Shown: positions 1 through 64,000, counted from the stretch's first letter. The stretch is DNA of 64,000 bases from Candidatus Bathyarchaeota archaeon (GCA_963769425.1 CAVYLP010000001.1:64001-128000), one strand, 5' to 3'. Numbers and translations are program-made. The notes: generated by a model from the sequence alone, not told the origin.

Positions 1-236
1 TCAAGGATCTCCAACTTCTCCGTCTTCCCGCTCTCGGGGTCGGAGACGTTCACCACGTTCGCACGGACGATCTTGACCTTCTCGATGCCCGCGCGTCCGC
101 TGACCTTCTTGAGCTTTTGCTCACCCTCGATGGTCTCGACGGGGTGCCTACCGACGTCGAATATCCTGTGAGCCCTATAGGGCCTCTTCTTTCCGCCCGT
201 CGGCTTCCGCTTATTGAGTGTGTCGTTCCAGGGCAT
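1..236 (-). CDS. rps8e: 30S ribosomal protein S8e (runs off window start)
   Basis: Not in ORF track. Manual translation from ATG 236: MPWNDTLNKRKPTGGKKRPYRAHRIFDVGRHPVET...ANVVNVSDPESGKTEK, a typical S8e N-terminus. Confidence 0.93.
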   Translation of the reverse strand, partial: MPWNDTLNKRKPTGGKKRPYRAHRIFDVGRHPVETIEGEQKLKKVSGRAGIEKVKIVRANVVNVSDPESGKTEKLEIL

Positions 237-387
237 AACTTGCTCCTCCTATAGAGCGAGTTGCTATAGCCGTAGAAGAGGACGGGGTATAAAAAAGGTG
301 TGGTTTTCACCTACTCCGCGCGCCGTTTTTGCCGCCTTTTTGGATAGATATATCTCTCAACGCTCCACATATGGCTGGGATCAGGGT

Positions 388-1414
388 TTGGCCGGAGACG
401 AGTACGTGAAGCTCTCCCACGGCGCGGGGGGGACGGCGATGGATGCTCTCATCAAGGAGTTGTTCCTCGGGGGGTTCACTAGGAGACAGGCCCTCGACGG
501 CGTCGGCCTCGACGCCCTCGACGACGGGGCATCCATCAAGGTAGGGGACAAGGAGGTCGTACTCACGATGGACGGCCACACCGTCGACCCCCTATTCTTC
601 CCCGGTGGCGATCTGGGTAAGCTCGCCGTCTGCGGAGCCGTGAACGACACGGTGGTCATGGGCGCCGATCCGGTCGCGATACTAGACTCTATAATCGTCG
701 AGGAGGGCTTCCCTATAGCAGATCTAAAGAGGCTCGTCGCCTCGATGAATGGGGCCGCCGAGGAGGCGGGGGTCGCGATAATCAGCGGCGACTTCAAGGT
801 GATGCCCGCGGGTTCCCTAGACGGCATCGTCATATCCACCGCGGGCGTCGGGGTGCTACGCGGCCCGAGGGTGCTCGACAGCCTCGCCAAGCCGGGCGAC
901 AAGGTCATAGTCACAGGCACAGTCGGTGATCACGGCATCGCCCTCATGAGCGTCCGCGAGGGACTCAGTTTCAAGACGGAGCTTGTCTCAGACGTTTCCC
1001 CGATCGTCGAGACCATACAAGCTGCCCTAGAGGTAGGTGGAGTCCACGCCATGAAGGACGCCACGAGGGGCGGCCTGACATCCGCACTGAACGAGTTCGC
1101 CGAGAAGTCCCACGTAAGCATCTGGCTCGAGGATGGGAAGGTCCCTGTAAAGAAGGCGGTGCGCTCCGCATCTGATATGCTCGGCCTCGACCCCTACGAG
1201 GTCACATGCGAGGGTAAGGCCAGTAATCTGTGTAGCCTCAGAGAGGGCGGACGCGGCTTTGGCGGCTATCAAAGCCACGAAGTATGGTATCGATGCTGAA
1301 ATAATCGGGGAGGTTCGGGCGGATCATCCCGGGATGGTCTTAATGAAGACACTCGTCGGCGGCACGAGGATACTGAGGAAGCCGATAGGTGAGCCTATCC
1401 CCCGCGTCTGCTAG
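388..1414 (+). CDS. hypE: Hydrogenase maturation protein HypE (one +1 frameshift near 1222)
   Basis: LSHGAGG, DGHTVDPLFFPGGDLGKLAVCGAVND and KDATRGG motifs. The shifted frame continues ...GGTRILRKPIGEPIPRVC*, ending in the conserved PR(I/V)C. Likely TTG start at 388. Confidence 0.93.
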
Positions 1415-1965
1415 TCCCTGGCTAAAAGCTCGGGGTGTAGACTGCTGAAGAGCTGTATTATCTGAAGTCTGCTCTTCTCGGGGTCTTGGCTGAGGTCGAA
1501 GTAATCTGCGAAGAAGGGCGTGGTCTTTATGATTACCCCCTTCTCAGTCTTTTCCCTGCTTATCAGCGCCATGTCCTCGAGGAGCCTGAGTTGGGTGTAG
1601 ATGTGGACGCCGCGGTAGTCGAGGACCTGCGCCTGTTCAATCGGTTGGTTGTAGGCGATGTAGCCGAGGGTCTTGAGGGGGCCGACGGTTAGTAGCGGCC
1701 TGTTCGTGAACTGGCGCACCATCTTACCATACTCGGGACTGAGCTGCATGACTGCCCTGTTCCCCGGCAGCTTCTTGATCTCTAGTGCCCCGCCGCGGGC
1801 CCTGAGCTTACTAGCTAGCTCCTCGACGTAGCGTAGTACGATCTTCTCAGACCTGCTTCCTAAAGCCTGCATGAGCTCCTCTAGGTCCAGCGGGTGCCCC
1901 GCGGAGTAGAGTGCGGCCTCAAGCTCCGTGAGCTTGACTTGTCTTTTATCCGATATGGTCATCAA
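1411..1965 (-). CDS. scpB: Segregation and condensation protein ScpB
   Basis: LEAALYSAG, LKTLGYIAYNQPI and TTPFFADYF motifs; follows smc-scpA with overlapping stop/start. Confidence 0.9.
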   Translation of the reverse strand: MMTISDKRQVKLTELEAALYSAGHPLDLEELMQALGSRSEKIVLRYVEELASKLRARGGALEIKKLPGNRAVMQLSPEYGKMVRQFTNRPLLTVGPLKTLGYIAYNQPIEQAQVLDYRGVHIYTQLRLLEDMALISREKTEKGVIIKTTPFFADYFDLSQDPEKSRLQIIQLFSSLHPELLARD

Positions 1966-2624
1966 AGATTCTTCGCCCTCACCCTGATAGTAACATCCGT
2001 CTCCTCCTCATCCTGATCGAGGTCGATCTCCATTCTCTGGGCGAGGAAGAGGAGCATCATGAAGAGCCTGACAGCGTCGAGCCAGCCGAGTCCCTGAATC
2101 ATCTTGCTGAGTCTCAGTTCCGAGTCCGCTGTCACCCTCATCTTTTCGAGGAGCTCGTCGCTGCGCGCCTCCACCTCGAGGAGATACTGCTCGAAATCGA
2201 GGAAGTTGGGGATAGGTATCGGAAGAGTCGGCAACCGGGGTACCTCACCGCGGCCGCTCTCCTCCTGTAGCGCGCGCTCGAGGGCGTTTATCAGGTCTTG
2301 CACTGACGTTGTCGTGAACTCGAACCGAAACGGGAGCGGCACAGGGGGTGGAAGGTAGACATCGCCCCGCTCCTCCGGTGGAGCGGGGGGTTCCTCCATC
2401 GCGAGTAGGAGCTCCGCCTTCTTTAGGTAAATGTATACTGAACTATTCACGGCTGTGCCCGCTATCCTGTAGTCGATACCGACGCGCTCCATCTCTACAA
2501 GTAGGCTTGTTAGTAGCTCGACTAAGTTGATGTCCCAAGGGCTCACTTTCTCCAGCTTGTTCTCTCTGAAGAGGATGTCCCAGGGCTGACGGAGATAGTA
2601 AGGCTTCTCCTTCCTCTCGGTCAA
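1962..2624 (-). CDS. scpA: Kleisin ScpA
   Basis: PWDINLVEL N-terminal motif and C-terminal FMMLLFLAQRMEIDLDQ motif; lies between smc and scpB. Confidence 0.88.
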   Translation of the reverse strand: MTERKEKPYYLRQPWDILFRENKLEKVSPWDINLVELLTSLLVEMERVGIDYRIAGTAVNSSVYIYLKKAELLLAMEEPPAPPEERGDVYLPPPVPLPFRFEFTTTSVQDLINALERALQEESGRGEVPRLPTLPIPIPNFLDFEQYLLEVEARSDELLEKMRVTADSELRLSKMIQGLGWLDAVRLFMMLLFLAQRMEIDLDQDEEETDVTIRVRAKNL

Positions 2625-5600
2625 GGCGTCGTCTCCTCTACCTTTTGGGGCCCCTTCATGGGGAGAGCAAGCACACGACTGCGCCCGCCCTGAGCGAAGA
2701 CGCCGTATATCCTGTCAGCTTTGTGGACCATAATGTCCTTGAGGCTGACCATGAGGAACTGGGCCTCGATGCTGTTATCTTTCAGGACCTCGGCAAGCCT
2801 GCTCGTGTTATGGTCGTCGAGGTGTGCATCTATCTCGTCGAAGAGGTAGAATGGCGCCTTGAGGAACTTTTGTATGGCGAGGAGGTAGGCGATCGCGGCG
2901 ACAGACCTTTCACCGCCCGAGGCGCCGCTCCCCAGCCTCATCGGCTTGCCGGGGAACTGGAGGTATAGGTCGACGCCTCCGCTGAATGGGTCCTCAGGTT
3001 TCTGGAGTTCAAGTCTTCCGTCACCGCCGCCTGTGACGCGGCTGAAGAGGTGGCTGAAGTTCTCACAGACCTCGTTGAAGGCGGCCATGAAGTGCTCGGT
3101 CTTGTCCTTCTCGACTTGCTCGATGAACTTGAGGATTCCTGCCTTCTCTTCCTCGAGCTCGTTGATCCTGGTGCTCTGGCTCTTGTAGTTGTTCATATAC
3201 TCGTCGTAGTGGTCGAGGGCGAGCTGGTTGACGGCGCCGAGGCTGTTCTTCTCTTGGCGGACGAGTTGGAGGCGACCATCGACGCGCTCAAACTCCACGC
3301 CGGTTATGTCGACCTTATCCTCGTAGCCGTTGGTGGCCAGCTCGTCGAGGCGTTGCTCGCTCTGTAACTTGAGGCGCTCGATGTCGAGGCTGAGCTGATT
3401 CATTCTCTTGTCCTCGGCCTCGCGGCGCCTCTCGAGGTCCTCCATTCTCTGGTTGACCATACGGAGTGTCTTCTGGTGCTGGTCGAGGACCTTGCTAGTT
3501 GCCTCCACCTCGGTGGATACGGCGTCGAGGTCCCGCCCGACGGACTCTATCTCCCTGTTGACCTCGATTAAACGCTGGTTTGAACGAATCTGTTCGTCTT
3601 CGAGAGCCTTTATCTCTTCTAGCATCCTGTGTCTCTGTTCTGAAGCATCTGAGAGGCGGAGGGTCAGGATGCGCTCGATGTAGCTCTTCTGTACGGCGAT
3701 CTCGTTCTGGACCTTGTTCAGCTGTTCCTGCTGGTCGGAGATGAACTTTGAGAGTGAGGCGTTCTTGATCTCGAGGTCCGTGACATCGCTAGGCTTGAAC
3801 TCCTTGAGGTGGGCGATCTCAGTCTTTGTGCCCTCGATCTGCTGTAGTATGCGCTGCTTCCTCTCATCGAGGGCTGTGATGAGTACTTGCTCGCGCTCCG
3901 CCTCGGCCCTGAACTTTGCTAACGTCTCGTCGGCCTGAGTGAGGGTCTTCTGTAAGCGCTCTATTCTCTCGTTCGTGTCGGCGACCTCGACGTCGATATT
4001 CGCCATCGTCTTCTTGGAGCCGTCCATAAACGAGTTAATACCGCGGAGGCTTCCGCCACTCGACTTCAGCTCAGTCATGCGGGTCTTGAGTCTCTGGCGG
4101 AGATCCTTGATCGTCTTGGATAGGCTGTCTATCGACTCCTCTGTGGGTACGAGTTTGGAGTAGTCGGGGGGTCTTCTGTAGAATCCACCTTTGATGCCAC
4201 CACCCGGCTCATAGACATCGCCTGTGACGGTCACGGCTCTATGGCCAATGGCTATGACTTTGAGCGCCGCGGAGTCATCTTCGACGAGGTACGTGTCACC
4301 CCAGATTAGGTGAACAACTGGGCTGTAGGTCTCGTCGCAGCGGATGAGTTTGCTTAGAGCGCCGACTACGCCTTCCTCATTGATATCAGGAATGGGCTCG
4401 GGTTTTCCAAGCTGGGCGAGGGGGATGAATTTAGTCATCCCGAGCTTCGTCTTCTTAAGTCTGTCTACGCACTCGAGAGCAGTTGTAACGTCATCGACGA
4501 CAACTGCATTTATCCAACCCTCAGCTGCAGAGTAGACGGCGCGTTGGTTTGGTAAGTCTACTTTTATCAGGCTTCGGAGTGGGCCGTGGTAGCCTGTGAG
4601 GGCTCCAGCTTCTCCGATCTCTCTGATCCGCTCTAAGGCTCTCTCCTCGACAACTATGTGATGCCAGAGGTCGCGCTTCGCGGAGAACTCGGTGATAGTG
4701 GACTCGGCCTTCTTAGCGAGGTCGTTAGCGCTCTCGATTGTGTTCCTGAGGTCACGCTGACGTTTTATCTGGTCCTCGATGTTGCTGAGCATTTCCTCGA
4801 GGCGACCCGCCTCCTGGGATTTTAAGGAGGCGTACTCGGAGAGCTTCGCCTGTAGGCTCTCAACTGTCTTGCCATACTCGAGTTTCCGGCCTTCAATGTC
4901 GTTTATTTTATCACTGGATGTGCTAATGCTCGTCTTGTGGCCGTTGATCTCGATCTCTATGCCGCTGAGGCTCTCCTGCATAGGAACTAGGCTTTCAGTA
5001 AGCTCCTCGTTCCTCCTCTGGTTTTCCCCAGCGGATTCGCGGTTACTATTGATGGTCTGCGAGTAGCCCTCAAGTTCCCGTCTATTAGTCTCAAGTTGCC
5101 CGATGAGTTGCGTCTCGGAGATCTGTAGTGATTCCAGGGACTTTCTCCGTTCGGCTATTTCCTCCTCGGTGGCCTTGGCTTCTCGTTCCTTTTCGGCTAT
5201 GAGGTTGTTTAGTTGGCCTTGGCGTTTCTCAATTTCCCTGAGGCGGTTGCTGAGGCCGGTGCATAGGGTCTGTCTACTGACGAGATCGGATTTGAGCATG
5301 GGTAGCCGGGTATTGCCGCGCTCGGCTGCTTCTCGGTTGAACTCCTCTATCCTGTTGCGGGCGGATTCTCTTTCTTCTCTGAGCTGGATTTTTTCCTGTT
5401 CTAGTTTCGCCGCCTCAGCTTCGCGCTCCTTCATCTGCTCCATGAGGACGCTTAGCTTTTCTTCAAGCTGGTTGATCTGGAAGCTGAGCTTCACGGCTGT
5501 GAGGCGCTTCTCCTCTCGGGAGAGGTGGTTGAATCTTAGGGCGTCGTTCCTCTGGCGCTCTAGTTCTGTGACTCTTTTCCTAACCTCGTCGATTCGGGCG

Positions 5601-6184
5601 GCGGAGATCTCTATCTTTCGCTCCGCCTCAGTGAGGCGTCCTTTTGCTTCAGCTTTCTTCTCGTCATATTCTTTGATGCCGATTAGGTCCTCAAGGGCGT
5701 CCATGCGCTCGCTTGGAGTCAAGTCACTTAGTCGAGTCGCCGTGCCTTGGAGGACTATGTTATAGCCGCCAGGGGTTATACCAGCTAGGTGAAGGAGGTC
5801 GAGCACGACCTTTCGGCTTGTGCGCTTCCCGTTGAGGTAGTAGTCGCTCTTACCTTCTCTGTCGACTTTTCTTCCTATGCTGACCTGGCTTCTATCGGAG
5901 GCGAGTCCGCGGTCGTTGTTATCGAAGTAGATTGTAACCTGAGAGATCTGAGGCTTGTTCTGGTCCTCCTCGCCGGCACCATCGTAGATAAGGCCGGAAA
6001 AGTCGGGGACCCTCATTCTCTTGGACGCTAGCTCACCGAGGACGAACTGGACCGCGTCGATTATATTGCTCTTCCCGCTTCCGTTGGGACCTGTAATAAC
6101 GTTGAACCCGGGTTGAAAATTCAGCTTGATCTGGCCGCCAAACGACTTGAAGTTCTTGACCAGTATCTTGCTTATGTATACCGT
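2621..6184 (-). CDS. smc: Chromosome segregation protein SMC
   Basis: The frame extends upstream of the listed ATG (6016) without a stop: VYISKILVKNFKSFGG...ITGPNGSGKSNIIDA (Walker A). Hinge, SGGERS signature and LFDEIDAHLD Walker B present. The plausible start is ACG at 6184. Confidence 0.96.
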   Translation of the reverse strand, partial: TVYISKILVKNFKSFGGQIKLNFQPGFNVITGPNGSGKSNIIDAVQFVLGELASKRMRVPDFSGLIYDGAGEEDQNKPQISQVTIYFDNNDRGLASDRSQVSIGRKVDREGKSDYYLNGKRTSRKVVLDLLHLAGITPGGYNIVLQGTATRLSDLTPSERMDALEDLIGIKEYDEKKAEAKGRLTEAERKIEISAARIDEVRKRVTELERQRNDALRFNHLSREEKRLTAVKLSFQINQLEEKLSVLMEQMKEREAEAAKLEQEKIQLREERESARNRIEEFNREAAERGNTRLPMLKSDLVSRQTLCTGLSNRLREIEKRQGQLNNLIAEKEREAKATEEEIAERRKSLESLQISETQLIGQLETNRRELEGYSQTINSNRESAGENQRRNEELTESLVPMQESLSGIEIEINGHKTSISTSSDKINDIEGRKLEYGKTVESLQAKLSEYASLKSQEAGRLEEMLSNIEDQIKRQRDLRNTIESANDLAKKAESTITEFSAKRDLWHHIVVEERALERIREIGEAGALTGYHGPLRSLIKVDLPNQRAVYSAAEGWINAVVVDDVTTALECVDRLKKTKLGMTKFIPLAQLGKPEPIPDINEEGVVGALSKLIRCDETYSPVVHLIWGDTYLVEDDSAALKVIAIGHRAVTVTGDVYEPGGGIKGGFYRRPPDYSKLVPTEESIDSLSKTIKDLRQRLKTRMTELKSSGGSLRGINSFMDGSKKTMANIDVEVADTNERIERLQKTLTQADETLAKFRAEAEREQVLITALDERKQRILQQIEGTKTEIAHLKEFKPSDVTDLEIKNASLSKFISDQQEQLNKVQNEIAVQKSYIERILTLRLSDASEQRHRMLEEIKALEDEQIRSNQRLIEVNREIESVGRDLDAVSTEVEATSKVLDQHQKTLRMVNQRMEDLERRREAEDKRMNQLSLDIERLKLQSEQRLDELATNGYEDKVDITGVEFERVDGRLQLVRQEKNSLGAVNQLALDHYDEYMNNYKSQSTRINELEEEKAGILKFIEQVEKDKTEHFMAAFNEVCENFSHLFSRVTGGGDGRLELQKPEDPFSGGVDLYLQFPGKPMRLGSGASGGERSVAAIAYLLAIQKFLKAPFYLFDEIDAHLDDHNTSRLAEVLKDNSIEAQFLMVSLKDIMVHKADRIYGVFAQGGRSRVLALPMKGPQKVEETTP

Positions 6185-6434
6185 GTTCCGTCCCCCTTAC
6201 TCAGCGGGCTGTCCGCTAATCTGATACGCAACTATGTTCGGGCGATCACTTGAATTGCCATATTCCTGTGAATATTCAAGTCTGTTGTTCGGGAATGGCT
6301 TGTTCGTGGCTGTATTATTACGTATTATTCCAGGATTATGGTTGATGCTCATCGACTCCGAATGGGTTGCTCTCATCAGTTGAGAACATCATATCCCCAT
6401 TCCTTTTTTAAACCTTCCCCACCAGAAATAACCT

Positions 6435-7506
6435 ATGACAAACAGAATCAACAAACTCGAAGATAAAATTGCCGAGAGAGGACTCGGCGCCTACATAATT
6501 GCGAAACCACAGAACATCCGATATTATACAGGCAGCATAGGAGGGAGCTTTCTCATCATTTCACCTAACTCGGATCCCCTCCTTCTCGTGACTGTGCTCG
6601 ATGAGAATGTTACAAGGGATCAAGCAAGGGATTGTAATGTTAAGACCTACTCTGTAGCTGGGCTCCTGAATCTACTTGCAGACGAGCTTCGAATGGTACA
6701 CTGCAGTTCAGCTGGATTCGACGATCTACCGTTAACTCTTATTGACAGAATCCGGAAAAGGATTCCCGAGATCAGATTCGAGCAGAATCAAGATGTAGTT
6801 TGGGACCAGAGAAGTGTGAAAGATGCTGTTGAAGTGAAGTTGATGAGTGAGGCGGGGAAGCTCGCAGACATCGCGATGGAGGCGCTGTGGGAGAAGCTGA
6901 AGGTAGGTGTCACCGAGCATCAGCTCGCCGCGGAGGCATCCTATGCGATGATTCGCGAGGGGGCAGAAGCCCATGCCTTTGAGTTCACAGTTGGCTCTGG
7001 ACCCAGGTCGGCCTACCCCCACGCATCGAGCACGGGGAGAAAGATCGAGAAGGGCGACCTAATAGTTGTCGACATCGGCGCATCTTACCAAGGTTACTGC
7101 TCCGACATAACTAGGACCTTCATCGCCGGGAAGCCCGATGCAAAGAGGAAGGAGCTTTACGAGACGGTGCTACGATCCCACGATGAAACGTATACTGCGA
7201 TGAAGCCCGGAGCCAGTTGCATGGATGTAGATGCAGTCTCTAGGAAGATCATCGAGGACGCTGGATACGGTCAATATTACACCCACTCTTTAGGCCATGG
7301 CGTCGGTCTCGAGATACACGAACCACCGTCCGTGAGCCAGAGGAGCAACGAGATACTATGTAAGTGGCAACGTCGTCTCCGACGAGCCCGGCATCTACAT
7401 CCATGGCTTCGGTGGTGTAAGGATCGAGGACACCGTGCTCATAACAGGGGGTGGCTCAAGGAGGCTCACGAATTTCCCCCGGGACATCGACAAGGCAACG
7501 TTTTAG
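6435..7506 (+). CDS. Xaa-Pro aminopeptidase, M24 family (frameshift near 7358)
   Basis: VVDIGA, YCSDITRT, HSLGHGVGLEIHE; the shifted frame gives DEPGIYIHGFGGVRIEDTVLIT, ending TAG 7506. Confidence 0.92.
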
Positions 7507-8289
7507 CTACTTACCATACCGCCTGTTCCGGAGCTGGTAGTTTCTGATTACCCTTTGGAGATCTATCTCCCTGAACTCCGGCCAGTAGACGTCGACGATG
7601 AATAGCTCACTGTATGCAGCTTGCCAGAGCAGGAAGTTACTTAGTCGTGACTCGTTTCCGGTCCTGATTATCAGGTCGGGTTCCTGCTGTGGGAGGTGTT
7701 TCGTGTAGAGGTGTTCCTCGATCAGGTCCTCGTTTATATCCTCGGGCTCGATCTTACCCTGTTTAACCAGTTTAGCGAGTTCCCGTGTTGCGTCAACTAT
7801 CTCAGCCCTTCCACCGTAGGCGAGTGCTATGTTGAGGTAGAACTTGTCGAATGTCTTCGTCTGCTCCTCGACGTCCGCTATGAGGCTCTGTAGGTTTTCG
7901 GGAAGGAGGTTCCTGCGTCCTATCGCCATGACACGTACCTTTTGCCTTTTTATGACGTCGGAGGCGAGGACGTCCCGGAGCGCCTTCTCGTAGACCTTCA
8001 TTAGTTCGGCGACCTCCTTTTCGTTTCGTTTGAAGTTCTCCGTGGAGAAAGCGTAGAGGGTGAGAGTGGTTATGTTTAGGTTAAGGCACCACTCAAGGAA
8101 CTCTTTGACGCGCTCCCCACCAGCCCAATGACCTTGCCAGGGATCCATGTTCTGTTCCTTGGCCCAGCGCCTGTTCCCGTCGAGAACTATGCCAATGTGG
8201 CGAGGCATCTCGCTGCTCTTCACCTGGCTCTTCAGCCAACGCCCGTAGATCTTGTAGACGCCGAGCGCGGTGAGGAGGTCCTTAAGCAT
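7507..8289 (-). CDS. uppS: cis-prenyltransferase (undecaprenyl-diphosphate synthase family)
   Basis: HIGIVLDGNRRWA, YAFSTENFKR, PDLIIRTGNESRLSNFLLWQ. Confidence 0.96.
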   Translation of the reverse strand: MLKDLLTALGVYKIYGRWLKSQVKSSEMPRHIGIVLDGNRRWAKEQNMDPWQGHWAGGERVKEFLEWCLNLNITTLTLYAFSTENFKRNEKEVAELMKVYEKALRDVLASDVIKRQKVRVMAIGRRNLLPENLQSLIADVEEQTKTFDKFYLNIALAYGGRAEIVDATRELAKLVKQGKIEPEDINEDLIEEHLYTKHLPQQEPDLIIRTGNESRLSNFLLWQAAYSELFIVDVYWPEFREIDLQRVIRNYQLRNRRYGK

Positions 8290-8346
8290 CGCTCTTCAAG
8301 GTAGGGGCGTGAGTTCACCGATAAAACCTTGACTAAAAACTTCCGA

Positions 8347-9474
8347 CTATGTGAAGGGTAGGCGCTTGTATCGTCTGTAGGTAAAGAAGACTATGATTAT
8401 CGTGGTGATTATGCTGGCAACGGTGTAGAAGATGAGTGGGGAGAAGACACTCAAGGGGGCTTCCGGGTTTCTTAGGATCTGGGCTGACTCGATTAGGATG
8501 AATCTGACCCAGACCGCTAGGTTTAGGCTGACTATGCTCTGGCCTAGGCGCTCATCTTTTCTTAGGTAGTGGTAGACGCCGCCTCCGGTTAGGGCGACAA
8601 TCGTGCCTAGGATTATGAGGTCTATCCCCTTCAAGAGGAATATAGAAACAAAGAGGGGGACGACTCCGACCCACCAGGCCCAGTCCCACAGAGGCTCGAT
8701 GGGTGTCGGCACTAGGAGTGCAGCTGAGCTTACTCCTTGGTAAGCCCCTACGAGTGCGACCAAGACACCGATGACCCTGCACACGAAAATTATCTGCTCT
8801 TCTGGTGGGGGTAGCTTTGGCTTAATGGTTGTTATCCTGTCGTATATGCCGAAGCCTTTTAGGAATAGGACGAATCCGACGACGAAGACGACTGCGAGGC
8901 CAGCGTTCTGCAATTGGTTGGAGGCTATGAGGAATCCGAAGATTAGTAGGAGGACTCCGGGTACGCCGAGGGCGAAACGGGAGTAATATGGGTCGTCAAT
9001 TATCATTCGTAGATACTTTCCGAATACGGCGTAGGTCTCCTCGATTCTCTCGCTGTGCTTCACGACTACGTGGTGGACGCTAGTTATCGGTACTCGGGTC
9101 TGGATTATGGGTTTGAGGACGTCGTCGGCGAAGCCGTCGGTGACGAGGACGATCCCCGTGGCGGGGAAGTTGGTCAACACTGTTTGGAGTTCTGTGACCA
9201 TCTTCCGGTCCGCTTCGACCCCACCGGTTGATGTGCCCGCGACTGTCGCGACTTGAAATTCTTCTCCGGGGTATTTTGCAACTAGTTCCTTGTAGAGTTT
9301 AACGGCGCCGAACATTGCATTTGAGTCGGCTTCCTCTGGGTCGGCTATCGCGAGGTTTGCGGCGGCTTCCCTGTTCTCTTTAGCGCCTATGACGGGTGTC
9401 TGCACGGTGGCCTTCTTACCGATGTCGTCGTCCTGATCTATGCACAAAATCAGGGTCTTGGCCTTAGCCGACAT
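8347..9474 (-). CDS. DUF373-family archaeal membrane protein
   Basis: LILCIDQDDDIGKK...DPEEADSNAMFGAV N-terminal domain plus multiple TM helices; usual neighbour of uppS. Confidence 0.85.
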   Translation of the reverse strand: MSAKAKTLILCIDQDDDIGKKATVQTPVIGAKENREAAANLAIADPEEADSNAMFGAVKLYKELVAKYPGEEFQVATVAGTSTGGVEADRKMVTELQTVLTNFPATGIVLVTDGFADDVLKPIIQTRVPITSVHHVVVKHSERIEETYAVFGKYLRMIIDDPYYSRFALGVPGVLLLIFGFLIASNQLQNAGLAVVFVVGFVLFLKGFGIYDRITTIKPKLPPPEEQIIFVCRVIGVLVALVGAYQGVSSAALLVPTPIEPLWDWAWWVGVVPLFVSIFLLKGIDLIILGTIVALTGGGVYHYLRKDERLGQSIVSLNLAVWVRFILIESAQILRNPEAPLSVFSPLIFYTVASIITTIIIVFFTYRRYKRLPFT

Positions 9475-9738
9475 ACCGTCTCTCTCAAGCGAATACTCGC
9501 CGAGGATATATATGATTCTGCGTGCAAATTTATGAGGAAATAAACTAAGAATAGGGTGTCAATAGGGGCTGTCATTTGCAGACTTATTTGACTCTTTTAC
9601 TATTTCTTTTACACGCGCGTCATATATCCCTGTGACTATCTTCCTAGTCAAGGTGCACGTCTACTAGCACGAACCCTTTTGTATAGGGCGGACATTACTA
9701 CTAGCTAAAACTGGTAATGGGATAAGGAGAAAAAGAAA

Positions 9739-10122
9739 ATGAACACGAAGGGGATAACTGCTATTGCTGTGATTGCATTAATTGCTATATCAATAATTGT
9801 TATAGCATATGTTCAGTATCGCGGTGATGTTCAGGGAGGCGATAAAATCATATCCGACTTATCTGCAAAACCTTTAACGACGGTCGGGAATCCGACAATT
9901 AATACCGTATCATCGGCCAATACGCTCACTGAATTTAAAGGAGATGTCGTTAATGCCACCGTATATTATCAGAGAAGTTATGATAGTGCTATTTTTTACA
10001 TGATTGTTTCAGGGTCTCCCGACACTGCTAATCCTCTAGTATATCAAAGCATCAGTGTAATATCGTGGCAAACACGTTGGGATGGATGGAATATCGCAGG
10101 CGGAAGCTTACTGAATCCGTAA
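9739..10122 (+). CDS. Hypothetical membrane-anchored or secreted protein
   Basis: AGGAG before the ATG, N-terminal hydrophobic helix, AT-richer than flanking genes. Confidence 0.6.
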   Translation: MNTKGITAIAVIALIAISIIVIAYVQYRGDVQGGDKIISDLSAKPLTTVGNPTINTVSSANTLTEFKGDVVNATVYYQRSYDSAIFYMIVSGSPDTANPLVYQSISVISWQTRWDGWNIAGGSLLNP

Positions 10123-10192
10123 TTTTTTAAAATAAATGCGCGCTGCCTTGTCCCTTTATTGATTAATACTGGTTTTAAACGGTCATAACCCC

Positions 10193-10504
10193 CATCACCG
10201 GCTGAGAGGATCAACTGAATGCCTTCCCCGAGTTCTCCCCGCCAACCCGCCCGCCACGACGTTTCCCTGTAAGTGGTAACCACTAATAAGGTGTTTCCAC
10301 GGGACACCCTTCACACCGATGAATGAACACATCCAAACTGGGTTACGCCTTCGATTGAATGGCGTCCACCCAACCCGTACCTATTCACATCGTTCAATGA
10401 ATCGCGCCCCACGCCCTTCAATGGATGTTGAAGGCACCCGGAATGCAACGGTTTTCAATCGATATTCAATGGTTTTCAACACGTTTCAGATGGTTCCGGC
10501 GACG
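10193..10504 (-). other. Candidate structured non-coding element
   Basis: Ends can pair (CGUCGCCGG / CCGGUGAUG); several internal hairpins; TATATATA at 10523-10530 upstream; no credible ORF. Confidence 0.3.
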
Positions 10505-10549
10505 CGTCCCCGATGACGTCGCTATATATAGCTGAGTACTTTCCCAATT

Positions 10550-11488
10550 TCATACTTCTAAACCGAGTGCATCCTTGAGTCCCTTGTATCTGTTGCGGAT
10601 CGTGACCTCGGTGACGCCAGCTGCATCAGCAATAACTTTCTGTGTGCGTTTCTCGTTGTTTATTACACAAGCTATGTAGAGGGCTGCTGCGGCGAGTCCC
10701 ATCGGGTCCTTACCCGCGGTGGTACGGATCTTCTCGGCTTGACGGAGTATGTCTACGGCGGTCTGCTGAGTCTTTTCGCCTACACCGACTCTGGCGGCTA
10801 TTTTGGGGACTCTGAGCTGCGCGTCGGGTTTCGGCATCTGTATTCCGAGGTCCTTGATCATTAGGCGGTAGCATCGAGCTATGTCCTTCTTGTCCATTGG
10901 GCTCTGGTGTGTGATCTCTCTTAGTGTTCGGGGTGTCTGGGTTATCCTGCAGGCTGCGTAGAGTGACGCTGCAGCTATTGCGGATATGCTTCTGCCGCGG
11001 ACTAAGCCACTGTCCAGAGCCTTTCGGTAGATAACGGCGGCTCGCTCCTTGATTGTAGCGGGCATGTGAAGCTTGTCGCAGAGGCGGTCGAGTTCAGCCA
11101 TGGCTTGCGCGAGGTTGCGGTCTGTTGAGCTGTGAACTCGTGATCTAATTTGCCATTTTCGGAGTCTTAGCATCTGTAGTTTGGTATTTAGAGGGATGCT
11201 TCTTCCATAGGCGTCTTTTCCGATTCTGCCGATGACTGTGGTTAGGCCTTTGTCATGTACGGCGAAGCTGAGGGGGACGCCGACTCTGCTTCGGCTCTCC
11301 TTCTCGCCGGGCGTGAAGGCTCGCCACTCGGGGCCTTCGTTTATCATCGACTCTTTTAGTACTAGGCCACAGTCGCCGCATATTATCTCGCCTGATTCCT
11401 CGTCGTGGATCAGGTTTTCACCGCCGCATTCGGGGCAGTGGTCTTCACCGCTTCGACGGATTTTATGGTGCGGCTTTATGGTTATCAC
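10550..11488 (-). CDS. tfb: Transcription initiation factor IIB
   Basis: CPECG/CGDCG zinc ribbon, GPEWRAF B-reader, two cyclin repeats, GVTEVTIRNRYK. Confidence 0.98.
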   Translation of the reverse strand: MITIKPHHKIRRSGEDHCPECGGENLIHDEESGEIICGDCGLVLKESMINEGPEWRAFTPGEKESRSRVGVPLSFAVHDKGLTTVIGRIGKDAYGRSIPLNTKLQMLRLRKWQIRSRVHSSTDRNLAQAMAELDRLCDKLHMPATIKERAAVIYRKALDSGLVRGRSISAIAAASLYAACRITQTPRTLREITHQSPMDKKDIARCYRLMIKDLGIQMPKPDAQLRVPKIAARVGVGEKTQQTAVDILRQAEKIRTTAGKDPMGLAAAALYIACVINNEKRTQKVIADAAGVTEVTIRNRYKGLKDALGLEV

Positions 11489-11659
11489 TCCAATTGTCTA
11501 TATCCATCTCAGAGGACTACTCAACCATCGGTGGGATTGTAGAACTGATCACTTGGAGCATAGAAATGCTTATAAATAGATCATATAAGTTTTTGCTTTT
11601 AGTTTAGATTGAATTATGTGAGGAGGTTTACTTTCTAAAATGTATTCTCTCAATTTTTT

Positions 11660-12064
11660 TCAGGTTTTTCTGTATTTTTCCACGGCATCTCTAATTTTCT
11701 TTGCTAGTATTGTATAGTGAATGAGATTGGGTTCCTTATGGACGTAGTCATCGACGTATGAGATGTCAGCTACTTCGTCGCTTTCTCTACCTGTATATAG
11801 GATGAATGGAACGCTGAGGAAGTCCTTTATCACCTTGCAGAGTTGGATACCATTCATTCCAGGTAAAATAAAATCTGAAACTACGCAATCTATGCGTTTC
11901 TCTCTTAGAATCTTTAAAGCATCTTGTGGTCTCAACGCATTACAAGTCTCAAAAACTTGATCGGCATTTTCGAGATTGTATGATACAAGTTCTATTTGGT
12001 TTGCGTCATCGTCCACAATCATGACACGTATTGGCTCTTTAAGGGAGGACGATGAATTTGACAA
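11660..12064 (-). CDS. Stand-alone response regulator receiver
   Basis: IVDDD, CVVSDFILPGMNG (phospho-Asp intact), ILYTG, YVHK. Confidence 0.88.
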   Translation of the reverse strand: MSNSSSSLKEPIRVMIVDDDANQIELVSYNLENADQVFETCNALRPQDALKILREKRIDCVVSDFILPGMNGIQLCKVIKDFLSVPFILYTGRESDEVADISYVDDYVHKEPNLIHYTILAKKIRDAVEKYRKT

Positions 12065-12285
12065 TACGCATCGTTGTTAACTCGACGAGGTTAAATATTA
12101 ATTATTTTAGAGGTGAGAATATGGAGAACGAGATTATGGGTTATTTTAATAAGGTTCCAGAGCTACTCTAATAATCTCTTGATTTTGCTAGATTCTCCTA
12201 GCAATCAATTTTTCATGACCTGAATAGTTGATTTGAGGGTGACAACTACTCTTATATTACCCCTCCGGGTTTATGAAACGGCAGT

Positions 12286-12361
12286 AGCCCGGTCGTCTAG
12301 CGGTCAAGGATCGGGGCCTCTGGAGCCTCTGACAAGAGTTCGAATCTCTTCCGGGCTACCA
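12286..12361 (+). tRNA. tRNA-Gln(CTG), CCA encoded, no intron
   Basis: Acceptor AGCCCGG/CCGGGCT, anticodon arm GGGGC-CTCTGGA-GCCTC, T-loop TTCGAAT, 3' ACCA. Confidence 0.96.
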
Positions 12362-12685
12362 ATTAATATTTTGGAGTCTATATTCTGAGGGCTTTACTGA
12401 TCCCTCCAACAAGTGAGTGAAAAGTCAACACGAGAGGTTTTGTAGTTAATGCTGATCCACGTTTTGAACCGATCAGAGAAGTCATAAATACTCTAATGTA
12501 TTCGATCTTGCAAAATTCCTTAATAGATTTGCCAGTTAATTTAAAGATATAGTTAATTAAATTAAAATAATGCTCATTTGTTAAGATGGTTAGTATGTAT
12601 AGTGAGAGTTAGAATAGTGCTGATGGATGCATATTGCACTTAAAGGTTATTAAAATAACACGTTGAAGAATGTAAGTAACTAATT

Positions 12686-13018
12686 CTAAAGGTCTAATCC
12701 CATCTTGCTGATAGATTCATTGAACTTATTGTATTCGAGGAGGAACTTTTCCCCCTTCTCCGTGACCATAACCTTAGCACCGAGGTACTCGCAAAAGCCA
12801 ATGTCATCGAGATAGCTTAAAACATCTTTAAGGCGGTCATAGGGCATATTAACCCGCGCAGCAACGCGGGTGAGGCTCTGCTTCCTATAGTCAGTGATTT
12901 CATGTTTGAGGGCAGTGAGTATATCGAAGTAGATCTCGAACCTGTTCCGCTTCCGCTGCTTAGAAGTAGGTTCAATACTACTATTTGATAGAACGCTGTC
13001 TAACTTAGCCACCCTCAC
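12686..13018 (-). CDS. Winged-helix transcriptional regulator
   Basis: KRNRFEIYFDIL...TRVAARVNMPYDRL...VTEKGEKFL, an archaeal small wHTH pattern. Confidence 0.8.
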   Translation of the reverse strand: MRVAKLDSVLSNSSIEPTSKQRKRNRFEIYFDILTALKHEITDYRKQSLTRVAARVNMPYDRLKDVLSYLDDIGFCEYLGAKVMVTEKGEKFLLEYNKFNESISKMGLDL

Positions 13019-13323
13019 TCACAAGAGGATGCTAACATGAAGTAATTATTTATAGAAAATGGATTGGTGATTAAGAATAACACATAATATTCTTTTAATG
13101 AAAGATAAAGTCAATGACTGATAGGACGCTGTAGCGGATTGTCACGCTAAACTCGTAGTGTTAAGCTTTTTCTGCTCTTTCATTTTCATCAGTTTGTTGG
13201 CTTCATTAATCTACATCGGGGGAGGCAGGTTAAGAACCTCCACGTTCGAGTTTATGTGGTTAATACGGACTCAATCAACGTCGCACTACGACGAAATAGG
13301 TCTAAAAAAAGGTGAGGAGAGTT

Positions 13324-13626
13324 CTATCTCCAGTTCATTATCTCGACGGGTTTCTTCTTTTCTATAACCCATTTAACCTTACCGAAATATTGTAAGACGT
13401 TTTGACCTTTTTCGGTTATATGATATACCTTGTTGCTCCTCTGATCACGTTCATCCGCACCTAACTCCTCTATGAGCTCTTGGTTGACTAGCGATTTGAG
13501 CATCTGCTGAAGAGGCTTCCAAGATAGGTTAGCAGCGTACATAATCTTTGTTGGTAGTATGGTCCCGCTCCTGATCTCCTCCATTATGTCCACGTAGATT
13601 TCAAGTTTCGATCGTCTGTTAGTCAT
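13324..13626 (-). CDS. Winged-helix transcriptional regulator, paralogue 1
   Basis: RRSKLEIYVDIM...PTKIMYAANLSW...YHITEKG; near-duplicate of 21339-21641. Confidence 0.88.
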   Translation of the reverse strand: MTNRRSKLEIYVDIMEEIRSGTILPTKIMYAANLSWKPLQQMLKSLVNQELIEELGADERDQRSNKVYHITEKGQNVLQYFGKVKWVIEKKKPVEIMNWR

Positions 13627-13678
13627 ATTATCTTTTCTTCCCAGTTTAGTCCCTCTCTATTCACAACATATATTCTAG

Positions 13679-13692
13679 GTGACTTTCACTGA
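13679..13692 (-). promoter_or_regulatory. Putative operator TCAGTGAAAGTCAC
   Basis: Same motif at the same distance (52-53 nt) upstream of both wHTH paralogues. Confidence 0.5.
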
Positions 13693-14185
13693 TTAACTAG
13701 AATAAGCCTATTCCTTAATTAACTGTTGGATGACGATAACTCCTTGGATGTTTATTATTAATATTGGATTACAAAAAATATGTAGTCTCCAATATAGTAA
13801 ATTTTGATGAAATTTATGAGATATTTTGTATTTTAATGTTAATTATTGTTTATTTGATTAAACTTACGTGTACAGGTTAGAACAATTAGCCTCGATCATT
13901 ATATTTACTTGGATGTGAATACACTTTCTCTAATAATGATGGAGTACGAATCAATCAAAAACCAAGAGGTAATGAAATTGAACAAGGAAACCTTATTTTT
14001 ATTAATTAGGATGATCGTGGCAACCAAAAAGCACGCTCTCTTCGTTTTTGATGAAAAGGATACTCATGCTCTGCAGCCCCGAGGCTGAGTTCATCACAGG
14101 GCGGTACTCAGCGTTGACGGGGGACTCAGTGCAAGGCGACATGGGATCCCTGTGAGTCCATAGATAAGAAAGGTTTGGTATAAGA

Positions 14186-14641
14186 TTATGAACTCGTCGA
14201 ATCCTTAGTCGACTCCACAACGAGCCTACGCCAGAGCCTAACTGTTTCAAACCATAGAAGGGCCACCAGAGCGACGGATGAACCAATTAGGTAGGGTGTG
14301 AAGAGGCTTGATAATAGGGATTCGAAGCTGAAGAAGGCGATCAGAATAGTGAATAATACCGTGAAGAAGAACAGCTGTGGGACCAGTGCGTTTCCCACCT
14401 TTGAGTATCCTTGGAGAATCTCAGTCGAGGCCTCTTTTAAAGCAACATATCTACTCTCCTCATCCTGCTGCACGTAACCGGAATCCACTAGTCTACCTAG
14501 GTGGTACGAGGCAAGTGAAGGCGTTGAGAGGCTTAGACCTCGTTGGACTTCCCTGAGTTCACTCGGTCCATGTGTTAATAGATACAAATAGGCTCTGAGG
14601 GTGTTTCCCGTGATCTCTTTCTGAGTCTTCTTTTTAGTCAC
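14186..14641 (-). CDS. Membrane-anchored HTH regulator (ArsR-like wHTH plus 2 TM)
   Basis: GNTLRAYLYLL..GPSELREVQRGLSLSTPSLASYHLGRL followed by two hydrophobic helices. Confidence 0.8.
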   Translation of the reverse strand: MTKKKTQKEITGNTLRAYLYLLTHGPSELREVQRGLSLSTPSLASYHLGRLVDSGYVQQDEESRYVALKEASTEILQGYSKVGNALVPQLFFFTVLFTILIAFFSFESLLSSLFTPYLIGSSVALVALLWFETVRLWRRLVVESTKDSTSS

Positions 14642-14903
14642 GGAGTGCCACCATAATTGCAGATATCATCCATTCTTGTAGCATTTGAAGATTGATACGT
14701 ACGCAAAATCTCACTTTTAAATCTGTTACTCGCGTTGTGAAAGATAGGAACACCGGAGTACATTATGAGTGCGACGTTCATGCTTTGCAGTCCAGAGGAG
14801 GATATCATTACTAGTACTGTTCTCAGTAAAAAGGGGAGGATAAACACAAGGCGAAAAAGGATCCTTTTGAACTTTTAGTTCACAAGCAATGCCTTGTAAA
14901 TAA

Positions 14904-15812
14904 CTACAAACCAATGCTAAATGAACTAATTATTATAATAATTTGAGTTACGAAGAAAAAACCGTATATTATTTTACGAGCCCTCATTGTCATCTTGACA
15001 TCAAAAGCTGACCTAATTGGAAATACTCCCCACCTAATTGCAACTAAACTAGATATTACAACAACTATAGGTAAAAGAACACTGAATCCCATTCTTGCAT
15101 ATGTTAACGGGGTTATAGTCATCATAAAGAGAACCGCTAATCCCAGGAGCAGGACTTTTCTCCTCCATTTCAAAGCTCTACTTAAAGAATTTACTTTGTA
15201 AATCTTGTCCTCGTTCATGTCGAAAGAGTCAGCTAATGCTGGAAGACAAAGGAAAACAAATGATCCTAAGATAAAGCCTATAAAAACTGCAGGTAAATTG
15301 AAAGTTCCGGTTAAAGCAAAACTCGCAATTAGGCTTGTAAATGGGAAACCCGAAGAGGTGATTAGTTCCTTTACAATGAACATATTCTTTAATCTTATGC
15401 GCGGATCACTATAACTTAATAAAAGTATCAACCAAGCCAAGCTTATAATGAAAGTTATTAGATTAATGAGAAATGCGATGCTTAAAGCCCCTAACCCTGA
15501 TAATACGACTAATAAAATCGCCGATTCTCTATGAGCCTTTCCATTTACTAGGGGTCTATTCTGTTTTAATGGGTTTAGTTTATCCATTTCAACGTCTACT
15601 ACATCATTGTAGACATACACGGAAATTGCGATCAGAGTTGAAGTTGTTACCGCCATTATAGTAGTTATTACTTGAGGGAAACCATGACCTACGATCATGG
15701 ATGCTATTATTGCCGCCCAAGTAAATGGAAAAATGGCATATCCTTTCGATTTTATCAAAATACCGAAATCTTTTATGACTTGAATTGGGGATAATCCATA
15801 ATCTTTATCCAT
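14904..15812 (-). CDS. UbiA-family prenyltransferase
   Basis: NDVVDVEMD..NRPL and DSFDMNED aspartate-rich motifs; polytopic membrane protein. Confidence 0.88.
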   Translation of the reverse strand: MDKDYGLSPIQVIKDFGILIKSKGYAIFPFTWAAIIASMIVGHGFPQVITTIMAVTTSTLIAISVYVYNDVVDVEMDKLNPLKQNRPLVNGKAHRESAILLVVLSGLGALSIAFLINLITFIISLAWLILLLSYSDPRIRLKNMFIVKELITSSGFPFTSLIASFALTGTFNLPAVFIGFILGSFVFLCLPALADSFDMNEDKIYKVNSLSRALKWRRKVLLLGLAVLFMMTITPLTYARMGFSVLLPIVVVISSLVAIRWGVFPIRSAFDVKMTMRARKIIYGFFFVTQIIIIISSFSIGL

Positions 15813-15913
15813 TAGTGATTACCTCCCGCTTTAAAGGTAGCTGTTAATCTTGTATTTAAGCTTTATATTTGGAAAATTAAAGAAGTTTTTATCCGCGTAA
15901 ACACTTTACGTTC

Positions 15914-17848
15914 TTAAAAATGATTAGAATTTTTAGGATTATTATTTGATACTACCAATTTTTCTAATTCATTTTGAGAGTCTTGTGGACTACTATTTAT
16001 CACATCAAAAATTAAGTGAAATACAGTTCCTTTACCCGGTTTTGTTTCAACATCTATCTTAGAATTATGAGCATCCATAGTACTTTTGCAATAGCTAAGG
16101 CCAAGTCCGGTTCCATTTATCTTAGAGGTCGTAAATGGTTTGTAGAGATTTTTCATAACGTGTTCAGGTATTCCATTTCCGGAGTCTATGAAAGAAATGT
16201 CAACTTTACCTTCATAGGTGCGAACGTTTATTAGTATTTTTCCTCCATCCGGCATAGCTTCCACCGCATTTCTCAGCAGATTTTCAAATACTCTTCTTAT
16301 TTTTAATATATCTATGTTAACAAACACTTTTTCATTAGCTTCAAATTTTAATTCAATCCCAGGTGGGATTAAAGTCTCGGATAATACACTTCTTAATAAA
16401 GAAGTTATATTAGTTTCTTTTAAATCTAGCTGTACTTGTTTCGCTTTGCTTTTTAATTCATCTAACATAATTATTGCTCTATCAATAGATTTATCAATTA
16501 CTTCAATCATGTCTTTTGATTTATCTGGTCTGGCATTCATTAAATAACTTGCATTTTTAATTGTATTTAGAGGCCCCCTAAGATCATGGCCTAACATTGA
16601 TGCAAGTTTACCCATAGTAACCATTCTCTCAGATTCTCTTATCGTCTCAGATCTTTCTTCAACTAACCTCTCCAAATTTTTAGAATAATTTAGTAACTTA
16701 TCTTCCATTTCTTTTCTTTGAGATATATCTCTAGCAATTAATATTATCTGTCTTTTTTCATGATTTATTTCAATTAACTTAATTATAATTTCACCCCAAC
16801 CCATAGACCCATCTTTTCTTTTATAATACATTTCAATCTTTTCTATCTTTCCCATAATAATTTTGGAAAATGTTTTTATATATTTAGGCAGATCGATTGC
16901 ACGGATCGTTCCAACTTTTATAAAATTCTTACCCACCAACTCATCGGTAGAAAAACCGGTAAGTTGAGTAAAGGCAGGGTTAACATAGGTCAATTTACCC
17001 TTTAAATCAAGAGTAATTATACCATCGGGAGAAAGCTCCACGAGACTTCTAAACATTTCTTCTGAATTCTTTAACTTATTTTCAATTTCTATACTCTGTG
17101 TGATATCTCGAGAAATACTAAGAATTGCTTTTTTACCCTCATAATCAATTATGGTTGAATTGCTTTCGATCCTTATTATTTTTCCATCGTTTCTAATTAA
17201 TTCCATCTCATAAGGTTCATTAAATGATACATCATTCATATATTTATTAAGTCTATCTTTAATTTCCACTTGATTTTTAGGTACAATAAATTTCATTACA
17301 TTTATTCCAAATAATAATTTTGGATTTTCGTACCCTAACATATCAGCAAAAGCTTGATTTGTAAAAATTAGTGTTTCATCTCTAACTATAACTATTGCTT
17401 CCTTCGTACTTTCAACAATTTTCAGATATATTTGTTCAGTTCTTTTTTTCTCTACAACGTCTCTAATCCGTTTTGCCAAAACCTGGTAATGGCTTGGAGT
17501 TAGCTCTTTTCGAATATAATCATTTATACCAATGGAAAATGCCTTTTCTGCAACTTCTTCAGTTCCTTGACCGGTATAAATGATAATGGGTATACCTTTA
17601 TTATTGGATCTAATTGTTTTTGCTAACTCTAAACCATCTATTTCAGGCATTTTTAAATCTGTTAAAATGCAATCATATGCAACAAGGTCGATTTTTAAGG
17701 CTTCTTTTGGATCATTTATAGAACTCACATTAATTTCCGGGTCAAAAATTTTTAAAAATTCCTGTACCATTTCTAATTGACTTGCATCATCGTCAATATG
17801 TAATACCCTAATTAGACTTTGATTATTCTCTAGTATCCGGGTCGGCAA
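15914..17848 (-). CDS. Hybrid sensor histidine kinase (REC-PAS-PAS-HisKA-HATPase)
   Basis: HIDDD/LTDLKMP receiver, two PAS domains, GHDLRGPL H-box, NLLRNAVEA, DSGNG, GTGLGL. Confidence 0.93.
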   Translation of the reverse strand: MPTRILENNQSLIRVLHIDDDASQLEMVQEFLKIFDPEINVSSINDPKEALKIDLVAYDCILTDLKMPEIDGLELAKTIRSNNKGIPIIIYTGQGTEEVAEKAFSIGINDYIRKELTPSHYQVLAKRIRDVVEKKRTEQIYLKIVESTKEAIVIVRDETLIFTNQAFADMLGYENPKLLFGINVMKFIVPKNQVEIKDRLNKYMNDVSFNEPYEMELIRNDGKIIRIESNSTIIDYEGKKAILSISRDITQSIEIENKLKNSEEMFRSLVELSPDGIITLDLKGKLTYVNPAFTQLTGFSTDELVGKNFIKVGTIRAIDLPKYIKTFSKIIMGKIEKIEMYYKRKDGSMGWGEIIIKLIEINHEKRQIILIARDISQRKEMEDKLLNYSKNLERLVEERSETIRESERMVTMGKLASMLGHDLRGPLNTIKNASYLMNARPDKSKDMIEVIDKSIDRAIIMLDELKSKAKQVQLDLKETNITSLLRSVLSETLIPPGIELKFEANEKVFVNIDILKIRRVFENLLRNAVEAMPDGGKILINVRTYEGKVDISFIDSGNGIPEHVMKNLYKPFTTSKINGTGLGLSYCKSTMDAHNSKIDVETKPGKGTVFHLIFDVINSSPQDSQNELEKLVVSNNNPKNSNHF

Positions 17849-17981
17849 ATTAATCTAGGTTTTACGTATGTTTGCCTTTTATGGGCTTTATCGATGAATG
17901 ATACGTATCACCATTCTATTTCACGATAAACAATCTAGGAATTTACTAATATTTTATGAATTACTTGGAAGACTAAAAAAA

Positions 17982-18133
17982 CCATGTGTCCATAACCAAC
18001 ATACAAACGAGTGAGACGTTATTCGTATATTGATGATTTTTAGTTAAGCCTTCATAAAATCATAGTTTAGCTTCATCGATCAAAACAGCAATACAAGCTT
18101 GAAAAACCATGTATGCTGGTTATGGACACATGG
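17982..18133. mobile_element. 152-bp MITE-like element with 24-bp terminal inverted repeats
   Basis: CCATGTGTCCATAACCAACATACA (17982-18005) matches the reverse complement of 18110-18133 at 23/24; A-runs on both sides; no ORF. Confidence 0.75.
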
Positions 18134-18163
18134 AAAAAAAAAGTTATTTTAAAAACTTTGTTT

Positions 18164-19254
18164 TTACTCATCTACGAGGATTTTAATATCTTTGTCAATG
18201 ATTTTGGACGCGTCAGAGAATCCGAACTGAGTGGCGGTATTTTTGTTAACATATTTGATTTTTGTACCTTTTAGGATAATCATCGAGCTGTTAGATGAAT
18301 CAAGAAGTGCACTTAGAGTCTCATCAGAATTATTTGTACGTTTTAAAAGCTCGATCCTTTTCATTGCAGAGGATATATGTTCAGAGATTATCTCAACTAT
18401 CTTTATATCCTCTTCTGAGAAAGCGTTTGACTTTTCGACTTGTAGATTTATGACTGCATTAACCGTTCCATCAATTTTTATGGGAACATCTAATTCGGAT
18501 AAAAGATCTGGGCCGTCGAAATTCTTTCTGTAGTGTGGGTCTTTGCTTGTATCCCATACGTACTGTGTTTCCCCTGTACTAACAGCCCTAACAATTATTC
18601 CTTTGTTGCTTAGCGGAAGATTTGGTAGTTTTTTAGCACCGAGATCGCGAACATATACAAATCTAAGATGGTCTTGATCGACAACACCTATTGTACCTTT
18701 TACCTGCCCTATGATCTCCTCTATTATATCGAATGAATACTCGGCGACTTTTTCTATTGAGTAGAGTCGAGACAGGTTTACTGCATGTCTCAAGGCATCA
18801 AGTTTGTCCTGCTCAGCATTCTCGTTTTTTCTTGATCTGTTAGGTCTCTGCTAAAGGAAAGGACCGCCTCCTCTCCCTTGAACTCAATAAGTCGAGACCT
18901 GACCTCAACCGGAATCAGCTTACCAGACTCGGTGATACTCACAGACTCAAAAGAAAGTTTACCGTCTCTTTTTATAAGCTCAACATATTCAGGCATAGAA
19001 CCTACTAAAGCGAGGGCTAGGAGCTCTTCTCGCTCCTTATTGACTAATTCACTGCGCCTTAAGCCAAATCTTTCACAAGCAGTTTCATTTATCTCAATAA
19101 GCTTGCCATCTAAAGTGTGAACGAATATTGCATCGAAAGCGTTATCTAGAATCTGACGCTCAAATTGATAATTTGAATAATCAAAATGATCACACACACT
19201 TTTTTGCTCGTCTTCTATCTGAACAGATTTCTTAATTGGTTGTAATATATCCAA
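18164..19254 (-). pseudogene. PAS-GAF-(PAS) sensor, frameshifted near 18800 and truncated
   Basis: PAS (LDNAFDAIFVHTLDG), then GAF (SELDVPIKIDG..NAFSEED), then a stop partway into a second PAS; no kinase domain. Confidence 0.75.
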
Positions 19255-19804
19255 TTCGCTTCGAACATTAAAAACTATATGAGTATTTATTACAAATGGA
19301 TCAGAAAAACATATCACAAATATAAAAAATAAATAATAAACAAACTTCAATTAAAAGATAATAACTAGAAGAAGATTGGTTCTATAATGATAATAAATGA
19401 ATATATAAAATTGTTCTAAAATATGCCGAGCAGCCCAAAGTTCAATGCAAGGTAGAAAATACCAGAGGACACAATCGCTACGGCAAGTATTAAAATTTCA
19501 ATCTCTTCCTTGTTCAGACTTCTACGCAAATCTTTAATCATTATTCGCGCCAATCCTTTTCACTGAGCACATAAGAGGAATCTAGGTGATAAGCAAATGT
19601 ATGTGTGAAAGAGATACATAATTTGTACTTCTAACAATCGTACATTTTTAGCAATAACCTCAATATTCATGATTTTGCATCCTTTTATTAGAGAAAATTC
19701 ACCACTTTTAATAGGAATTTATATCTATCAAGATAAAACTCATTTTTTATTAATAATATTTTAATGGATTTTAGATACAGATTAATTCTCCGCAACTGTC
19801 TTTT

Positions 19805-20751
19805 ATGTACAAGTATCCCTCAGCAGTGGGGAATGCGATGCAGACAACTCTTTCACAACTTCAAAAAAGTGACAAACAAATAGCCATAAATGAAAAAGAG
19901 GAATTTGACTCGGAGATAATTAAACTCGCAAGCGAAATAATGACTTTACCCCAATCAGAGCAGAGAATCAATATAAAGCTCTTAAAGAGATCAATGCCGC
20001 CTTACTGAGATTAAGACTCTCAAATAACGAGATAAAAATATACTTATTCTTGGCCAGGAATGGAACTCAAAAGGCCCAAAAGATAGCTGAATCACTTGGA
20101 GTACCTAGAACCGAGGCTTACAAGATTCTTCGGGAACTCGAAAGCAAAGGATTCATCTTCAGGATCTTGGGACGCCCGATGAGATTCATGATTGTGCCTT
20201 TTGAAAAGATCATTGAAGGGGAGATCGAGGAGCGAAGACAGAAGATCTATAAACTTGAGAAAAAGAAGGATGAACTGCTAAGCTTCTGGCAAATGTTACC
20301 GAAGACAGACAATACCGAAGATGTGAAGGAGACGCTGCAGGTTATCGAGGGAAAAAATCAGATCAGTGCAAGAGTCGCGAAGATCTTGAGTGAAACCCGT
20401 AAACAGATTAGAGTCGTCGTAAGTGACCGCCACCTCGTTTGGCTCTTCAACTCAACATTCTTCGAGGAACTAAATAAGAAGGGTGAAATCGAGGCGAAAA
20501 TATTGACCAATTACTCCCAAACCAGCACCTTCGTAATGGAGCAACTGGAGATGCTTTCGTGTGACTTCGCATTCCTTCAAAAGAAAGGCCAGCCAAGCTT
20601 CATCGTCTCAGACAATGGGACCCTAATTCTCCTCATGGAGGATGATGATGAAAAATTCAGCGCGATGGAGACAAGCTACGCTTCGATGCTTAATTCATAC
20701 ACGTCTTTATTTGATCTACTCTGGAAAAACCAGAGCCGAAGAGAGCATTAA
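19805..20751 (+). CDS. TrmB-family transcriptional regulator (frameshift between ~19924 and 19980; start uncertain)
   Basis: The frame upstream of 20050 reads LRLSNNEIKIYLFLARNG..AQKIAESLGVPRTEAYKILRELESKG (TrmB wHTH); C-terminal effector domain. Confidence 0.82.
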
Positions 20752-20752
20752 A

Positions 20753-21088
20753 TTAGATTAAGAGGGAAACATTCCAGATAGTAACCACTAACCTCAATAA
20801 CCCTACAATGAATGGGAAAATGGTGATTAATCTAACCAAGGGATTCTTCACAGTTCTCAGCAGCATGAAAGTCGCTACAACACTAGTTATAATTAGAAAT
20901 GCATCGAACTGAACCCACATGCCATTTTGCATCAAATTAAACGCGACGGGATTTGTCTCAATATAATTTTCCCTACTTAATGCGATGCTCGTCGAGATGT
21001 GATCACCTAATACACCTAAGATCATGGTGAAGTAGGCAAGCACCTCAAACTTAGAGGTGGGAATCCTCGGGAGCATCATGTGTGACAA
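20753..21088 (-). CDS. Small membrane protein, DUF5658-like
   Basis: D..ST...L....ETNP motif with three TM helices. Confidence 0.65.
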   Translation of the reverse strand: MSHMMLPRIPTSKFEVLAYFTMILGVLGDHISTSIALSRENYIETNPVAFNLMQNGMWVQFDAFLIITSVVATFMLLRTVKNPLVRLITIFPFIVGLLRLVVTIWNVSLLI

Positions 21089-21272
21089 TATGGATTAGTG
21101 GTCTATATTTAAAAATCATGGACATCAAGTGAATTCGATTTTTTCAGTGTATGATCGTTTTTCACCTACCCAGAAAGATAGAGCTCTGATTGACTTCGAT
21201 AAAAAGTCACAATATGTGTGTATCCAACGGAACTCACAACTGCTTAAGTGAGAAGAGACTAGTCAATTCTTC

Positions 21273-21287
21273 TCAGTGAAAAGTCAC
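21273..21287 (+). promoter_or_regulatory. Putative operator TCAGTGAAAAGTCAC
   Basis: Counterpart of 13679-13692, upstream of the second wHTH paralogue. Confidence 0.5.
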
Positions 21288-21338
21288 TTGAAATCTATAT
21301 CAGGAATAGGAAAGTGTGACAAGAGGAGAGAAAACTAG

Positions 21339-21641
21339 ATGACCAGTCGAAGATCGAAACTTGAGATTTACGTGGATATCATGGAGGAGATCAGGAACGG
21401 CACTATCTTGCCTACAAGGATCATGTACGCTGCAAACCTGTCTTGGAAGCCTCTTCAGCAGATACTCAAATCGCTAGTCTCCCAAGAGCTCATCGAAGAG
21501 TGCACAGCTGAGGAGGGCGATAAGAGAACTAAGAAAGCATATCGCCTAACCGAAAAAGGCCAAAACGTTTTACACTACTTCAGAAAGGCTAAGGAGCTAG
21601 TGGAAAAGGAGACACCTGCAGAGATAAAGAGCTGGCGCTAA
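21339..21641 (+). CDS. Winged-helix transcriptional regulator, paralogue 2
   Basis: MTSRRSKLEIYVDIMEEIR..PTRIMYAANLSWKPLQQ; near-duplicate of 13324-13626. Confidence 0.88.
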   Translation: MTSRRSKLEIYVDIMEEIRNGTILPTRIMYAANLSWKPLQQILKSLVSQELIEECTAEEGDKRTKKAYRLTEKGQNVLHYFRKAKELVEKETPAEIKSWR

Positions 21642-21968
21642 GAAACTCTGTTTTACTCTATCTCCTCGTAAACAGTGGCTTTTTTCAGGTTTAATTTTTG
21701 AGGATAACTATCTTCTCATATTCGTTGGATCCAGCCCTTGATAGCCATTACAATGAAGCGCTCATCTTACCTATAGACAATCCTTGTCTTAACTGAACAA
21801 ACTGACATGATCAAAAAAAGAATGATAACAGAAGATAAAACTCATACAACTACCTCCATAATGAGGATGAGTCCAAATTAAGTGATAAAATAATTGACCT
21901 GTAATCGATAGTACTCATAAATGGGTGACACAATACACATATGACTTCAATCAGAGGCAGACGCAGGC

Positions 21969-22730
21969 ATGGTACAAATCGAATTAACACTCCTAAGAGT
22001 ATTCATGACAGTGACCATGCTAGCCATCGCTGGATACAAAGACTTCAGGTATCGCGAGGTGAGTGACTGGATCTGGATCATTTTTTGCTGCATAGGAATA
22101 CCGCTAGATGCCTATGAGATCTGGGCAGGAAGCCTCTCAATCACATCACTTGCACTCGCATTGGGTTTTTCAGCTGTCCTAGCCATCGGGGGGTGGTGGT
22201 TCAACCTGTTCGGGGAAGCCGACCTCCTAGCTTTTCTAGTAATTTCCGTTATCAGCCCGATCACTCCTAACCTTGAATTAAGGCCACTTCTAATATCCCC
22301 CATCTTTTTTCCCCTAAGCTTGATCTCAAACTCAGTACTATTAGGGGCGTCTACAATCTTCATAGTTCTTGCATTAAACATCGTTAGCAAGAGAGAATGG
22401 TTCGAGGGATATGAGGGTCTTAGTGGAGCAGTAAAATTAGGTTTAATTTTAACCGCTAGAAGAAAGGAGATAGATTCGGTGAAGGGGCCACCATTCGAGT
22501 ACCCATTAGAATCAGTAAACGAAGACGGATTAATACACGTGAATCTCTGGCCTGACGTTTCAGACGATTCTAAGACAATAGAGACACTTAGACTGTTAAA
22601 GGAAAAGGGAAGGAAACGCGTGTGGGTGACCTATACTCATCCATTCCTCTTCATTCTTCTACTAGGTTACCTTACCACAATATTCTTAGGAGATATCTCT
22701 CTCTGGATTGTGAGCAGGTTCATCTATTAA
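21969..22730 (+). CDS. Prepilin/prearchaellin peptidase (A24, FlaK/PibD-like)
   Basis: DFRYREVSD and GEAD catalytic aspartates; C-terminal VWVT..PF archaeal A24 motif. Confidence 0.85.
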   Translation: MVQIELTLLRVFMTVTMLAIAGYKDFRYREVSDWIWIIFCCIGIPLDAYEIWAGSLSITSLALALGFSAVLAIGGWWFNLFGEADLLAFLVISVISPITPNLELRPLLISPIFFPLSLISNSVLLGASTIFIVLALNIVSKREWFEGYEGLSGAVKLGLILTARRKEIDSVKGPPFEYPLESVNEDGLIHVNLWPDVSDDSKTIETLRLLKEKGRKRVWVTYTHPFLFILLLGYLTTIFLGDISLWIVSRFIY

Positions 22731-22812
22731 AAATTCATTTGCTATGCTAATAGATGGATTCATGAACCATAAAACCTTTTAAAATATAACAGGAATCTTA
22801 GTCGGTAACAGG

Positions 22813-23337
22813 ATGGATAGGCCAAAGAAAGAAGGAACCCTTAGCTGTCAGTGCTCCGTTAATAGCGAGGGTACAGATCCACATGACATCCTGTGGTTGA
22901 GAACAAAATATAAATTCGACAATATCAAGATCGACGAAATAAAATCCATTCTAGTAGTCGATGAAAATTATCTCACAGAAACTCTACGTTCTATTCTAGA
23001 GGATTCAAACCTCCAAGTCGATGCAGTTCAAAGCGGCGCACAGGCATTAAGAATGATCATAAACAAACACTACGACGTTGTCGTGATGGAGGCTAATCTC
23101 CCCGGCCTCAAGGGCGGAGAAATGGCTCAGATCATTAAGAACATGTCCCCTGATACAAGAGTCGTCTTGATGACACGTGATGAGTACTGGGATGAAACTC
23201 TCAGAGACATAAACACCGAAGTTGACGAGGTGCTTCTCAAACCCTTTGCTCCAGAGGATCTTCTAAAGGTCATCCGGAGAATAACTGGTCAGAGAATCGA
23301 GAAAGCGGATCAGATAATGAAGCTCCCATTTGCATGA
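22813..23337 (+). CDS. Atypical receiver-domain protein
   Basis: Receiver fold (ILVVDE, YDVVVMEANLPG, VLMT, KPF) with Glu at the phospho-acceptor position. Confidence 0.8.
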   Translation: MDRPKKEGTLSCQCSVNSEGTDPHDILWLRTKYKFDNIKIDEIKSILVVDENYLTETLRSILEDSNLQVDAVQSGAQALRMIINKHYDVVVMEANLPGLKGGEMAQIIKNMSPDTRVVLMTRDEYWDETLRDINTEVDEVLLKPFAPEDLLKVIRRITGQRIEKADQIMKLPFA

Positions 23338-23463
23338 AATTAGGATTTAGGGGTTTAACAACGCTTTATTTTACGGCGCCTATCAAAGTTGGCCTCTCTC
23401 AATTCCTTCTGCGTTGAAAAAGGGCTATTTTTCGAAATTCAACCTCGCCATTTAGGCGCTAAC

Positions 23464-24337
23464 TCATACAAACGAAGCGATAATGTAAACGCCCGCAAAG
23501 ATGGCGGCGGAGCCAAGGAGGCGTGGGGCACCGTAGCCCTCTCCGAGTAGTGCAACGCCCAGGAGGGCACCGATTACGACGCTGATCTGCCTTAAGGCGA
23601 GGAGGTAACCCACAGGTGCTAGTGTCATCGCGACGAGGACCAAGAGGTACCCACCCCTCATCAGCGCCCCGGATAGTGTTATCCTCTTCCAAGTGTCTGC
23701 CCCACTCCGACGATAGGTTGCCCAACCCTCGTCTCTGGAGAATGATGGGTGTGAGGACTAATGTTATCGCTATCTCGAGCCAAAAATCGTATTGTACCGG
23801 GTCTAAGTGAGTAACCGCAGCCTGATCGCTGAGGGAATAGGCCGTTGTGCCTAATGCAGCTATGAGGGCGAATCCGAAGGCGGGACCCCTGAAACTGTGA
23901 AGTGGCTCGAACACGCTTGCTAGCCGGAGCGACTTTAGGTGAAGTATGTAGACGCCCAAGAGAACTAGGAGAATCCCAGTTATACCAGCTACTGTGAGCG
24001 GGTCTCCAAGGAACAATGCACCAACCACGGCCACGAAGAGCGGGGCGCTCCTCGCGACGGGGTAGACTACACTAAGGTCCCCAGCGTCGTATGCTCGGCT
24101 GAGAGCAAGGAAGTAAGCGGCTTCAGCTATTGCGCTGATGATGATGAAGGGGAGGATGCTTACTGGTAGGGACCAGTCCTTGAGGACTAGGATGAAGACG
24201 GGGAGGAGTGTGACTTGACTTGTCAGGTTGATGAGGAGCATGAAGGAGTCCTTGTCGCGTGAGCCCTTGGCGAGGTAGTTCCACGCCGCGTGTGACGCCG
24301 CACTGATGAGTATCAGGGCGACGGCGAGCGGCTCCAT
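23464..24337 (-). CDS. EamA/DMT-family transporter (frameshift near 23690)
   Basis: HAAWNYLAK, GDLSVVYPVAR; the second frame ends ALRQISVVIGALLG...GE. Confidence 0.88.
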
Positions 24338-24394
24338 GTAGGCTATGCAGCTGTAGGGGTTAAAATCATTAGCAGCGTCCCCTGAGTCTACTCC

Positions 24395-24958
24395 ATGGTT
24401 GACAGGTGCTTCGTGGCGGTCGACATAGATGATCCCTCGTTAAAAGCGGCGTTCGTGCGCGCCCAGGGTATAATCTTAGCGACGGGGGCGGATGTCAAGG
24501 CGGTTGAGGAGGAGAACATCCACATCACCCTAAAGTTCCTCGGCGAGATACCGGAGACGCGGACCACACAGGTCGCGGAGTTGGTCAAGGGAATAGCGTT
24601 CAAACCGTTCACGCTCGACTTCCACGGTGTAGGCGTCTTCCCTAACCCAAGCAGGCCAAGCGTAGTCTGGGCCGGTGTCCAAGGGGACGCATCCGAGATG
24701 CTGACAGTATTCACCGAGCTGGAGAAGGGACTTAAAGCACTAGGCTTCGAGCCTGAGAGGAGGCCATTCCAACCACACGTGACGTTATGCAGAGTTAGAA
24801 GCGGCAGGAACAGAGCCCAGCTCGCCGAAGCTGTGAAGGGGCTTGAGAACGAGGAGTTCGGCCCACTCAGAGTGGAGCATATCACCTTGAAGAAGAGCGT
24901 GCTCACGAGGAGTGGACCAATCTATACCACCATAGCCTTGTCGAAGACCCTCAATTAA
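24395..24958 (+). CDS. thpR: RNA 2',3'-cyclic phosphodiesterase (2H family)
   Basis: Two HxT motifs: HITLKFLGE and PHVTLCR. Confidence 0.94.
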   Translation: MVDRCFVAVDIDDPSLKAAFVRAQGIILATGADVKAVEEENIHITLKFLGEIPETRTTQVAELVKGIAFKPFTLDFHGVGVFPNPSRPSVVWAGVQGDASEMLTVFTELEKGLKALGFEPERRPFQPHVTLCRVRSGRNRAQLAEAVKGLENEEFGPLRVEHITLKKSVLTRSGPIYTTIALSKTLN

Positions 24959-25028
24959 GATGCCATTAGGACTTCGTCGGTAGATATTTCTACGATCTCA
25001 GCGTATCCACCCACAAGTGACGTGGTCT

Positions 25029-26423
25029 TTGCCTCTGCCTGAGCCTTGGAGCCGATTAAAGAGGGATATACTCGCGGAGGTTAAGCCCACCGAGCAAGAG
25101 TATAAAGAGATTACAGCCCTGGTTGCGAAGTTAAAGTCGGGTCTCATAACGGCACTGAGTGAGTGCGGTGTCGACGCGGATGTCGAGGTCCATGGTTCCA
25201 TAGCTCGAGACACTTGGCTACATGGGCAGCGTGACATCGACACCTTCATCATACTCCGCCACGGCTCGGGTAGGAAGGACCTGCTCAGGGTGAACGAGGT
25301 AGTCAAGGGCTACCTAGGTGAGGGCTGGGTCGAGGCGTACGCGGAGCACCCCTATGTTAAGAAGGAGATAGGGGGCTTCGAGGTAGAGTTCATACCCTGC
25401 TTCAAGGCCGAAGAGGGACGAGGCTTCGCATCCGCAACCGACCGCACACCCCTTCACACAGCCTACCTCCAACCTCGCCTCACAGACAAACTACGCGACG
25501 ATATCAGAATCTTGAAGGCATTCATGAGGGGCGTCGGCGTGTATGGTGCAGAGATCAAGGTTGGAGGATTTTCCGGCTACCTCTGCGAACTACTAGTCGT
25601 AGCATTCGGCTCCTTTGAGGGAGTTATTGGAGGCGACGGGGAGCTGGGGTGACCCCCCGGTGATACAATTAGAAAAGGTCGCCACACAAAAGTTCAGGGA
25701 GCCCTTGGTGGTCGTCGACCCCGTCGACCCAAACAGGAACGTCGCCTCAGCTGTTACCGAAACCACATTATGGACATTCGTCGCGGCCGCTAGGGCCTTT
25801 TCGGCCAAGCCTAGTATGAAGTTTTTCAAACCCGAGCCGCTGAAGGAATCAAGAGATTTACTGAAAAGGCTTCAGAAGAGGGGCTCCGACTTCCTATTCA
25901 TCGTTATCCCAGACAAAGATCCCCCCGTACCAGATACCCTCTGGGGTCTACTCTACAGGACCGAGAGGGCGCTGGGGAGGACCCTTGCGGAAAGAGGGTT
26001 CAAGGTCCTAGAGATCAGGTACCTGGAGCGACGAAGCTGAGAGACACATCTTCACCTACGAGTTGGAGTCAATCGCCTTATCACCGGTAGTCAAGAAGCT
26101 TGGGCCACCAGTAAGACTCGTCAGGGACTCCGAGGACTTCCTAAGTAAATACGAGGACTCCCCCGAGCTTGTAAGCGGACCAGGCATCGAGGATAGCAAA
26201 TGGTGGGTCGAGGTGGAGAGGAAGCATGAGTTCACAAGTGCCGACCTAAAAAGAACCCTATCCAACGACTCCGAAGAACAAGGCGTCCCGAAGAGGATGG
26301 CAGACCTGCTCAAAAGGGACGGAAATGTGTTGCTAAACGAGGAGATCGGGACGGAGTACAGCGGCGAGTTCCCCAAATACCTCGAGACGCTTCCTCAGGG
26401 GAAGGCCTGACTGGCTTGGCTGA
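25029..26423 (+). CDS. cca: Archaeal class I CCA-adding enzyme (three frameshifts, near 25620, 26010 and 26384)
   Basis: GSIARDTWL..DID, YAEHPY, DRTPLH, GFSGYLCELL, DPVDPNRNVA spread over successive frames; the final frame ends FLRGRPDWLG*. Confidence 0.92.
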
Positions 26424-27198
26424 CAGGGTCCCACTCATCGAGCTCATAACACACCCCAAGGGGTTCCTGATCTGCTGGCCGATCTGGGACGCTAGCGCGG
26501 CTGAGACCCGCATCAACGAGCTTTCGAGGCTAGGGGTCAGGGCAATAATATTCGATGGTCCCCATATTGTTGACACCATACCCGTCCTCGGTAAGGGTAA
26601 CACCTCTATCGTCTTGAAGGTGGAGACGGAGAAAGGCATCTGCGCCGCGAAGATAAGGAGGACAGACACTGATAGGACCGACTTCGAGGAGGAGGCGAGA
26701 CTACTCGGTGTGGCAAATAGTATCGGTGTTGGGCCGAGGCTCCTAGGCTGGGGGCGCTGGAGTCTCCTGATGGAGCTCATCGTTGGGCCATACCTGAGCG
26801 TGTGGGTGAGGGGGCTCGGCCCGGCTGACGCGGTAACCCTGAGGGGGGTTTTAAGAAAGCTCGTTTTACAGGCTAGGAGGATGGATGAGGCTGGGCTCGA
26901 TCACGGCGAGCTGGTTAGGCTCCGGAGGCACACGATCTTGCGTGGGCTTGAGCCGGTGATAATCGACTTCGAGACGGCGAGTACAAGCAGGCGTGTCGCT
27001 AACGTGACGACTGTTATGCAATCCCTTTTTCTAAACACCATAGCGAGCAGCGTCATAGGAGGTATCATGGGGCTCCCGGATAGGGAGGAGCTGCTCGGGG
27101 CGCTACGAGCTTATCGGAGGGAGATGAGCGACCTCCGCCTCAACACCCTTCTCCGTGTGGCTGGGTTGGAAAAGGATTTCACCTCTCCTGCAGACTAA
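26416..27198 (+). CDS. Atypical (RIO/Bud32-like) Ser/Thr protein kinase
   Basis: LGKG, AAKIRR, HGEL, IIDFE motifs; start overlaps the end of cca. Confidence 0.82.
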   Translation: MADRVPLIELITHPKGFLICWPIWDASAAETRINELSRLGVRAIIFDGPHIVDTIPVLGKGNTSIVLKVETEKGICAAKIRRTDTDRTDFEEEARLLGVANSIGVGPRLLGWGRWSLLMELIVGPYLSVWVRGLGPADAVTLRGVLRKLVLQARRMDEAGLDHGELVRLRRHTILRGLEPVIIDFETASTSRRVANVTTVMQSLFLNTIASSVIGGIMGLPDREELLGALRAYRREMSDLRLNTLLRVAGLEKDFTSPAD

Positions 27199-27204
27199 TA
27201 GGTC

Positions 27205-28389
27205 ATGGAGTTCAAGGAGGCGGCTCGCCGAGCGATCGACGAGCATGAGGAGGTTCTCGTAGACATCAGCCGGAGGATACACGAGGAGCCCGAGCTCGGC
27301 CATCAAGAGTACAAGGCGTCTTCCCTACTGGTTGAGGCCTTGGAGGGACACGGCTACGATGTAGAATTAGGGGTCTCGGGGATGAAGACCGCCTTTATTG
27401 CTCGTGGACCAGTTAGGGAGGGTCCGACAATCGGTATACTAGCTGAATACGATGCCCTTCCAGGAATAGGGCACGCCTGTGGACACAACCTCATAGCTGC
27501 GTCCGCGTTGGGCGCCGCAATCGGCCTGTCAGCAGTTGCTAAGGAGCTTCCGGGGAACGTGGTTGTCTATGGTACTCCTGCGGAGGAGGGGGTAGTGGAG
27601 AACGCCGGTGGAAAGGTTGTAATGCTCGATGAGATACGAAAAGCGAACGCTGTCATCATGGTTCACCCCGCAAACATGTGGGGGAGCTACGGTACGAGCA
27701 ACGCCCGCGAGAGCTTCCTCGTAGAGTTCTTCGGCAAGAGCAGCCACGCGGGCGGAGCCCCAGAGAAGGGGATAAACGCCCTAGAGGGGGTCATCCAGAC
27801 CTTCAACGGGATAAACGCCCTCCGCCAGCACATCAACAGGGACGTGCGCATACACGGCATAATCAAGCGTGGCGGGGACAGCCCCAACGTCGTCCCCGAC
27901 TACGCCAGCGCCCACCTCTACGTCCGAGCACCTACTATGCCCATGCTCGAGGAGTACTATGGCAAAGTACTCAACATCATAAAGGGAGCGGAGCTCGCCA
28001 CAGGTGCAAGGAGCAAAGTCACCCGTGTCGCGAACACCTACGCCAACTCGCTCCCGAGTAAAACCCTCACCGACCTTTTCAGGGAGGAGATGCTGGAGAT
28101 CGGCGTCGACTTCCCTGAGGAGAAGGAGTTGAGAAAAAGCGGTGGAAGCACTGACTTCGGAAACGTGAGCCAGGTGATCCCCGCCCTGAGCGCCTACGTC
28201 AACATAGGCCAGGTTGTGCTCCACAGCCCGGAGGGTGCGGCGATGACCGCGACACCCGAGGCACATGCTGTCATGATACAGGCGGCGAAGGCCCTCGCAT
28301 TCACAGCCATCGACCTTATAACGAGACCCGAATTGTTGGCGTCTGCGAGGAGAGAGCACTCAAAGCGCCTCTCGGAGCAGAAGAATTAG
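27205..28389 (+). CDS. M20-family amidohydrolase
   Basis: HEEPELG, EYDAL, HACGHN, GTPAEE, GSTDFGNVS. Confidence 0.92.
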   Translation: MEFKEAARRAIDEHEEVLVDISRRIHEEPELGHQEYKASSLLVEALEGHGYDVELGVSGMKTAFIARGPVREGPTIGILAEYDALPGIGHACGHNLIAASALGAAIGLSAVAKELPGNVVVYGTPAEEGVVENAGGKVVMLDEIRKANAVIMVHPANMWGSYGTSNARESFLVEFFGKSSHAGGAPEKGINALEGVIQTFNGINALRQHINRDVRIHGIIKRGGDSPNVVPDYASAHLYVRAPTMPMLEEYYGKVLNIIKGAELATGARSKVTRVANTYANSLPSKTLTDLFREEMLEIGVDFPEEKELRKSGGSTDFGNVSQVIPALSAYVNIGQVVLHSPEGAAMTATPEAHAVMIQAAKALAFTAIDLITRPELLASARREHSKRLSEQKN

Positions 28390-28466
28390 CTCCAATAGGC
28401 CAAGTTACACGTTATTTCAGGGCTAGTAACCTTTTTACTGTGGGTGTTGTGTCTAGTGTTGGGTTC

Positions 28467-28543
28467 GGGATCGTGGTCTAGCTTGGTAAGATTCGTGCCT
28501 GGGGCGTACGAGTTCGTGAGTTCAAATCTCACCGATCCCACCA
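28467..28543 (+). tRNA. tRNA-Pro(GGG), CCA encoded, no intron
   Basis: Acceptor GGGATCG/CGATCCC, anticodon arm CGTGC-CTGGGGC-GTACG, T-arm GTGAG-TTCAAAT-CTCAC. Confidence 0.95.
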
Positions 28544-28598
28544 ACCTCTGAACTCACCGCAGTTTTCGGGTCAGATAACTAAGTATGATCAGCAGGTC

Positions 28599-28856
28599 TT
28601 GCTCATCCTCGAACACAGCTTCTGGCTGAAGAAGCAGGGCTACCGACAGACAGCAATCGATACCGCAAATCACTCGCTGAAGGCTCTGTCGAAGACTTGC
28701 GACCTTATGGAACCTGAGTGGGTCAAGGAGAACATCGCATTCAGGCAGGTCTCTGAAGCCCAGAAAGAAAAACTCTGCAGCGTATACGATAGATTCTGCA
28801 AAAAGCACAATTTGATCTGGTCCATCCCCTTGGATAGCCGCGCGCGTATTCTATAA
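28599..28856 (+). pseudogene. Truncated tyrosine-integrase-like fragment
   Basis: FWLKKQGY..TAI....LK.L....DL..PE.VKE.IA....S...KE.....Y.RF......W resembles the N-terminal domain of archaeal tRNA-targeting integrases (from recall); no catalytic domain. Confidence 0.65.
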
Positions 28857-28925
28857 TAATCCATTTTTCAAATCGATAATCTATTTATTAGATAAAAGAG
28901 ACAATAAACCCAAGGAAGTCTAATC

Positions 28926-29243
28926 ATGAAGATAACGGAAGCCTTCGTAAGCGCCAGCATCTCTAGTTATGTCGCATGCATCTTCCTGGCATTAACGGGA
29001 ACCCCACCAATACCTAACCAACCAGCATTACAACAGAGCATTCTCTACGCTCTCTTCATGGGGCTCCTTATAACGAGCATCAAACTGAAGTACGTCAACC
29101 TGAGAAGGTTATGCGGCGCAATCTACGGGTTTATCGCCATGGTCACATTCGCTGGCAATATCCAGTGGGCTGGCGGCCCTGGCGCATCGTTAGCGATGGC
29201 GATATGGGATCTCTGCCTCGGCATCACCCTCTTCATGATATAA
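28926..29243 (+). CDS. Hypothetical small membrane protein (element cargo)
   Basis: 105-aa ORF with about four hydrophobic helices. Confidence 0.6.
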   Translation: MKITEAFVSASISSYVACIFLALTGTPPIPNQPALQQSILYALFMGLLITSIKLKYVNLRRLCGAIYGFIAMVTFAGNIQWAGGPGASLAMAIWDLCLGITLFMI

Positions 29244-29410
29244 GGTTACTCTGAAGAACGATTTTAAACTAATTTCTCCAAAGTGTTTTACACTACTATC
29301 CGTGCAAGATACATTGAAGGAAAAGAACTGTGCACTACGAGGTGCTTGTATAAAGCATCATGTAGATGACCTACTGTGCACTGTCCGCAGCGTACGTTAC
29401 CTGCAGGAAT

Positions 29411-30385
29411 GTGGAAAGGTTGAGGGTAGCTATAGCTGGAATGGGGATCACGGGTGCTTACCTATTTAGGCTCCTTAAAAAGGAGGGGATTAATCCGGAG
29501 ATATATGAAGTAAAACACAGCACCGCATGTGGAATACACTCCTGTGGTTGGGGGACCTCGCTGGGCTTTGCGGAGCTTACGAAGGCGGTTAACCTCGACC
29601 CCGAGACTTATATCACTGAGAGATTCGACAACATAACCTTTGATGGTATTAGGCTAAGAGCCGAGTTTTATACATTCGATAAGCCGCGCTTCATCAAAGA
29701 TCTGGTTGAATCGGCTGATGTAAAATATACGCCTCTTAACATGTCTTCCTTTGATCGGGTTATCGATGCTACAGGTGTCGCAAGGGCGTATTTACCCCCA
29801 ATTAAGAGCGACTTATTGATGAATTGCGTTGAATACCGGGTTAAAGCGAGTGCTTTGAACCATATTGAAGTGAAGATTGGTGGTGGGGGTTATGCGTGGC
29901 ATTTCCCGCTAGGAAATTCTGTACACATTGGCTACGGGTCTTTTACTGAGGATCCAATTGGTAAAGTTTATGGGAAAACCTTGTCTGGATGGGACATCGC
30001 TAACCCCATCTGCGGATGCCGTTCAGTGCTCCGCGCCTCGGCACCTGAAGCATCCAGGCCATTTGTACTGAATGGTTCTCCACAAGTGATTGGGGTTGGG
30101 GAGGCGATTGGATGTGTCTCGCCACTCGTTGGCGATGGGATTGTGCATGGTATGAGGAGTGTCCGCTTATTATTGGACTGTTGGGATGACCCCGAGGCGT
30201 ATACTGAGAAGATTTTACGTGAATTCGAGTGGCTTGACGAGGAGAGAAAGGTTGTGGACAAGATGGTTCATTCTGAGAAACTGAACATTCTCGATGCCCT
30301 CGTGCTGCTCAGGAACTCGCGGAGAAGGATGGGAATAAAGATGAGTATCCTAGACGTTTTGAGAATGTCACGGAGCTTTAGTTGA
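29411..30385 (+). CDS. FAD-dependent oxidoreductase, geranylgeranyl-reductase-like (element cargo)
   Basis: VAIAGMGITG Rossmann motif, GYAWHFP, VGEAIGCVSPLVGDGI; start probably 29411 or 29420. Confidence 0.82.
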   Translation: MERLRVAIAGMGITGAYLFRLLKKEGINPEIYEVKHSTACGIHSCGWGTSLGFAELTKAVNLDPETYITERFDNITFDGIRLRAEFYTFDKPRFIKDLVESADVKYTPLNMSSFDRVIDATGVARAYLPPIKSDLLMNCVEYRVKASALNHIEVKIGGGGYAWHFPLGNSVHIGYGSFTEDPIGKVYGKTLSGWDIANPICGCRSVLRASAPEASRPFVLNGSPQVIGVGEAIGCVSPLVGDGIVHGMRSVRLLLDCWDDPEAYTEKILREFEWLDEERKVVDKMVHSEKLNILDALVLLRNSRRRMGIKMSILDVLRMSRSFS

Positions 30386-31173
30386 GAAAGCCGTATAAGT
30401 AGATATAGAAAGATTCTTTGGACTGAGTGGTTTGGCAATCCCTTTTCAGTAGAACCGCTCTTATTTTCGATTTTTCGAGATTTTAGTTTGTAAACGATTT
30501 TGAGGCGTAGGTATATCTATTTCCTCATAAATCTAGAAATGGCGCCATTTCTCTCCAGATTCAATAGTCTTATCCTCACTTCCACCGTGCATATGTTGAT
30601 AATCAACTAATCGCTGGTTTAAGAAAAACATAAAAAGGGGACTTGCGGGGGAAATCTCCACGGTTCGGCGGGTTCAAATCTCTCCGATCCCACCATTTAA
30701 TTCACTCGTCCCACCTTTAGGCGGGTTTCCGAAACAACTTCACGCCGTCCACATCTGTTACATAATCGAAGCAAAGCTCCACGAGTTCAGCAGCATCCTG
30801 TATAGTTCTAACGACTCGCGCGTGCTGCCTTCTCCCGAAATTGGTTAAAGGCGGTCTAAAATGGTTATAAAATACAATTGAACCAAATAAGGCAACAAAT
30901 GAACCCATTTAACATCGAGATGCTGAACCACCTAAGAGACGGTAAACCCAAGGCGCGCCCGTAATTAATCCCTTAGTATTTTCCCATATCCATATAAAAA
31001 TCTCGCCGTTCAAACAGATAGATTGTTCTTCACGTGCAAAGTCTCGATTAATCGCTTAACTCGTGAACTTGTTTCCTATTAATTCGACTTTAAGACGGAC
31101 TCAGCTACGGAGGAACCGTACTCTTCAGTGTTCGTGCACGCAGTCAGAAAAAAACAAGGAAAGAGGGACTCGG

Positions 31174-31332
31174 TTAGCTCGTTACCGGTGTTGTTTCTTC
31201 CCTTAGTTTTTCTAGGTTACTCCTCGCAACTACCTTGAATAATTTCATCTCTATCGATTGGCGATTTTCTCGGATTTTTGTTTCTTGAGCCTTCAGGATA
31301 GCAATTTTTTTACGAAGATTGTCTTCGCTCAA
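31174..31332 (-). CDS. Small hypothetical coiled-coil protein
   Basis: MSEDNLRKKIAILKAQETKIRE... from TTG 31332, with TATA-like tracts upstream. Confidence 0.45.
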   Translation of the reverse strand: MSEDNLRKKIAILKAQETKIRENRQSIEMKLFKVVARSNLEKLREETTPVTS

Positions 31333-31587
31333 GGTTTGAAGACCCGATTTTAATATAATTTTATATAAGATAAAAGTATCCATAAATATTCTAAAAAATA
31401 AACGATTATCCCAAATTCATAGATTCTGTATGAACTGCGGTTCTATACTACCATTAAATTCAAAGTATTGAGGTTTCGCTGCAAGATGCTTATGCGATAA
31501 TTAAATCCCAAATCACACCGGTCATCCTCATTCCATTAATCCAGTGAGGCTCAGGTTGGTTTAGTACTTCGCTTATAAAAGAAGGAA

Positions 31588-31905
31588 TCATCGACTGAAA
31601 TCTGACCTGACTTCAGTAACAGAAATATTTTTCACTTTACCAAAAAGAGACTTGTGACGTTCGATAACCAGACCCCTACGACTTAACTCCTTTTCAATGA
31701 GTGCAATGCCTCTATCACTCCAAAAATAACGACTATTCACAAAATCAACCAGATTACTCCTGCGAAGCGCCCTTCGAATGACCTCCCAATCTGGACGAAT
31801 CCGGCGAGACACATACAAGTTAATGATTTCATCCCTCCAGAAATCGAAGACGTTCCTATCACTCTGGTTGCCAAGCTCTTTTTCCACGTCCTTCGTTAAG
31901 GTCAT
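31588..31905 (-). CDS. Hypothetical protein
   Basis: 105-aa ORF with GAGG upstream; no recognised motif. Confidence 0.55.
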   Translation of the reverse strand: MTLTKDVEKELGNQSDRNVFDFWRDEIINLYVSRRIRPDWEVIRRALRRSNLVDFVNSRYFWSDRGIALIEKELSRRGLVIERHKSLFGKVKNISVTEVRSDFSR

Positions 31906-32096
31906 ACAATTTCCGCCTCATTAAGACGATTTTGAGAGAGCTATCGATGCTCTGGTTATCATTAGATGATCGCTGTTTTTAAAAAATGTCTTTTGTGTGA
32001 CCGTGTCATGAAGACAAGCTCCGGCTGGTCTGGTAGGTGTAAGCGCGAATTCTCAATAAGGAGGTAGAGTTGCCTGGATGAAGATATTCAGCAAAA

Positions 32097-32909
32097 TTAA
32101 GGAGTCGCTGGAACGACGTGGACAACATAATTCAGATAGCCGCTGAAGTAATCCTTCACCGAAATCTCAAAACCAGCCCCCGGATCAAAATCCAGAATCG
32201 AACCACTCGAAACCTCACCACGCGACGAGACACTAAACCTTATACACGCGGAACCACCGGGACCCGGGATCACCGATGTGGCATTCTGGGTTACCACAAG
32301 ATCGGGGCGCACGTCAACCGCCTTTATGGCGACGGGCAGATACGCGTCTATGCTGGGGTCAGTGACGATCGTCAGATCGAAGGTCTTAACATCACCAGCC
32401 TTGAGCCTGATGGGATCGATCTCACCGTAGATATCCGGTTTGAATGTTATGAAGTAGTCACCCTCCCCTGTTGGTGGGTGTGAATAGGGGATGTCTAGGT
32501 CGAAGGATTCAAAGGCTGACATGAGTTCGCCCGTTGTCGCGTCAACAATATAGCTGCCAACGTAGATCCACGGCTGACCGGTAACGTTGAGGCGCTTTGT
32601 GTACTCGATTCGCCAGTATGGGGAGTAGTCCCCGGGTGGCGTTGTGGTTACGTAGATGTGCTGATGCTCACCGGCTAACCAGAACTCCTGAGCCCAATCG
32701 ATCTTCATCCACTGCAGATCCACGGTGATCGGGGAATTACCAGATACTATTACAGTGTTGACTTTGGGGTTGTGTTCAATTGTGGTTATTGCCTCATCAC
32801 TCATTATTCTAACACCGTAGTTCGTTGGAGTTGTGACCACTAGGGTGGAGAAGGAAATTAGACCCACGAGAAAAGCTACTAGGGCAACCATTGAGTTCGT
32901 GGTCAACAT
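32097..32909 (-). CDS. Hypothetical secreted or membrane-anchored protein
   Basis: N-terminal TM, PepSY-like YWRIEY..IVDATTGEL, beta-rich C-terminus. Confidence 0.65.
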   Translation of the reverse strand: MLTTNSMVALVAFLVGLISFSTLVVTTPTNYGVRIMSDEAITTIEHNPKVNTVIVSGNSPITVDLQWMKIDWAQEFWLAGEHQHIYVTTTPPGDYSPYWRIEYTKRLNVTGQPWIYVGSYIVDATTGELMSAFESFDLDIPYSHPPTGEGDYFITFKPDIYGEIDPIRLKAGDVKTFDLTIVTDPSIDAYLPVAIKAVDVRPDLVVTQNATSVIPGPGGSACIRFSVSSRGEVSSGSILDFDPGAGFEISVKDYFSGYLNYVVHVVPATP

Positions 32910-33109
32910 GACATCCTCAATACTACTTGTCTACTCTAAAGTAGATAGCTTCCTAGCATCTATCTCCTTCCGTTTCACCTTATTCGTTCTCGAAAGACCC
33001 CCTCGTCTCAGAGTTGATATTAGGGTTATCCACTTTCAGCATCCCAATTACTTCATCCTTAATAAGACGCGCGCACACGCGGGGCCAAGTCTGGTTTCGC
33101 TAGTCGCAC

Positions 33110-33406
33110 TCAAGGCGTATGCTCACGTCGGTCCCTCTCCTCATCCCGCCTCAACTGCTCCCCCAACCACTCATCGCTGACGGTGTAGGCTTCATTTGAC
33201 CCCCAACGAATCAAAAAAGGGAACTTGTCACCCGACCTCCTCCAGTTCTCCATTGAGCGAGTGTCACCGGCGTGAAAGCTAACGTTGTCCGTCTCCTTCC
33301 CCTTCCTGAGATAAGAGTAGACGAGGGGGATGACTACGAGGCCCATGAACACGAATACCAATATTTCGATAGACGCGACAACATCATGCTGTGCCAGGGA
33401 CATCAA
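33110..33406 (-). CDS. Hypothetical single-TM protein
   Basis: One hydrophobic helix followed by a charged tail. Confidence 0.5.
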   Translation of the reverse strand: MMSLAQHDVVASIEILVFVFMGLVVIPLVYSYLRKGKETDNVSFHAGDTRSMENWRRSGDKFPFLIRWGSNEAYTVSDEWLGEQLRRDEERDRREHTP

Positions 33407-33487
33407 ACTCTCAGCATCATATACAACTTATCAATCCTATAAAACATAACATGATAATTCATGACCAATAAAAAATATGAGAAAGAA

Positions 33488-33916
33488 TCAACTCCTCTCC
33501 TCAACTCTATGAGTTGAGACGAGGTTCATGATACGCTGAACAAGAACAATATAGACGTCAAGACTCGGGCCCTTCTCCAGATACGAGTCCACCCCCGCCT
33601 TGAAAGCCCTCTCAACCATCTTTTCGTCATCCCGACAAGTGAACAAGATGAAGGGTGTGTCGCATCCCTCTCCCCTCAGCCTCTCGCAGAATTCGACTCC
33701 ATTCATCCTATACATCGTATAGTTGCTGACGATGCAGTCGAAAGTCTGGCCGTGAATTAGTTCAAGTGCCTTCTCAGCGGAGCCAGCGGTATTGAAGATG
33801 AAGGACGCATCAATTCTTCGAAGAGCCATCTCTGATAGCTCAAGGTGAGTATCATCGTCGTCAACCAATAGGACCCGCAGGTTGAGGGGATGTTGACTCA
33901 TTATGCATCCAGGCAA
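33488..33916 (-). CDS. Atypical stand-alone receiver
   Basis: LLVDDD, FDCIVSNYTM (Asn at the phospho-Asp position), ILFT, YLEK. Confidence 0.82.
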   Translation of the reverse strand: MPGCIMSQHPLNLRVLLVDDDDTHLELSEMALRRIDASFIFNTAGSAEKALELIHGQTFDCIVSNYTMYRMNGVEFCERLRGEGCDTPFILFTCRDDEKMVERAFKAGVDSYLEKGPSLDVYIVLVQRIMNLVSTHRVEERS

Positions 33917-33942
33917 GGAAGCGTGGAATATAATGTGTAATC

Positions 33943-34098
33943 TTACTTACTGAGTTGGTTGAAGGTGGTCTTGCATTTCATGCATCTTAGAATCGCCACC
34001 TTTTTGTCTTTGGGGTCTATTCCCGCTATTATCGACTTCTTAGCACCGCATACTGGGCAGTCGTCGCCCCATTTGACTTTGTGCTCACTGTCCGTCAT
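33943..34098 (-). CDS. Small zinc-ribbon protein (one frameshift)
   Basis: Not in ORF track. MTDSEHKVKWGDDCPVCGAKKSIIAGIDPK, then after removing one A: DKKVAILRCMKCKTTFNQLSK*. Confidence 0.55.
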   Translation of the reverse strand: MTDSEHKVKWGDDCPVCGAKKSIIAGIDPKDKKVAILRCMKCKTTFNQLSK

Positions 34099-34193
34099 GG
34101 TTCGGCACAGCCACATAAATGGCTATTTATATAGTTTTACTTAGATCTACTTATGATTTAACTAAAAATAATCGTAAGACCTAGCCAACAGGC

Positions 34194-34376
34194 TCAGAAT
34201 CGTACCATCGCCTTTTCTCCGGCAAGGGCCTTATACCACTTTTCGTTTATCTCGATAACCTTTCCCTCATCTACGTCAAAGAACTTGTTCTCAGTTTCGC
34301 ATTTCCACAGCTTGAATCCGTTTACCTCCATTTCCTTCAAGGGTGCGCTACAGCTCGGACAATAATGTGAAACCAT
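34194..34376 (-). CDS. Small zinc-ribbon-like protein
   Basis: CPSC...WKC, 60 aa. Confidence 0.55.
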   Translation of the reverse strand: MVSHYCPSCSAPLKEMEVNGFKLWKCETENKFFDVDEGKVIEINEKWYKALAGEKAMVRF

Positions 34377-34466
34377 GTGTTATCCAAGAAGTCGGGTCCT
34401 AAAGAACGTTCTTAGACTGTCCCGAATATTTTCGGCTAAAATAATACGGCTATAAGTGTAGTGAAG

Positions 34467-34966
34467 TCAGGCTTCGCCCTTCGCCGGTAACCTCACAACG
34501 AAAACAGTCCCAGCGCTAACCTCTGATTTGAGGTCGATTGAACCACCCATCGCCTCTACCGCCCTTCGGCAATGCGTCAACCCTAGCCCCATACCACCCG
34601 TCTTCGTGGTGTACAGCGGAGAGAAGATGCGATTCTTTGACTCCTCAGAAATCCCACCACCAGTATCAGTGACACTGATCACTATCTCTCACCCGCCTTC
34701 TCCGCCCTGATAGTGAGCCTACCCCCTGTAGGCATCGCCTCAACCGCGTTCTTAACGAGATTATCGATAACACGATGCATGATGTCCGGGTCGATAACCA
34801 CTGAATTTGAACCAACGCCAACCGATGTCTCAACAACGATGTTGGCTGGAATAGTCGACCCCTCTAAAACCCTCTTGAACAAGTCACCGAGACTAGTCAT
34901 GACTGGCTGAGGCACGATCTCCCGAGTGCTAGACCTCCAGTCAGCGATCATCTTCAGATACCTCAC
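34467..34966 (-). pseudogene. Histidine kinase HATPase remnant (5'-truncated, frameshifted)
   Basis: NLVKNAVEA, DTGGG and GMGLGL in two frames; no H-box or sensor domain. Confidence 0.8.
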
Positions 34967-34995
34967 AATTTTATAATGAAGCCACTTAATGTAAG

Positions 34996-35820
34996 TTGGT
35001 GAAGGTTTTGGACGCGCAGGAAAGACAGTCTGTTTGGCGAATACTCTTTATTTTTCTCGTGCTTGCATCAATGACATTAGTTAGCGTGTATATATTTGAC
35101 GAATTAGTAGCGCCCAAGATCTCCCCAAATTTAGTACTCGTGCAATCCCTAAGAGTCCTCATAGTGATAACGACGACGGGAATAGCAGTATTCGTCGTAA
35201 GGAGAACGAAGAGATTCATCGTGGATAGGACTCGAACAAATGTGGCGAACTTCTTCGAGTTCATCATGATTGTGCTAATCTTGTTGATGTCGATGTTTTC
35301 CCTATTGCACATCTTCAACGTCGACACTAACACTCTACTGATCAGTGGTGGCATCATCTCGATCACCCTGGGGTTGGTTGTGTCAACGTTCGTTGGTGAT
35401 ACCCTTGCGGGTATGCTTGTATTCCTGTTGAATCTATACCATGTAGGTGACACGGTTTTCGTAAACAGTATACCGTGCAGAGTCGAGGAAATGAGTGCCC
35501 TCGTGACTAGGTTCAGGAACGATACAGGTGGAATAGTATCAGTACCTAACACAGCAATTGCTCAGGGAAGTGTCATTGTCACCCGGTTCCCCGATAATAA
35601 AGGCGTCTTTGTGAGTAGGCTTCCTTACGCTAAAAATGATCGCATCTACACAACGTACATGAACACTGAGGGTGTAGTCGTAGATCTTGACTCGATGCAC
35701 ACGCGGATAAGACTTGACACGGGAATGGAGTTATCTTTTCTTAACAATAGCATCCTCTCAGGCACAATCGCTGTCGCTAAAATTGTTGGCGAAAAGAAAG
35801 AGGATAATAAGACTAGTTGA
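34996..35820 (+). CDS. MscS-family mechanosensitive channel
   Basis: Three TM helices, LAG..FL...YHVGD.V, VPN motif. Confidence 0.8.
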   Translation: MVKVLDAQERQSVWRILFIFLVLASMTLVSVYIFDELVAPKISPNLVLVQSLRVLIVITTTGIAVFVVRRTKRFIVDRTRTNVANFFEFIMIVLILLMSMFSLLHIFNVDTNTLLISGGIISITLGLVVSTFVGDTLAGMLVFLLNLYHVGDTVFVNSIPCRVEEMSALVTRFRNDTGGIVSVPNTAIAQGSVIVTRFPDNKGVFVSRLPYAKNDRIYTTYMNTEGVVVDLDSMHTRIRLDTGMELSFLNNSILSGTIAVAKIVGEKKEDNKTS

Positions 35821-35845
35821 GTAGGCACACGTGTTGACTAAGAGG

Positions 35846-35991
35846 TAATTTCACACGCGCGAGCCTGTTTAGAAAATCACCATCTAAGACGTCTCAACAC
35901 CCATCCCTTAACCGCATCAAGGATACTCACGAACACCACATCCACAAATCATACTCAACATTACTAAAGAGCGCGCGCGGGTGAAAAATTA
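35846..35991. repeat. ~145-bp segment bounded by imperfect inverted repeats
   Basis: TAATTTCACACGCGCGAGC (35846-35864) versus the reverse complement of 35971-35991, TAATTTTTCACCCGCGCGCGC. Confidence 0.5.
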
Positions 35992-36440
35992 GACATGCAG
36001 AGCCTTGAATGGTTAATATTGAGCAATCTTCGATGAAGATTCATCCGTCTTATTTGATGCTTTATCGAACTTTGTGTGGCACTTCTCGCAGTTCGCCATT
36101 GGAAAGGGTCCCTCGAGGGTCTCGAAAACGTTTCCGCAGTTGGGGCATTTGACTTTTATTTTGTTCATTCGTCCACCACTGAGATTCCCTCATTCTACTA
36201 ATTAAAGTATTTATTGCCTTAGTAGCAGGTAAATTGGCGTAAATCACCCCGAATTCTCGAGGAAAGAAGACGCCCGGGATGTTTAGTGGGTCTTCTGGAA
36301 CTTTATAGAGGAAGCGGGGGATTAAGCTGAGGACAGTTCCTATAAAGTTGATTCGCGTCTTTTTTATTGATAAGAATTCAAAACAGGAGAATTCAGGTTA
36401 GAAATACGTGAAAGAAAAAAACTGATAAAAAAGGTTACAA

Positions 36441-37532
36441 CTACTTTATTGCGTATTTTTTAACTACGTCCCAGTCTACCTCGAAGCCGAGCCCCGGCTT
36501 GTTCGGTGCGCTGAGGTATCCTTTCTCAGGGCGGTAGGCCGGGTCTATGAAGTAGGACTCAAGGGGTACGGCGTTTATCTCGACCCACTCGCTGCGGTTG
36601 TTGCTGAGGCTGAGGTGGACGGATGCTGGGATGCCGGGTCCGAAGAAGAAGCTATGAGTTGCGAGGTCGAGGTTCCACGCCTCCGCGAGTGCGAAGATCT
36701 TCCTGCACGCCGTGATGCCGCCAGTCATGATGACGTCAGGCTGGACAAGGTCGTACGGGTGCTTCTCGACGATGTTCTTGAAGCCGTAGTGGGTGTACTC
36801 GTTCTCCCCGCCGGCGATTGGGATGTCGGTCTTCGTCCTGAGCCACGCGAGGCTGTCGTAGTCGTCGACTGGCCAGATGGGCTCCTCAAGCCACGTGAGG
36901 TTGTACCGCTCAAGCTGGCGGGCCGCCTTCAGGGCCTGCCCGGGTGTCCACGCCCCGTTGACGTCGAGCATCACCTCTATGTCGTCGCCCACCGCGTCGC
37001 GGACCGCCCTCGTGCAGGCGACGCCATCGTCCTTGCCCTGATGAATCTTAATCCCCTTGTAACCCTCCTCGACCCAGCGTTGGCTTACTTTGGCGACTTC
37101 CTCGGGCTTCTTGTACTCCATGAGGCTCGCGTAGGCCTTTACCTTGGGCTTACAGAGCCCACCTATCATCTCGTAGACGGGGAGTTTCCTCGCCTTGCCT
37201 ATGATGTCCCAGAGGGCTATCTCGACGCTGCTCAGCGATTGAATTGATATCCCCTTGACGCCGTGACCGAAGCTCACGTGGTAGACCTTGTTCCATAGAC
37301 GCTCCACCTGCATCGGGTCCTCCCCGACGAGCAGGGGCTTGAGCTGCTGCTCGATGTAGCCACCCACCGCGCCGTAGGTGTAGGGGATCGCCTCCCCGTA
37401 GCCCTTTATTCCCTCATCGGTCGTGACCTCGACGAGTATGTGCACGCTCCTCCTCTTCGGGTACGCGGAGAGGGGCTCCGTCTCCCTGAGGGGTATCCAC
37501 ATCGGGTAGGTCTTAATGTCAGTTATCTTCGT
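36441..37532 (-). CDS. Mandelate racemase/muconate lactonizing enzyme family protein
   Basis: GIKGYGE, EIALWDIIGK, KIH, MLDVN, WLEEP, GENE, QPD. The frame extends to ACG-KITDIKTYP at 37532. Confidence 0.93.
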   Translation of the reverse strand, partial: TKITDIKTYPMWIPLRETEPLSAYPKRRSVHILVEVTTDEGIKGYGEAIPYTYGAVGGYIEQQLKPLLVGEDPMQVERLWNKVYHVSFGHGVKGISIQSLSSVEIALWDIIGKARKLPVYEMIGGLCKPKVKAYASLMEYKKPEEVAKVSQRWVEEGYKGIKIHQGKDDGVACTRAVRDAVGDDIEVMLDVNGAWTPGQALKAARQLERYNLTWLEEPIWPVDDYDSLAWLRTKTDIPIAGGENEYTHYGFKNIVEKHPYDLVQPDVIMTGGITACRKIFALAEAWNLDLATHSFFFGPGIPASVHLSLSNNRSEWVEINAVPLESYFIDPAYRPEKGYLSAPNKPGLGFEVDWDVVKKYAIK

Positions 37533-37737
37533 CTCCTATGCCTCCAGAAGCTGTCCTAGTCTATGGTTCTTGGGCGGGAAAAGACTTTAGCCCCAAACCC
37601 TCCTCACTTCTTCCTTACAATCTTCCTCCCACCGCTCTCTCCACAAACAAACATAAACAAATAGACAGACATTAAATAAAATTCGAGGTAAGGAGATATG
37701 TTAAATTCAATAATGGGTATTAGTTTCGACGATTAAC

Positions 37738-39111
37738 TTGGCACAAGAAGAGCTCAATCCAAAAAAACATAATTCTGAAGAGTGCGTTAATCCTCAGTGT
37801 GATATATGTAAATATAAAAAACCATTTGATTTTCCAAGAGAAATCATTGAAGCATATAAAAATGGTCAATTAATCATTTTCGCGGGAGCGGGAATTAGTA
37901 CAGAACGAAGAGAAATTTTTCCAGTCAGTTTTTCAAATAAAATTAAAATAAAACTTGGAATACCCAAAGAGGAAAAAATAAAATTTTCAACATTAATGAC
38001 TAAATATTGTAATTTAACTGGATCTAAAAAAGAATTATTCAATGATATTAAACAACGGATCGATTATGTGACCTCATTTCCAGAATTATTGTTTAGAGCT
38101 ACAGAATTTCATCGAGAGCTATCAGTAATTCCCCATTTAGACGAAGTTTTTACAACAAATTGGGATGATTTTTTTGAAAAAGAATGTGGTTCAACACCAA
38201 TCGTTACAGGACAAGACTTTGCACTATTCCAAGACATTTCCGGAAGAAAAATTTTCAAAATTCATGGTTCAATCAGCAATTACAGCTCAATAATCGCTAC
38301 AGAGGAGGATTATCGTAAGTGCTATAGACAAATGCAAAAAGGCATTATTGGAGCAGTTCTTAAAAATTTACTTGTTACAAAAACAATAGTATTTGTTGGC
38401 TATTCATTAGGCGATGAAGATTTTCAAAAAATATACAACTTACTAAAAAAAGATACAAATGGTATTATGCCCTCATCTTACATAGTAACACTTGACGAAA
38501 ATGCGGAAACAAAAATACGATTGTTAAAAATGAACACGCTCCCAATAAACACAGATTCATCATATTTTATTCATGAATTCAAGAAAAAATTAGTCGAAGA
38601 AAAATTGATGCTACCAGAAACTAATTTTGCGGAAATAAATGAAAAATTAGAAAAAGTAATTACTGAACACCATAAATTATCCTTATTAGATCTTAATAAA
38701 TATCCAGATTCAATATACTCACTTGCTTATCAAGATGGTTTAATGCATGCATTTGAACGAATTTTATTAAAAATGAATACTGGAGAATATTCTTGCATGA
38801 CCCATTTATCAAATATGATAACTGATTATGATATAATTATTAAAGATAAGTTACATCAAAAAAATTATTGGGATGTAGCTTATTTTAGGGGTTATCAATA
38901 TGGGTTGGTATACCTTTTTACTACAAAAGATAGAGAGTCAATTCCTTTATACTACTTATTTGGAGAAAATGATGTTTTAACTTTTGAAGATTTTTTCAAG
39001 TTTCAAAAGAAGGCGTCTAAACAGCATAAGACAGCCCACCAAAAAGCAGTAAGTTTAATAAAAAAAATTAAGCCAAAAGAAACAGTTATGCATCACCGTC
39101 CTTTCTTATAA
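37738..39111 (+). CDS. SIR2-domain (SIR2_2-like) protein, probable defence NADase
   Basis: IFAGAGIS, FTTNWD, KIHGS, VFVGYSLGD; very AT-rich gene. Confidence 0.88.
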   Translation: MAQEELNPKKHNSEECVNPQCDICKYKKPFDFPREIIEAYKNGQLIIFAGAGISTERREIFPVSFSNKIKIKLGIPKEEKIKFSTLMTKYCNLTGSKKELFNDIKQRIDYVTSFPELLFRATEFHRELSVIPHLDEVFTTNWDDFFEKECGSTPIVTGQDFALFQDISGRKIFKIHGSISNYSSIIATEEDYRKCYRQMQKGIIGAVLKNLLVTKTIVFVGYSLGDEDFQKIYNLLKKDTNGIMPSSYIVTLDENAETKIRLLKMNTLPINTDSSYFIHEFKKKLVEEKLMLPETNFAEINEKLEKVITEHHKLSLLDLNKYPDSIYSLAYQDGLMHAFERILLKMNTGEYSCMTHLSNMITDYDIIIKDKLHQKNYWDVAYFRGYQYGLVYLFTTKDRESIPLYYLFGENDVLTFEDFFKFQKKASKQHKTAHQKAVSLIKKIKPKETVMHHRPFL

Positions 39112-39166
39112 AAGAAAAAATCTCAAATAATAATTACTTATCTCATTCATAATTATCTGTTAATCC

Positions 39167-39394
39167 TCATCTTACTAACGTGTGCTCAACATAGTAACTT
39201 ATCTTTCGTGATCTTATTGATCTTCTTTCTTTCATTAAGTAAAATTTTACTCGTCCGTCTAGTTTTCCCCAGCGGTATACGACTCTCGGGCTTGATTTCG
39301 AACCTTTTGGTCCAACTCTCAGAGTCGATGACTCTTTGATACTCTGCATTATTGCATAATTAATCAATGATTTAATTTGAGACTCCAAAGCCAT
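39167..39394 (-). CDS. Possible small basic protein
   Basis: MALESQIKSL... 75 aa, convergent with the SIR2 gene; the longer listed ORF runs through a repeat. Confidence 0.35.
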   Translation of the reverse strand: MALESQIKSLINYAIMQSIKESSTLRVGPKGSKSSPRVVYRWGKLDGRVKFYLMKERRSIRSRKISYYVEHTLVR

Positions 39395-39657
39395 CCAGCA
39401 AATAATATGCATATTTCGATCCCAATTTACAGCCCTGTTAAAAACAACGTGATAAGAGCATTTACTAGACTTTAGCCCTAAACCCAAACCACTCATTCTC
39501 CTCTACACTCTCTCTTACTCTCTCTAAGAAAAACAGACACACACAAACAAGCGTCACTTTTTCAGATTACGACAATGACAAAAACTAAATCTCTTCGCAC
39601 ACATGAGCTTAGACTATCCTAAAGATAACTTATAAAATAATTTGCGTAACTATAACC

Positions 39658-41548
39658 ATGAGTCATTCAAAAAGCGAAGAGGAAGTTTTACGCGCAAGCG
39701 GTGCCGCGAACAGCGAGATCCCCGAGAAATTCACACCGAAGACCGATAGCTTCGACTACGTCCGCCGCGAGGAGATGATCCCGATGCGCGACGGCGTAAA
39801 GCTCAAGACCATAATCCTCGTGCCGAAGGATGCACGGGACGCGCCGATCATTATTACACGTACGCCCTACAACGCCTCGGAACGCACGCTCCGATTCAAC
39901 AGCCCAAACCTCTCCTCAGTCGTGCCGCAGATGAACGACACTACGTCCGCGGCTCGATACATCATCGTGTACCAGGACGTGCGCGGGAAATACGGCTCCG
40001 ACGGCGACTACGTGATGACCAAACCGCTCGAGGGGCCCCTGAACGCGACCGGCACCGACCACGCGACCGATAGCTACGACACAATCGACTGGCTGGTGAA
40101 GCACGTGCCAGAGTCGAACGGCCGCGTGGCCGCGATGGGCGGCTCCTACGAGGGCTACACGACGCTGATGTGCACGGTGAACCCGCACCCGGCGTTGAAG
40201 GCCGTGGTGGCGTTCGCGGCGATGGTGGACGGCTGGATGGGCGACGACTGGTTCCACAGGGGCGCGTTCCGCCAAGACGCATCGCTGTCGTACACCTACG
40301 AACAGGAGGCGACGCGCAAGAACGAGGCAAAATGGTGGTCCGGGACCTACGACACCTACGACGCCTTCCTGCGCGCCGGTAACGCGGGCACGATGGCCGC
40401 CTCGCGCGGCATGGAGGGCCTCGGGTTCTGGCAGAAACTCGCGGAGCACACGGCTTACGACTCCTTCTGGCAGCAGCAGGCCGTGGACAAGCTGCTCGCC
40501 GAACGCCCGCTCGCGGTGCCTATGCTTATCGTCGGCGGGCTCTTCGACCAGGAGGACATCTACGGCTCTCCCGCGCTCTACAAGGCGCTAGCGCCGAAGG
40601 ATCCCGACGGAAAGTTCGTGCACCTCGTGCTTGGGCCTTGGAACCACGGGCAGGGGAGGCGCGATGCGCGCAGTCTCGGCTCCCTACAGTTCGAGGGCGA
40701 CACCGCTGGTTGGTTCCGGCGCAACGGTGATGCAGCCGTTCCTGGACCACTACCTGAGGGACGCCCCGAAGCCGGAAACACCGCGCGTGCTCGCTTACGA
40801 GACCGGCGCGAATATCTGGCACCGCTATGACGATTGGCCGCGCGCTTGCGTAAACGGTTGCGCAGCACGCTCGCGCAATCTCTACGTTCAGGCGGAGGGG
40901 AGGCTCGGCTTTGAGGCGCCGCCCGCCGCAGAGGAAGCCTTCGATGAGTACGTATCGGATCCCGCGAAGCCTGTGCCTTACCGGCAGCGGCCGACTGTAC
41001 CGACCTACGCGGCGGAGTCCACCTGGGGCGAGTGGCTGGTGGATGACCAGCGCCACACCGCCTCACGCACTGATGTGTTGGTCTGGTCCACGGAGCCACT
41101 AAAGGAACCCATGCGCGTCGCGGGCCAACCAGTCGCGAGGCTATTTGCCTCGACGAGCGGCAGCGATTCGGACTGGGTCGTGAAGATCATCGACGTCTGG
41201 CCGGACGAAGTACCGGAGAACCCGAAGCTCGGCGGCTACCAGCAGATGCTTTCGGCCGACATCTTCCGCGGTCGGTACCGCGAGGACCTCGCGGTCGCGA
41301 AGCCACTAGCATCCGGCAAGGTGCTGGACTATCGCATTCCCTTGCCGCAGATTAGCCACAGCTTCCTGCCCGGCCACAGGATCATGGTGCAGGTGCAGTC
41401 GAGCTGGTTCCCGCTCTACGACCGAAACCCGCAGACCTTCGTGCCGAACATCATGTTCGCGCCACTGGAGAGCTACCGGAAGGCGACGCAGCGCGTGTGG
41501 CGGACTGCGGAGTTTCCGACGGCCATCGAGTTTCCCGTAATCACATAG
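39658..41548 (+). CDS. CocE/NonD hydrolase, alpha-amino acid ester hydrolase-like (frameshift near 40725)
   Basis: IPMRDGVKL, RTPY, QDVRG, GSYEG nucleophile, GPWNHG, SSWFPLYDRNPQ; very GC-rich. Confidence 0.92.
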
Positions 41549-41776
41549 AGGCGGTATTCGCGCGTTTCCCCACTCGCGGAAATTTCGGCACTTGACCAGT
41601 TGTTACGAACTCATTAGTGAGGATACTCCGCGCGTGTGTCTGTCTGTTTGTCTGTCTTAGAGAGTAGGAGAGAATGTAGGGAAGAATAGTGTTAGGTAGT
41701 CGTGAATATTAGGGGTGATGGGTTTGGGAAAAAAGACTATGGCCCCAAACTTGCACAAAAATGTGTGAGCACGAAG

Positions 41777-42889
41777 CTAACGTTTAACAAGAAACACTTT
41801 ACCATCTGAGGTTGTTCCCGCTATTATGAAGCCTCCATCGCTTGTACCACTTATGGAGCGACACATGCTCAAGTAGTCCCAGAGACGCTCAACACCGAGC
41901 AGGTTCCCCGAAGAATCGATCTCAAATACTAGACCAATCAAAATAGACTCAGTCGAATTATGGCCGACGACGACTAAATTACCATTAGGCATGGCTAAAC
42001 TTGAATCAAAGCTCGATACGTCCCAGTAAGTTCTATTCCACATCATATTTCCCAATTTGTCAGTCTTGAACACATACCCCGTCTCGGGATACGAAATAGC
42101 TTGTGCCGTCAGAAAGTAGCCACCATCGGAAGCAACTTGAATTGAGTTAGCATGATTTAAGATACTCTTACCGTATGTGTTATTCCAGATTACATTCCCC
42201 TTGTTGTCAGTCTTCACAAGAACCACTAAGCCATTTGGGCCAACGCTGACGCCATTATTATCTAGGACGGTGCCTCCGACGATGACATAGCCACCATAAG
42301 AGGCCCTCTGGAGGTCCTTATCCCCGTTATCCACTCCGTATAACCACATCGGCGAACCTCCCAGCTTCTTGTTCCACTGTACCTCGCCCGCCGAGTCCAA
42401 CTTTATGAGGTAAATTGACCCACCTTTGGATTTAGACACTATGCATCCGCCGTCTATGGTCTCGATGATCGAGTTTGCCATGCTGTCAATGTCTTGTTCT
42501 TTATTACTCCATTCAGTGTATCCGGAGGAGTTAGTCTTAATGATGTAGAGTCCGTGGTTGGAGCCACCTAGAAGGTATCCCCCATCTTGCGTCGCTCGCA
42601 CGGTGAAGCCTTGTCCCGGAAAGAACCTTACCCATTCTTTGCCTCCGGTGGAATTCGTTTTGATGAGGAAGGTCCGATCGTTATTGGTATTCGAGTTTCT
42701 CCCAATTATTATGTATCCGCCATCCAGTGTCTGCTGAATAGAGTAGGGGTAGCTCCAATCTCCGAGTGAGTATGTTGTATTCCATTGATTTCGCTTGAAG
42801 GTTGGCGCGAGGTAGGATAAATTCAGAAACACTGCTGTGGCGAAGAGGATCGAGATAATGACTACCCAACTGGTCCGGGGTCTAAACAT
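41777..42889 (-). CDS. Secreted beta-propeller-like repeat protein
   Basis: N-terminal TM; repeats of the form SIQQT.DGGY.I.G...L.KT.S.G...W. Confidence 0.8.
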   Translation of the reverse strand: MFRPRTSWVVIISILFATAVFLNLSYLAPTFKRNQWNTTYSLGDWSYPYSIQQTLDGGYIIIGRNSNTNNDRTFLIKTNSTGGKEWVRFFPGQGFTVRATQDGGYLLGGSNHGLYIIKTNSSGYTEWSNKEQDIDSMANSIIETIDGGCIVSKSKGGSIYLIKLDSAGEVQWNKKLGGSPMWLYGVDNGDKDLQRASYGGYVIVGGTVLDNNGVSVGPNGLVVLVKTDNKGNVIWNNTYGKSILNHANSIQVASDGGYFLTAQAISYPETGYVFKTDKLGNMMWNRTYWDVSSFDSSLAMPNGNLVVVGHNSTESILIGLVFEIDSSGNLLGVERLWDYLSMCRSISGTSDGGFIIAGTTSDGKVFLVKR

Positions 42890-42973
42890 TTCTATTATTT
42901 AAACAGTAAATCTCAGAATATGATTTTTCATCACGAGCGAGCATAGAAAGGTTTGGGTTTGGGGGAAAAGACT

Positions 42974-43594
42974 TTAGAGCGGCTCTCCCTCGACGCTCAT
43001 GACTATTCGCTCGATGGAGAGTTCCTTTCCCGCGTCCCTGATGGCGTGGGCAACGAGGCCGGCGAGACCCGAGCAGCAGGGGACCTCCATGTGGACGATC
43101 TTGACATGCTTTATGTCGTTGTATCGGAATATCTCGGTGAGCTTCTCCAAGTAGGCGGGGACGTCGTCGAACTTGGGGCACCCTACTAGGACGACTTGGT
43201 TCTTCAGGAGTGTGTCCTGCCAGTCGGGGCTTGCGACGGGGACGCAGTCGGACATTATGAGGAGATCCGCGCCCTTGAGGAAGGGGGCGTGTGGATTAAC
43301 GAGGTTGAGCTGAACGGGCCAGTTCCTGAGCCGTGACTTCCTCCGCGGCTTCTGGGACTCCTTATGCTCCTCGGTGGCCTCCTCGTCGAAGGCCGGGGCC
43401 TCTCGCTCGATGACCCTGATAGCGTCCCGCGGACAGGTGCCGAGGCAGGCACCGAGCCCGTCACAGTAGACCTCGCTTACGAGCCTCGCCTTACCATCTA
43501 CAATCTTGAGCGCACCCTCGGCGCACTTGGGGATGCACTCACCGCAGCCGTTGCACCTCTCCTCGTCTATCTGGACTATCGCCCGCTTGACCAT
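42974..43594 (-). CDS. 4Fe-4S ferredoxin-domain protein
   Basis: CNGCGECIPKC, CDGLGACLGTCP, NWPVQL, GCPKFD, MEVPCC. Confidence 0.88.
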   Translation of the reverse strand: MVKRAIVQIDEERCNGCGECIPKCAEGALKIVDGKARLVSEVYCDGLGACLGTCPRDAIRVIEREAPAFDEEATEEHKESQKPRRKSRLRNWPVQLNLVNPHAPFLKGADLLIMSDCVPVASPDWQDTLLKNQVVLVGCPKFDDVPAYLEKLTEIFRYNDIKHVKIVHMEVPCCSGLAGLVAHAIRDAGKELSIERIVMSVEGEPL

Positions 43595-43635
43595 CGAACG
43601 ATGGTGAAGAACAGGTGGATATAGACTCTTCCTGA

Positions 43636-45354
43636 TTAGTACCCGAGGGCGGTGGACCTCCGGAAGAGGTCGACGCCCGCCCTCAGGTTCTCGTCGCCTA
43701 TCAGGATGGCTGAGGGCCTCGCGAAGTAGCTGAGGCCTGGGCCCTCATCGACCACCTTAACGTTGTGGAGACGCTTGCGCAGGCCTTCCACGGGGATGGA
43801 TGGGATGCGTGAGTCGACGAGTGTATCGAGGCCGCTCGCGTCGATGGTCGGCGCCGAGACCGCTTCCTGTGGCCCCATCCCGAACTCAACCATGTTGAGG
43901 ACGACCTGCAGGTTCCGCTCGATTATCCGGCGGCTCCCCGGCGCGCCCTCGATTATGATAGGGGCACCGTCTTTCAGAATCATCAGGGGACCCATGTTCA
44001 TCACGGGCCTCTTCCACGGCGCGACGCTGTTAGGGTAACCCGGCGCGGGGACGAACCACCCCATGGCCGCTGTTAGGTAGAGGCCCGTGCCCTCGGGTAC
44101 GACCCCCGCCTGGAATCCGGGTGTGTGGGTGCAGGCGACCGCGTTCCCCTCGCCATCAACGACGTTGAAGTGGCTCGTCTCCCCCCCGGGTGGGCTCGGG
44201 GACGATGCACCTCTCGGCGTGGGCATCTTTCTGCCCTCGTGCCACCAAGGGTCGTGCATCGGGGCGCCGAGGTACCTAACCCAGGGCTCCGCCGAATCCC
44301 TCCGGAACCTAGTCATCTCCGAGATGAGCCCGTGGAGGTAGGTCGTGTAAGAATCTGAGAGCAGCCCAGTGAGGGGTACGTCTGCATGCTCCCAGTCCCC
44401 GAGCAGGCTGTACCTGTCGGCGAAGGCGTGGCGCGAAGCCTCCGCGAGGACGTGCATGTACTCGGAGGAGTTGTGCCCAAACCCTGCGAGGTCGAAGCCC
44501 TCCAGAATCTTCATCGTCTCCAGTATTGTGACGCCGCCGCTCGGGGTCGATGTGGTCGACACATCCAAGCCTCGGTAGCTGATCTTGATGGGCTGCCCGA
44601 CGGTGGGCTCGTACGCGGCGAGGTCCTCCGCGGTCATCACACCACCGGCGGCTGCGACCGCCTCCTCGACGGCCTTTGCCACCTCGCCAGCGTATATGGC
44701 GTCGCGCCCCTCCGCGCCAATCTTCTTCAGGAGCCTCGCTAGGTCAGGCTGTACTATCCGGGTCCCGGGCGCGGCGGGGAAGCCTCCTGGGAGCCAGATG
44801 TCGTCTATGGCTGGGCACCTCTGGCTCTCCCGAGCCAAGGTCATGTTGACGAGCGACTGGTCCCAACCAAGTGTGAAGCCCTCAGAGGCGAGCTTATGGG
44901 CGGGCTCGATAACCTCCGAGAGTGGGAGGGTGCCGAAGAGTTCGTGAGCCTTGAGGAAGCCGGCGCAGGTCGCGGGGATGGTAAGCGCTTTCCCCCCGAC
45001 GCTGTTCTCGTTCCCCTCGACCTCGAATATCTTTGTCCCCCCAGCGGCAGCGTCGCCGACGACCTTGAACATGTCAGGGGAGGCTCCCCTAGGTGCCCTC
45101 GTGTTGAAGTCGATGGAGACGACCTTCCCCTCCTCCGCCGAGTAGGCAACCATGAAGCCGAGGCCGCCGAGCCCCGCAAGGTATGGTTCGAGCACCGTGT
45201 TGCAGAAGCCCATGGCCACGCCGGCGTCGAAGGCGTTGCCACCGGCCTTCAGTATCTTGAGCCCGGCCTCGGCGGATGGAGGCGTGGATGCGGTCACCAT
45301 CCCGTTCTCGGCGGTGACCTCGTCTTTCATGAATCGTAGGGAGCCCATAGCCAA
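43636..45354 (-). CDS. ggt: Gamma-glutamyltransferase family protein
   Basis: LKAGGNAFDA, IDFNTRAP, ETSHFNVVD (Thr nucleophile), PWKRP, GAPG. Confidence 0.92.
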   Translation of the reverse strand: MAMGSLRFMKDEVTAENGMVTASTPPSAEAGLKILKAGGNAFDAGVAMGFCNTVLEPYLAGLGGLGFMVAYSAEEGKVVSIDFNTRAPRGASPDMFKVVGDAAAGGTKIFEVEGNENSVGGKALTIPATCAGFLKAHELFGTLPLSEVIEPAHKLASEGFTLGWDQSLVNMTLARESQRCPAIDDIWLPGGFPAAPGTRIVQPDLARLLKKIGAEGRDAIYAGEVAKAVEEAVAAAGGVMTAEDLAAYEPTVGQPIKISYRGLDVSTTSTPSGGVTILETMKILEGFDLAGFGHNSSEYMHVLAEASRHAFADRYSLLGDWEHADVPLTGLLSDSYTTYLHGLISEMTRFRRDSAEPWVRYLGAPMHDPWWHEGRKMPTPRGASSPSPPGGETSHFNVVDGEGNAVACTHTPGFQAGVVPEGTGLYLTAAMGWFVPAPGYPNSVAPWKRPVMNMGPLMILKDGAPIIIEGAPGSRRIIERNLQVVLNMVEFGMGPQEAVSAPTIDASGLDTLVDSRIPSIPVEGLRKRLHNVKVVDEGPGLSYFARPSAILIGDENLRAGVDLFRRSTALGY

Positions 45355-45482
45355 TCATCTTTGATGCTGCTCAGAGAGGGAAGAAACTTGCCCGCCCCTC
45401 GGTCACTTTCATGCGCCACCGCTCGCGCATGCTCGACTCCGTTTAAATAGGCAGGGGACACATTGGGCACCCCTGACCGCTC

Positions 45483-46091
45483 ATGGAGTCCCCCGAGCAC
45501 AAGCACCTGAAGAACGTCGCGGTCCTCTGGCTCTTGAATCGGGGCTGCTTTCTCGCCGACACCGAGGTGCCGCTGAGCCAAGTGGGACTCAGCCGCTACA
45601 CGGAGATGGATAACAAGACGGTGATCGACGCAGTGGGTGTGGGGCTCCGTTTCAACGCGAGGAACAGTAAAGGTGAGGCGTCGGATGACTTCGACCCAGC
45701 TTCCCTCATGGGGGCCGAGGCTGGGGAGTGTGTCCTCCGGGGTGTCGAGGTCAAGGTAAGCCGCAGCGACTTTCGAGCCGGCTTCGCCTGCAGTGGGTGC
45801 AACTACCACTACCTCCTCACACCCCTGCGCCTACTCGCCCCGTCCGAGGTACCACGTGGTGTTGGCCTCATCGAGTACAACAAGCACAAGTGGGGCTGCG
45901 AGCCCGACGAAGACCACCCCGAGCGCCCCTACAAGATCACCGGCCTACGCGTCCTCAAGCACCCGATGTACCGAGAGTTACCACGATTCCAAGTAGACGG
46001 CGTAATATCTCAGCTCGCCAAAAAGACAATACAACAGACACTCGAGAAAGCCCTCAAGTGTGTCATATGTCCAGTGTCGAAGCATAATTAA
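45483..46091 (+). CDS. PD-(D/E)xK nuclease-fold protein, MmcB-like
   Basis: H..LK, TEV, IDAVG, VEVKVSRSDF, YLLTP, EVP.GVGLI. Confidence 0.7.
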   Translation: MESPEHKHLKNVAVLWLLNRGCFLADTEVPLSQVGLSRYTEMDNKTVIDAVGVGLRFNARNSKGEASDDFDPASLMGAEAGECVLRGVEVKVSRSDFRAGFACSGCNYHYLLTPLRLLAPSEVPRGVGLIEYNKHKWGCEPDEDHPERPYKITGLRVLKHPMYRELPRFQVDGVISQLAKKTIQQTLEKALKCVICPVSKHN

Positions 46092-46208
46092 CCAGCCAGG
46101 GGAGCGGGGGAGTAGCTGCATTTTCCAAAGATACTGAAAGATAAAGATCAAAGAATGGCTCAAAAAAAAGAGGACAACGCGACTCTTACCCTCCTTTCAC
46201 AAGATGAG

Positions 46209-46406
46209 GCTAGAACTGATTCCTAGTGGCTGGTGTAAAAAATGATGTTTTTCCTTATTCCTACCAGCGAGGCATATACGCCCAGCCAGCTAGTGTGCTA
46301 TACCACCTTAGTAGGAATCTGATTCCTAGTGGTAGGTATCGAGGGTCATTGCGGAGCACTTTGTGATTCCACCCTACTAGGAATCCGGTTCCTAGTGGCA
46401 GGTACC
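46209..46406. repeat. Palindromic repeats (two 38-bp copies and one partial copy)
   Basis: 46303-46340 versus 46369-46406 match at 32/38; core ACTAGGAATC-N-GATTCCTAGT; partial copy at ~46209-46236. Confidence 0.75.
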
Positions 46407-46662
46407 CGTGCGGGGTTAGTTGCCAAGAGGAAGTACATTCATGAAAACTGAGAAACGACGATGAAAAGTGGTTGGAAACCTTCTCAGATCCGCCACTTCA
46501 TGATCTCCTCGTTCCATCAAACATGATTTGGAGTGCCTGATTGAGACCATGAGGCGAATCTCCTCAGTGACCTCCGCCGCGTCCTTAACACACCAACAAT
46601 CCTATTCTGATGGAGATTTAATCTGACTGGATAGGCGTGTTCGCTCCACGCGCTTGTACTGT

Positions 46663-48018
46663 TTAAAATTCCTCTACGGGGCGGAGCCACTTGCCGTAAC
46701 CAGGTTTACCGACGACTTGCCCGTCCTCGTAGATGACTGAGCCGCGAAGCATCGTCAACACAGGCGCCCCAACGCCCTCTATTCCCTCGTATGGGGTGAT
46801 CTTCTGGATCGTCTTCAGATCCTCGCCCCTGATCTTGAAGGGCTTCTCCATGTCCACGACGACGACATCTGCGTCAGCGCCGATATTCAGCGCCCCCTTC
46901 TTAGGGTAGACGCTGTCGATTATAGCGGGGTTGGTGCTGAAGACCTCGACCAGGCGCTCGAGCCCTATCCTGCCGTCGTTGACCGCGTTGAGCATCAGGG
47001 GGAGCGTGGTCTCGATTACGACGCCTCCGCTGGGGGCGTCGAAGATGTCCTTCCAACCCTTCTCCTTCTCCTCCTTCGTGTAGGGGGCGTGGTCGCTGGC
47101 GAGGACGTCGAGGACGCCGTCGTTGAGCGCCTCCCAGAGGCGGGCCTGATCGGCCTCCGTCCTGAGCGGCGGGTCGACCTTCGCGTATGGGCCCCTCTCC
47201 TTCATCGTCTCCTCGTTCATGAGGAGGTAGTTGGTGGAGGTCTCACCCGTCGCGTCGACGCCCCTCATCTGGGCCTCCTCTAAGACGTCTACGACCATCG
47301 CAGCGGTTACGTGGCAGACGTGCAGGTGCATCCCCGCCTCCTCAGCGAACATGAGGGCACGGCTCGCGGCCTCCGCCTCAGCAATCGGCGGACGGAACTC
47401 ACCGTGCGCCATAGGGTCGACACGTCCAAGCCTCTTAGCCTCGGCCGTTCCCCTGTCGACTATCACCTGGTTCTCCGCGTGGATGAGGCAGGGGAGACCC
47501 TCATCCGCGATTATCTCGAAGTTCTTCCGTAGCTGCCAGTCGTCCGCGGCTAGCTCCTTGAAGCGAGCTATCATGAAGCTCTTGTAGGCTACGGCGCCCG
47601 CCTTGGCTAGGCCGCGTAGCTCCTCCTCCGGAACCTCGCCGGCTCCCCCGACTAAGCCGAAGTCGACGAGGGACTTCTTGGAGACTATGGCCTTCTTCTC
47701 CTCGAAGGCCTTGACTGTGACTGTGGCTGGGATCGTGTTTGGCATATCCATGACGGTGGTTACGCCCCCGGCTGCCGCGGCGCGTGTGCCCGACTCGAAG
47801 TTCTCCCTCTCCGGGTTACCCGGATCCCTGAGGTGAACGTGCATGTCCACCATGCCGGGGAGAACGTACTTCCCGATGGCGTCTATTACCCTGTCCGCCT
47901 TCGGTTCACCTGACTTCATTATGCCGATGATCTTGCCCTCGTCTATGACTAGGCTCCCCTCCCAGAGGCCGGAGGGTAGGACGAGTGTGCCGTTCTTTAT
48001 GACCACGTCGACTGACAA
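46663..48018 (-). CDS. Cyclic amidohydrolase (dihydroorotase/allantoinase family)
   Basis: DMHVHLRDPG, AAAGGVTT, IHAE, KVDPPLR, ASDHAP. Confidence 0.92.
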   Translation of the reverse strand: MSVDVVIKNGTLVLPSGLWEGSLVIDEGKIIGIMKSGEPKADRVIDAIGKYVLPGMVDMHVHLRDPGNPERENFESGTRAAAAGGVTTVMDMPNTIPATVTVKAFEEKKAIVSKKSLVDFGLVGGAGEVPEEELRGLAKAGAVAYKSFMIARFKELAADDWQLRKNFEIIADEGLPCLIHAENQVIVDRGTAEAKRLGRVDPMAHGEFRPPIAEAEAASRALMFAEEAGMHLHVCHVTAAMVVDVLEEAQMRGVDATGETSTNYLLMNEETMKERGPYAKVDPPLRTEADQARLWEALNDGVLDVLASDHAPYTKEEKEKGWKDIFDAPSGGVVIETTLPLMLNAVNDGRIGLERLVEVFSTNPAIIDSVYPKKGALNIGADADVVVVDMEKPFKIRGEDLKTIQKITPYEGIEGVGAPVLTMLRGSVIYEDGQVVGKPGYGKWLRPVEEF

Positions 48019-48069
48019 TCTTTACACCTGCAATAAGGCGGTGCGGTGGGGCTGATAACCGTTACCCGG

Positions 48070-49206
48070 CTAGAAGACGACGTCCCAGGGCATCTGGTTG
48101 AGGACGACGGGGTCCCCCTTGGTGACGAGGACTATGTCCTCGACGTGGCTCCTCATTCCCAGCTTCGAGTCGATCCTGATGGGTTCGTATGTGAGGGTCA
48201 TCCCAGCCTTGAGGGGGAGGGCGTCGTTCTCGATTGAGCCGAAGTTGGTGGCGAATGGCATGGTGTAGTCGTGGACGTCGAGGCCGATCTGGTGTCCGCT
48301 GCGGGGTGTGGACTCGAATCCCATCTCCTCGTGTAGTGTGTTGGCGTAGCGGAGGACCTCGTTGCCCGAGACGCCCTCGCGGATGTGCTTTATGCCCTCC
48401 CTCTGAACCTTGACGACGCGGTCGAGGAAATCCTTCGCCTCGGCGTCGAGGGTGACGGGCCACGTGCGCCCCATGTCGCTGCAGTACCCGGACTCTACTC
48501 TGACGCCGACGTCGATGCTGAGGAGGTCGCGATGCTTCACGACACCGTATGGCCTCTTCGGCCCCCTGCAGAAGCTGAGGCTGGAGTCGAAGCTGTGGTC
48601 GAGGGCGCCGAGCTCTATGAGGCGGGCGTCGAGGCGCTTCTTCAGCTTCCAAGTGTCTGCCCCGGGGACGGCACCCTGGATGAGCTCGTAGACGGCGTTC
48701 TCGGTGATGTTGATGGCTCGCCTGATCTCGCTGACCTCGTACTCGTCCTTGATGCTGCGCATCGTGAAGATGTGGTCGCTGAGGTCGCGCTTGGGGTCGA
48801 TCTTTATGTGGAGGGTGTCGGCGAGGGCGTAGGCGAACTGGCTACTCATGGTGCTGAGGTCGAAGCTGACGCGGTCGGGGTTGTAGCCGGTTAGGGCGAC
48901 CTGTGTTCCCCTCATGTGATGGCCCTTCTCCTGCCTCACGGCGACGACCTTCGTGTACTTGCCGCTCTCCTCGGCGGCCTTCGCGCCCCAGTGGGGGCAG
49001 ACGAGGGTGACGTCACCGTTCACACCGAGCACTAGGCTCTGGTGCTCGTCGCCGATGCCGTCGGGACAGAGATAGACAAAGTTACCCGGGTTCTGATTCA
49101 CCACCTCGTTTAGGAGGACTATGGTCTCGAATCCCCTGCGCTCTACTTCCTTGAGGAGTTCCTTTCTCCTCCTCGTTAGCGACTCCTCCTGGTTCAAGTG
49201 GTTCAC
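48070..49206 (-). CDS. M24-family metallopeptidase
   Basis: IDVG, YCSDMGRT, GHQIGLDVHD, TYEP, VEDIV. Confidence 0.88.
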   Translation of the reverse strand: MNHLNQEESLTRRRKELLKEVERRGFETIVLLNEVVNQNPGNFVYLCPDGIGDEHQSLVLGVNGDVTLVCPHWGAKAAEESGKYTKVVAVRQEKGHHMRGTQVALTGYNPDRVSFDLSTMSSQFAYALADTLHIKIDPKRDLSDHIFTMRSIKDEYEVSEIRRAINITENAVYELIQGAVPGADTWKLKKRLDARLIELGALDHSFDSSLSFCRGPKRPYGVVKHRDLLSIDVGVRVESGYCSDMGRTWPVTLDAEAKDFLDRVVKVQREGIKHIREGVSGNEVLRYANTLHEEMGFESTPRSGHQIGLDVHDYTMPFATNFGSIENDALPLKAGMTLTYEPIRIDSKLGMRSHVEDIVLVTKGDPVVLNQMPWDVVF

Positions 49207-49373
49207 TTAGGTGTGTAGAGTCGCGGGGGGTGGATATGGGTTTTCCTAGGCGGTGGTGGCTTATGCCGTGCTACTAGGCATAACGAGAAATTTATTTTTT
49301 TCCGCATGGTTGTCGAGGTCGTTTTGGGGGTTCCCCGCAAGTTTATTATCCGGTGGGGTCGGCTACCGTCTCT

Positions 49374-50529
49374 ATGAATAGGGACCTCGTGACTTTCGGC
49401 CTCCTCGGCGCCGCCCACTCTCTGAACCACAGTCTCTTCCTCGTCCTCGCGCCGCTGCTCAGCAGGATAGCCTCTGGGCTGGGCGTCACCTACCAGACTC
49501 TGGGGATAGTTACCACGGCCACGTTCCTCATCTACGGCGGAGGCGCCATCGCGGGTGGGCCCCTATCCGACATGATAGGCAGTGTCAAGGTGGCTCGGAT
49601 CAGCATAGGGCTGGCGGGCGTCTTCGAGCCTGCTCTTCGTATTCTGCAACAGTGTCTACGTCTTCGCGGCGGCGATGTTCATTATGGCGCTCTGGGCGAG
49701 CTTCTACCACCCTACGGCGAACAAGCTGATCGCCCAGGCCTTCCCCAAGTCGCCGGGGAACGCGATGGGGATACACAACGCGGCGGGGAACGCGGGGCAG
49801 GTGCTGACGCCGACGGTCGGCTTCCTCCTAGGAGTGCTGATCGACTGGAGATTCAGCTTCGTCTTCTTCGGTATCCTGAGCATGATAACTGCCTTCTTCA
49901 TGGACCGAATAATAGTCGAGGGGGACGAGCCCACGGGGAGGCGCACCCTGGACCTCGGCGGCTTCTTCAAGATCAAGAACTTCTGGATTCTCCTCGTCTT
50001 CAACGCGCTCGTCGGCTTCGTATCAAAGGCTATCGAGGTCTACTTCCCGACCTTCCTCAGCCTCGGCGAGGGCTTCTCGGGGGAGTTCGCCGCCATAGGT
50101 GCGTCCCTTATCCTCTTCTTCGGCATCGCGGGGCAGCTCGCCGGCGGGCGACTAAGCGATAAGATAGGGTCGACGAAGATACTGCTCGCGTCGAGCGCCG
50201 GGCTGCTGGTCAGCTTCCTCGTTCTGCTTCTCGTCCCCGTCAGCTACCCCTCCGTCATCCTGTTCACAATTATCTACGGCGTCGCGATCTTCGGGCAGCA
50301 GCCATCCATGACGAGCCTCGTCAGCAAGGTAACCCCGAGGAACCTGATGGGGCTGAGCTACGGGGCGATGTTCTTCTGCAGCTTCGGGCTGGGCTCGATC
50401 GCCGCAGCCGTTCTGGGGGCGCTGACGGACGCCCACGGCATCGTCTACGCCTTCTGGCTGAACGTCGCCATATCACTGGTGGTCGTCGGGGTGACACTCG
50501 TCATCTACAGGGTCTTCAAGAACGCGTGA
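49374..50529 (+). CDS. MFS transporter (frameshift near 49625)
   Basis: GPLSDMIG and GRLSDKIG motif-A loops; about 12 TM helices across two frames. Confidence 0.9.
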
Positions 50530-51037
50530 GGTAGGTGAGGACGCCGGCGATGGTCTTTGCGTCCTCGATGACGTTCTTCTCCATCATACCGAGCAGCTCG
50601 TCGGGACCGTATGGCTCGAGGGTGATGCTCTCGTCCTCCTCGGTGCCCTGCTCCCCTGGCTTGAGCTCGGTGGCGAGGTAGAGGTGGATGACCTCGTTGC
50701 TGTAGCCGGGTGCCATGTACATGGAGAGAATCTTCTTCATCGAGCCTGCGGTGTAGCCGGTCTCCTCCTTCAGCTCCCTCCTCGCGCAGGTGTCGGATGC
50801 CTCCCCCTTCTCGAGGGTGCCGGCGGGTATCTCGAGCAGCTCCTTGCCGGCGGCGTAGCGGTATTGCCTGACGAGTACGATTCGCCCGTCGTCGAGAATG
50901 GGCACGATGGCGACGACCCCCGGGTGATCCACAATGTCGCGTATCGTCGTCTTACCGTTCGGCAATTCGACCTCGTCGGTCTTGAAGCTGAAGCTCCTAC
51001 CCTGGTGGAGTAGTCGAGTGGTGATTGTCTTCTCCAT
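50516..51037 (-). CDS. NUDIX hydrolase (ADP-ribose pyrophosphatase-like)
   Basis: QYRYA..LEIPAG...ARRELKEETG Nudix box; DAKT. Confidence 0.93.
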   Translation of the reverse strand: MEKTITTRLLHQGRSFSFKTDEVELPNGKTTIRDIVDHPGVVAIVPILDDGRIVLVRQYRYAAGKELLEIPAGTLEKGEASDTCARRELKEETGYTAGSMKKILSMYMAPGYSNEVIHLYLATELKPGEQGTEEDESITLEPYGPDELLGMMEKNVIEDAKTIAGVLTYLTRS

Positions 51038-51133
51038 TTCGTTGTATGTGGCGATTTGGGGTTATGAATGTGTCCGTTTCAGTAGCTGGGGTTTGAAATA
51101 TTCGGTCTGATGAGGATAGGGAGAGGATCAGAG

Positions 51134-51928
51134 ATGGGGAACAGTGACGGGGCCAGACACGATAAGGTGACGAAGGAGGAGTTCACGCGCCAGTCGGGGA
51201 CTATGCAGGAGGCGAAGATATTCACAGACGCCGACGTGATCAAGAGAATCAGCGTCGCCGTCCTGCGCAACGGCGGGAGGATCAGGGTCCTCGACGTCGG
51301 CTGCGGCCCCGGCATACTCACCGTCGCCCTCGCCCCCTTCGTTGACGAGGTCGTGGCCCTTGACCTGACCCCCGAGATGATCGTCCAAGCGAAGAAGAGG
51401 AGCGAATGGGCTCGGGCTGAAGAACGTCCGATTCGAAGTTGGGCGGGCTGAGGAGCTACCCTTCGAGGACGGCTACTTCGACGTCGTCGTCACGCGACTT
51501 ATGCTCCACCACCTCGCTGTCCCCCGCGAGGGCCGTGGAGGAGATGGCGCGCGTCACCAAGAGAGGTGGGCTAGCTGGTGGTCGCAGATATAGTCACCTC
51601 GGAGAAGCGGGCTGAGGCTGAGCTCCACAACGCGCTTGAGACCCTGCGCGACCCGAGCCACGTCAGAGCCCTCCCCGAGCCGGAGCTGGATGGACTGATG
51701 AACTCGGGCGGGTTAAAAACAGTCGCAAAGGAGGGCTGGGTGAATGAGAGGGAGTTCGGGGAGTGGATCAAGATAACGAATGCGCCTGAGAGGGAGGGCC
51801 CCCTTCTCGTCGTGATGAAAGCCCTCGCGGAAGCGGGTGTGACCGCTGGCGTCAACCTGAGGATTTACGGGGACAAGGTCAAGTTCGACCACAGATGGGT
51901 CCTAATCACAGCCGAGAAGGTCAGCTAG
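51134..51928 (+). CDS. Class I SAM-dependent methyltransferase (several frameshifts at 51400-51580)
   Basis: VLDVGCGPG, DLTPEM; other frames give AEELPFEDGYFDVV, EMARVTK.GG and RDPSHVRAL. Confidence 0.85.
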
Positions 51929-53102
51929 CTTCGAGCAGGGCCACAGGTTCGCCACCCCTCAAGTAGACTCGCGGTGTGTAGGGGTTGAGGTGGTTGAGAA
52001 CACTGTAGGTCATCCACCCCGCAGTCTCGGCGAACCTGCTGAGCGTGTTCTCCCCGGTACACCCGATCAACTCGACGACGTCGCCCTGCTTTGCCTCGAC
52101 GCCGCGTAGGTCGATGAGAATGTGGTTGAGGCTTATTGAGCCGACGCTGTTCCGGTACTGCCCGTCGACGAGTATGCGTGCCTTGTTCGACATCTCTCGG
52201 GGGACGCCGTCGTAGAAGCCGACATGGACCGTGCCGACGGGCATGTCCTCGGGGGCGACGAACTTGCCCCAATAGGTAACCGAGTCGCCACTGCTGATGG
52301 TCTTGACGTACTCTATCCTCGCCTTCCAGCTTAGTGCCTGCCTGAGCTTGGGGCCTGAGGCTACGTCCTTTGGCTCGGGGTAGACGCCGTAGAGGCTCAT
52401 GCCGGGGCGGACGAGGTCGAGGTGGGCCTCCGGGTTGTTGAGGGTCGCGTCGGTGCTGGCGAGGCTAAGAAGACCCGGGTCGACGCTGGAGGATCGCAGC
52501 TCATCCGCGACGGCCTTGATGCGCCCTATCTGCTGCTTGTCCTGCTCCGGGTTCTGCATGAGTGTGCTCATGATGCCATCTAGGTGGATACGAGGGAGGG
52601 CCACGATTCTCTTGATGAGGTCGGGCGCTTCCTCATGCCAGACGCCGACGCGGCGCAGGCCGGTGTCCACCTTGACGAAGACCTCGGCGGTCTTGCCAAG
52701 CCTCTCCGCTGCCTTGCTGAGACTCTCCGCGGCGTCCATCGTGTAGACGACCTGCGTCACCCCCTTCACGACGGCCGCCTCGTACTGCTCCGCTGCCCAG
52801 AGTGGATCCATGTTGACGGCCCTGAGGCCGGTGTTCTCACTGATCTGGATCGCCTCGCGGGTCTTGGCGACGAGGACGCGCTTGATGCCGTTGTCCTCGA
52901 AGTGGGCCACGAGGGGGAGGAGGCCGTGGCCGTATGCGTTGTTCTTGACGCACGGCATCACCTCGGCCCTCGTATGCCTCCGAATCTCGGCGAGGTTGTT
53001 TGAGACGGCGTCGAGGTCGACTTCGATCCAGCTGCCGAATCCCTCAATCCTTCGCCTTATCTCGGCGGGCTTCGGCTGCTTCGACCAGTAACTATGGGGC
53101 AT
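51921..53102 (-). CDS. alr: Alanine racemase
   Basis: WIEVDLDA, VKNNAYGHG (PLP Lys), KVDTGLRRVG, VRPGMSLYG, GDSVTY, GFYDG. Confidence 0.9.
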   Translation of the reverse strand: MPHSYWSKQPKPAEIRRRIEGFGSWIEVDLDAVSNNLAEIRRHTRAEVMPCVKNNAYGHGLLPLVAHFEDNGIKRVLVAKTREAIQISENTGLRAVNMDPLWAAEQYEAAVVKGVTQVVYTMDAAESLSKAAERLGKTAEVFVKVDTGLRRVGVWHEEAPDLIKRIVALPRIHLDGIMSTLMQNPEQDKQQIGRIKAVADELRSSSVDPGLLSLASTDATLNNPEAHLDLVRPGMSLYGVYPEPKDVASGPKLRQALSWKARIEYVKTISSGDSVTYWGKFVAPEDMPVGTVHVGFYDGVPREMSNKARILVDGQYRNSVGSISLNHILIDLRGVEAKQGDVVELIGCTGENTLSRFAETAGWMTYSVLNHLNPYTPRVYLRGGEPVALLEAS

Positions 53103-53307
53103 GGCTCCATCTTCATGGCGAATCTGTATAAGCGTGTCGATGATGCGTGTTAAATGCCTATTTCGGTACATAATCGAGCTTGAACGGCGTCGTTTCCGCG
53201 TCCCTTTCAGTGATTAGTGCCCTGTTTTGGATTATTTTGGGTACCCCCTCCCCGTTTTGGGCACCAGGTTGATAACGGGGGAGGCAGAGTCTCTTCTGGT
53301 GCCTGGT

Positions 53308-53718
53308 ATGGGTGAGGTGGTAGCGGGGACGTTGTCGGATGGCTCCCCCTGCCTGCGCAATCGTTGTATCGCCTGCTGCCTAGAGACGGAGATGCCCCTC
53401 ACCGAGGACGACATCAAGAGAATAGAGAAGCTCGGCTTCAAGCGCGCAGACTTCACAGTCGAAGCCGAGGGGGAGACCCGCCTCAGGAACGTGAAGAAGT
53501 CGTGCTTCTTCCTTCGGGTGGGTAAGTGCATTGTCTACGAGGAGCGCCCAGAGGGCTGCAGAATATACCCACTCGTCTACGACGTCGACTCGCACAAATT
53601 CGTCTATGACACTGTTTGCATCCATTCTAGCGAATTTAAGGCGAAGCGAGAGGACAAGGACAAATTAAAGCGTCTTATAACTAAACTTGATAAAGAATCA
53701 TCGAAAAGATACTGTTAA
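53308..53718 (+). CDS. YkgJ-family cysteine-cluster protein
   Basis: C...C..CC, CFFL, C.VYE.RP.GCRIYP; start 53308 or 53332. Confidence 0.85.
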   Translation: MGEVVAGTLSDGSPCLRNRCIACCLETEMPLTEDDIKRIEKLGFKRADFTVEAEGETRLRNVKKSCFFLRVGKCIVYEERPEGCRIYPLVYDVDSHKFVYDTVCIHSSEFKAKREDKDKLKRLITKLDKESSKRYC

Positions 53719-53776
53719 GTTATTTGACCTGAAATGAAAAAGGGTCTAATTGACTCAATTCTACAATCACTTTAAA

Positions 53777-54535
53777 TCAGGTATGACGTACTGAATTATG
53801 CCAATTACATGCAATACATGAACATTCTTCATCAATAAAATGTTTAAGTCCTTCTGGCCCACCACGAAGTGATTTCTTATCAAAACTTGGAAATATTCTG
53901 TCAAAATATTTACTATCTTTACGTTCATAATATCTAAAAACTGAATAAGCACAAACATCTGCAAGTTCAAGCATTCTTGTATCACGTGCGCCAGCAAAGT
54001 ACGGAATATCAACAATATTTGTCATTTTTCCATATTTTGAACCTATGCTCTGGAACTCTGCAATTAATTCACGATAACGTTCTTGGTGAGCCTGATCAAT
54101 TATTAATAATCCTTTTCCTCGAAGATCTTTACTATATAGCCGTTTCATAAAAATATTAAAACGACTAGTTAAATCTTCCACTGTTTTTTCTAACGCTTCT
54201 TTTGGAGTTCTTAAAGCACTGATATGTATACATGTAGAAAACGAAACCAAATTTGGAAATGTTTGTCTACCGATGAGATCACATATATCATTTAGGAGTT
54301 TTTCCCTATTCTCGGGGGGCATATGGTCAAAATGACTCTTGGCTTGATGTATGTCCACTGCGTGAAGAGGAATGCGTATTTTTATTGATGGAAAATAACG
54401 TTTTTGAATAATATCCATCTCTTTAGTCAATCTTTGTATTTGACCTTCGTGAATCGCTACAGCACCTAATACAAAATGGGTTTGATTACTCCATCCATTA
54501 GGGTCTCCTGATTCATCAATGTATAATAGGTGCAT
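53777..54535 (-). CDS. DUF3800-family RNase H-fold protein
   Basis: LYIDESGD, IIDQ, LELADVCAY; AT-rich. Confidence 0.8.
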   Translation of the reverse strand: MHLLYIDESGDPNGWSNQTHFVLGAVAIHEGQIQRLTKEMDIIQKRYFPSIKIRIPLHAVDIHQAKSHFDHMPPENREKLLNDICDLIGRQTFPNLVSFSTCIHISALRTPKEALEKTVEDLTSRFNIFMKRLYSKDLRGKGLLIIDQAHQERYRELIAEFQSIGSKYGKMTNIVDIPYFAGARDTRMLELADVCAYSVFRYYERKDSKYFDRIFPSFDKKSLRGGPEGLKHFIDEECSCIACNWHNSVRHT

Positions 54536-54713
54536 TTTAAACTGGATTATTTATATTACACTAACTTGGTAATAAAATGATGCAACTGGTAACGGATCGC
54601 CGAGGCAACCCTTCCAGTCGCAATAGTTGTGTACATATGGGGGTTTATAAAATTTTATGGATGCGGATACTGTTACGTTATCGTAATATCCCCCAAAGTC
54701 AAATAGATACATT

Positions 54714-56085
54714 GTGCGAGTCAGTCAACTCTATCTGCTTACCATACTTGCTCTCAGTTTGATCTCGGCAGCAGCCTTCATCTCAACCCGTGTTACCCCA
54801 TCTTACACTGAGAGGACCATCACTGTCAACCACACGGGCTACAAAAACCTCACCGACATGGCCGAGTCCACTAAGATGATACTCGTAGGAACAGTTACAC
54901 AAATCAAGTCCACAACAGGGCCCTCCGTAGAGTCGCCGACGACCAAGTTCGAGGTCAGGATAGATAAATGGTTGAATCCCTTAACTGCAAGCAACTTCAC
55001 AACAGCGACCGTTATCCAGATTGGGTCCCGTGACAGCACAGGATCAGCGGGAACGATCGACGACCCCTTGATGAAGGTTGGAGAGCAAAACGTATTCTTC
55101 CTCTTCGACGGCGAGGGCGATGGGACGCAGAAACCATACTCCACCACTGGAGAATGGGGCAGGTTCAGAGTCCAAGACGGTGAAGTTCATCCCATCAACC
55201 ATGTTTGGCAAGAGTACGATGGGATGAATCTGGACACGTTCATCGATTTGGTGAATTATAAACCATCGAGGCAAGCTCTGATAATAATCGGCATCGGGTA
55301 CAGTGAGATGCTCAACTCCTCCACGACCCTCCAAGTTGTACGGGAGTGGAAAGAGGGACAACTCACCGACATCCCATACGTGGTGAACAACGAGACATTA
55401 TTCGATAGCCTGAGGATCGGCACCACATACAACGTAACCTACCACGTATCCGACATTCCCCAGCTGGGACGATGCTACGTCATCTTAGAGGCCAAGATGG
55501 TTCCGTATGAAAGTGGCACTCTCGGGACAAACCCGCATCACATCCCATTCCTGGGTCCGGTCCCAATTGGTCCCACAGCCGAAGAAGCGTATGGGCCTAA
55601 AGTCGACCTAAAGACAGCGGCGGCCCAGTGGAAGAAAGATCGCGGAGAGCCACTACTCCAACCGACTTGGCTCCCCGAAGGTTTAACGCAGACCTCAGTC
55701 TCCGCTCAATGGGAAAACCCAACTACCCAGACAGGGAAGCTGAAGGAGGTTACGATTCTGTACAGTTTCAGTGGGATCGACGATCCGTTTACAGCCGAGC
55801 TCCAACTGAGGGTAATGATGCCGTGGTCGACGACGTTTTTATCACCACGCTGGCTACGTGACAATGTTAACCTAGGCGGTAACTACACCGAATTGGATGG
55901 CCGCCCCAGGTACATAGGAATAATGGGTTGGTTCGATGGGGGATACTTCGAGATGTATGGTGGAACAACATTGGTTCATGTCTACGCAGGTAGGGGACGT
56001 CGTTTACTTCTTCAGGGTGCCAGAAGGATTCTCAACAAGAGACCTAGTGAAGATTGCAGACAGCCTTAAGCCAGCGCTGGGGTAA
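54714..56085 (+). CDS. Hypothetical secreted multidomain protein (frameshift near 55995)
   Basis: Signal/TM segment, PTWLPEG motif; the shifted frame ends DLVKIADSLKPALG*. Confidence 0.65.
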
Positions 56086-56255
56086 TGGTTTAAATGGGAT
56101 TAATTTACCACTAAATATAACTTTATGTTACTAGTGAGTAACATCCCAACTTAAATAGAGATAAATCGATTAAAACTATAAAAAATTAACAAGAACATTC
56201 AAACCAACACCCTACTATGAGGGTCATTGAAAGAGGACAATGGAAAAGGGCTGCA

Positions 56256-56516
56256 TTACTCGCTGTCTTCCTCTACGCCCTCGACCTCCACGGGGCGGTA
56301 ATCCTTCTTCTCAAGAGTCAAATTACCATACACTGCACCTATGAACCGGGCGAACAGGAGCTTCCGCCTAACCGCGTTATAAGTAGACTCCGCCATACCG
56401 TGCTCCTGGAGCTTAATCTTCAGGTTGCCCTCGGAGACGTGGTCGAAGCCGCACCCGTGCAGGGTGTCGAGGAAGAGGAGATCGTCCTCCGTAAGCTCAA
56501 GCTTCTTACCCGCCAT
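56256..56516 (-). CDS. Small hypothetical protein
   Basis: Host-like codon usage; GGTGA upstream of the ATG. Confidence 0.55.
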   Translation of the reverse strand: MAGKKLELTEDDLLFLDTLHGCGFDHVSEGNLKIKLQEHGMAESTYNAVRRKLLFARFIGAVYGNLTLEKKDYRPVEVEGVEEDSE

Positions 56517-56717
56517 AAACGTCACCGGCTCCGAGTCGGCCCATTATCTCACCAACGTAGGGGAGATTAAATCCTTGCCCCCATTGAGAACCGAACACGG
56601 TGAAAATTCTCAGATCCAAGCTCGAGCTAAACCCCTAACGCTTATTGATTAGGGCAAGTAAATCCTAGTCATTACCGCCGAATCGTGTATATACCGGCAG
56701 TCCGGTTCCTGCTGGAT

Positions 56718-57170
56718 ATGGAACTCAGCACGATACCCTGGTGGGGCTACGCCCTCGGAACCATGGCCATGTTCGGCGTCACAAACTCACTACTAAAATT
56801 CGCCTCACACGAGAAAATGGACAGTATCTTCGCATCCCAGATACTCTGGCTCAGCGTCGGTATCTTCGGCCTCATCTTCTTCGCCTACTATTACTCAACG
56901 GGCTCCTTCACATCCAACTTAACCGGAACATCATCCCTCTTACTCATGGTCCCAGCCGTCGCCGGGGTCTGCCTAGCGGCGGGCATGTTCTTCATAAAGA
57001 AGGCCGTCGCCATCGGCCCAGCGGGCCCAGCGACGGCGATCTCGGCCGGTAACGCCATCCTCGTCGCCCTCTTCGCCTACGTCGTCCTCAAAGAGGGACT
57101 CAGCATGCCGAAGGTGATCGGGATGATTATGGTCGTCGGCGGCATCATAGTAATGAGCGTATTCGTCTAA
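56718..57170 (+). CDS. Single-domain EamA-like membrane protein
   Basis: Five TM helices; ends LKEGLS..K.IG. Confidence 0.78.
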   Translation: MELSTIPWWGYALGTMAMFGVTNSLLKFASHEKMDSIFASQILWLSVGIFGLIFFAYYYSTGSFTSNLTGTSSLLLMVPAVAGVCLAAGMFFIKKAVAIGPAGPATAISAGNAILVALFAYVVLKEGLSMPKVIGMIMVVGGIIVMSVFV

Positions 57171-57237
57171 GAGTTCTTCGAGACCCTCTACGCCGCTAAA
57201 TTGATTTAGCCATCGGTGAATAGTCAACCGATACACC

Positions 57238-57633
57238 ATGCAAGTCAAGAAGCTCGGCGAGGTGACGGCGGAGCCCACCTCCGGCGGAATATTCACGGGA
57301 GAGGTAGCCATCCAAAGGGTCTTCGGCAAGGAGACGGGGACGACAGACCTCAACATAAGCCTTGTATCGTTCCCAGCGGGGGTCAGGAATACCTGGCACA
57401 CCCACCAGCACGATCAGTGCCTCTGGATACTCGCCGGAAGAGGTAAAGTAGCGAGTAGAGAGAGGGAATATACCGCCGAGCCCGGGATGGCCTTCCTCAT
57501 CCCCGCCGGCGAGAGCCACTGGCATGGCAGCGTCGGCGAGGACTTCAGCCACATAAGCATCGTCGGCGGTATTGGCCCCACAAAGCCGGACGGGCCCAAC
57601 CCCTTTAAATCGGAGCCCGCATCCATCAGTTGA
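57238..57633 (+). CDS. Cupin-domain protein
   Basis: WHTHQHDQ and IPAGESHWHG. Confidence 0.88.
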   Translation: MQVKKLGEVTAEPTSGGIFTGEVAIQRVFGKETGTTDLNISLVSFPAGVRNTWHTHQHDQCLWILAGRGKVASREREYTAEPGMAFLIPAGESHWHGSVGEDFSHISIVGGIGPTKPDGPNPFKSEPASIS

Positions 57634-57638
57634 TCTGA

Positions 57639-58406
57639 TTGAGCCCAGAGGCGAGGCTGAGGGTCGGCGGCATCACAGACATGTCCACCGTCGACTGGTA
57701 CGGTAACGTTAGCCTCATCGTTTTCTGCGCGGGCTGCAACTACAGGTGCTCCTACTGCCAGAACTCGGGCCTCATACCCCTCGACTCGGGGCAAGAGATA
57801 GACCTCAACCTCTTCAGGGAGCGCCTCGAGGCGAACAAGTTCATCAACGACGCCGTCGTCTTCACCGGGGGGGAGCCCGCCCTCCAGCCAGACGCTATAA
57901 TCGAGGCCGCTAGACTCGCCAAGAGCCGCGGACTAAAGGTAATGCTCGACAGCAACGGCAGCGTCAAGGAAAATATTGATAGGATTCTCAGAAGCGGCGT
58001 CATTGACAGGGTCGCCCTCGACGTGAAGGCACCGATAAACCTCATCGATTATGGCAGGGTCACTGGTCGTCCCGACCTTGGGGAAGCCTCTGTCGAGGCC
58101 GTTGAGCATTGCCTCAACTTGAGTAAGGAGCTGGGCATCGAGATGGAGGTGCGCACCACCGTTGCCCCAGGCGTCTCCGACGACCCCGCCTTCATCCGAA
58201 GCATCGCCGAATCAATCAAGGGAAGATGCGACGTATTCTACCTCCAGCAGTTCGACAACCTCGGAGAGGTGCTGAGCCAAACCCTTAAACAGGAGAAACC
58301 TCCTACGAGGGAGGCAATGACGAGCCTCGCCCGAGTAGCCCTGCAGACGGGACTCAGGAACGTCTTCATCAAGACGCGAAGTAATGGGCTCGAGAGGATG
58401 GGCTAA
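57639..58406 (+). CDS. nrdG: Anaerobic ribonucleotide reductase activating radical SAM protein
   Basis: STVDW, GCNYRCSYCQN, FTGGEP, DVKAP, EVRTT. Confidence 0.85.
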   Translation: MSPEARLRVGGITDMSTVDWYGNVSLIVFCAGCNYRCSYCQNSGLIPLDSGQEIDLNLFRERLEANKFINDAVVFTGGEPALQPDAIIEAARLAKSRGLKVMLDSNGSVKENIDRILRSGVIDRVALDVKAPINLIDYGRVTGRPDLGEASVEAVEHCLNLSKELGIEMEVRTTVAPGVSDDPAFIRSIAESIKGRCDVFYLQQFDNLGEVLSQTLKQEKPPTREAMTSLARVALQTGLRNVFIKTRSNGLERMG

Positions 58407-58409
58407 GAC

Positions 58410-58958
58410 ATGGCCCGGAGACGACTCATTCTCCTGACGGGGATGGCCGGCTCCGGAAAGACAACCCTTTCTGGAATCATACGCGAATCCGGGCTACGCG
58501 TCATAACCATGGGCGACGTCATCAGAGACCTCGCAAAGCAGAAAGCGCTTGACCCAACCCCGGAGAACATCGGGCACCTAGCCGAAGAGATACGCAAAGG
58601 TGGCCCCGACGCCGTCGCCCGCCGTTGTGTAGAGATGCTCAAGAAAGGACCAGACGGACTCACAGTCGTCGACGGGATCAGGAGCATCGCCGAGGTCGAC
58701 GCATTCGAGGACGACTTCGACGTTGTCCTCATCGCGCTATGGGCCAGCCCCCTCAGCAGGTACAAGAGACTCACTCGCAGAGGCCGAAGCGACGACCCGA
58801 AGACTTGGGAAGAGTTCAAGGAAAGAGAGCACCGCGAGCTCGGATTCGGGATTGGTGACGCCATCGCCTCCAGCGACTACATGATCAAGAACGACGACGG
58901 AATAAACAGCTTAAAACCCGCCTTCGACGAGATCATGGAGAAGATAAAGAATGGCTGA
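58410..58958 (+). CDS. P-loop kinase, UPF0200/dephospho-CoA-kinase-like
   Basis: TGMAGSGKT, MGDVIR, VDGIRS, RGRSDD. Confidence 0.85.
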   Translation: MARRRLILLTGMAGSGKTTLSGIIRESGLRVITMGDVIRDLAKQKALDPTPENIGHLAEEIRKGGPDAVARRCVEMLKKGPDGLTVVDGIRSIAEVDAFEDDFDVVLIALWASPLSRYKRLTRRGRSDDPKTWEEFKEREHRELGFGIGDAIASSDYMIKNDDGINSLKPAFDEIMEKIKNG

Positions 58959-59352
58959 AGTTAGAGTCATCGTCAAGGCTCACCTCAACGCTACCGAAGA
59001 TCCCGAAAAGCTTGAGAAGGCCATCACCAATCTCTTCGGCGACGTGAAGCCCCAGCGTAGCAAGGAGCACGGCGCCACATATCTAAAATTTGAGGCCACG
59101 GGCATCGATGCCCTCCGACAACTCAGGCAGAGGATTGCAAGCGACAGGATCAGGGACGCCGCAAGGGCAATGCTCAGTCGCTGGGCCGCTAAAAACGAGA
59201 AGGTCACTTTTCACCTCAACAGGCAAGCAGCATATGCGAACCATGTAAGCATCTATCACGCAAGCAAGTCTCCCCTAGGCCCAATAGAAGTGGAGATAGA
59301 TGGACAACCGGAAAAAATTATTGAATTTCTCACGGGCAAAGGCCCCGCCTAA
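58951..59352 (+). CDS. UPF0201/DUF54 putative RNA-binding protein
   Basis: TEDPEK..KAI.NLF, RIRDAAR, LNRQAAY, PLGPI. Confidence 0.85.
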   Translation: MAEVRVIVKAHLNATEDPEKLEKAITNLFGDVKPQRSKEHGATYLKFEATGIDALRQLRQRIASDRIRDAARAMLSRWAAKNEKVTFHLNRQAAYANHVSIYHASKSPLGPIEVEIDGQPEKIIEFLTGKGPA

Positions 59353-59594
59353 CTAGTGACAACACCTACTTCAATAAGAGCTGAGAAAATGAATAGAGGT
59401 AATATAAGAAACCCCCGCGGTCGCTAATTTCGTTGAAAAAGTGTTAAAGATCAGCGTACATATTTAGTTCTTTATTAAGTGTAGGTGTTTCTCCTAGAGC
59501 CATAGATAGATGTCAACTACGACCACATACTGATAGCAGCGACATTACCTTCGCACTCCTAGTGAGGCTTGGAAAAGAGAAGAGATGACTGAAT

Positions 59595-60170
59595 TATTTT
59601 TTTTCAAATATGACTAGCTACTTGCGCGAGGGAGACTTGAAAACAGCTCATTTTCCACACTCTAAACACCCTACGTCGTTTGGAATTCTAATATCAAAAA
59701 GAATGCAGGTCCCTCTAAGCACAACGGAAGAAACATCCGGGACAATCCATACTGACAAATAAATCTATACGGCGGATCGATCCGCCATCATTCTTTATAT
59801 AGAAGAAAACTACGGTTCCAAGTCTAAAAATAATAGATATAACTAAACATTCAAGGTTCCACGATATCGCATTCAATGAAAGATGCAAGAAGATCGATGA
59901 TGGAAGGAAGGTTGTTTCTGGCGGGGAAATACCCCCATAGAGGGGGATCGACATCCACCCGCCTCAAGGCTCCTCTTCGGACTATTACAGATCTGTGTGA
60001 TCCTATGTATATCGAGAATATTTTTCAAACATCATATGCCACAATGACAAGTAAACTGAAAACAACTCCTTTTCACCCACCATGGGTTGAGTGAGATCGA
60101 TGGAGTTTTTTTTTCTTATATCCCCCTACTGGTTGCAAGAGAGACTTGAAAACGACCCCTTTTTCACACA
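59595..60170. repeat. Three degenerate ~60-bp repeats in an intergenic region
   Basis: TTTTTC-N~25-GAGACTTGAAAAC-N6/7-TTTT(C/T)CACAC at ~59600-59660 and ~60110-60170; weaker copy at ~60021-60078. Confidence 0.55.
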
Positions 60171-60190
60171 AACTATAACTTACAATAGTC

Positions 60191-62521
60191 TCAACCTGAT
60201 AAAAGTCGCCGCTTCTCCGGTGAGAGCTTACCCATCTGCTTCACCTGCTCCGTAAAATCCGAGATGAACTTAGGGAGCATCTTAAAGATGGGGAGCACCA
60301 TGGGTTGGAGGCGAACCCTCCCCGGTTCTATACCGAGTCCACTCAGTACCTCAGAGACATCAGCAACTAGCTTCTCCGCTAGCTCGGCCTCGTGGCTATC
60401 CTCCACCTCGCAGATGAACACCCCGTCAGCGCCCAACCCCATCGCCTTCAGGATGGTCTCCTTACTCAAGAGCGCGGTCGAGGTCATCCTCATTATCCTT
60501 ATGTTCGTCGGATAGTGAAGCCTCGCCGTGCCCGCGTTGTCGGCTGCCGTGTAACTTATATTATCGTCGAAGAAGCCGAGCACCGCAACATCGCCCTCCG
60601 TCCCGGAGAGGAGAGCCTTAGCCTCCTCAAGCAGAACCTCCCCTGAGTTGTTAGGTATCCTCAGCGCATCCTTGGGGCAAACAGCGATACACGCCCCGCA
60701 GCCGTTGCAGCTCACAGGATCCAGCACGGGCCCCTCGCCGCCCATCGACAAAGCGCCCCTGACGCAGGCGACCGCGCATGCACCGCAGAGGTCGCACTCG
60801 CCATCGTGGACCGGCTTCTCTGGGCTCAGCTTCGCCGTTCCGTCCCCCACGAAGTTGTAGACGTGGCTCGCCGCGGCCCTCGCGTCGACGACCGAGTCGT
60901 GTATGTCCTTCGTTCCCGTGGCGACACCGACGGCGAAGACGCCCTCCCTAAGCGTCGAGATCGGGTCGAGCTTAACGTGCTTCGGCGCCACAAAGAGGTC
61001 CTCCCCGAGGGCTACCCCGAGGCGGGACGCGAGCTCGCCCGTCCCAGCGGAGGGCACCATCGCGGAGCTGAGCACCACGAGGTCGACGGGATTCCTCAAC
61101 ATCAACCCCGTGTCTAGGTCCTCGACGATTATCTCGAACCGCCCATCGTCCAGAGGCGTCAGTCCGCCGGGCTTAGCGTGTATGAACTGGACCCCCTTCT
61201 CACGGGCCTCCCTGTAGAAGTCCTCGAACCCGCGCCCCGTCATGCGCATATCCGTATAGTAGATGTAGACCTTCAGAAATGGCAAAAACTTCCTGAGTAG
61301 GATGGCCTGCTTGATCGAGTAGGCGCAGCAGACGCTGCTGCAGTAACCTACGCCGTGGTGAGGGTCGCGGCTCCCCGCGCAGAGGATGTAGGCGATGGAC
61401 TTCACCCTCTCACCGTTACCACGCGTCAGGACCTTCCCCTCGGTGAGCTCATTCTCTATGAGCCTCTCAACCTGAAGGGCGTTCACGACCCCACTCATCT
61501 CAGGGTGGTACGTGCGAAGCACCTCCTCCCCGATGAGGTCGAAGCCAGTGGCCACTATCATCGACCCGGCGTCGACTGTGACGATCTTCTCCTGATCCTC
61601 TAGGTTGATCGCGCCGACTGGGCACGCCTCAACGCAGGCCCCACATCGCTTGCAGTGCTCGAAGTCGATTGCGAAGCTGGAGGGTACGGCCTGAGGGAAG
61701 GGGAGGTAAGCAGCCTTACGCTTATAGAGACCCTCCTCGAACTCGTTCGACACCTCAGTCGGGCAGACCTGACCGCATCGTCCACATTTCAAGCATTTGT
61801 CAGCATCGACGCCCCTCGGCGCGACCCTGACCTTGACGTGATAGTCTCCCGGGCCGCCCGACACCGAGGCGACCTCAGCACCAGTCAGGAGGGTAATGTT
61901 CTCGTCGTTTCCGACCTCAGCCATGCGTGGGCTGAGTATGCAGGGACTACAGTCAAGTGTTGGAAAAGTCTTGCTGAGCTGCGCCATCCGTCCCCCTATG
62001 CTGGGGCGACGCTCAACGAGGTTGACCTTGAACCCGCCCCTGCTGAGTTGTAGGGCCGCGGTTATCCCCGAGACGCCCCCGCCGATGACTAGCACGTCCC
62101 TATTTATCTTCACAACTTTCTCCTCGAGAGGCTCAAGGGTACGCGCACGCGCAACGCCGCCCCTGACTAGGCTGATTGCCTTCTCGGTAGCTCCCCTGTC
62201 GTGGACCCAGCTGCATTGCTCCCTCAAGTTGACGTGGACGAGCCGGTGTCGGTTTACACCGGCTTCCTCAACGACGCCGCGGAACATCTCCTCATGCATA
62301 TGTGGACTGCAGCAGGCGACAACTACTCGGTCCAACCCTTGGGACTTGATGCTGCCCTTTATCAGCTGGAGCCCCGGCTTTGAGCAGAGAAACTCGGTGA
62401 CCTGCCCCGTCTTGACGTCCTCCTCGTCCTTCACCGAATCGCGGACATTCTCGCAGTTCACGGTGCCCGATATGTTCCCGCCGCACTTACAGATGAATAC
62501 GCCTGTTGTCATGTCAGACAC
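60191..62521 (-). CDS. hdrA: Heterodisulfide reductase subunit A with fused MvhD-like domain
   Basis: GVFICKCG, NLREQCSWVH, IGGGVSG, KTFPTLDCSPC, ferredoxin motifs, CAGSRD..YCSSVCC; C-terminal Y.AAD.AG..R..YP.NIRI. Confidence 0.95.
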   Translation of the reverse strand: MSDMTTGVFICKCGGNISGTVNCENVRDSVKDEEDVKTGQVTEFLCSKPGLQLIKGSIKSQGLDRVVVACCSPHMHEEMFRGVVEEAGVNRHRLVHVNLREQCSWVHDRGATEKAISLVRGGVARARTLEPLEEKVVKINRDVLVIGGGVSGITAALQLSRGGFKVNLVERRPSIGGRMAQLSKTFPTLDCSPCILSPRMAEVGNDENITLLTGAEVASVSGGPGDYHVKVRVAPRGVDADKCLKCGRCGQVCPTEVSNEFEEGLYKRKAAYLPFPQAVPSSFAIDFEHCKRCGACVEACPVGAINLEDQEKIVTVDAGSMIVATGFDLIGEEVLRTYHPEMSGVVNALQVERLIENELTEGKVLTRGNGERVKSIAYILCAGSRDPHHGVGYCSSVCCAYSIKQAILLRKFLPFLKVYIYYTDMRMTGRGFEDFYREAREKGVQFIHAKPGGLTPLDDGRFEIIVEDLDTGLMLRNPVDLVVLSSAMVPSAGTGELASRLGVALGEDLFVAPKHVKLDPISTLREGVFAVGVATGTKDIHDSVVDARAAASHVYNFVGDGTAKLSPEKPVHDGECDLCGACAVACVRGALSMGGEGPVLDPVSCNGCGACIAVCPKDALRIPNNSGEVLLEEAKALLSGTEGDVAVLGFFDDNISYTAADNAGTARLHYPTNIRIMRMTSTALLSKETILKAMGLGADGVFICEVEDSHEAELAEKLVADVSEVLSGLGIEPGRVRLQPMVLPIFKMLPKFISDFTEQVKQMGKLSPEKRRLLSG

Positions 62522-63386
62522 CCACCTTCCCCAGGAGAGCTTGGACGCTCACCGAGTTCACGTCGAAGCCAAGCTTTGATGGATCGATTCCGAGTGCTAA
62601 TCCGAGTAACTGGGGGTAATAGAGGACGGGGAGGCCGAAATGCCTCCCGAGCTCCTCCTCCAAGTTCCTCTGGTACTTGTCGTACATAATCCCGCAGAAG
62701 GGACAGATGACAACCATGGCGTCAGCCTTCTCGGATAATTTCGCGAGCTTCTTCCCCGTCATCGCCTTAGCTATATCCTCACGGACAGCGAGTATCCCGC
62801 CGCCGCAGCAATCGGTCTTCCCCTGGTAGTCAAGGGTCTCCGCCCCAGTGGCCTCGACGAGCCTGTCGAGGGTGCCGGGGAACTCTGGGTCGTCGAATCC
62901 GGAATAGAGCGTGGATGGGCGCACATAGTGACACCCGGGGTGAGTGGCTATCTTAAGGCTCTTGAGCGGCTTTACGACCCGCACCCGAATGTTGTTAAGG
63001 CCGTAGTCGTCGTGGAGCATCCGCGCGAAGTGGATCACCCTCGGCCTCTCCCCCGCGTAGGTTACCCCCGCCTGCGCGAGGACCTTGACAACGCCCTTGG
63101 CGGCCTCAGCGTCCTCACCGAGCCTCTTCTCCGCCTTGCTCAGCATTTCGCCACATGCCGAGCAGAGGGTGACGAGAGTATAGCCGCTCGCCGACGCGAT
63201 CTGCAGGTTAGCAGCTGCCATTGACAGCGCCTTGACCTCGTCGACCGGCTCCACGGGGAACCCACAGCAGCCGTAGCCGCCGTCGACGAACTCGATGCCG
63301 AGCACCCTCGCAACCTCCCTCGCGGACTGCTCATAGTTCATCTGCCGGGTAGGAATCGTGCATCCGAGGAAGAGGCTGTACCTCAT
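62514..63386 (-). CDS. hdrB: Heterodisulfide reductase subunit B
   Basis: Two CCG domains: FLGC/CCG/CSAC and HPGCH/CCG/CPFC. Confidence 0.95.
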   Translation of the reverse strand: MRYSLFLGCTIPTRQMNYEQSAREVARVLGIEFVDGGYGCCGFPVEPVDEVKALSMAAANLQIASASGYTLVTLCSACGEMLSKAEKRLGEDAEAAKGVVKVLAQAGVTYAGERPRVIHFARMLHDDYGLNNIRVRVVKPLKSLKIATHPGCHYVRPSTLYSGFDDPEFPGTLDRLVEATGAETLDYQGKTDCCGGGILAVREDIAKAMTGKKLAKLSEKADAMVVICPFCGIMYDKYQRNLEEELGRHFGLPVLYYPQLLGLALGIDPSKLGFDVNSVSVQALLGKVGV

Positions 63387-63868
63387 GCCTTCGCCTCCGA
63401 GATGCGCTTAATGAACTCGGGCTCGGCCTCGACTGCGGGGAGACCCCGGTCGCTCCTCTCCTCGTTCGTAAAGTCGTCGACGGAATAGACGCGCCCGTTC
63501 CGCCTCAGGGTGTCGAGGAGCTTCGAGAGGTTGGCGGGAGCCACACCCTCTTTCGCCGCCATGTTCCTCAGGACCGTCATCACCTCGGGGGGGCGCACAT
63601 CCTGTGGGCACCTCTCAAGGCACATGAAGCACATGCTGCAGAGCCAGATCGTGTCGCTCGCGAAGACCTGCTTCTTAAGCCCCATCTTAGCCAGCTTCAT
63701 GATCCTCCGGGGGCTGAACGAAGCCTCCACCTCCCGAACTGGACAAGAGGCGGTGCATACCCCACACTGGAAGCACTTGCTGAGGTCGCTCGCGCCCAGC
63801 TCGGCTTCGAGCCTCCTCAGGAACCGGGTGTCAGCCTCGGATAGATCCACCACGCTGTCTGGGGCCAT
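63383..63868 (-). CDS. hdrC: Heterodisulfide reductase subunit C
   Basis: CFQCGVCTASCP and WLCSMCFMCLERCP. Confidence 0.95.
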   Translation of the reverse strand: MAPDSVVDLSEADTRFLRRLEAELGASDLSKCFQCGVCTASCPVREVEASFSPRRIMKLAKMGLKKQVFASDTIWLCSMCFMCLERCPQDVRPPEVMTVLRNMAAKEGVAPANLSKLLDTLRRNGRVYSVDDFTNEERSDRGLPAVEAEPEFIKRISEAKA

Positions 63869-63915
63869 CTGCTTCTGATGAATTACAGTGGATTAAAAAG
63901 ATTGAGAAGAAAGAG

Positions 63916-64000
63916 TTACGCCTTGGGGGTCTCGTAGATCTCTGTCTTCTTCGTGTACTCAGGCGCCCTCATCTCGACGGCGCCCGTGATCGCCTGCTGC
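63916..64000 (-). CDS. 3' end of an unidentified gene
   Basis: Open frame ...QQAITGAVEMRAPEYTKKTEIYETPKA* with host-like codons. Confidence 0.5.
   Translation of the reverse strand, partial: QQAITGAVEMRAPEYTKKTEIYETPKA

Follow-up and report, generated by a model that had tools for sequence, protein, structure and literature searches.

Probable casposon-like cassettes stacked at a duplicated target beside a ferredoxin-like gene in Bathyarchaeia

What kind of element placed three unrelated foreign genes in a row between two host neighbours at 37576-42977, and which enzyme could have moved them? The 5.4-kb insert lies in a window that is the whole 64-kb stretch of DNA analysed, from a metagenome assembly (completeness 91%, contamination 4.9%; hereafter G000). 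GC content is 0.26-0.35 in the SIR2 segment, 0.58-0.67 in the CocE segment and 0.43-0.50 in the beta-propeller segment, which bears out the AT-rich, GC-rich and intermediate cargo of the original prediction; the host flanks stand at about 0.56-0.64, and there is a sharp GC step at each of four sites, A, B, C and D. All four sites named in that prediction are present as quoted: a 20-mer made of core and right arm (up to 3 mismatches) has four matches in the window, exactly A to D, with the core in the same orientation at each, and the mean and the largest count in 100 dinucleotide shuffles were both 0. The perfect core predicted for A and D is a direct repeat, GGGAAAAGACTTTAG, identical at 15 of 15 positions, and D does include the ferredoxin stop codon (TTA at 42974-42976, minus strand). 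As was also claimed, no recombinase was recognised by Pfam among the ORFs scanned between 37569 and 42986; neither Cas1 nor a Cas1 remnant is found inside the array.

The "palindromic site" of the original prediction is better read as a right end-tip, GGTTTGGGG, followed by a duplicated target of 13-15 bp, the length of which is ambiguous because of a G-run, and a left end-tip, CCCCAAACC (Table 1). These inverted tips are found at the cassettes with one exception, the right tip of cassette 1, which is absent at B. To the right of A and B and to the left of C there are inverted ends of about 90 nt, G-poor and CT-rich, that close in (C)AGACAGACAAAC-like motifs; those flanking the CocE cassette form a 59-nt inverted repeat with 71% complementarity (39495-39553 versus 41629-41687), and 37650-37671 is 82% complementary to 41637-41658. 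The CocE gene has its best named relatives in gammaproteobacteria, with 83-84% identity, and in the window it contains one extra base at 40725/6 compared to contigs from all four of four runs. The beta-propeller-like protein matches no Pfam family, and in 70 family genomes its best relatives reach 36-40% identity. None of the four runs gave any depth over the SIR2 and beta-propeller segments, which counts neither for nor against a non-mobile explanation of the sites.

Table 1. Positions of host genes, cargo genes, target copies and cassette ends in the window.
Feature	Position	Strand	Evidence or remark
Host flank: enolase-superfamily (MR_MLE) gene	36441..37502	-	Pfam PF13378 2e-61 and PF02746
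Left copy of duplicated target, core of site A, GGGAAAAGACTTTAG	37576..37590	+	Identical to 42963-42977; single copy in the empty loci of G066, G061, G062
Cassette 1 left end: tip CCCCAAACC and G-poor, CT-rich extension to ...ATAGACAGACA	37591..37672	+	
Cargo 1: SIR2-like gene, defence-type; GC about 0.27-0.35	37738..39111	+	Pfam SIR2_2 5e-22; PADLOC PDC-S25 8e-21, ThsA 5e-19
Site B core, truncated, AGACTTTAG; no cassette 1 right end-tip to its left	39467..39475	+	
Cassette 2 left end: CCCTAAACCCAAACC and G-poor extension	39476..39553	+	Inverted repeat with 41629-41687
Cargo 2: CocE/NonD S15 hydrolase, divided between ORFs 39658-40830 and 40631-41548; GC about 0.65	39658..41548	+	Pfam Peptidase_S15, PepX_C
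Cassette 2 right end: G-rich mirror of the long end, tip GGGTTTGGG at 41720-41728	41629..41728	+	
Site C core, variant, AAAAAAGACTATGG, 4 positions unlike the A/D core	41729..41742	+	
Cassette 3 left end-tip CCCCAAAC, without long extension	41743..41750	+	
Cargo 3: beta-propeller-like protein, 370 aa	41777..42889	-	ORF; weak BamB-like NCBIfam match
Cassette 3 right end-tip GGTTTGGGTTTGGGGG	42950..42965	+	Up to 3 G in common with the 15-bp repeat
Right copy of duplicated target, core of site D	42963..42977	+	Ferredoxin stop codon, 42974-42976, falls inside
Host flank: 4Fe-4S ferredoxin-like gene	42974..43594	-	Pfam
Gamma-glutamyltranspeptidase (GGT) gene, beyond the ferredoxin-like gene	43636-45354		Pfam

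The enolase-family gene has orthologues in six congeners with 87-98% identity, and the orthologous locus is empty in three of the six same-genus genomes in which it is resolved (G066, G061, G062). In these three the GGT, ferredoxin and enolase genes are contiguous, and the gap of 83-85 nt between the latter two contains one core, as expected from the empty locus that had been predicted; at this host site the right arm is absent, with AGTGGCTCA in place of CCCCAAACC. Because the core occurs once in the empty loci and twice in the window, around the 5.4-kb insert, the difference is attributable to insertion with duplication of the target. The different cassettes anticipated at the same site exist as well: at the orthologous spot, G057 has an insert of about 375 nt that begins with the core and CCTAAAACCAAAC, and G064 has one of 4.9 kb, so the site has been used repeatedly. 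Capture unit by unit agrees with two metagenome contigs from other populations, one from run X3 that joins 41718 to 42954 (1853 nt, depth 18.3, shorter side 255 nt) and one from run X2 that joins 41726 to 42961, both of which correspond to exact loss of the 1235-nt C-to-D unit, the whole beta-propeller cassette; the right end of the CocE cassette thus lies directly on the ferredoxin side in the X3 contig. Deletion between 10-nt direct repeats, TGGGTTTGGG, could equally account for this polymorphism.

A scan of the genome and its relatives with a profile of the sites, as had been suggested, found the same junctions at about eight other loci of G000, where GC steps also occur, and in five congeners. 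Eleven half-sites of G000, at five loci, match the core at 11 or more of 13 positions, with looser copies elsewhere, and the five congeners have 52 and 36 pattern matches, compared to 0 in reversed-pattern controls. The 31-bp composite palindrome that had been assembled from the arms of D and A exists as a single actual site in G000, with two mismatches (G000:C4:214300-214330), and repeatedly in the congeners. The family consensus of the target is GATAAGACTWTRG. The motif is not genome-wide; it is limited to a few accessory loci, where there are GC steps and remnants of Cas1. Bathyarchaeia in which Cas1 is 54-57% identical keep (CCCAAA)n inverted tips, and the 13-nt direct repeat that flanks the unit, identical on both sides in L051, L125, L127 and L124, is lineage-specific (ATTAAATTTTAAC in L125, ATTTAATTTTTAT in L127, GTAAAGTTTTATC in L124). 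This co-variation, in which distant Bathyarchaeia have the same arrangement but a core of their own, supports a casposon-like reading.

The sites are linked to Cas1. Three of the six Cas1 loci of G000 are less than 2 kb from a strict site, and five are if looser sites are counted; a second mosaic island (G000:C4:207.4-217.2 kb) includes a split Cas1, and only 3.6% of random G000 positions are within 3 kb of a site. Eleven of 26 Cas1 loci in five congeners are within 3 kb, versus 0.83 expected; 15 of the 26, and one to three of the six in G000, have no recognised site within that distance. In an intact unit (G065:C20), 3375 nt separate two full sites that have the same 13-nt core, and a Cas1 of about 342 aa (383-aa ORF) lies between them. 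The Cas1 of this family scores 165 bits on TIGR00287 (cut-off 71.7), and the H and D of its catalytic motif are invariant in 12 aligned members, with two acidic positions nearly invariant; by profile score and conserved motif it looks functional. All the copies in G000 are broken, and given this the array in the window may now be immobile. Compared to the PDB by phmmer, Cas1 has 83.5 bits with a CRISPR Cas1 (4n06) and 50.0 bits with the solved casposase (6opm); in G000 a k-mer spacing scan detected no CRISPR array, and there is no Cas2. Family B DNA polymerase (PF00136, PF03175) was found by Pfam in none of eight Cas1-bearing loci, and the two PolB loci that G000 does have are distant from all the sites. 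Judged by sequence profiles, solo Cas1 is the only recognisable enzyme that travels with the sites among the loci scanned.

The segment at 37576-42977 is probably a tandem array of three non-autonomous casposon-like cassettes that Cas1 would move in trans. Action in trans is assumed because the array contains no Cas1; the solo Cas1 integrase would be supplied from autonomous relatives elsewhere, with only decayed copies kept in G000. The left end of each cassette would be CCCCAAACC(CAAACC) and the right end (GGTTTG)GGTTTGGGG, extended in some by the G-poor inverted ends, and one copy of the 13-15-bp target would separate each cassette from the next or from the host; the target here would be the GGGAAAAGACTTTAG that the host already has where its ferredoxin-like gene ends (3'). 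Upon a staggered cut, Cas1 would join the 3' ends of a cassette to both sides of the target and so duplicate it, and with the target regenerated at every junction, later cassettes would land beside the first, which is the order of insertion that we infer. Because the target is regenerated between cassettes, the 31-bp "palindrome" would be the sum of right tip, target and left tip, and a circular excision product would carry the same sequence. Simple serial duplication of the target in situ is insufficient, because C differs at four positions and B is truncated; the internal cores would require in addition either mutation, a core brought in by the cassette itself, or a composite that was put together before it was inserted. 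Other points also count against this scheme: Cas1 matches 4n06 more closely than 6opm in bits, the elements lack PolB, which every described casposon carries, and three further conserved uncharacterised proteins of the autonomous units could be the real catalysts. To these are added the broken state of Cas1 in G000, the Cas1 loci that have no site nearby, and the alternative of a repeat-mediated deletion for the C-to-D polymorphism.

If the cassettes are mobile but moved by another enzyme, the candidates are these three proteins, of families X, Y and Z, or an IS110-type recombinase, with Cas1 as a passenger or in some other role. X, Y and Z are found with Cas1, as 5-9 ORFs each over the 13 loci compared, without family assignment; one IS110 fragment directly adjoins the site at G000:C2:121994, and the array of G066 includes an IS110 gene. 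This explanation is unlikely: the intact 3.4-kb unit of G065:C20 contains Cas1 without X, Y or Z, only one of three IS110 copies in G000 is near a site, and among the proteins present only Cas1 has a known DNA-joining chemistry. The predicted structure of Z resembles the helicase part of primase-helicases (TM 0.69-0.75), no more than a lead, which suggests replication rather than integration. Very unlikely is the integron-, dif- or Xer-type system of the original prediction, in which a tyrosine recombinase, XerA-like from the host or encoded on an unseen element, would exchange strands in a 31-bp two-arm site and each cassette would be a circle with its own copy of the site. G000 does encode one tyrosine recombinase, but about 65 kb separate this single PF00589 protein from the closest site, and it resembles XerA only weakly, with 63 bits where the XerA/integron-integrase model has its cut-off at 220; PF00589 has no matches in the eight Cas1-bearing loci or among the ORFs scanned at other, partly scanned site-bearing loci. 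The full junction is indeed a two-arm near-palindrome of 31 bp, but its arms are 12-13 nt apart, where 6-8 nt is usual for tyrosine recombinases; the right arm is missing at the empty host site, where the core is present; and the inverted ends of about 90 nt on some cassettes would be unneeded by an att site. The outer pair of cores is unlike the internal cores, and the same few core variants (TTTAG, TATGG, TATAG, GGCTATGG) turn up in different arrays and genomes as if borne by the cassettes, but carriage of its own target copy is also described for a casposon in PMC10359463 and hence does not discriminate.

A non-mobile explanation, whether a terminator or regulator motif at gene ends or a chimera of assembly or binning, is barely credible and already contradicted. 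In its favour are the intergenic position of the sites and the completeness and contamination of the metagenome assembly, but orthologous loci are empty or differently filled, an independent contig links the end of the CocE cassette to the ferredoxin gene at the site, and the restriction of the motif to a few accessory loci and the empty reversed-pattern controls are equally contrary to it.

The part of the original prediction that the analysis supports is a stack of discrete, independently acquired cassettes at one specific site, with the enzyme encoded outside the array. It is possible, though the balance is against so broad a claim, that Bathyarchaeia have a gene-capture platform driven by a CRISPR-type Cas1 that falls outside the known casposase clade and has no polymerase with it, by which kilobase cargo of any origin, including the near-bacterial CocE/S15 peptidase, is stacked at a regenerated 13-15-bp target. 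Such a platform would be analogous in function to integrons and would represent a living intermediate between the transposition of casposons and the growth of CRISPR arrays, in which the junction would correspond to the repeat and the cassette to the spacer.

Among known systems, CRISPR arrays resemble the cassettes in the type of Cas1 and in repeated insertion at a regenerated site, which gives the order unit, junction of about 31 bp, unit. CRISPR arrays have regular repeats of 24-47 bp, short spacers and adjacent cas genes, whereas the inserts here are 1.2-8 kb with genes and ends of their own, duplication at the outer ends covers just the central 13-15 bp, and the k-mer spacing scan and the Cas2 search gave neither a regular array nor Cas2; effector genes are likewise absent. 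The dif/pdif site of Xer recombinases is 28 bp, with 11-bp arms and a 6-bp spacer; here arms of 9-16 nt stand at twice that spacing or slightly more, and the empty site lacks the right one. The attC site of integrons is a folded single-strand structure, R''-L''...L'-R', with a GTTRRRY core; the junction arms here, GTTTGGG...CCCAAAC, by inspection have the opposite order to R''...R', and on that basis the junction does not look like a folded site of the attC type. Integrons, including archaeal ones as described in PMC9668308, share with these cassettes rows of single genes of mixed origin, one site, an enzyme that may lie outside the array and cross-domain cargo; they differ in that no IntI was found here in the loci scanned (one unlinked PF00589 protein in G000), that inverted ends and target duplication mark the cassettes, and that one of the three genes runs the other way. 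With Tn7-like attachment-site islands and IS492-type circle-formers, to which casposons are compared in PMC4779613 and PMC10359463, the cassettes share stacking of several elements at one specific site and precise excision that restores a single target, but the enzymes are unrelated, and the sites have no TnsABCD-like genes linked to them, nor any Piv-type or DEDD transposase.

The closest resemblance is to casposons of family 2 and family 4 (Methanosarcina MetMaz-C1, Aciduliprofundum boonei AciBoo-C1), for which PMC4779613 and PMC9939771 describe terminal inverted repeats, sequence-conserved target duplications of 14-15 bp, tandem arrays with one common duplication and solo terminal inverted repeats, and PMC10359463 describes excision in vivo that leaves a single target copy, a proposed circular intermediate and the ability of an element to bring a copy of the target with it when it moves to a new site. 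The cassettes here likewise have terminal inverted repeats, a sequence-specific target duplicated over 13-15 bp at the 3' end of a gene, tandem elements parted only by the common duplication, solo end remnants and one target copy after excision. Of the original view of the site, the part concerning tRNA att sites stands, and a search of Rfam with the site matched no family. A site unlike any known system it is not, since end-tips with a duplicated, sequence-specific target of 13-15 bp, and tandem elements with one duplication in common, are the casposon signature in the same three sources. The cassettes and their autonomous relatives differ from those casposons in that autonomous units are 3.4-5.3 kb rather than about 8-20 kb, family B DNA polymerase is in none of eight loci, Cas1 scores higher with CRISPR Cas1 than with the solved casposase, the tips are made of CCCAAA units, decayed copies are many per genome, and most units are Cas1-less with single-gene cargo of very different GC content. 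With a Cas1-family integrase on an autonomous element outside any CRISPR-Cas locus (G065:C20), and with solo Cas1, lacking CRISPR and Cas2, as the sole integrase candidate in both cases, the best reading is a PolB-less variant of the casposon type in Bathyarchaeia.

All four sites (A to D) that the original prediction had placed around three cassettes are found where it had located them, and a search for the core plus right arm with up to three mismatches gave four matches in the window versus none in 100 dinucleotide shuffles. The perfect 15-bp repeat that A (37576-37590) and D (42963-42977) had been said to have in common is GGGAAAAGACTTTAG, identical at 15 of 15 positions. Site C is a complete junction, in which a right end-tip (GGGTTTGGG), a target core (AAAAAAGACTATGG) and a left end-tip (CCCCAAAC) follow one another, and its core differs from that of A and D at four positions; site B retains AGACTTTAG and CCCTAAACCCAAACC with a truncated core. 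Cargo of mixed composition, also predicted, is evident from the GC content, which steps sharply at every site: the SIR2 segment has 0.27-0.35, the CocE segment 0.58-0.67 and the beta-propeller segment 0.43-0.50, between host sequence of approximately 0.60 on one side and approximately 0.62 on the other. The array contains no recombinase by Pfam, as had been stated, and no Cas1. A tRNA scan of window positions 30000-50000 found none, so the site is not a tRNA attachment site, and an Rfam search of 37300-43200 with E values up to 1 returned a chance snoRNA-like match at 26 bits and nothing else. An open reading frame on the reverse strand that overlaps site B (39167-39496) has no match in Pfam, NCBIfam or PADLOC and is probably not a gene.

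The original prediction missed that A and B continue inwards, and C in mirror image, as inverted ends of approximately 90 nt, poor in G and rich in C and T; positions 39495-39553 and 41629-41687 are 71% complementary over 59 nt. Sixteen of the 47 arms collected are low in G (no more than 8% over positions 13-100, on the outward-to-inward strand), and these have common motifs in the order ...CTACCTAAC...CTCTCTTAC...ACAGACAGACAAAC, the ends finishing in ACAGACAGACAAAC-like motifs. The strand asymmetry of the ends could mean that they act as a binding array, as a promoter or as a single-strand substrate.

Coordinates of the array, of related junctions and of Cas1-associated units (G000, source genome; C, contig; L, extracted locus)
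Feature	Location	Description
Sites A, B, C, D	window 37569, 39454, 41721, 42956	cassette boundaries
Array flanks		enolase-superfamily gene; 4Fe-4S ferredoxin-like gene (Pfam)
Array interior		SIR2_2; Peptidase_S15/PepX_C; 370-aa protein without Pfam family (Pfam)
Low-G arms, examples	window 37600-37672, 39491-39553, 41629-41719	
Further junction parts	G000:C4:207408, C4:214300, C4:217159, C1:178713, C1:335084-336112	
Further junction parts	G000:C2:121972, C3:53347, C6:905146	
Second mosaic island	G000:C4:207408-217176 (L010:7408-17176)	
Truncated IS110-family gene	G000:C2:121972-122340 (L013:8994-9505)	
Homologous stretch of two inserts	L099:2230-2560 (G057), L053:8700-8990 (G064)	beside ferredoxin gene
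Distant unit, 5.3 kb	L125	tips CCCCAAACCCAAACCCAAAC; flanking direct repeat ATTAAATTTTAAC, both sides
Distant unit, 5.3 kb	L127	tips 4 and 7 tandem CCCAAA units; flanking direct repeat ATTTAATTTTTAT
Inverted ends of the L127 unit	L127:2804-2840, 8030-8083	
Distant locus, several junctions	L124	tips CCCAAACCCAAACCC-type, like L125/L127; flanking direct repeat GTAAAGTTTTATC
Families X/Y/Z	L124:8495-10525, L091:4807-6986, L125:4933-6065, L127:3943-5901, L010:9731-10078	

Six congeners have a usable locus, recognized by orthologues of the enolase-family gene with 87-98% identity. The empty locus predicted for relatives, with the ferredoxin gene directly beside the enolase-family gene, is present in three of them (G066, G061 and G062), where 83-85 nt separate the end of the ferredoxin gene from the start of the enolase-family gene and the spacer contains exactly one core. 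In G066, whose orthologue is 98% identical, the spacer reads ...GGGCGAGAAAAGACTTTAGAGTGGCTCACC, and the window sequence left of A joined to that right of D reproduces this empty junction. The different cassettes expected at this spot are seen in two other congeners: the insert of G057 is approximately 375 nt long and opens with a core followed by CCTAAAACCAAAC, and that of G064 is 4.9 kb long, with degenerate outer ends, one internal core and a long left end. The empty and differently filled loci imply that the 5.4 kb of the array are an insertion with a duplicated target, and that the spot has been used repeatedly; the block is inserted in a stretch native to the host and overlapping the stop codon of the ferredoxin gene, and is flanked by the duplication of that stretch. 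Compared by eye, the G057 and G064 inserts have a homologous stretch beside the ferredoxin gene, which is perhaps an older cassette, or a host gene that the "empty" genomes have lost. In the sixth congener, G065, the 16.7 kb upstream of the enolase-family gene contain neither a ferredoxin nor a GGT gene, and no site was detected; the locus is either rearranged or carries a heavier load. The host sequence left of the core resembles the right end-tip in the source genome and in G066; the idea that it acts as a "leader" was dropped because the resemblance is missing in G062 and at most other array ends.

Polymorphism of a single cassette is visible in Logan contigs from four metagenome runs, aligned to window positions 36800-43600. 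A 1853-nt contig of run X3 (depth 18.3) connects position 41718 to 42954, the two sides having 10 nt in common where they meet, and the same joint in run X2 connects 41726 to 42961. Both joints leave out 1235 nt, exactly the distance between C and D, so the beta-propeller cassette is a discrete unit, and in these populations the CocE cassette is followed at its right end by one junction and then by the ferredoxin gene. The cassette was either inserted in the source genome or lost in the X3 and X2 populations; the same picture would result from a deletion between copies of the 10-nt repeat TGGGTTTGGG. The SIR2 segment (37708-39296) and the beta-propeller segment have zero depth in the four runs, which was counted neither for nor against, and among their contigs none was seen to span A to B.

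Junctions of the same family occur elsewhere in the source genome, and most sites coincide with GC steps. The 31-bp palindrome, hypothetical when it was proposed, exists, with two mismatches, as a full 31-bp junction at C4:214300, with long ends on both sides. A second mosaic island, at 207.4-217.2 kb of contig C4, has blocks of 0.22-0.27 GC beside blocks of 0.55-0.59 GC. Within this island there are also a protein weakly similar to SduA_C, two AT-rich genes and an Oxidored_FMN cassette whose 110-nt left end is nearly identical to one in contig C44 of G066, where an array of 37 kb has 10 or more junctions. A strict 19-mer searched at family level matches 8 of 70 other genomes, six of the eight being of the same genus, and degenerate patterns matched 52 and 36 times in five congeners and not at all in reversed-pattern controls.

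The tyrosine (XerA-like) recombinase originally suggested as the enzyme is unlikely: among the open reading frames scanned with Pfam at site-bearing loci, neither a tyrosine nor a serine recombinase turned up, and Cas1 recurred instead. The island on C4 contains a split Cas1, and an intact Cas1 lies on contig C20 of G065 in a 3375-nt unit between two full junctions with identical 13-nt cores. Cas1 is multi-copy and often decayed, tblastn-type searches giving 9 pieces at 6 places in the source genome, whose copies are broken, 12 matches in G065 and 10 in G062. Three of the six places in the source genome are within 2 kb of a strict site, and five of the six when the looser sites C1:178713 and C1:336010 are included; 3.6% of random positions are within 3 kb of a site. 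Across five congeners, 11 of 26 Cas1 loci are within 3 kb of a site versus 0.83 expected (binomial 2e-10, for loci that are not independent), and 15 of the 26 have none at that distance by the strict site search. With 165 bits on TIGR00287, the solo protein is by its sequence a genuine Cas1; the H and D of the catalytic motif are invariant and two acidic positions nearly invariant among 12 aligned members, and matches to solved structures score 83.5 bits for CRISPR Cas1 (4n06) and 50.0 bits for a casposase (6opm). Metagenomes contain 1824 proteins of this family at E values up to 1e-10, and approximately 120 clusters at 56% identity or more. The source genome has no CRISPR array by a k-mer spacing scan and no Cas2, and neither a Cas2 nor a Cas4 family was found in eight scanned Cas1 loci. 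IS110 was rejected as the general enzyme, only one of its three copies in the source genome being beside a site. A truncated IS110-family (DEDD) transposase gene on contig C2 starts 32 nt after a core-plus-tip half-site, and the C44 array of G066 also contains an IS110 gene; IS110 elements may target junctions.

In other Bathyarchaeia, whose Cas1 is 54-57% identical, the units have the same anatomy with tip and repeat sequences of their own, so Cas1, tips and short direct repeat evolve together, as is expected of an integrase and its substrates. The CCCAAA hexamers at the inverted ends of the L127 unit are telomere-like and differ in copy number between ends. Larger units encode three conserved protein families besides Cas1, namely Z (approximately 300 aa), Y (160-180 aa) and X (approximately 160 aa), without a usable match in Pfam, PHROGs, NCBIfam or PADLOC. 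The Atlas predicted structure of family Y, with a pLDDT of 0.49, is uninformative; that of family Z gives a lead, with a modelled resemblance (TM 0.69-0.75) to the DUF3987/helicase part of primase-helicases.

The best-supported reading of the array is casposon-like transposition with Cas1 as candidate catalyst. Cas1 would bind the tips and attack a preferred target of approximately 13-15 bp on both strands, repair would leave a target duplication, and, with the target regenerated beside an end-tip at each junction, later cassettes would line up head to tail. In PMC10359463, a casposon in vivo is described as excising precisely to a single target copy, with a circular intermediate proposed, and as able to transfer its own target copy, by which the "attP-like palindrome" of the original prediction is reconciled with a Cas1 mechanism. 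By analogy, transfer of an element's own core may explain both the core variants that apparently travel with cassettes and the internal cores at B and C, unlike the perfect outer pair. Alternatively, the three cassettes may have arrived as one pre-assembled composite, which would have created a fresh A/D pair.

The SIR2 gene resembles defence-associated sirtuins (PADLOC PDC-S25, ThsA, LmuA), and the beta-propeller protein lacks a close orthologue among 70 genomes of the family, where the best matches are 36-40% identical. The CocE/S15 peptidase (39658-41548) is 90-94% identical to unnamed metagenome proteins, 83-84% identical to proteins of Steroidobacteraceae and other Gammaproteobacteria, and has 83% identity with 4PF1, a solved S15/CocE/NonD peptidase labelled as from an archaeal single-cell genome; these similarities make its gene a candidate for recent transfer from bacteria to archaea on a cassette. 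The gene is split into two open reading frames overlapping at 40631-40830 by one extra base at 40725/6, missing from the contigs of all four runs, so the frameshift is peculiar to this genome or else an artefact of assembly.

If Cas1 is the catalyst, Cas1-driven transposition would extend beyond large casposons with a polymerase: a small lineage without PolB would have given rise to many non-autonomous single-gene cassettes and would build accessory and defence islands in an archaeal class abundant in sediment and peat, offering a concrete route for cross-domain gene gain, such as that of the CocE/S15 cassette, and a natural test system for the choice and regeneration of targets by a Cas1, which bear on the origin of CRISPR arrays. 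For annotation, the junctions serve as cassette boundaries and account for abrupt GC mosaics in Bathyarchaeia genomes.

The feature is real and mobile, and more ordinary in kind than originally supposed. A search of largely open-access literature returned no description of Bathyarchaeia, PolB-less, non-autonomous or cargo-only casposons, including in passages of PMC6452270, and the array is apparently a variant of Cas1-driven transposition that has not been described before; relevant elements may be among the casposons listed in the supplements of PMC4779613. For the casposons of Methanosarcina and A. boonei, PMC4779613 and PMC9939771 describe sequence-conserved duplications of 14-15 bp, tandem elements sharing one duplication, and solo TIRs, properties that match exactly those proposed for the array. 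PolB, a criterion for casposons, is encoded at none of the eight Cas1 loci, and the host PolB genes of the source genome lie elsewhere, none of them near sites; the element family is therefore filed as working like a casposon rather than as a member of any described casposon family.
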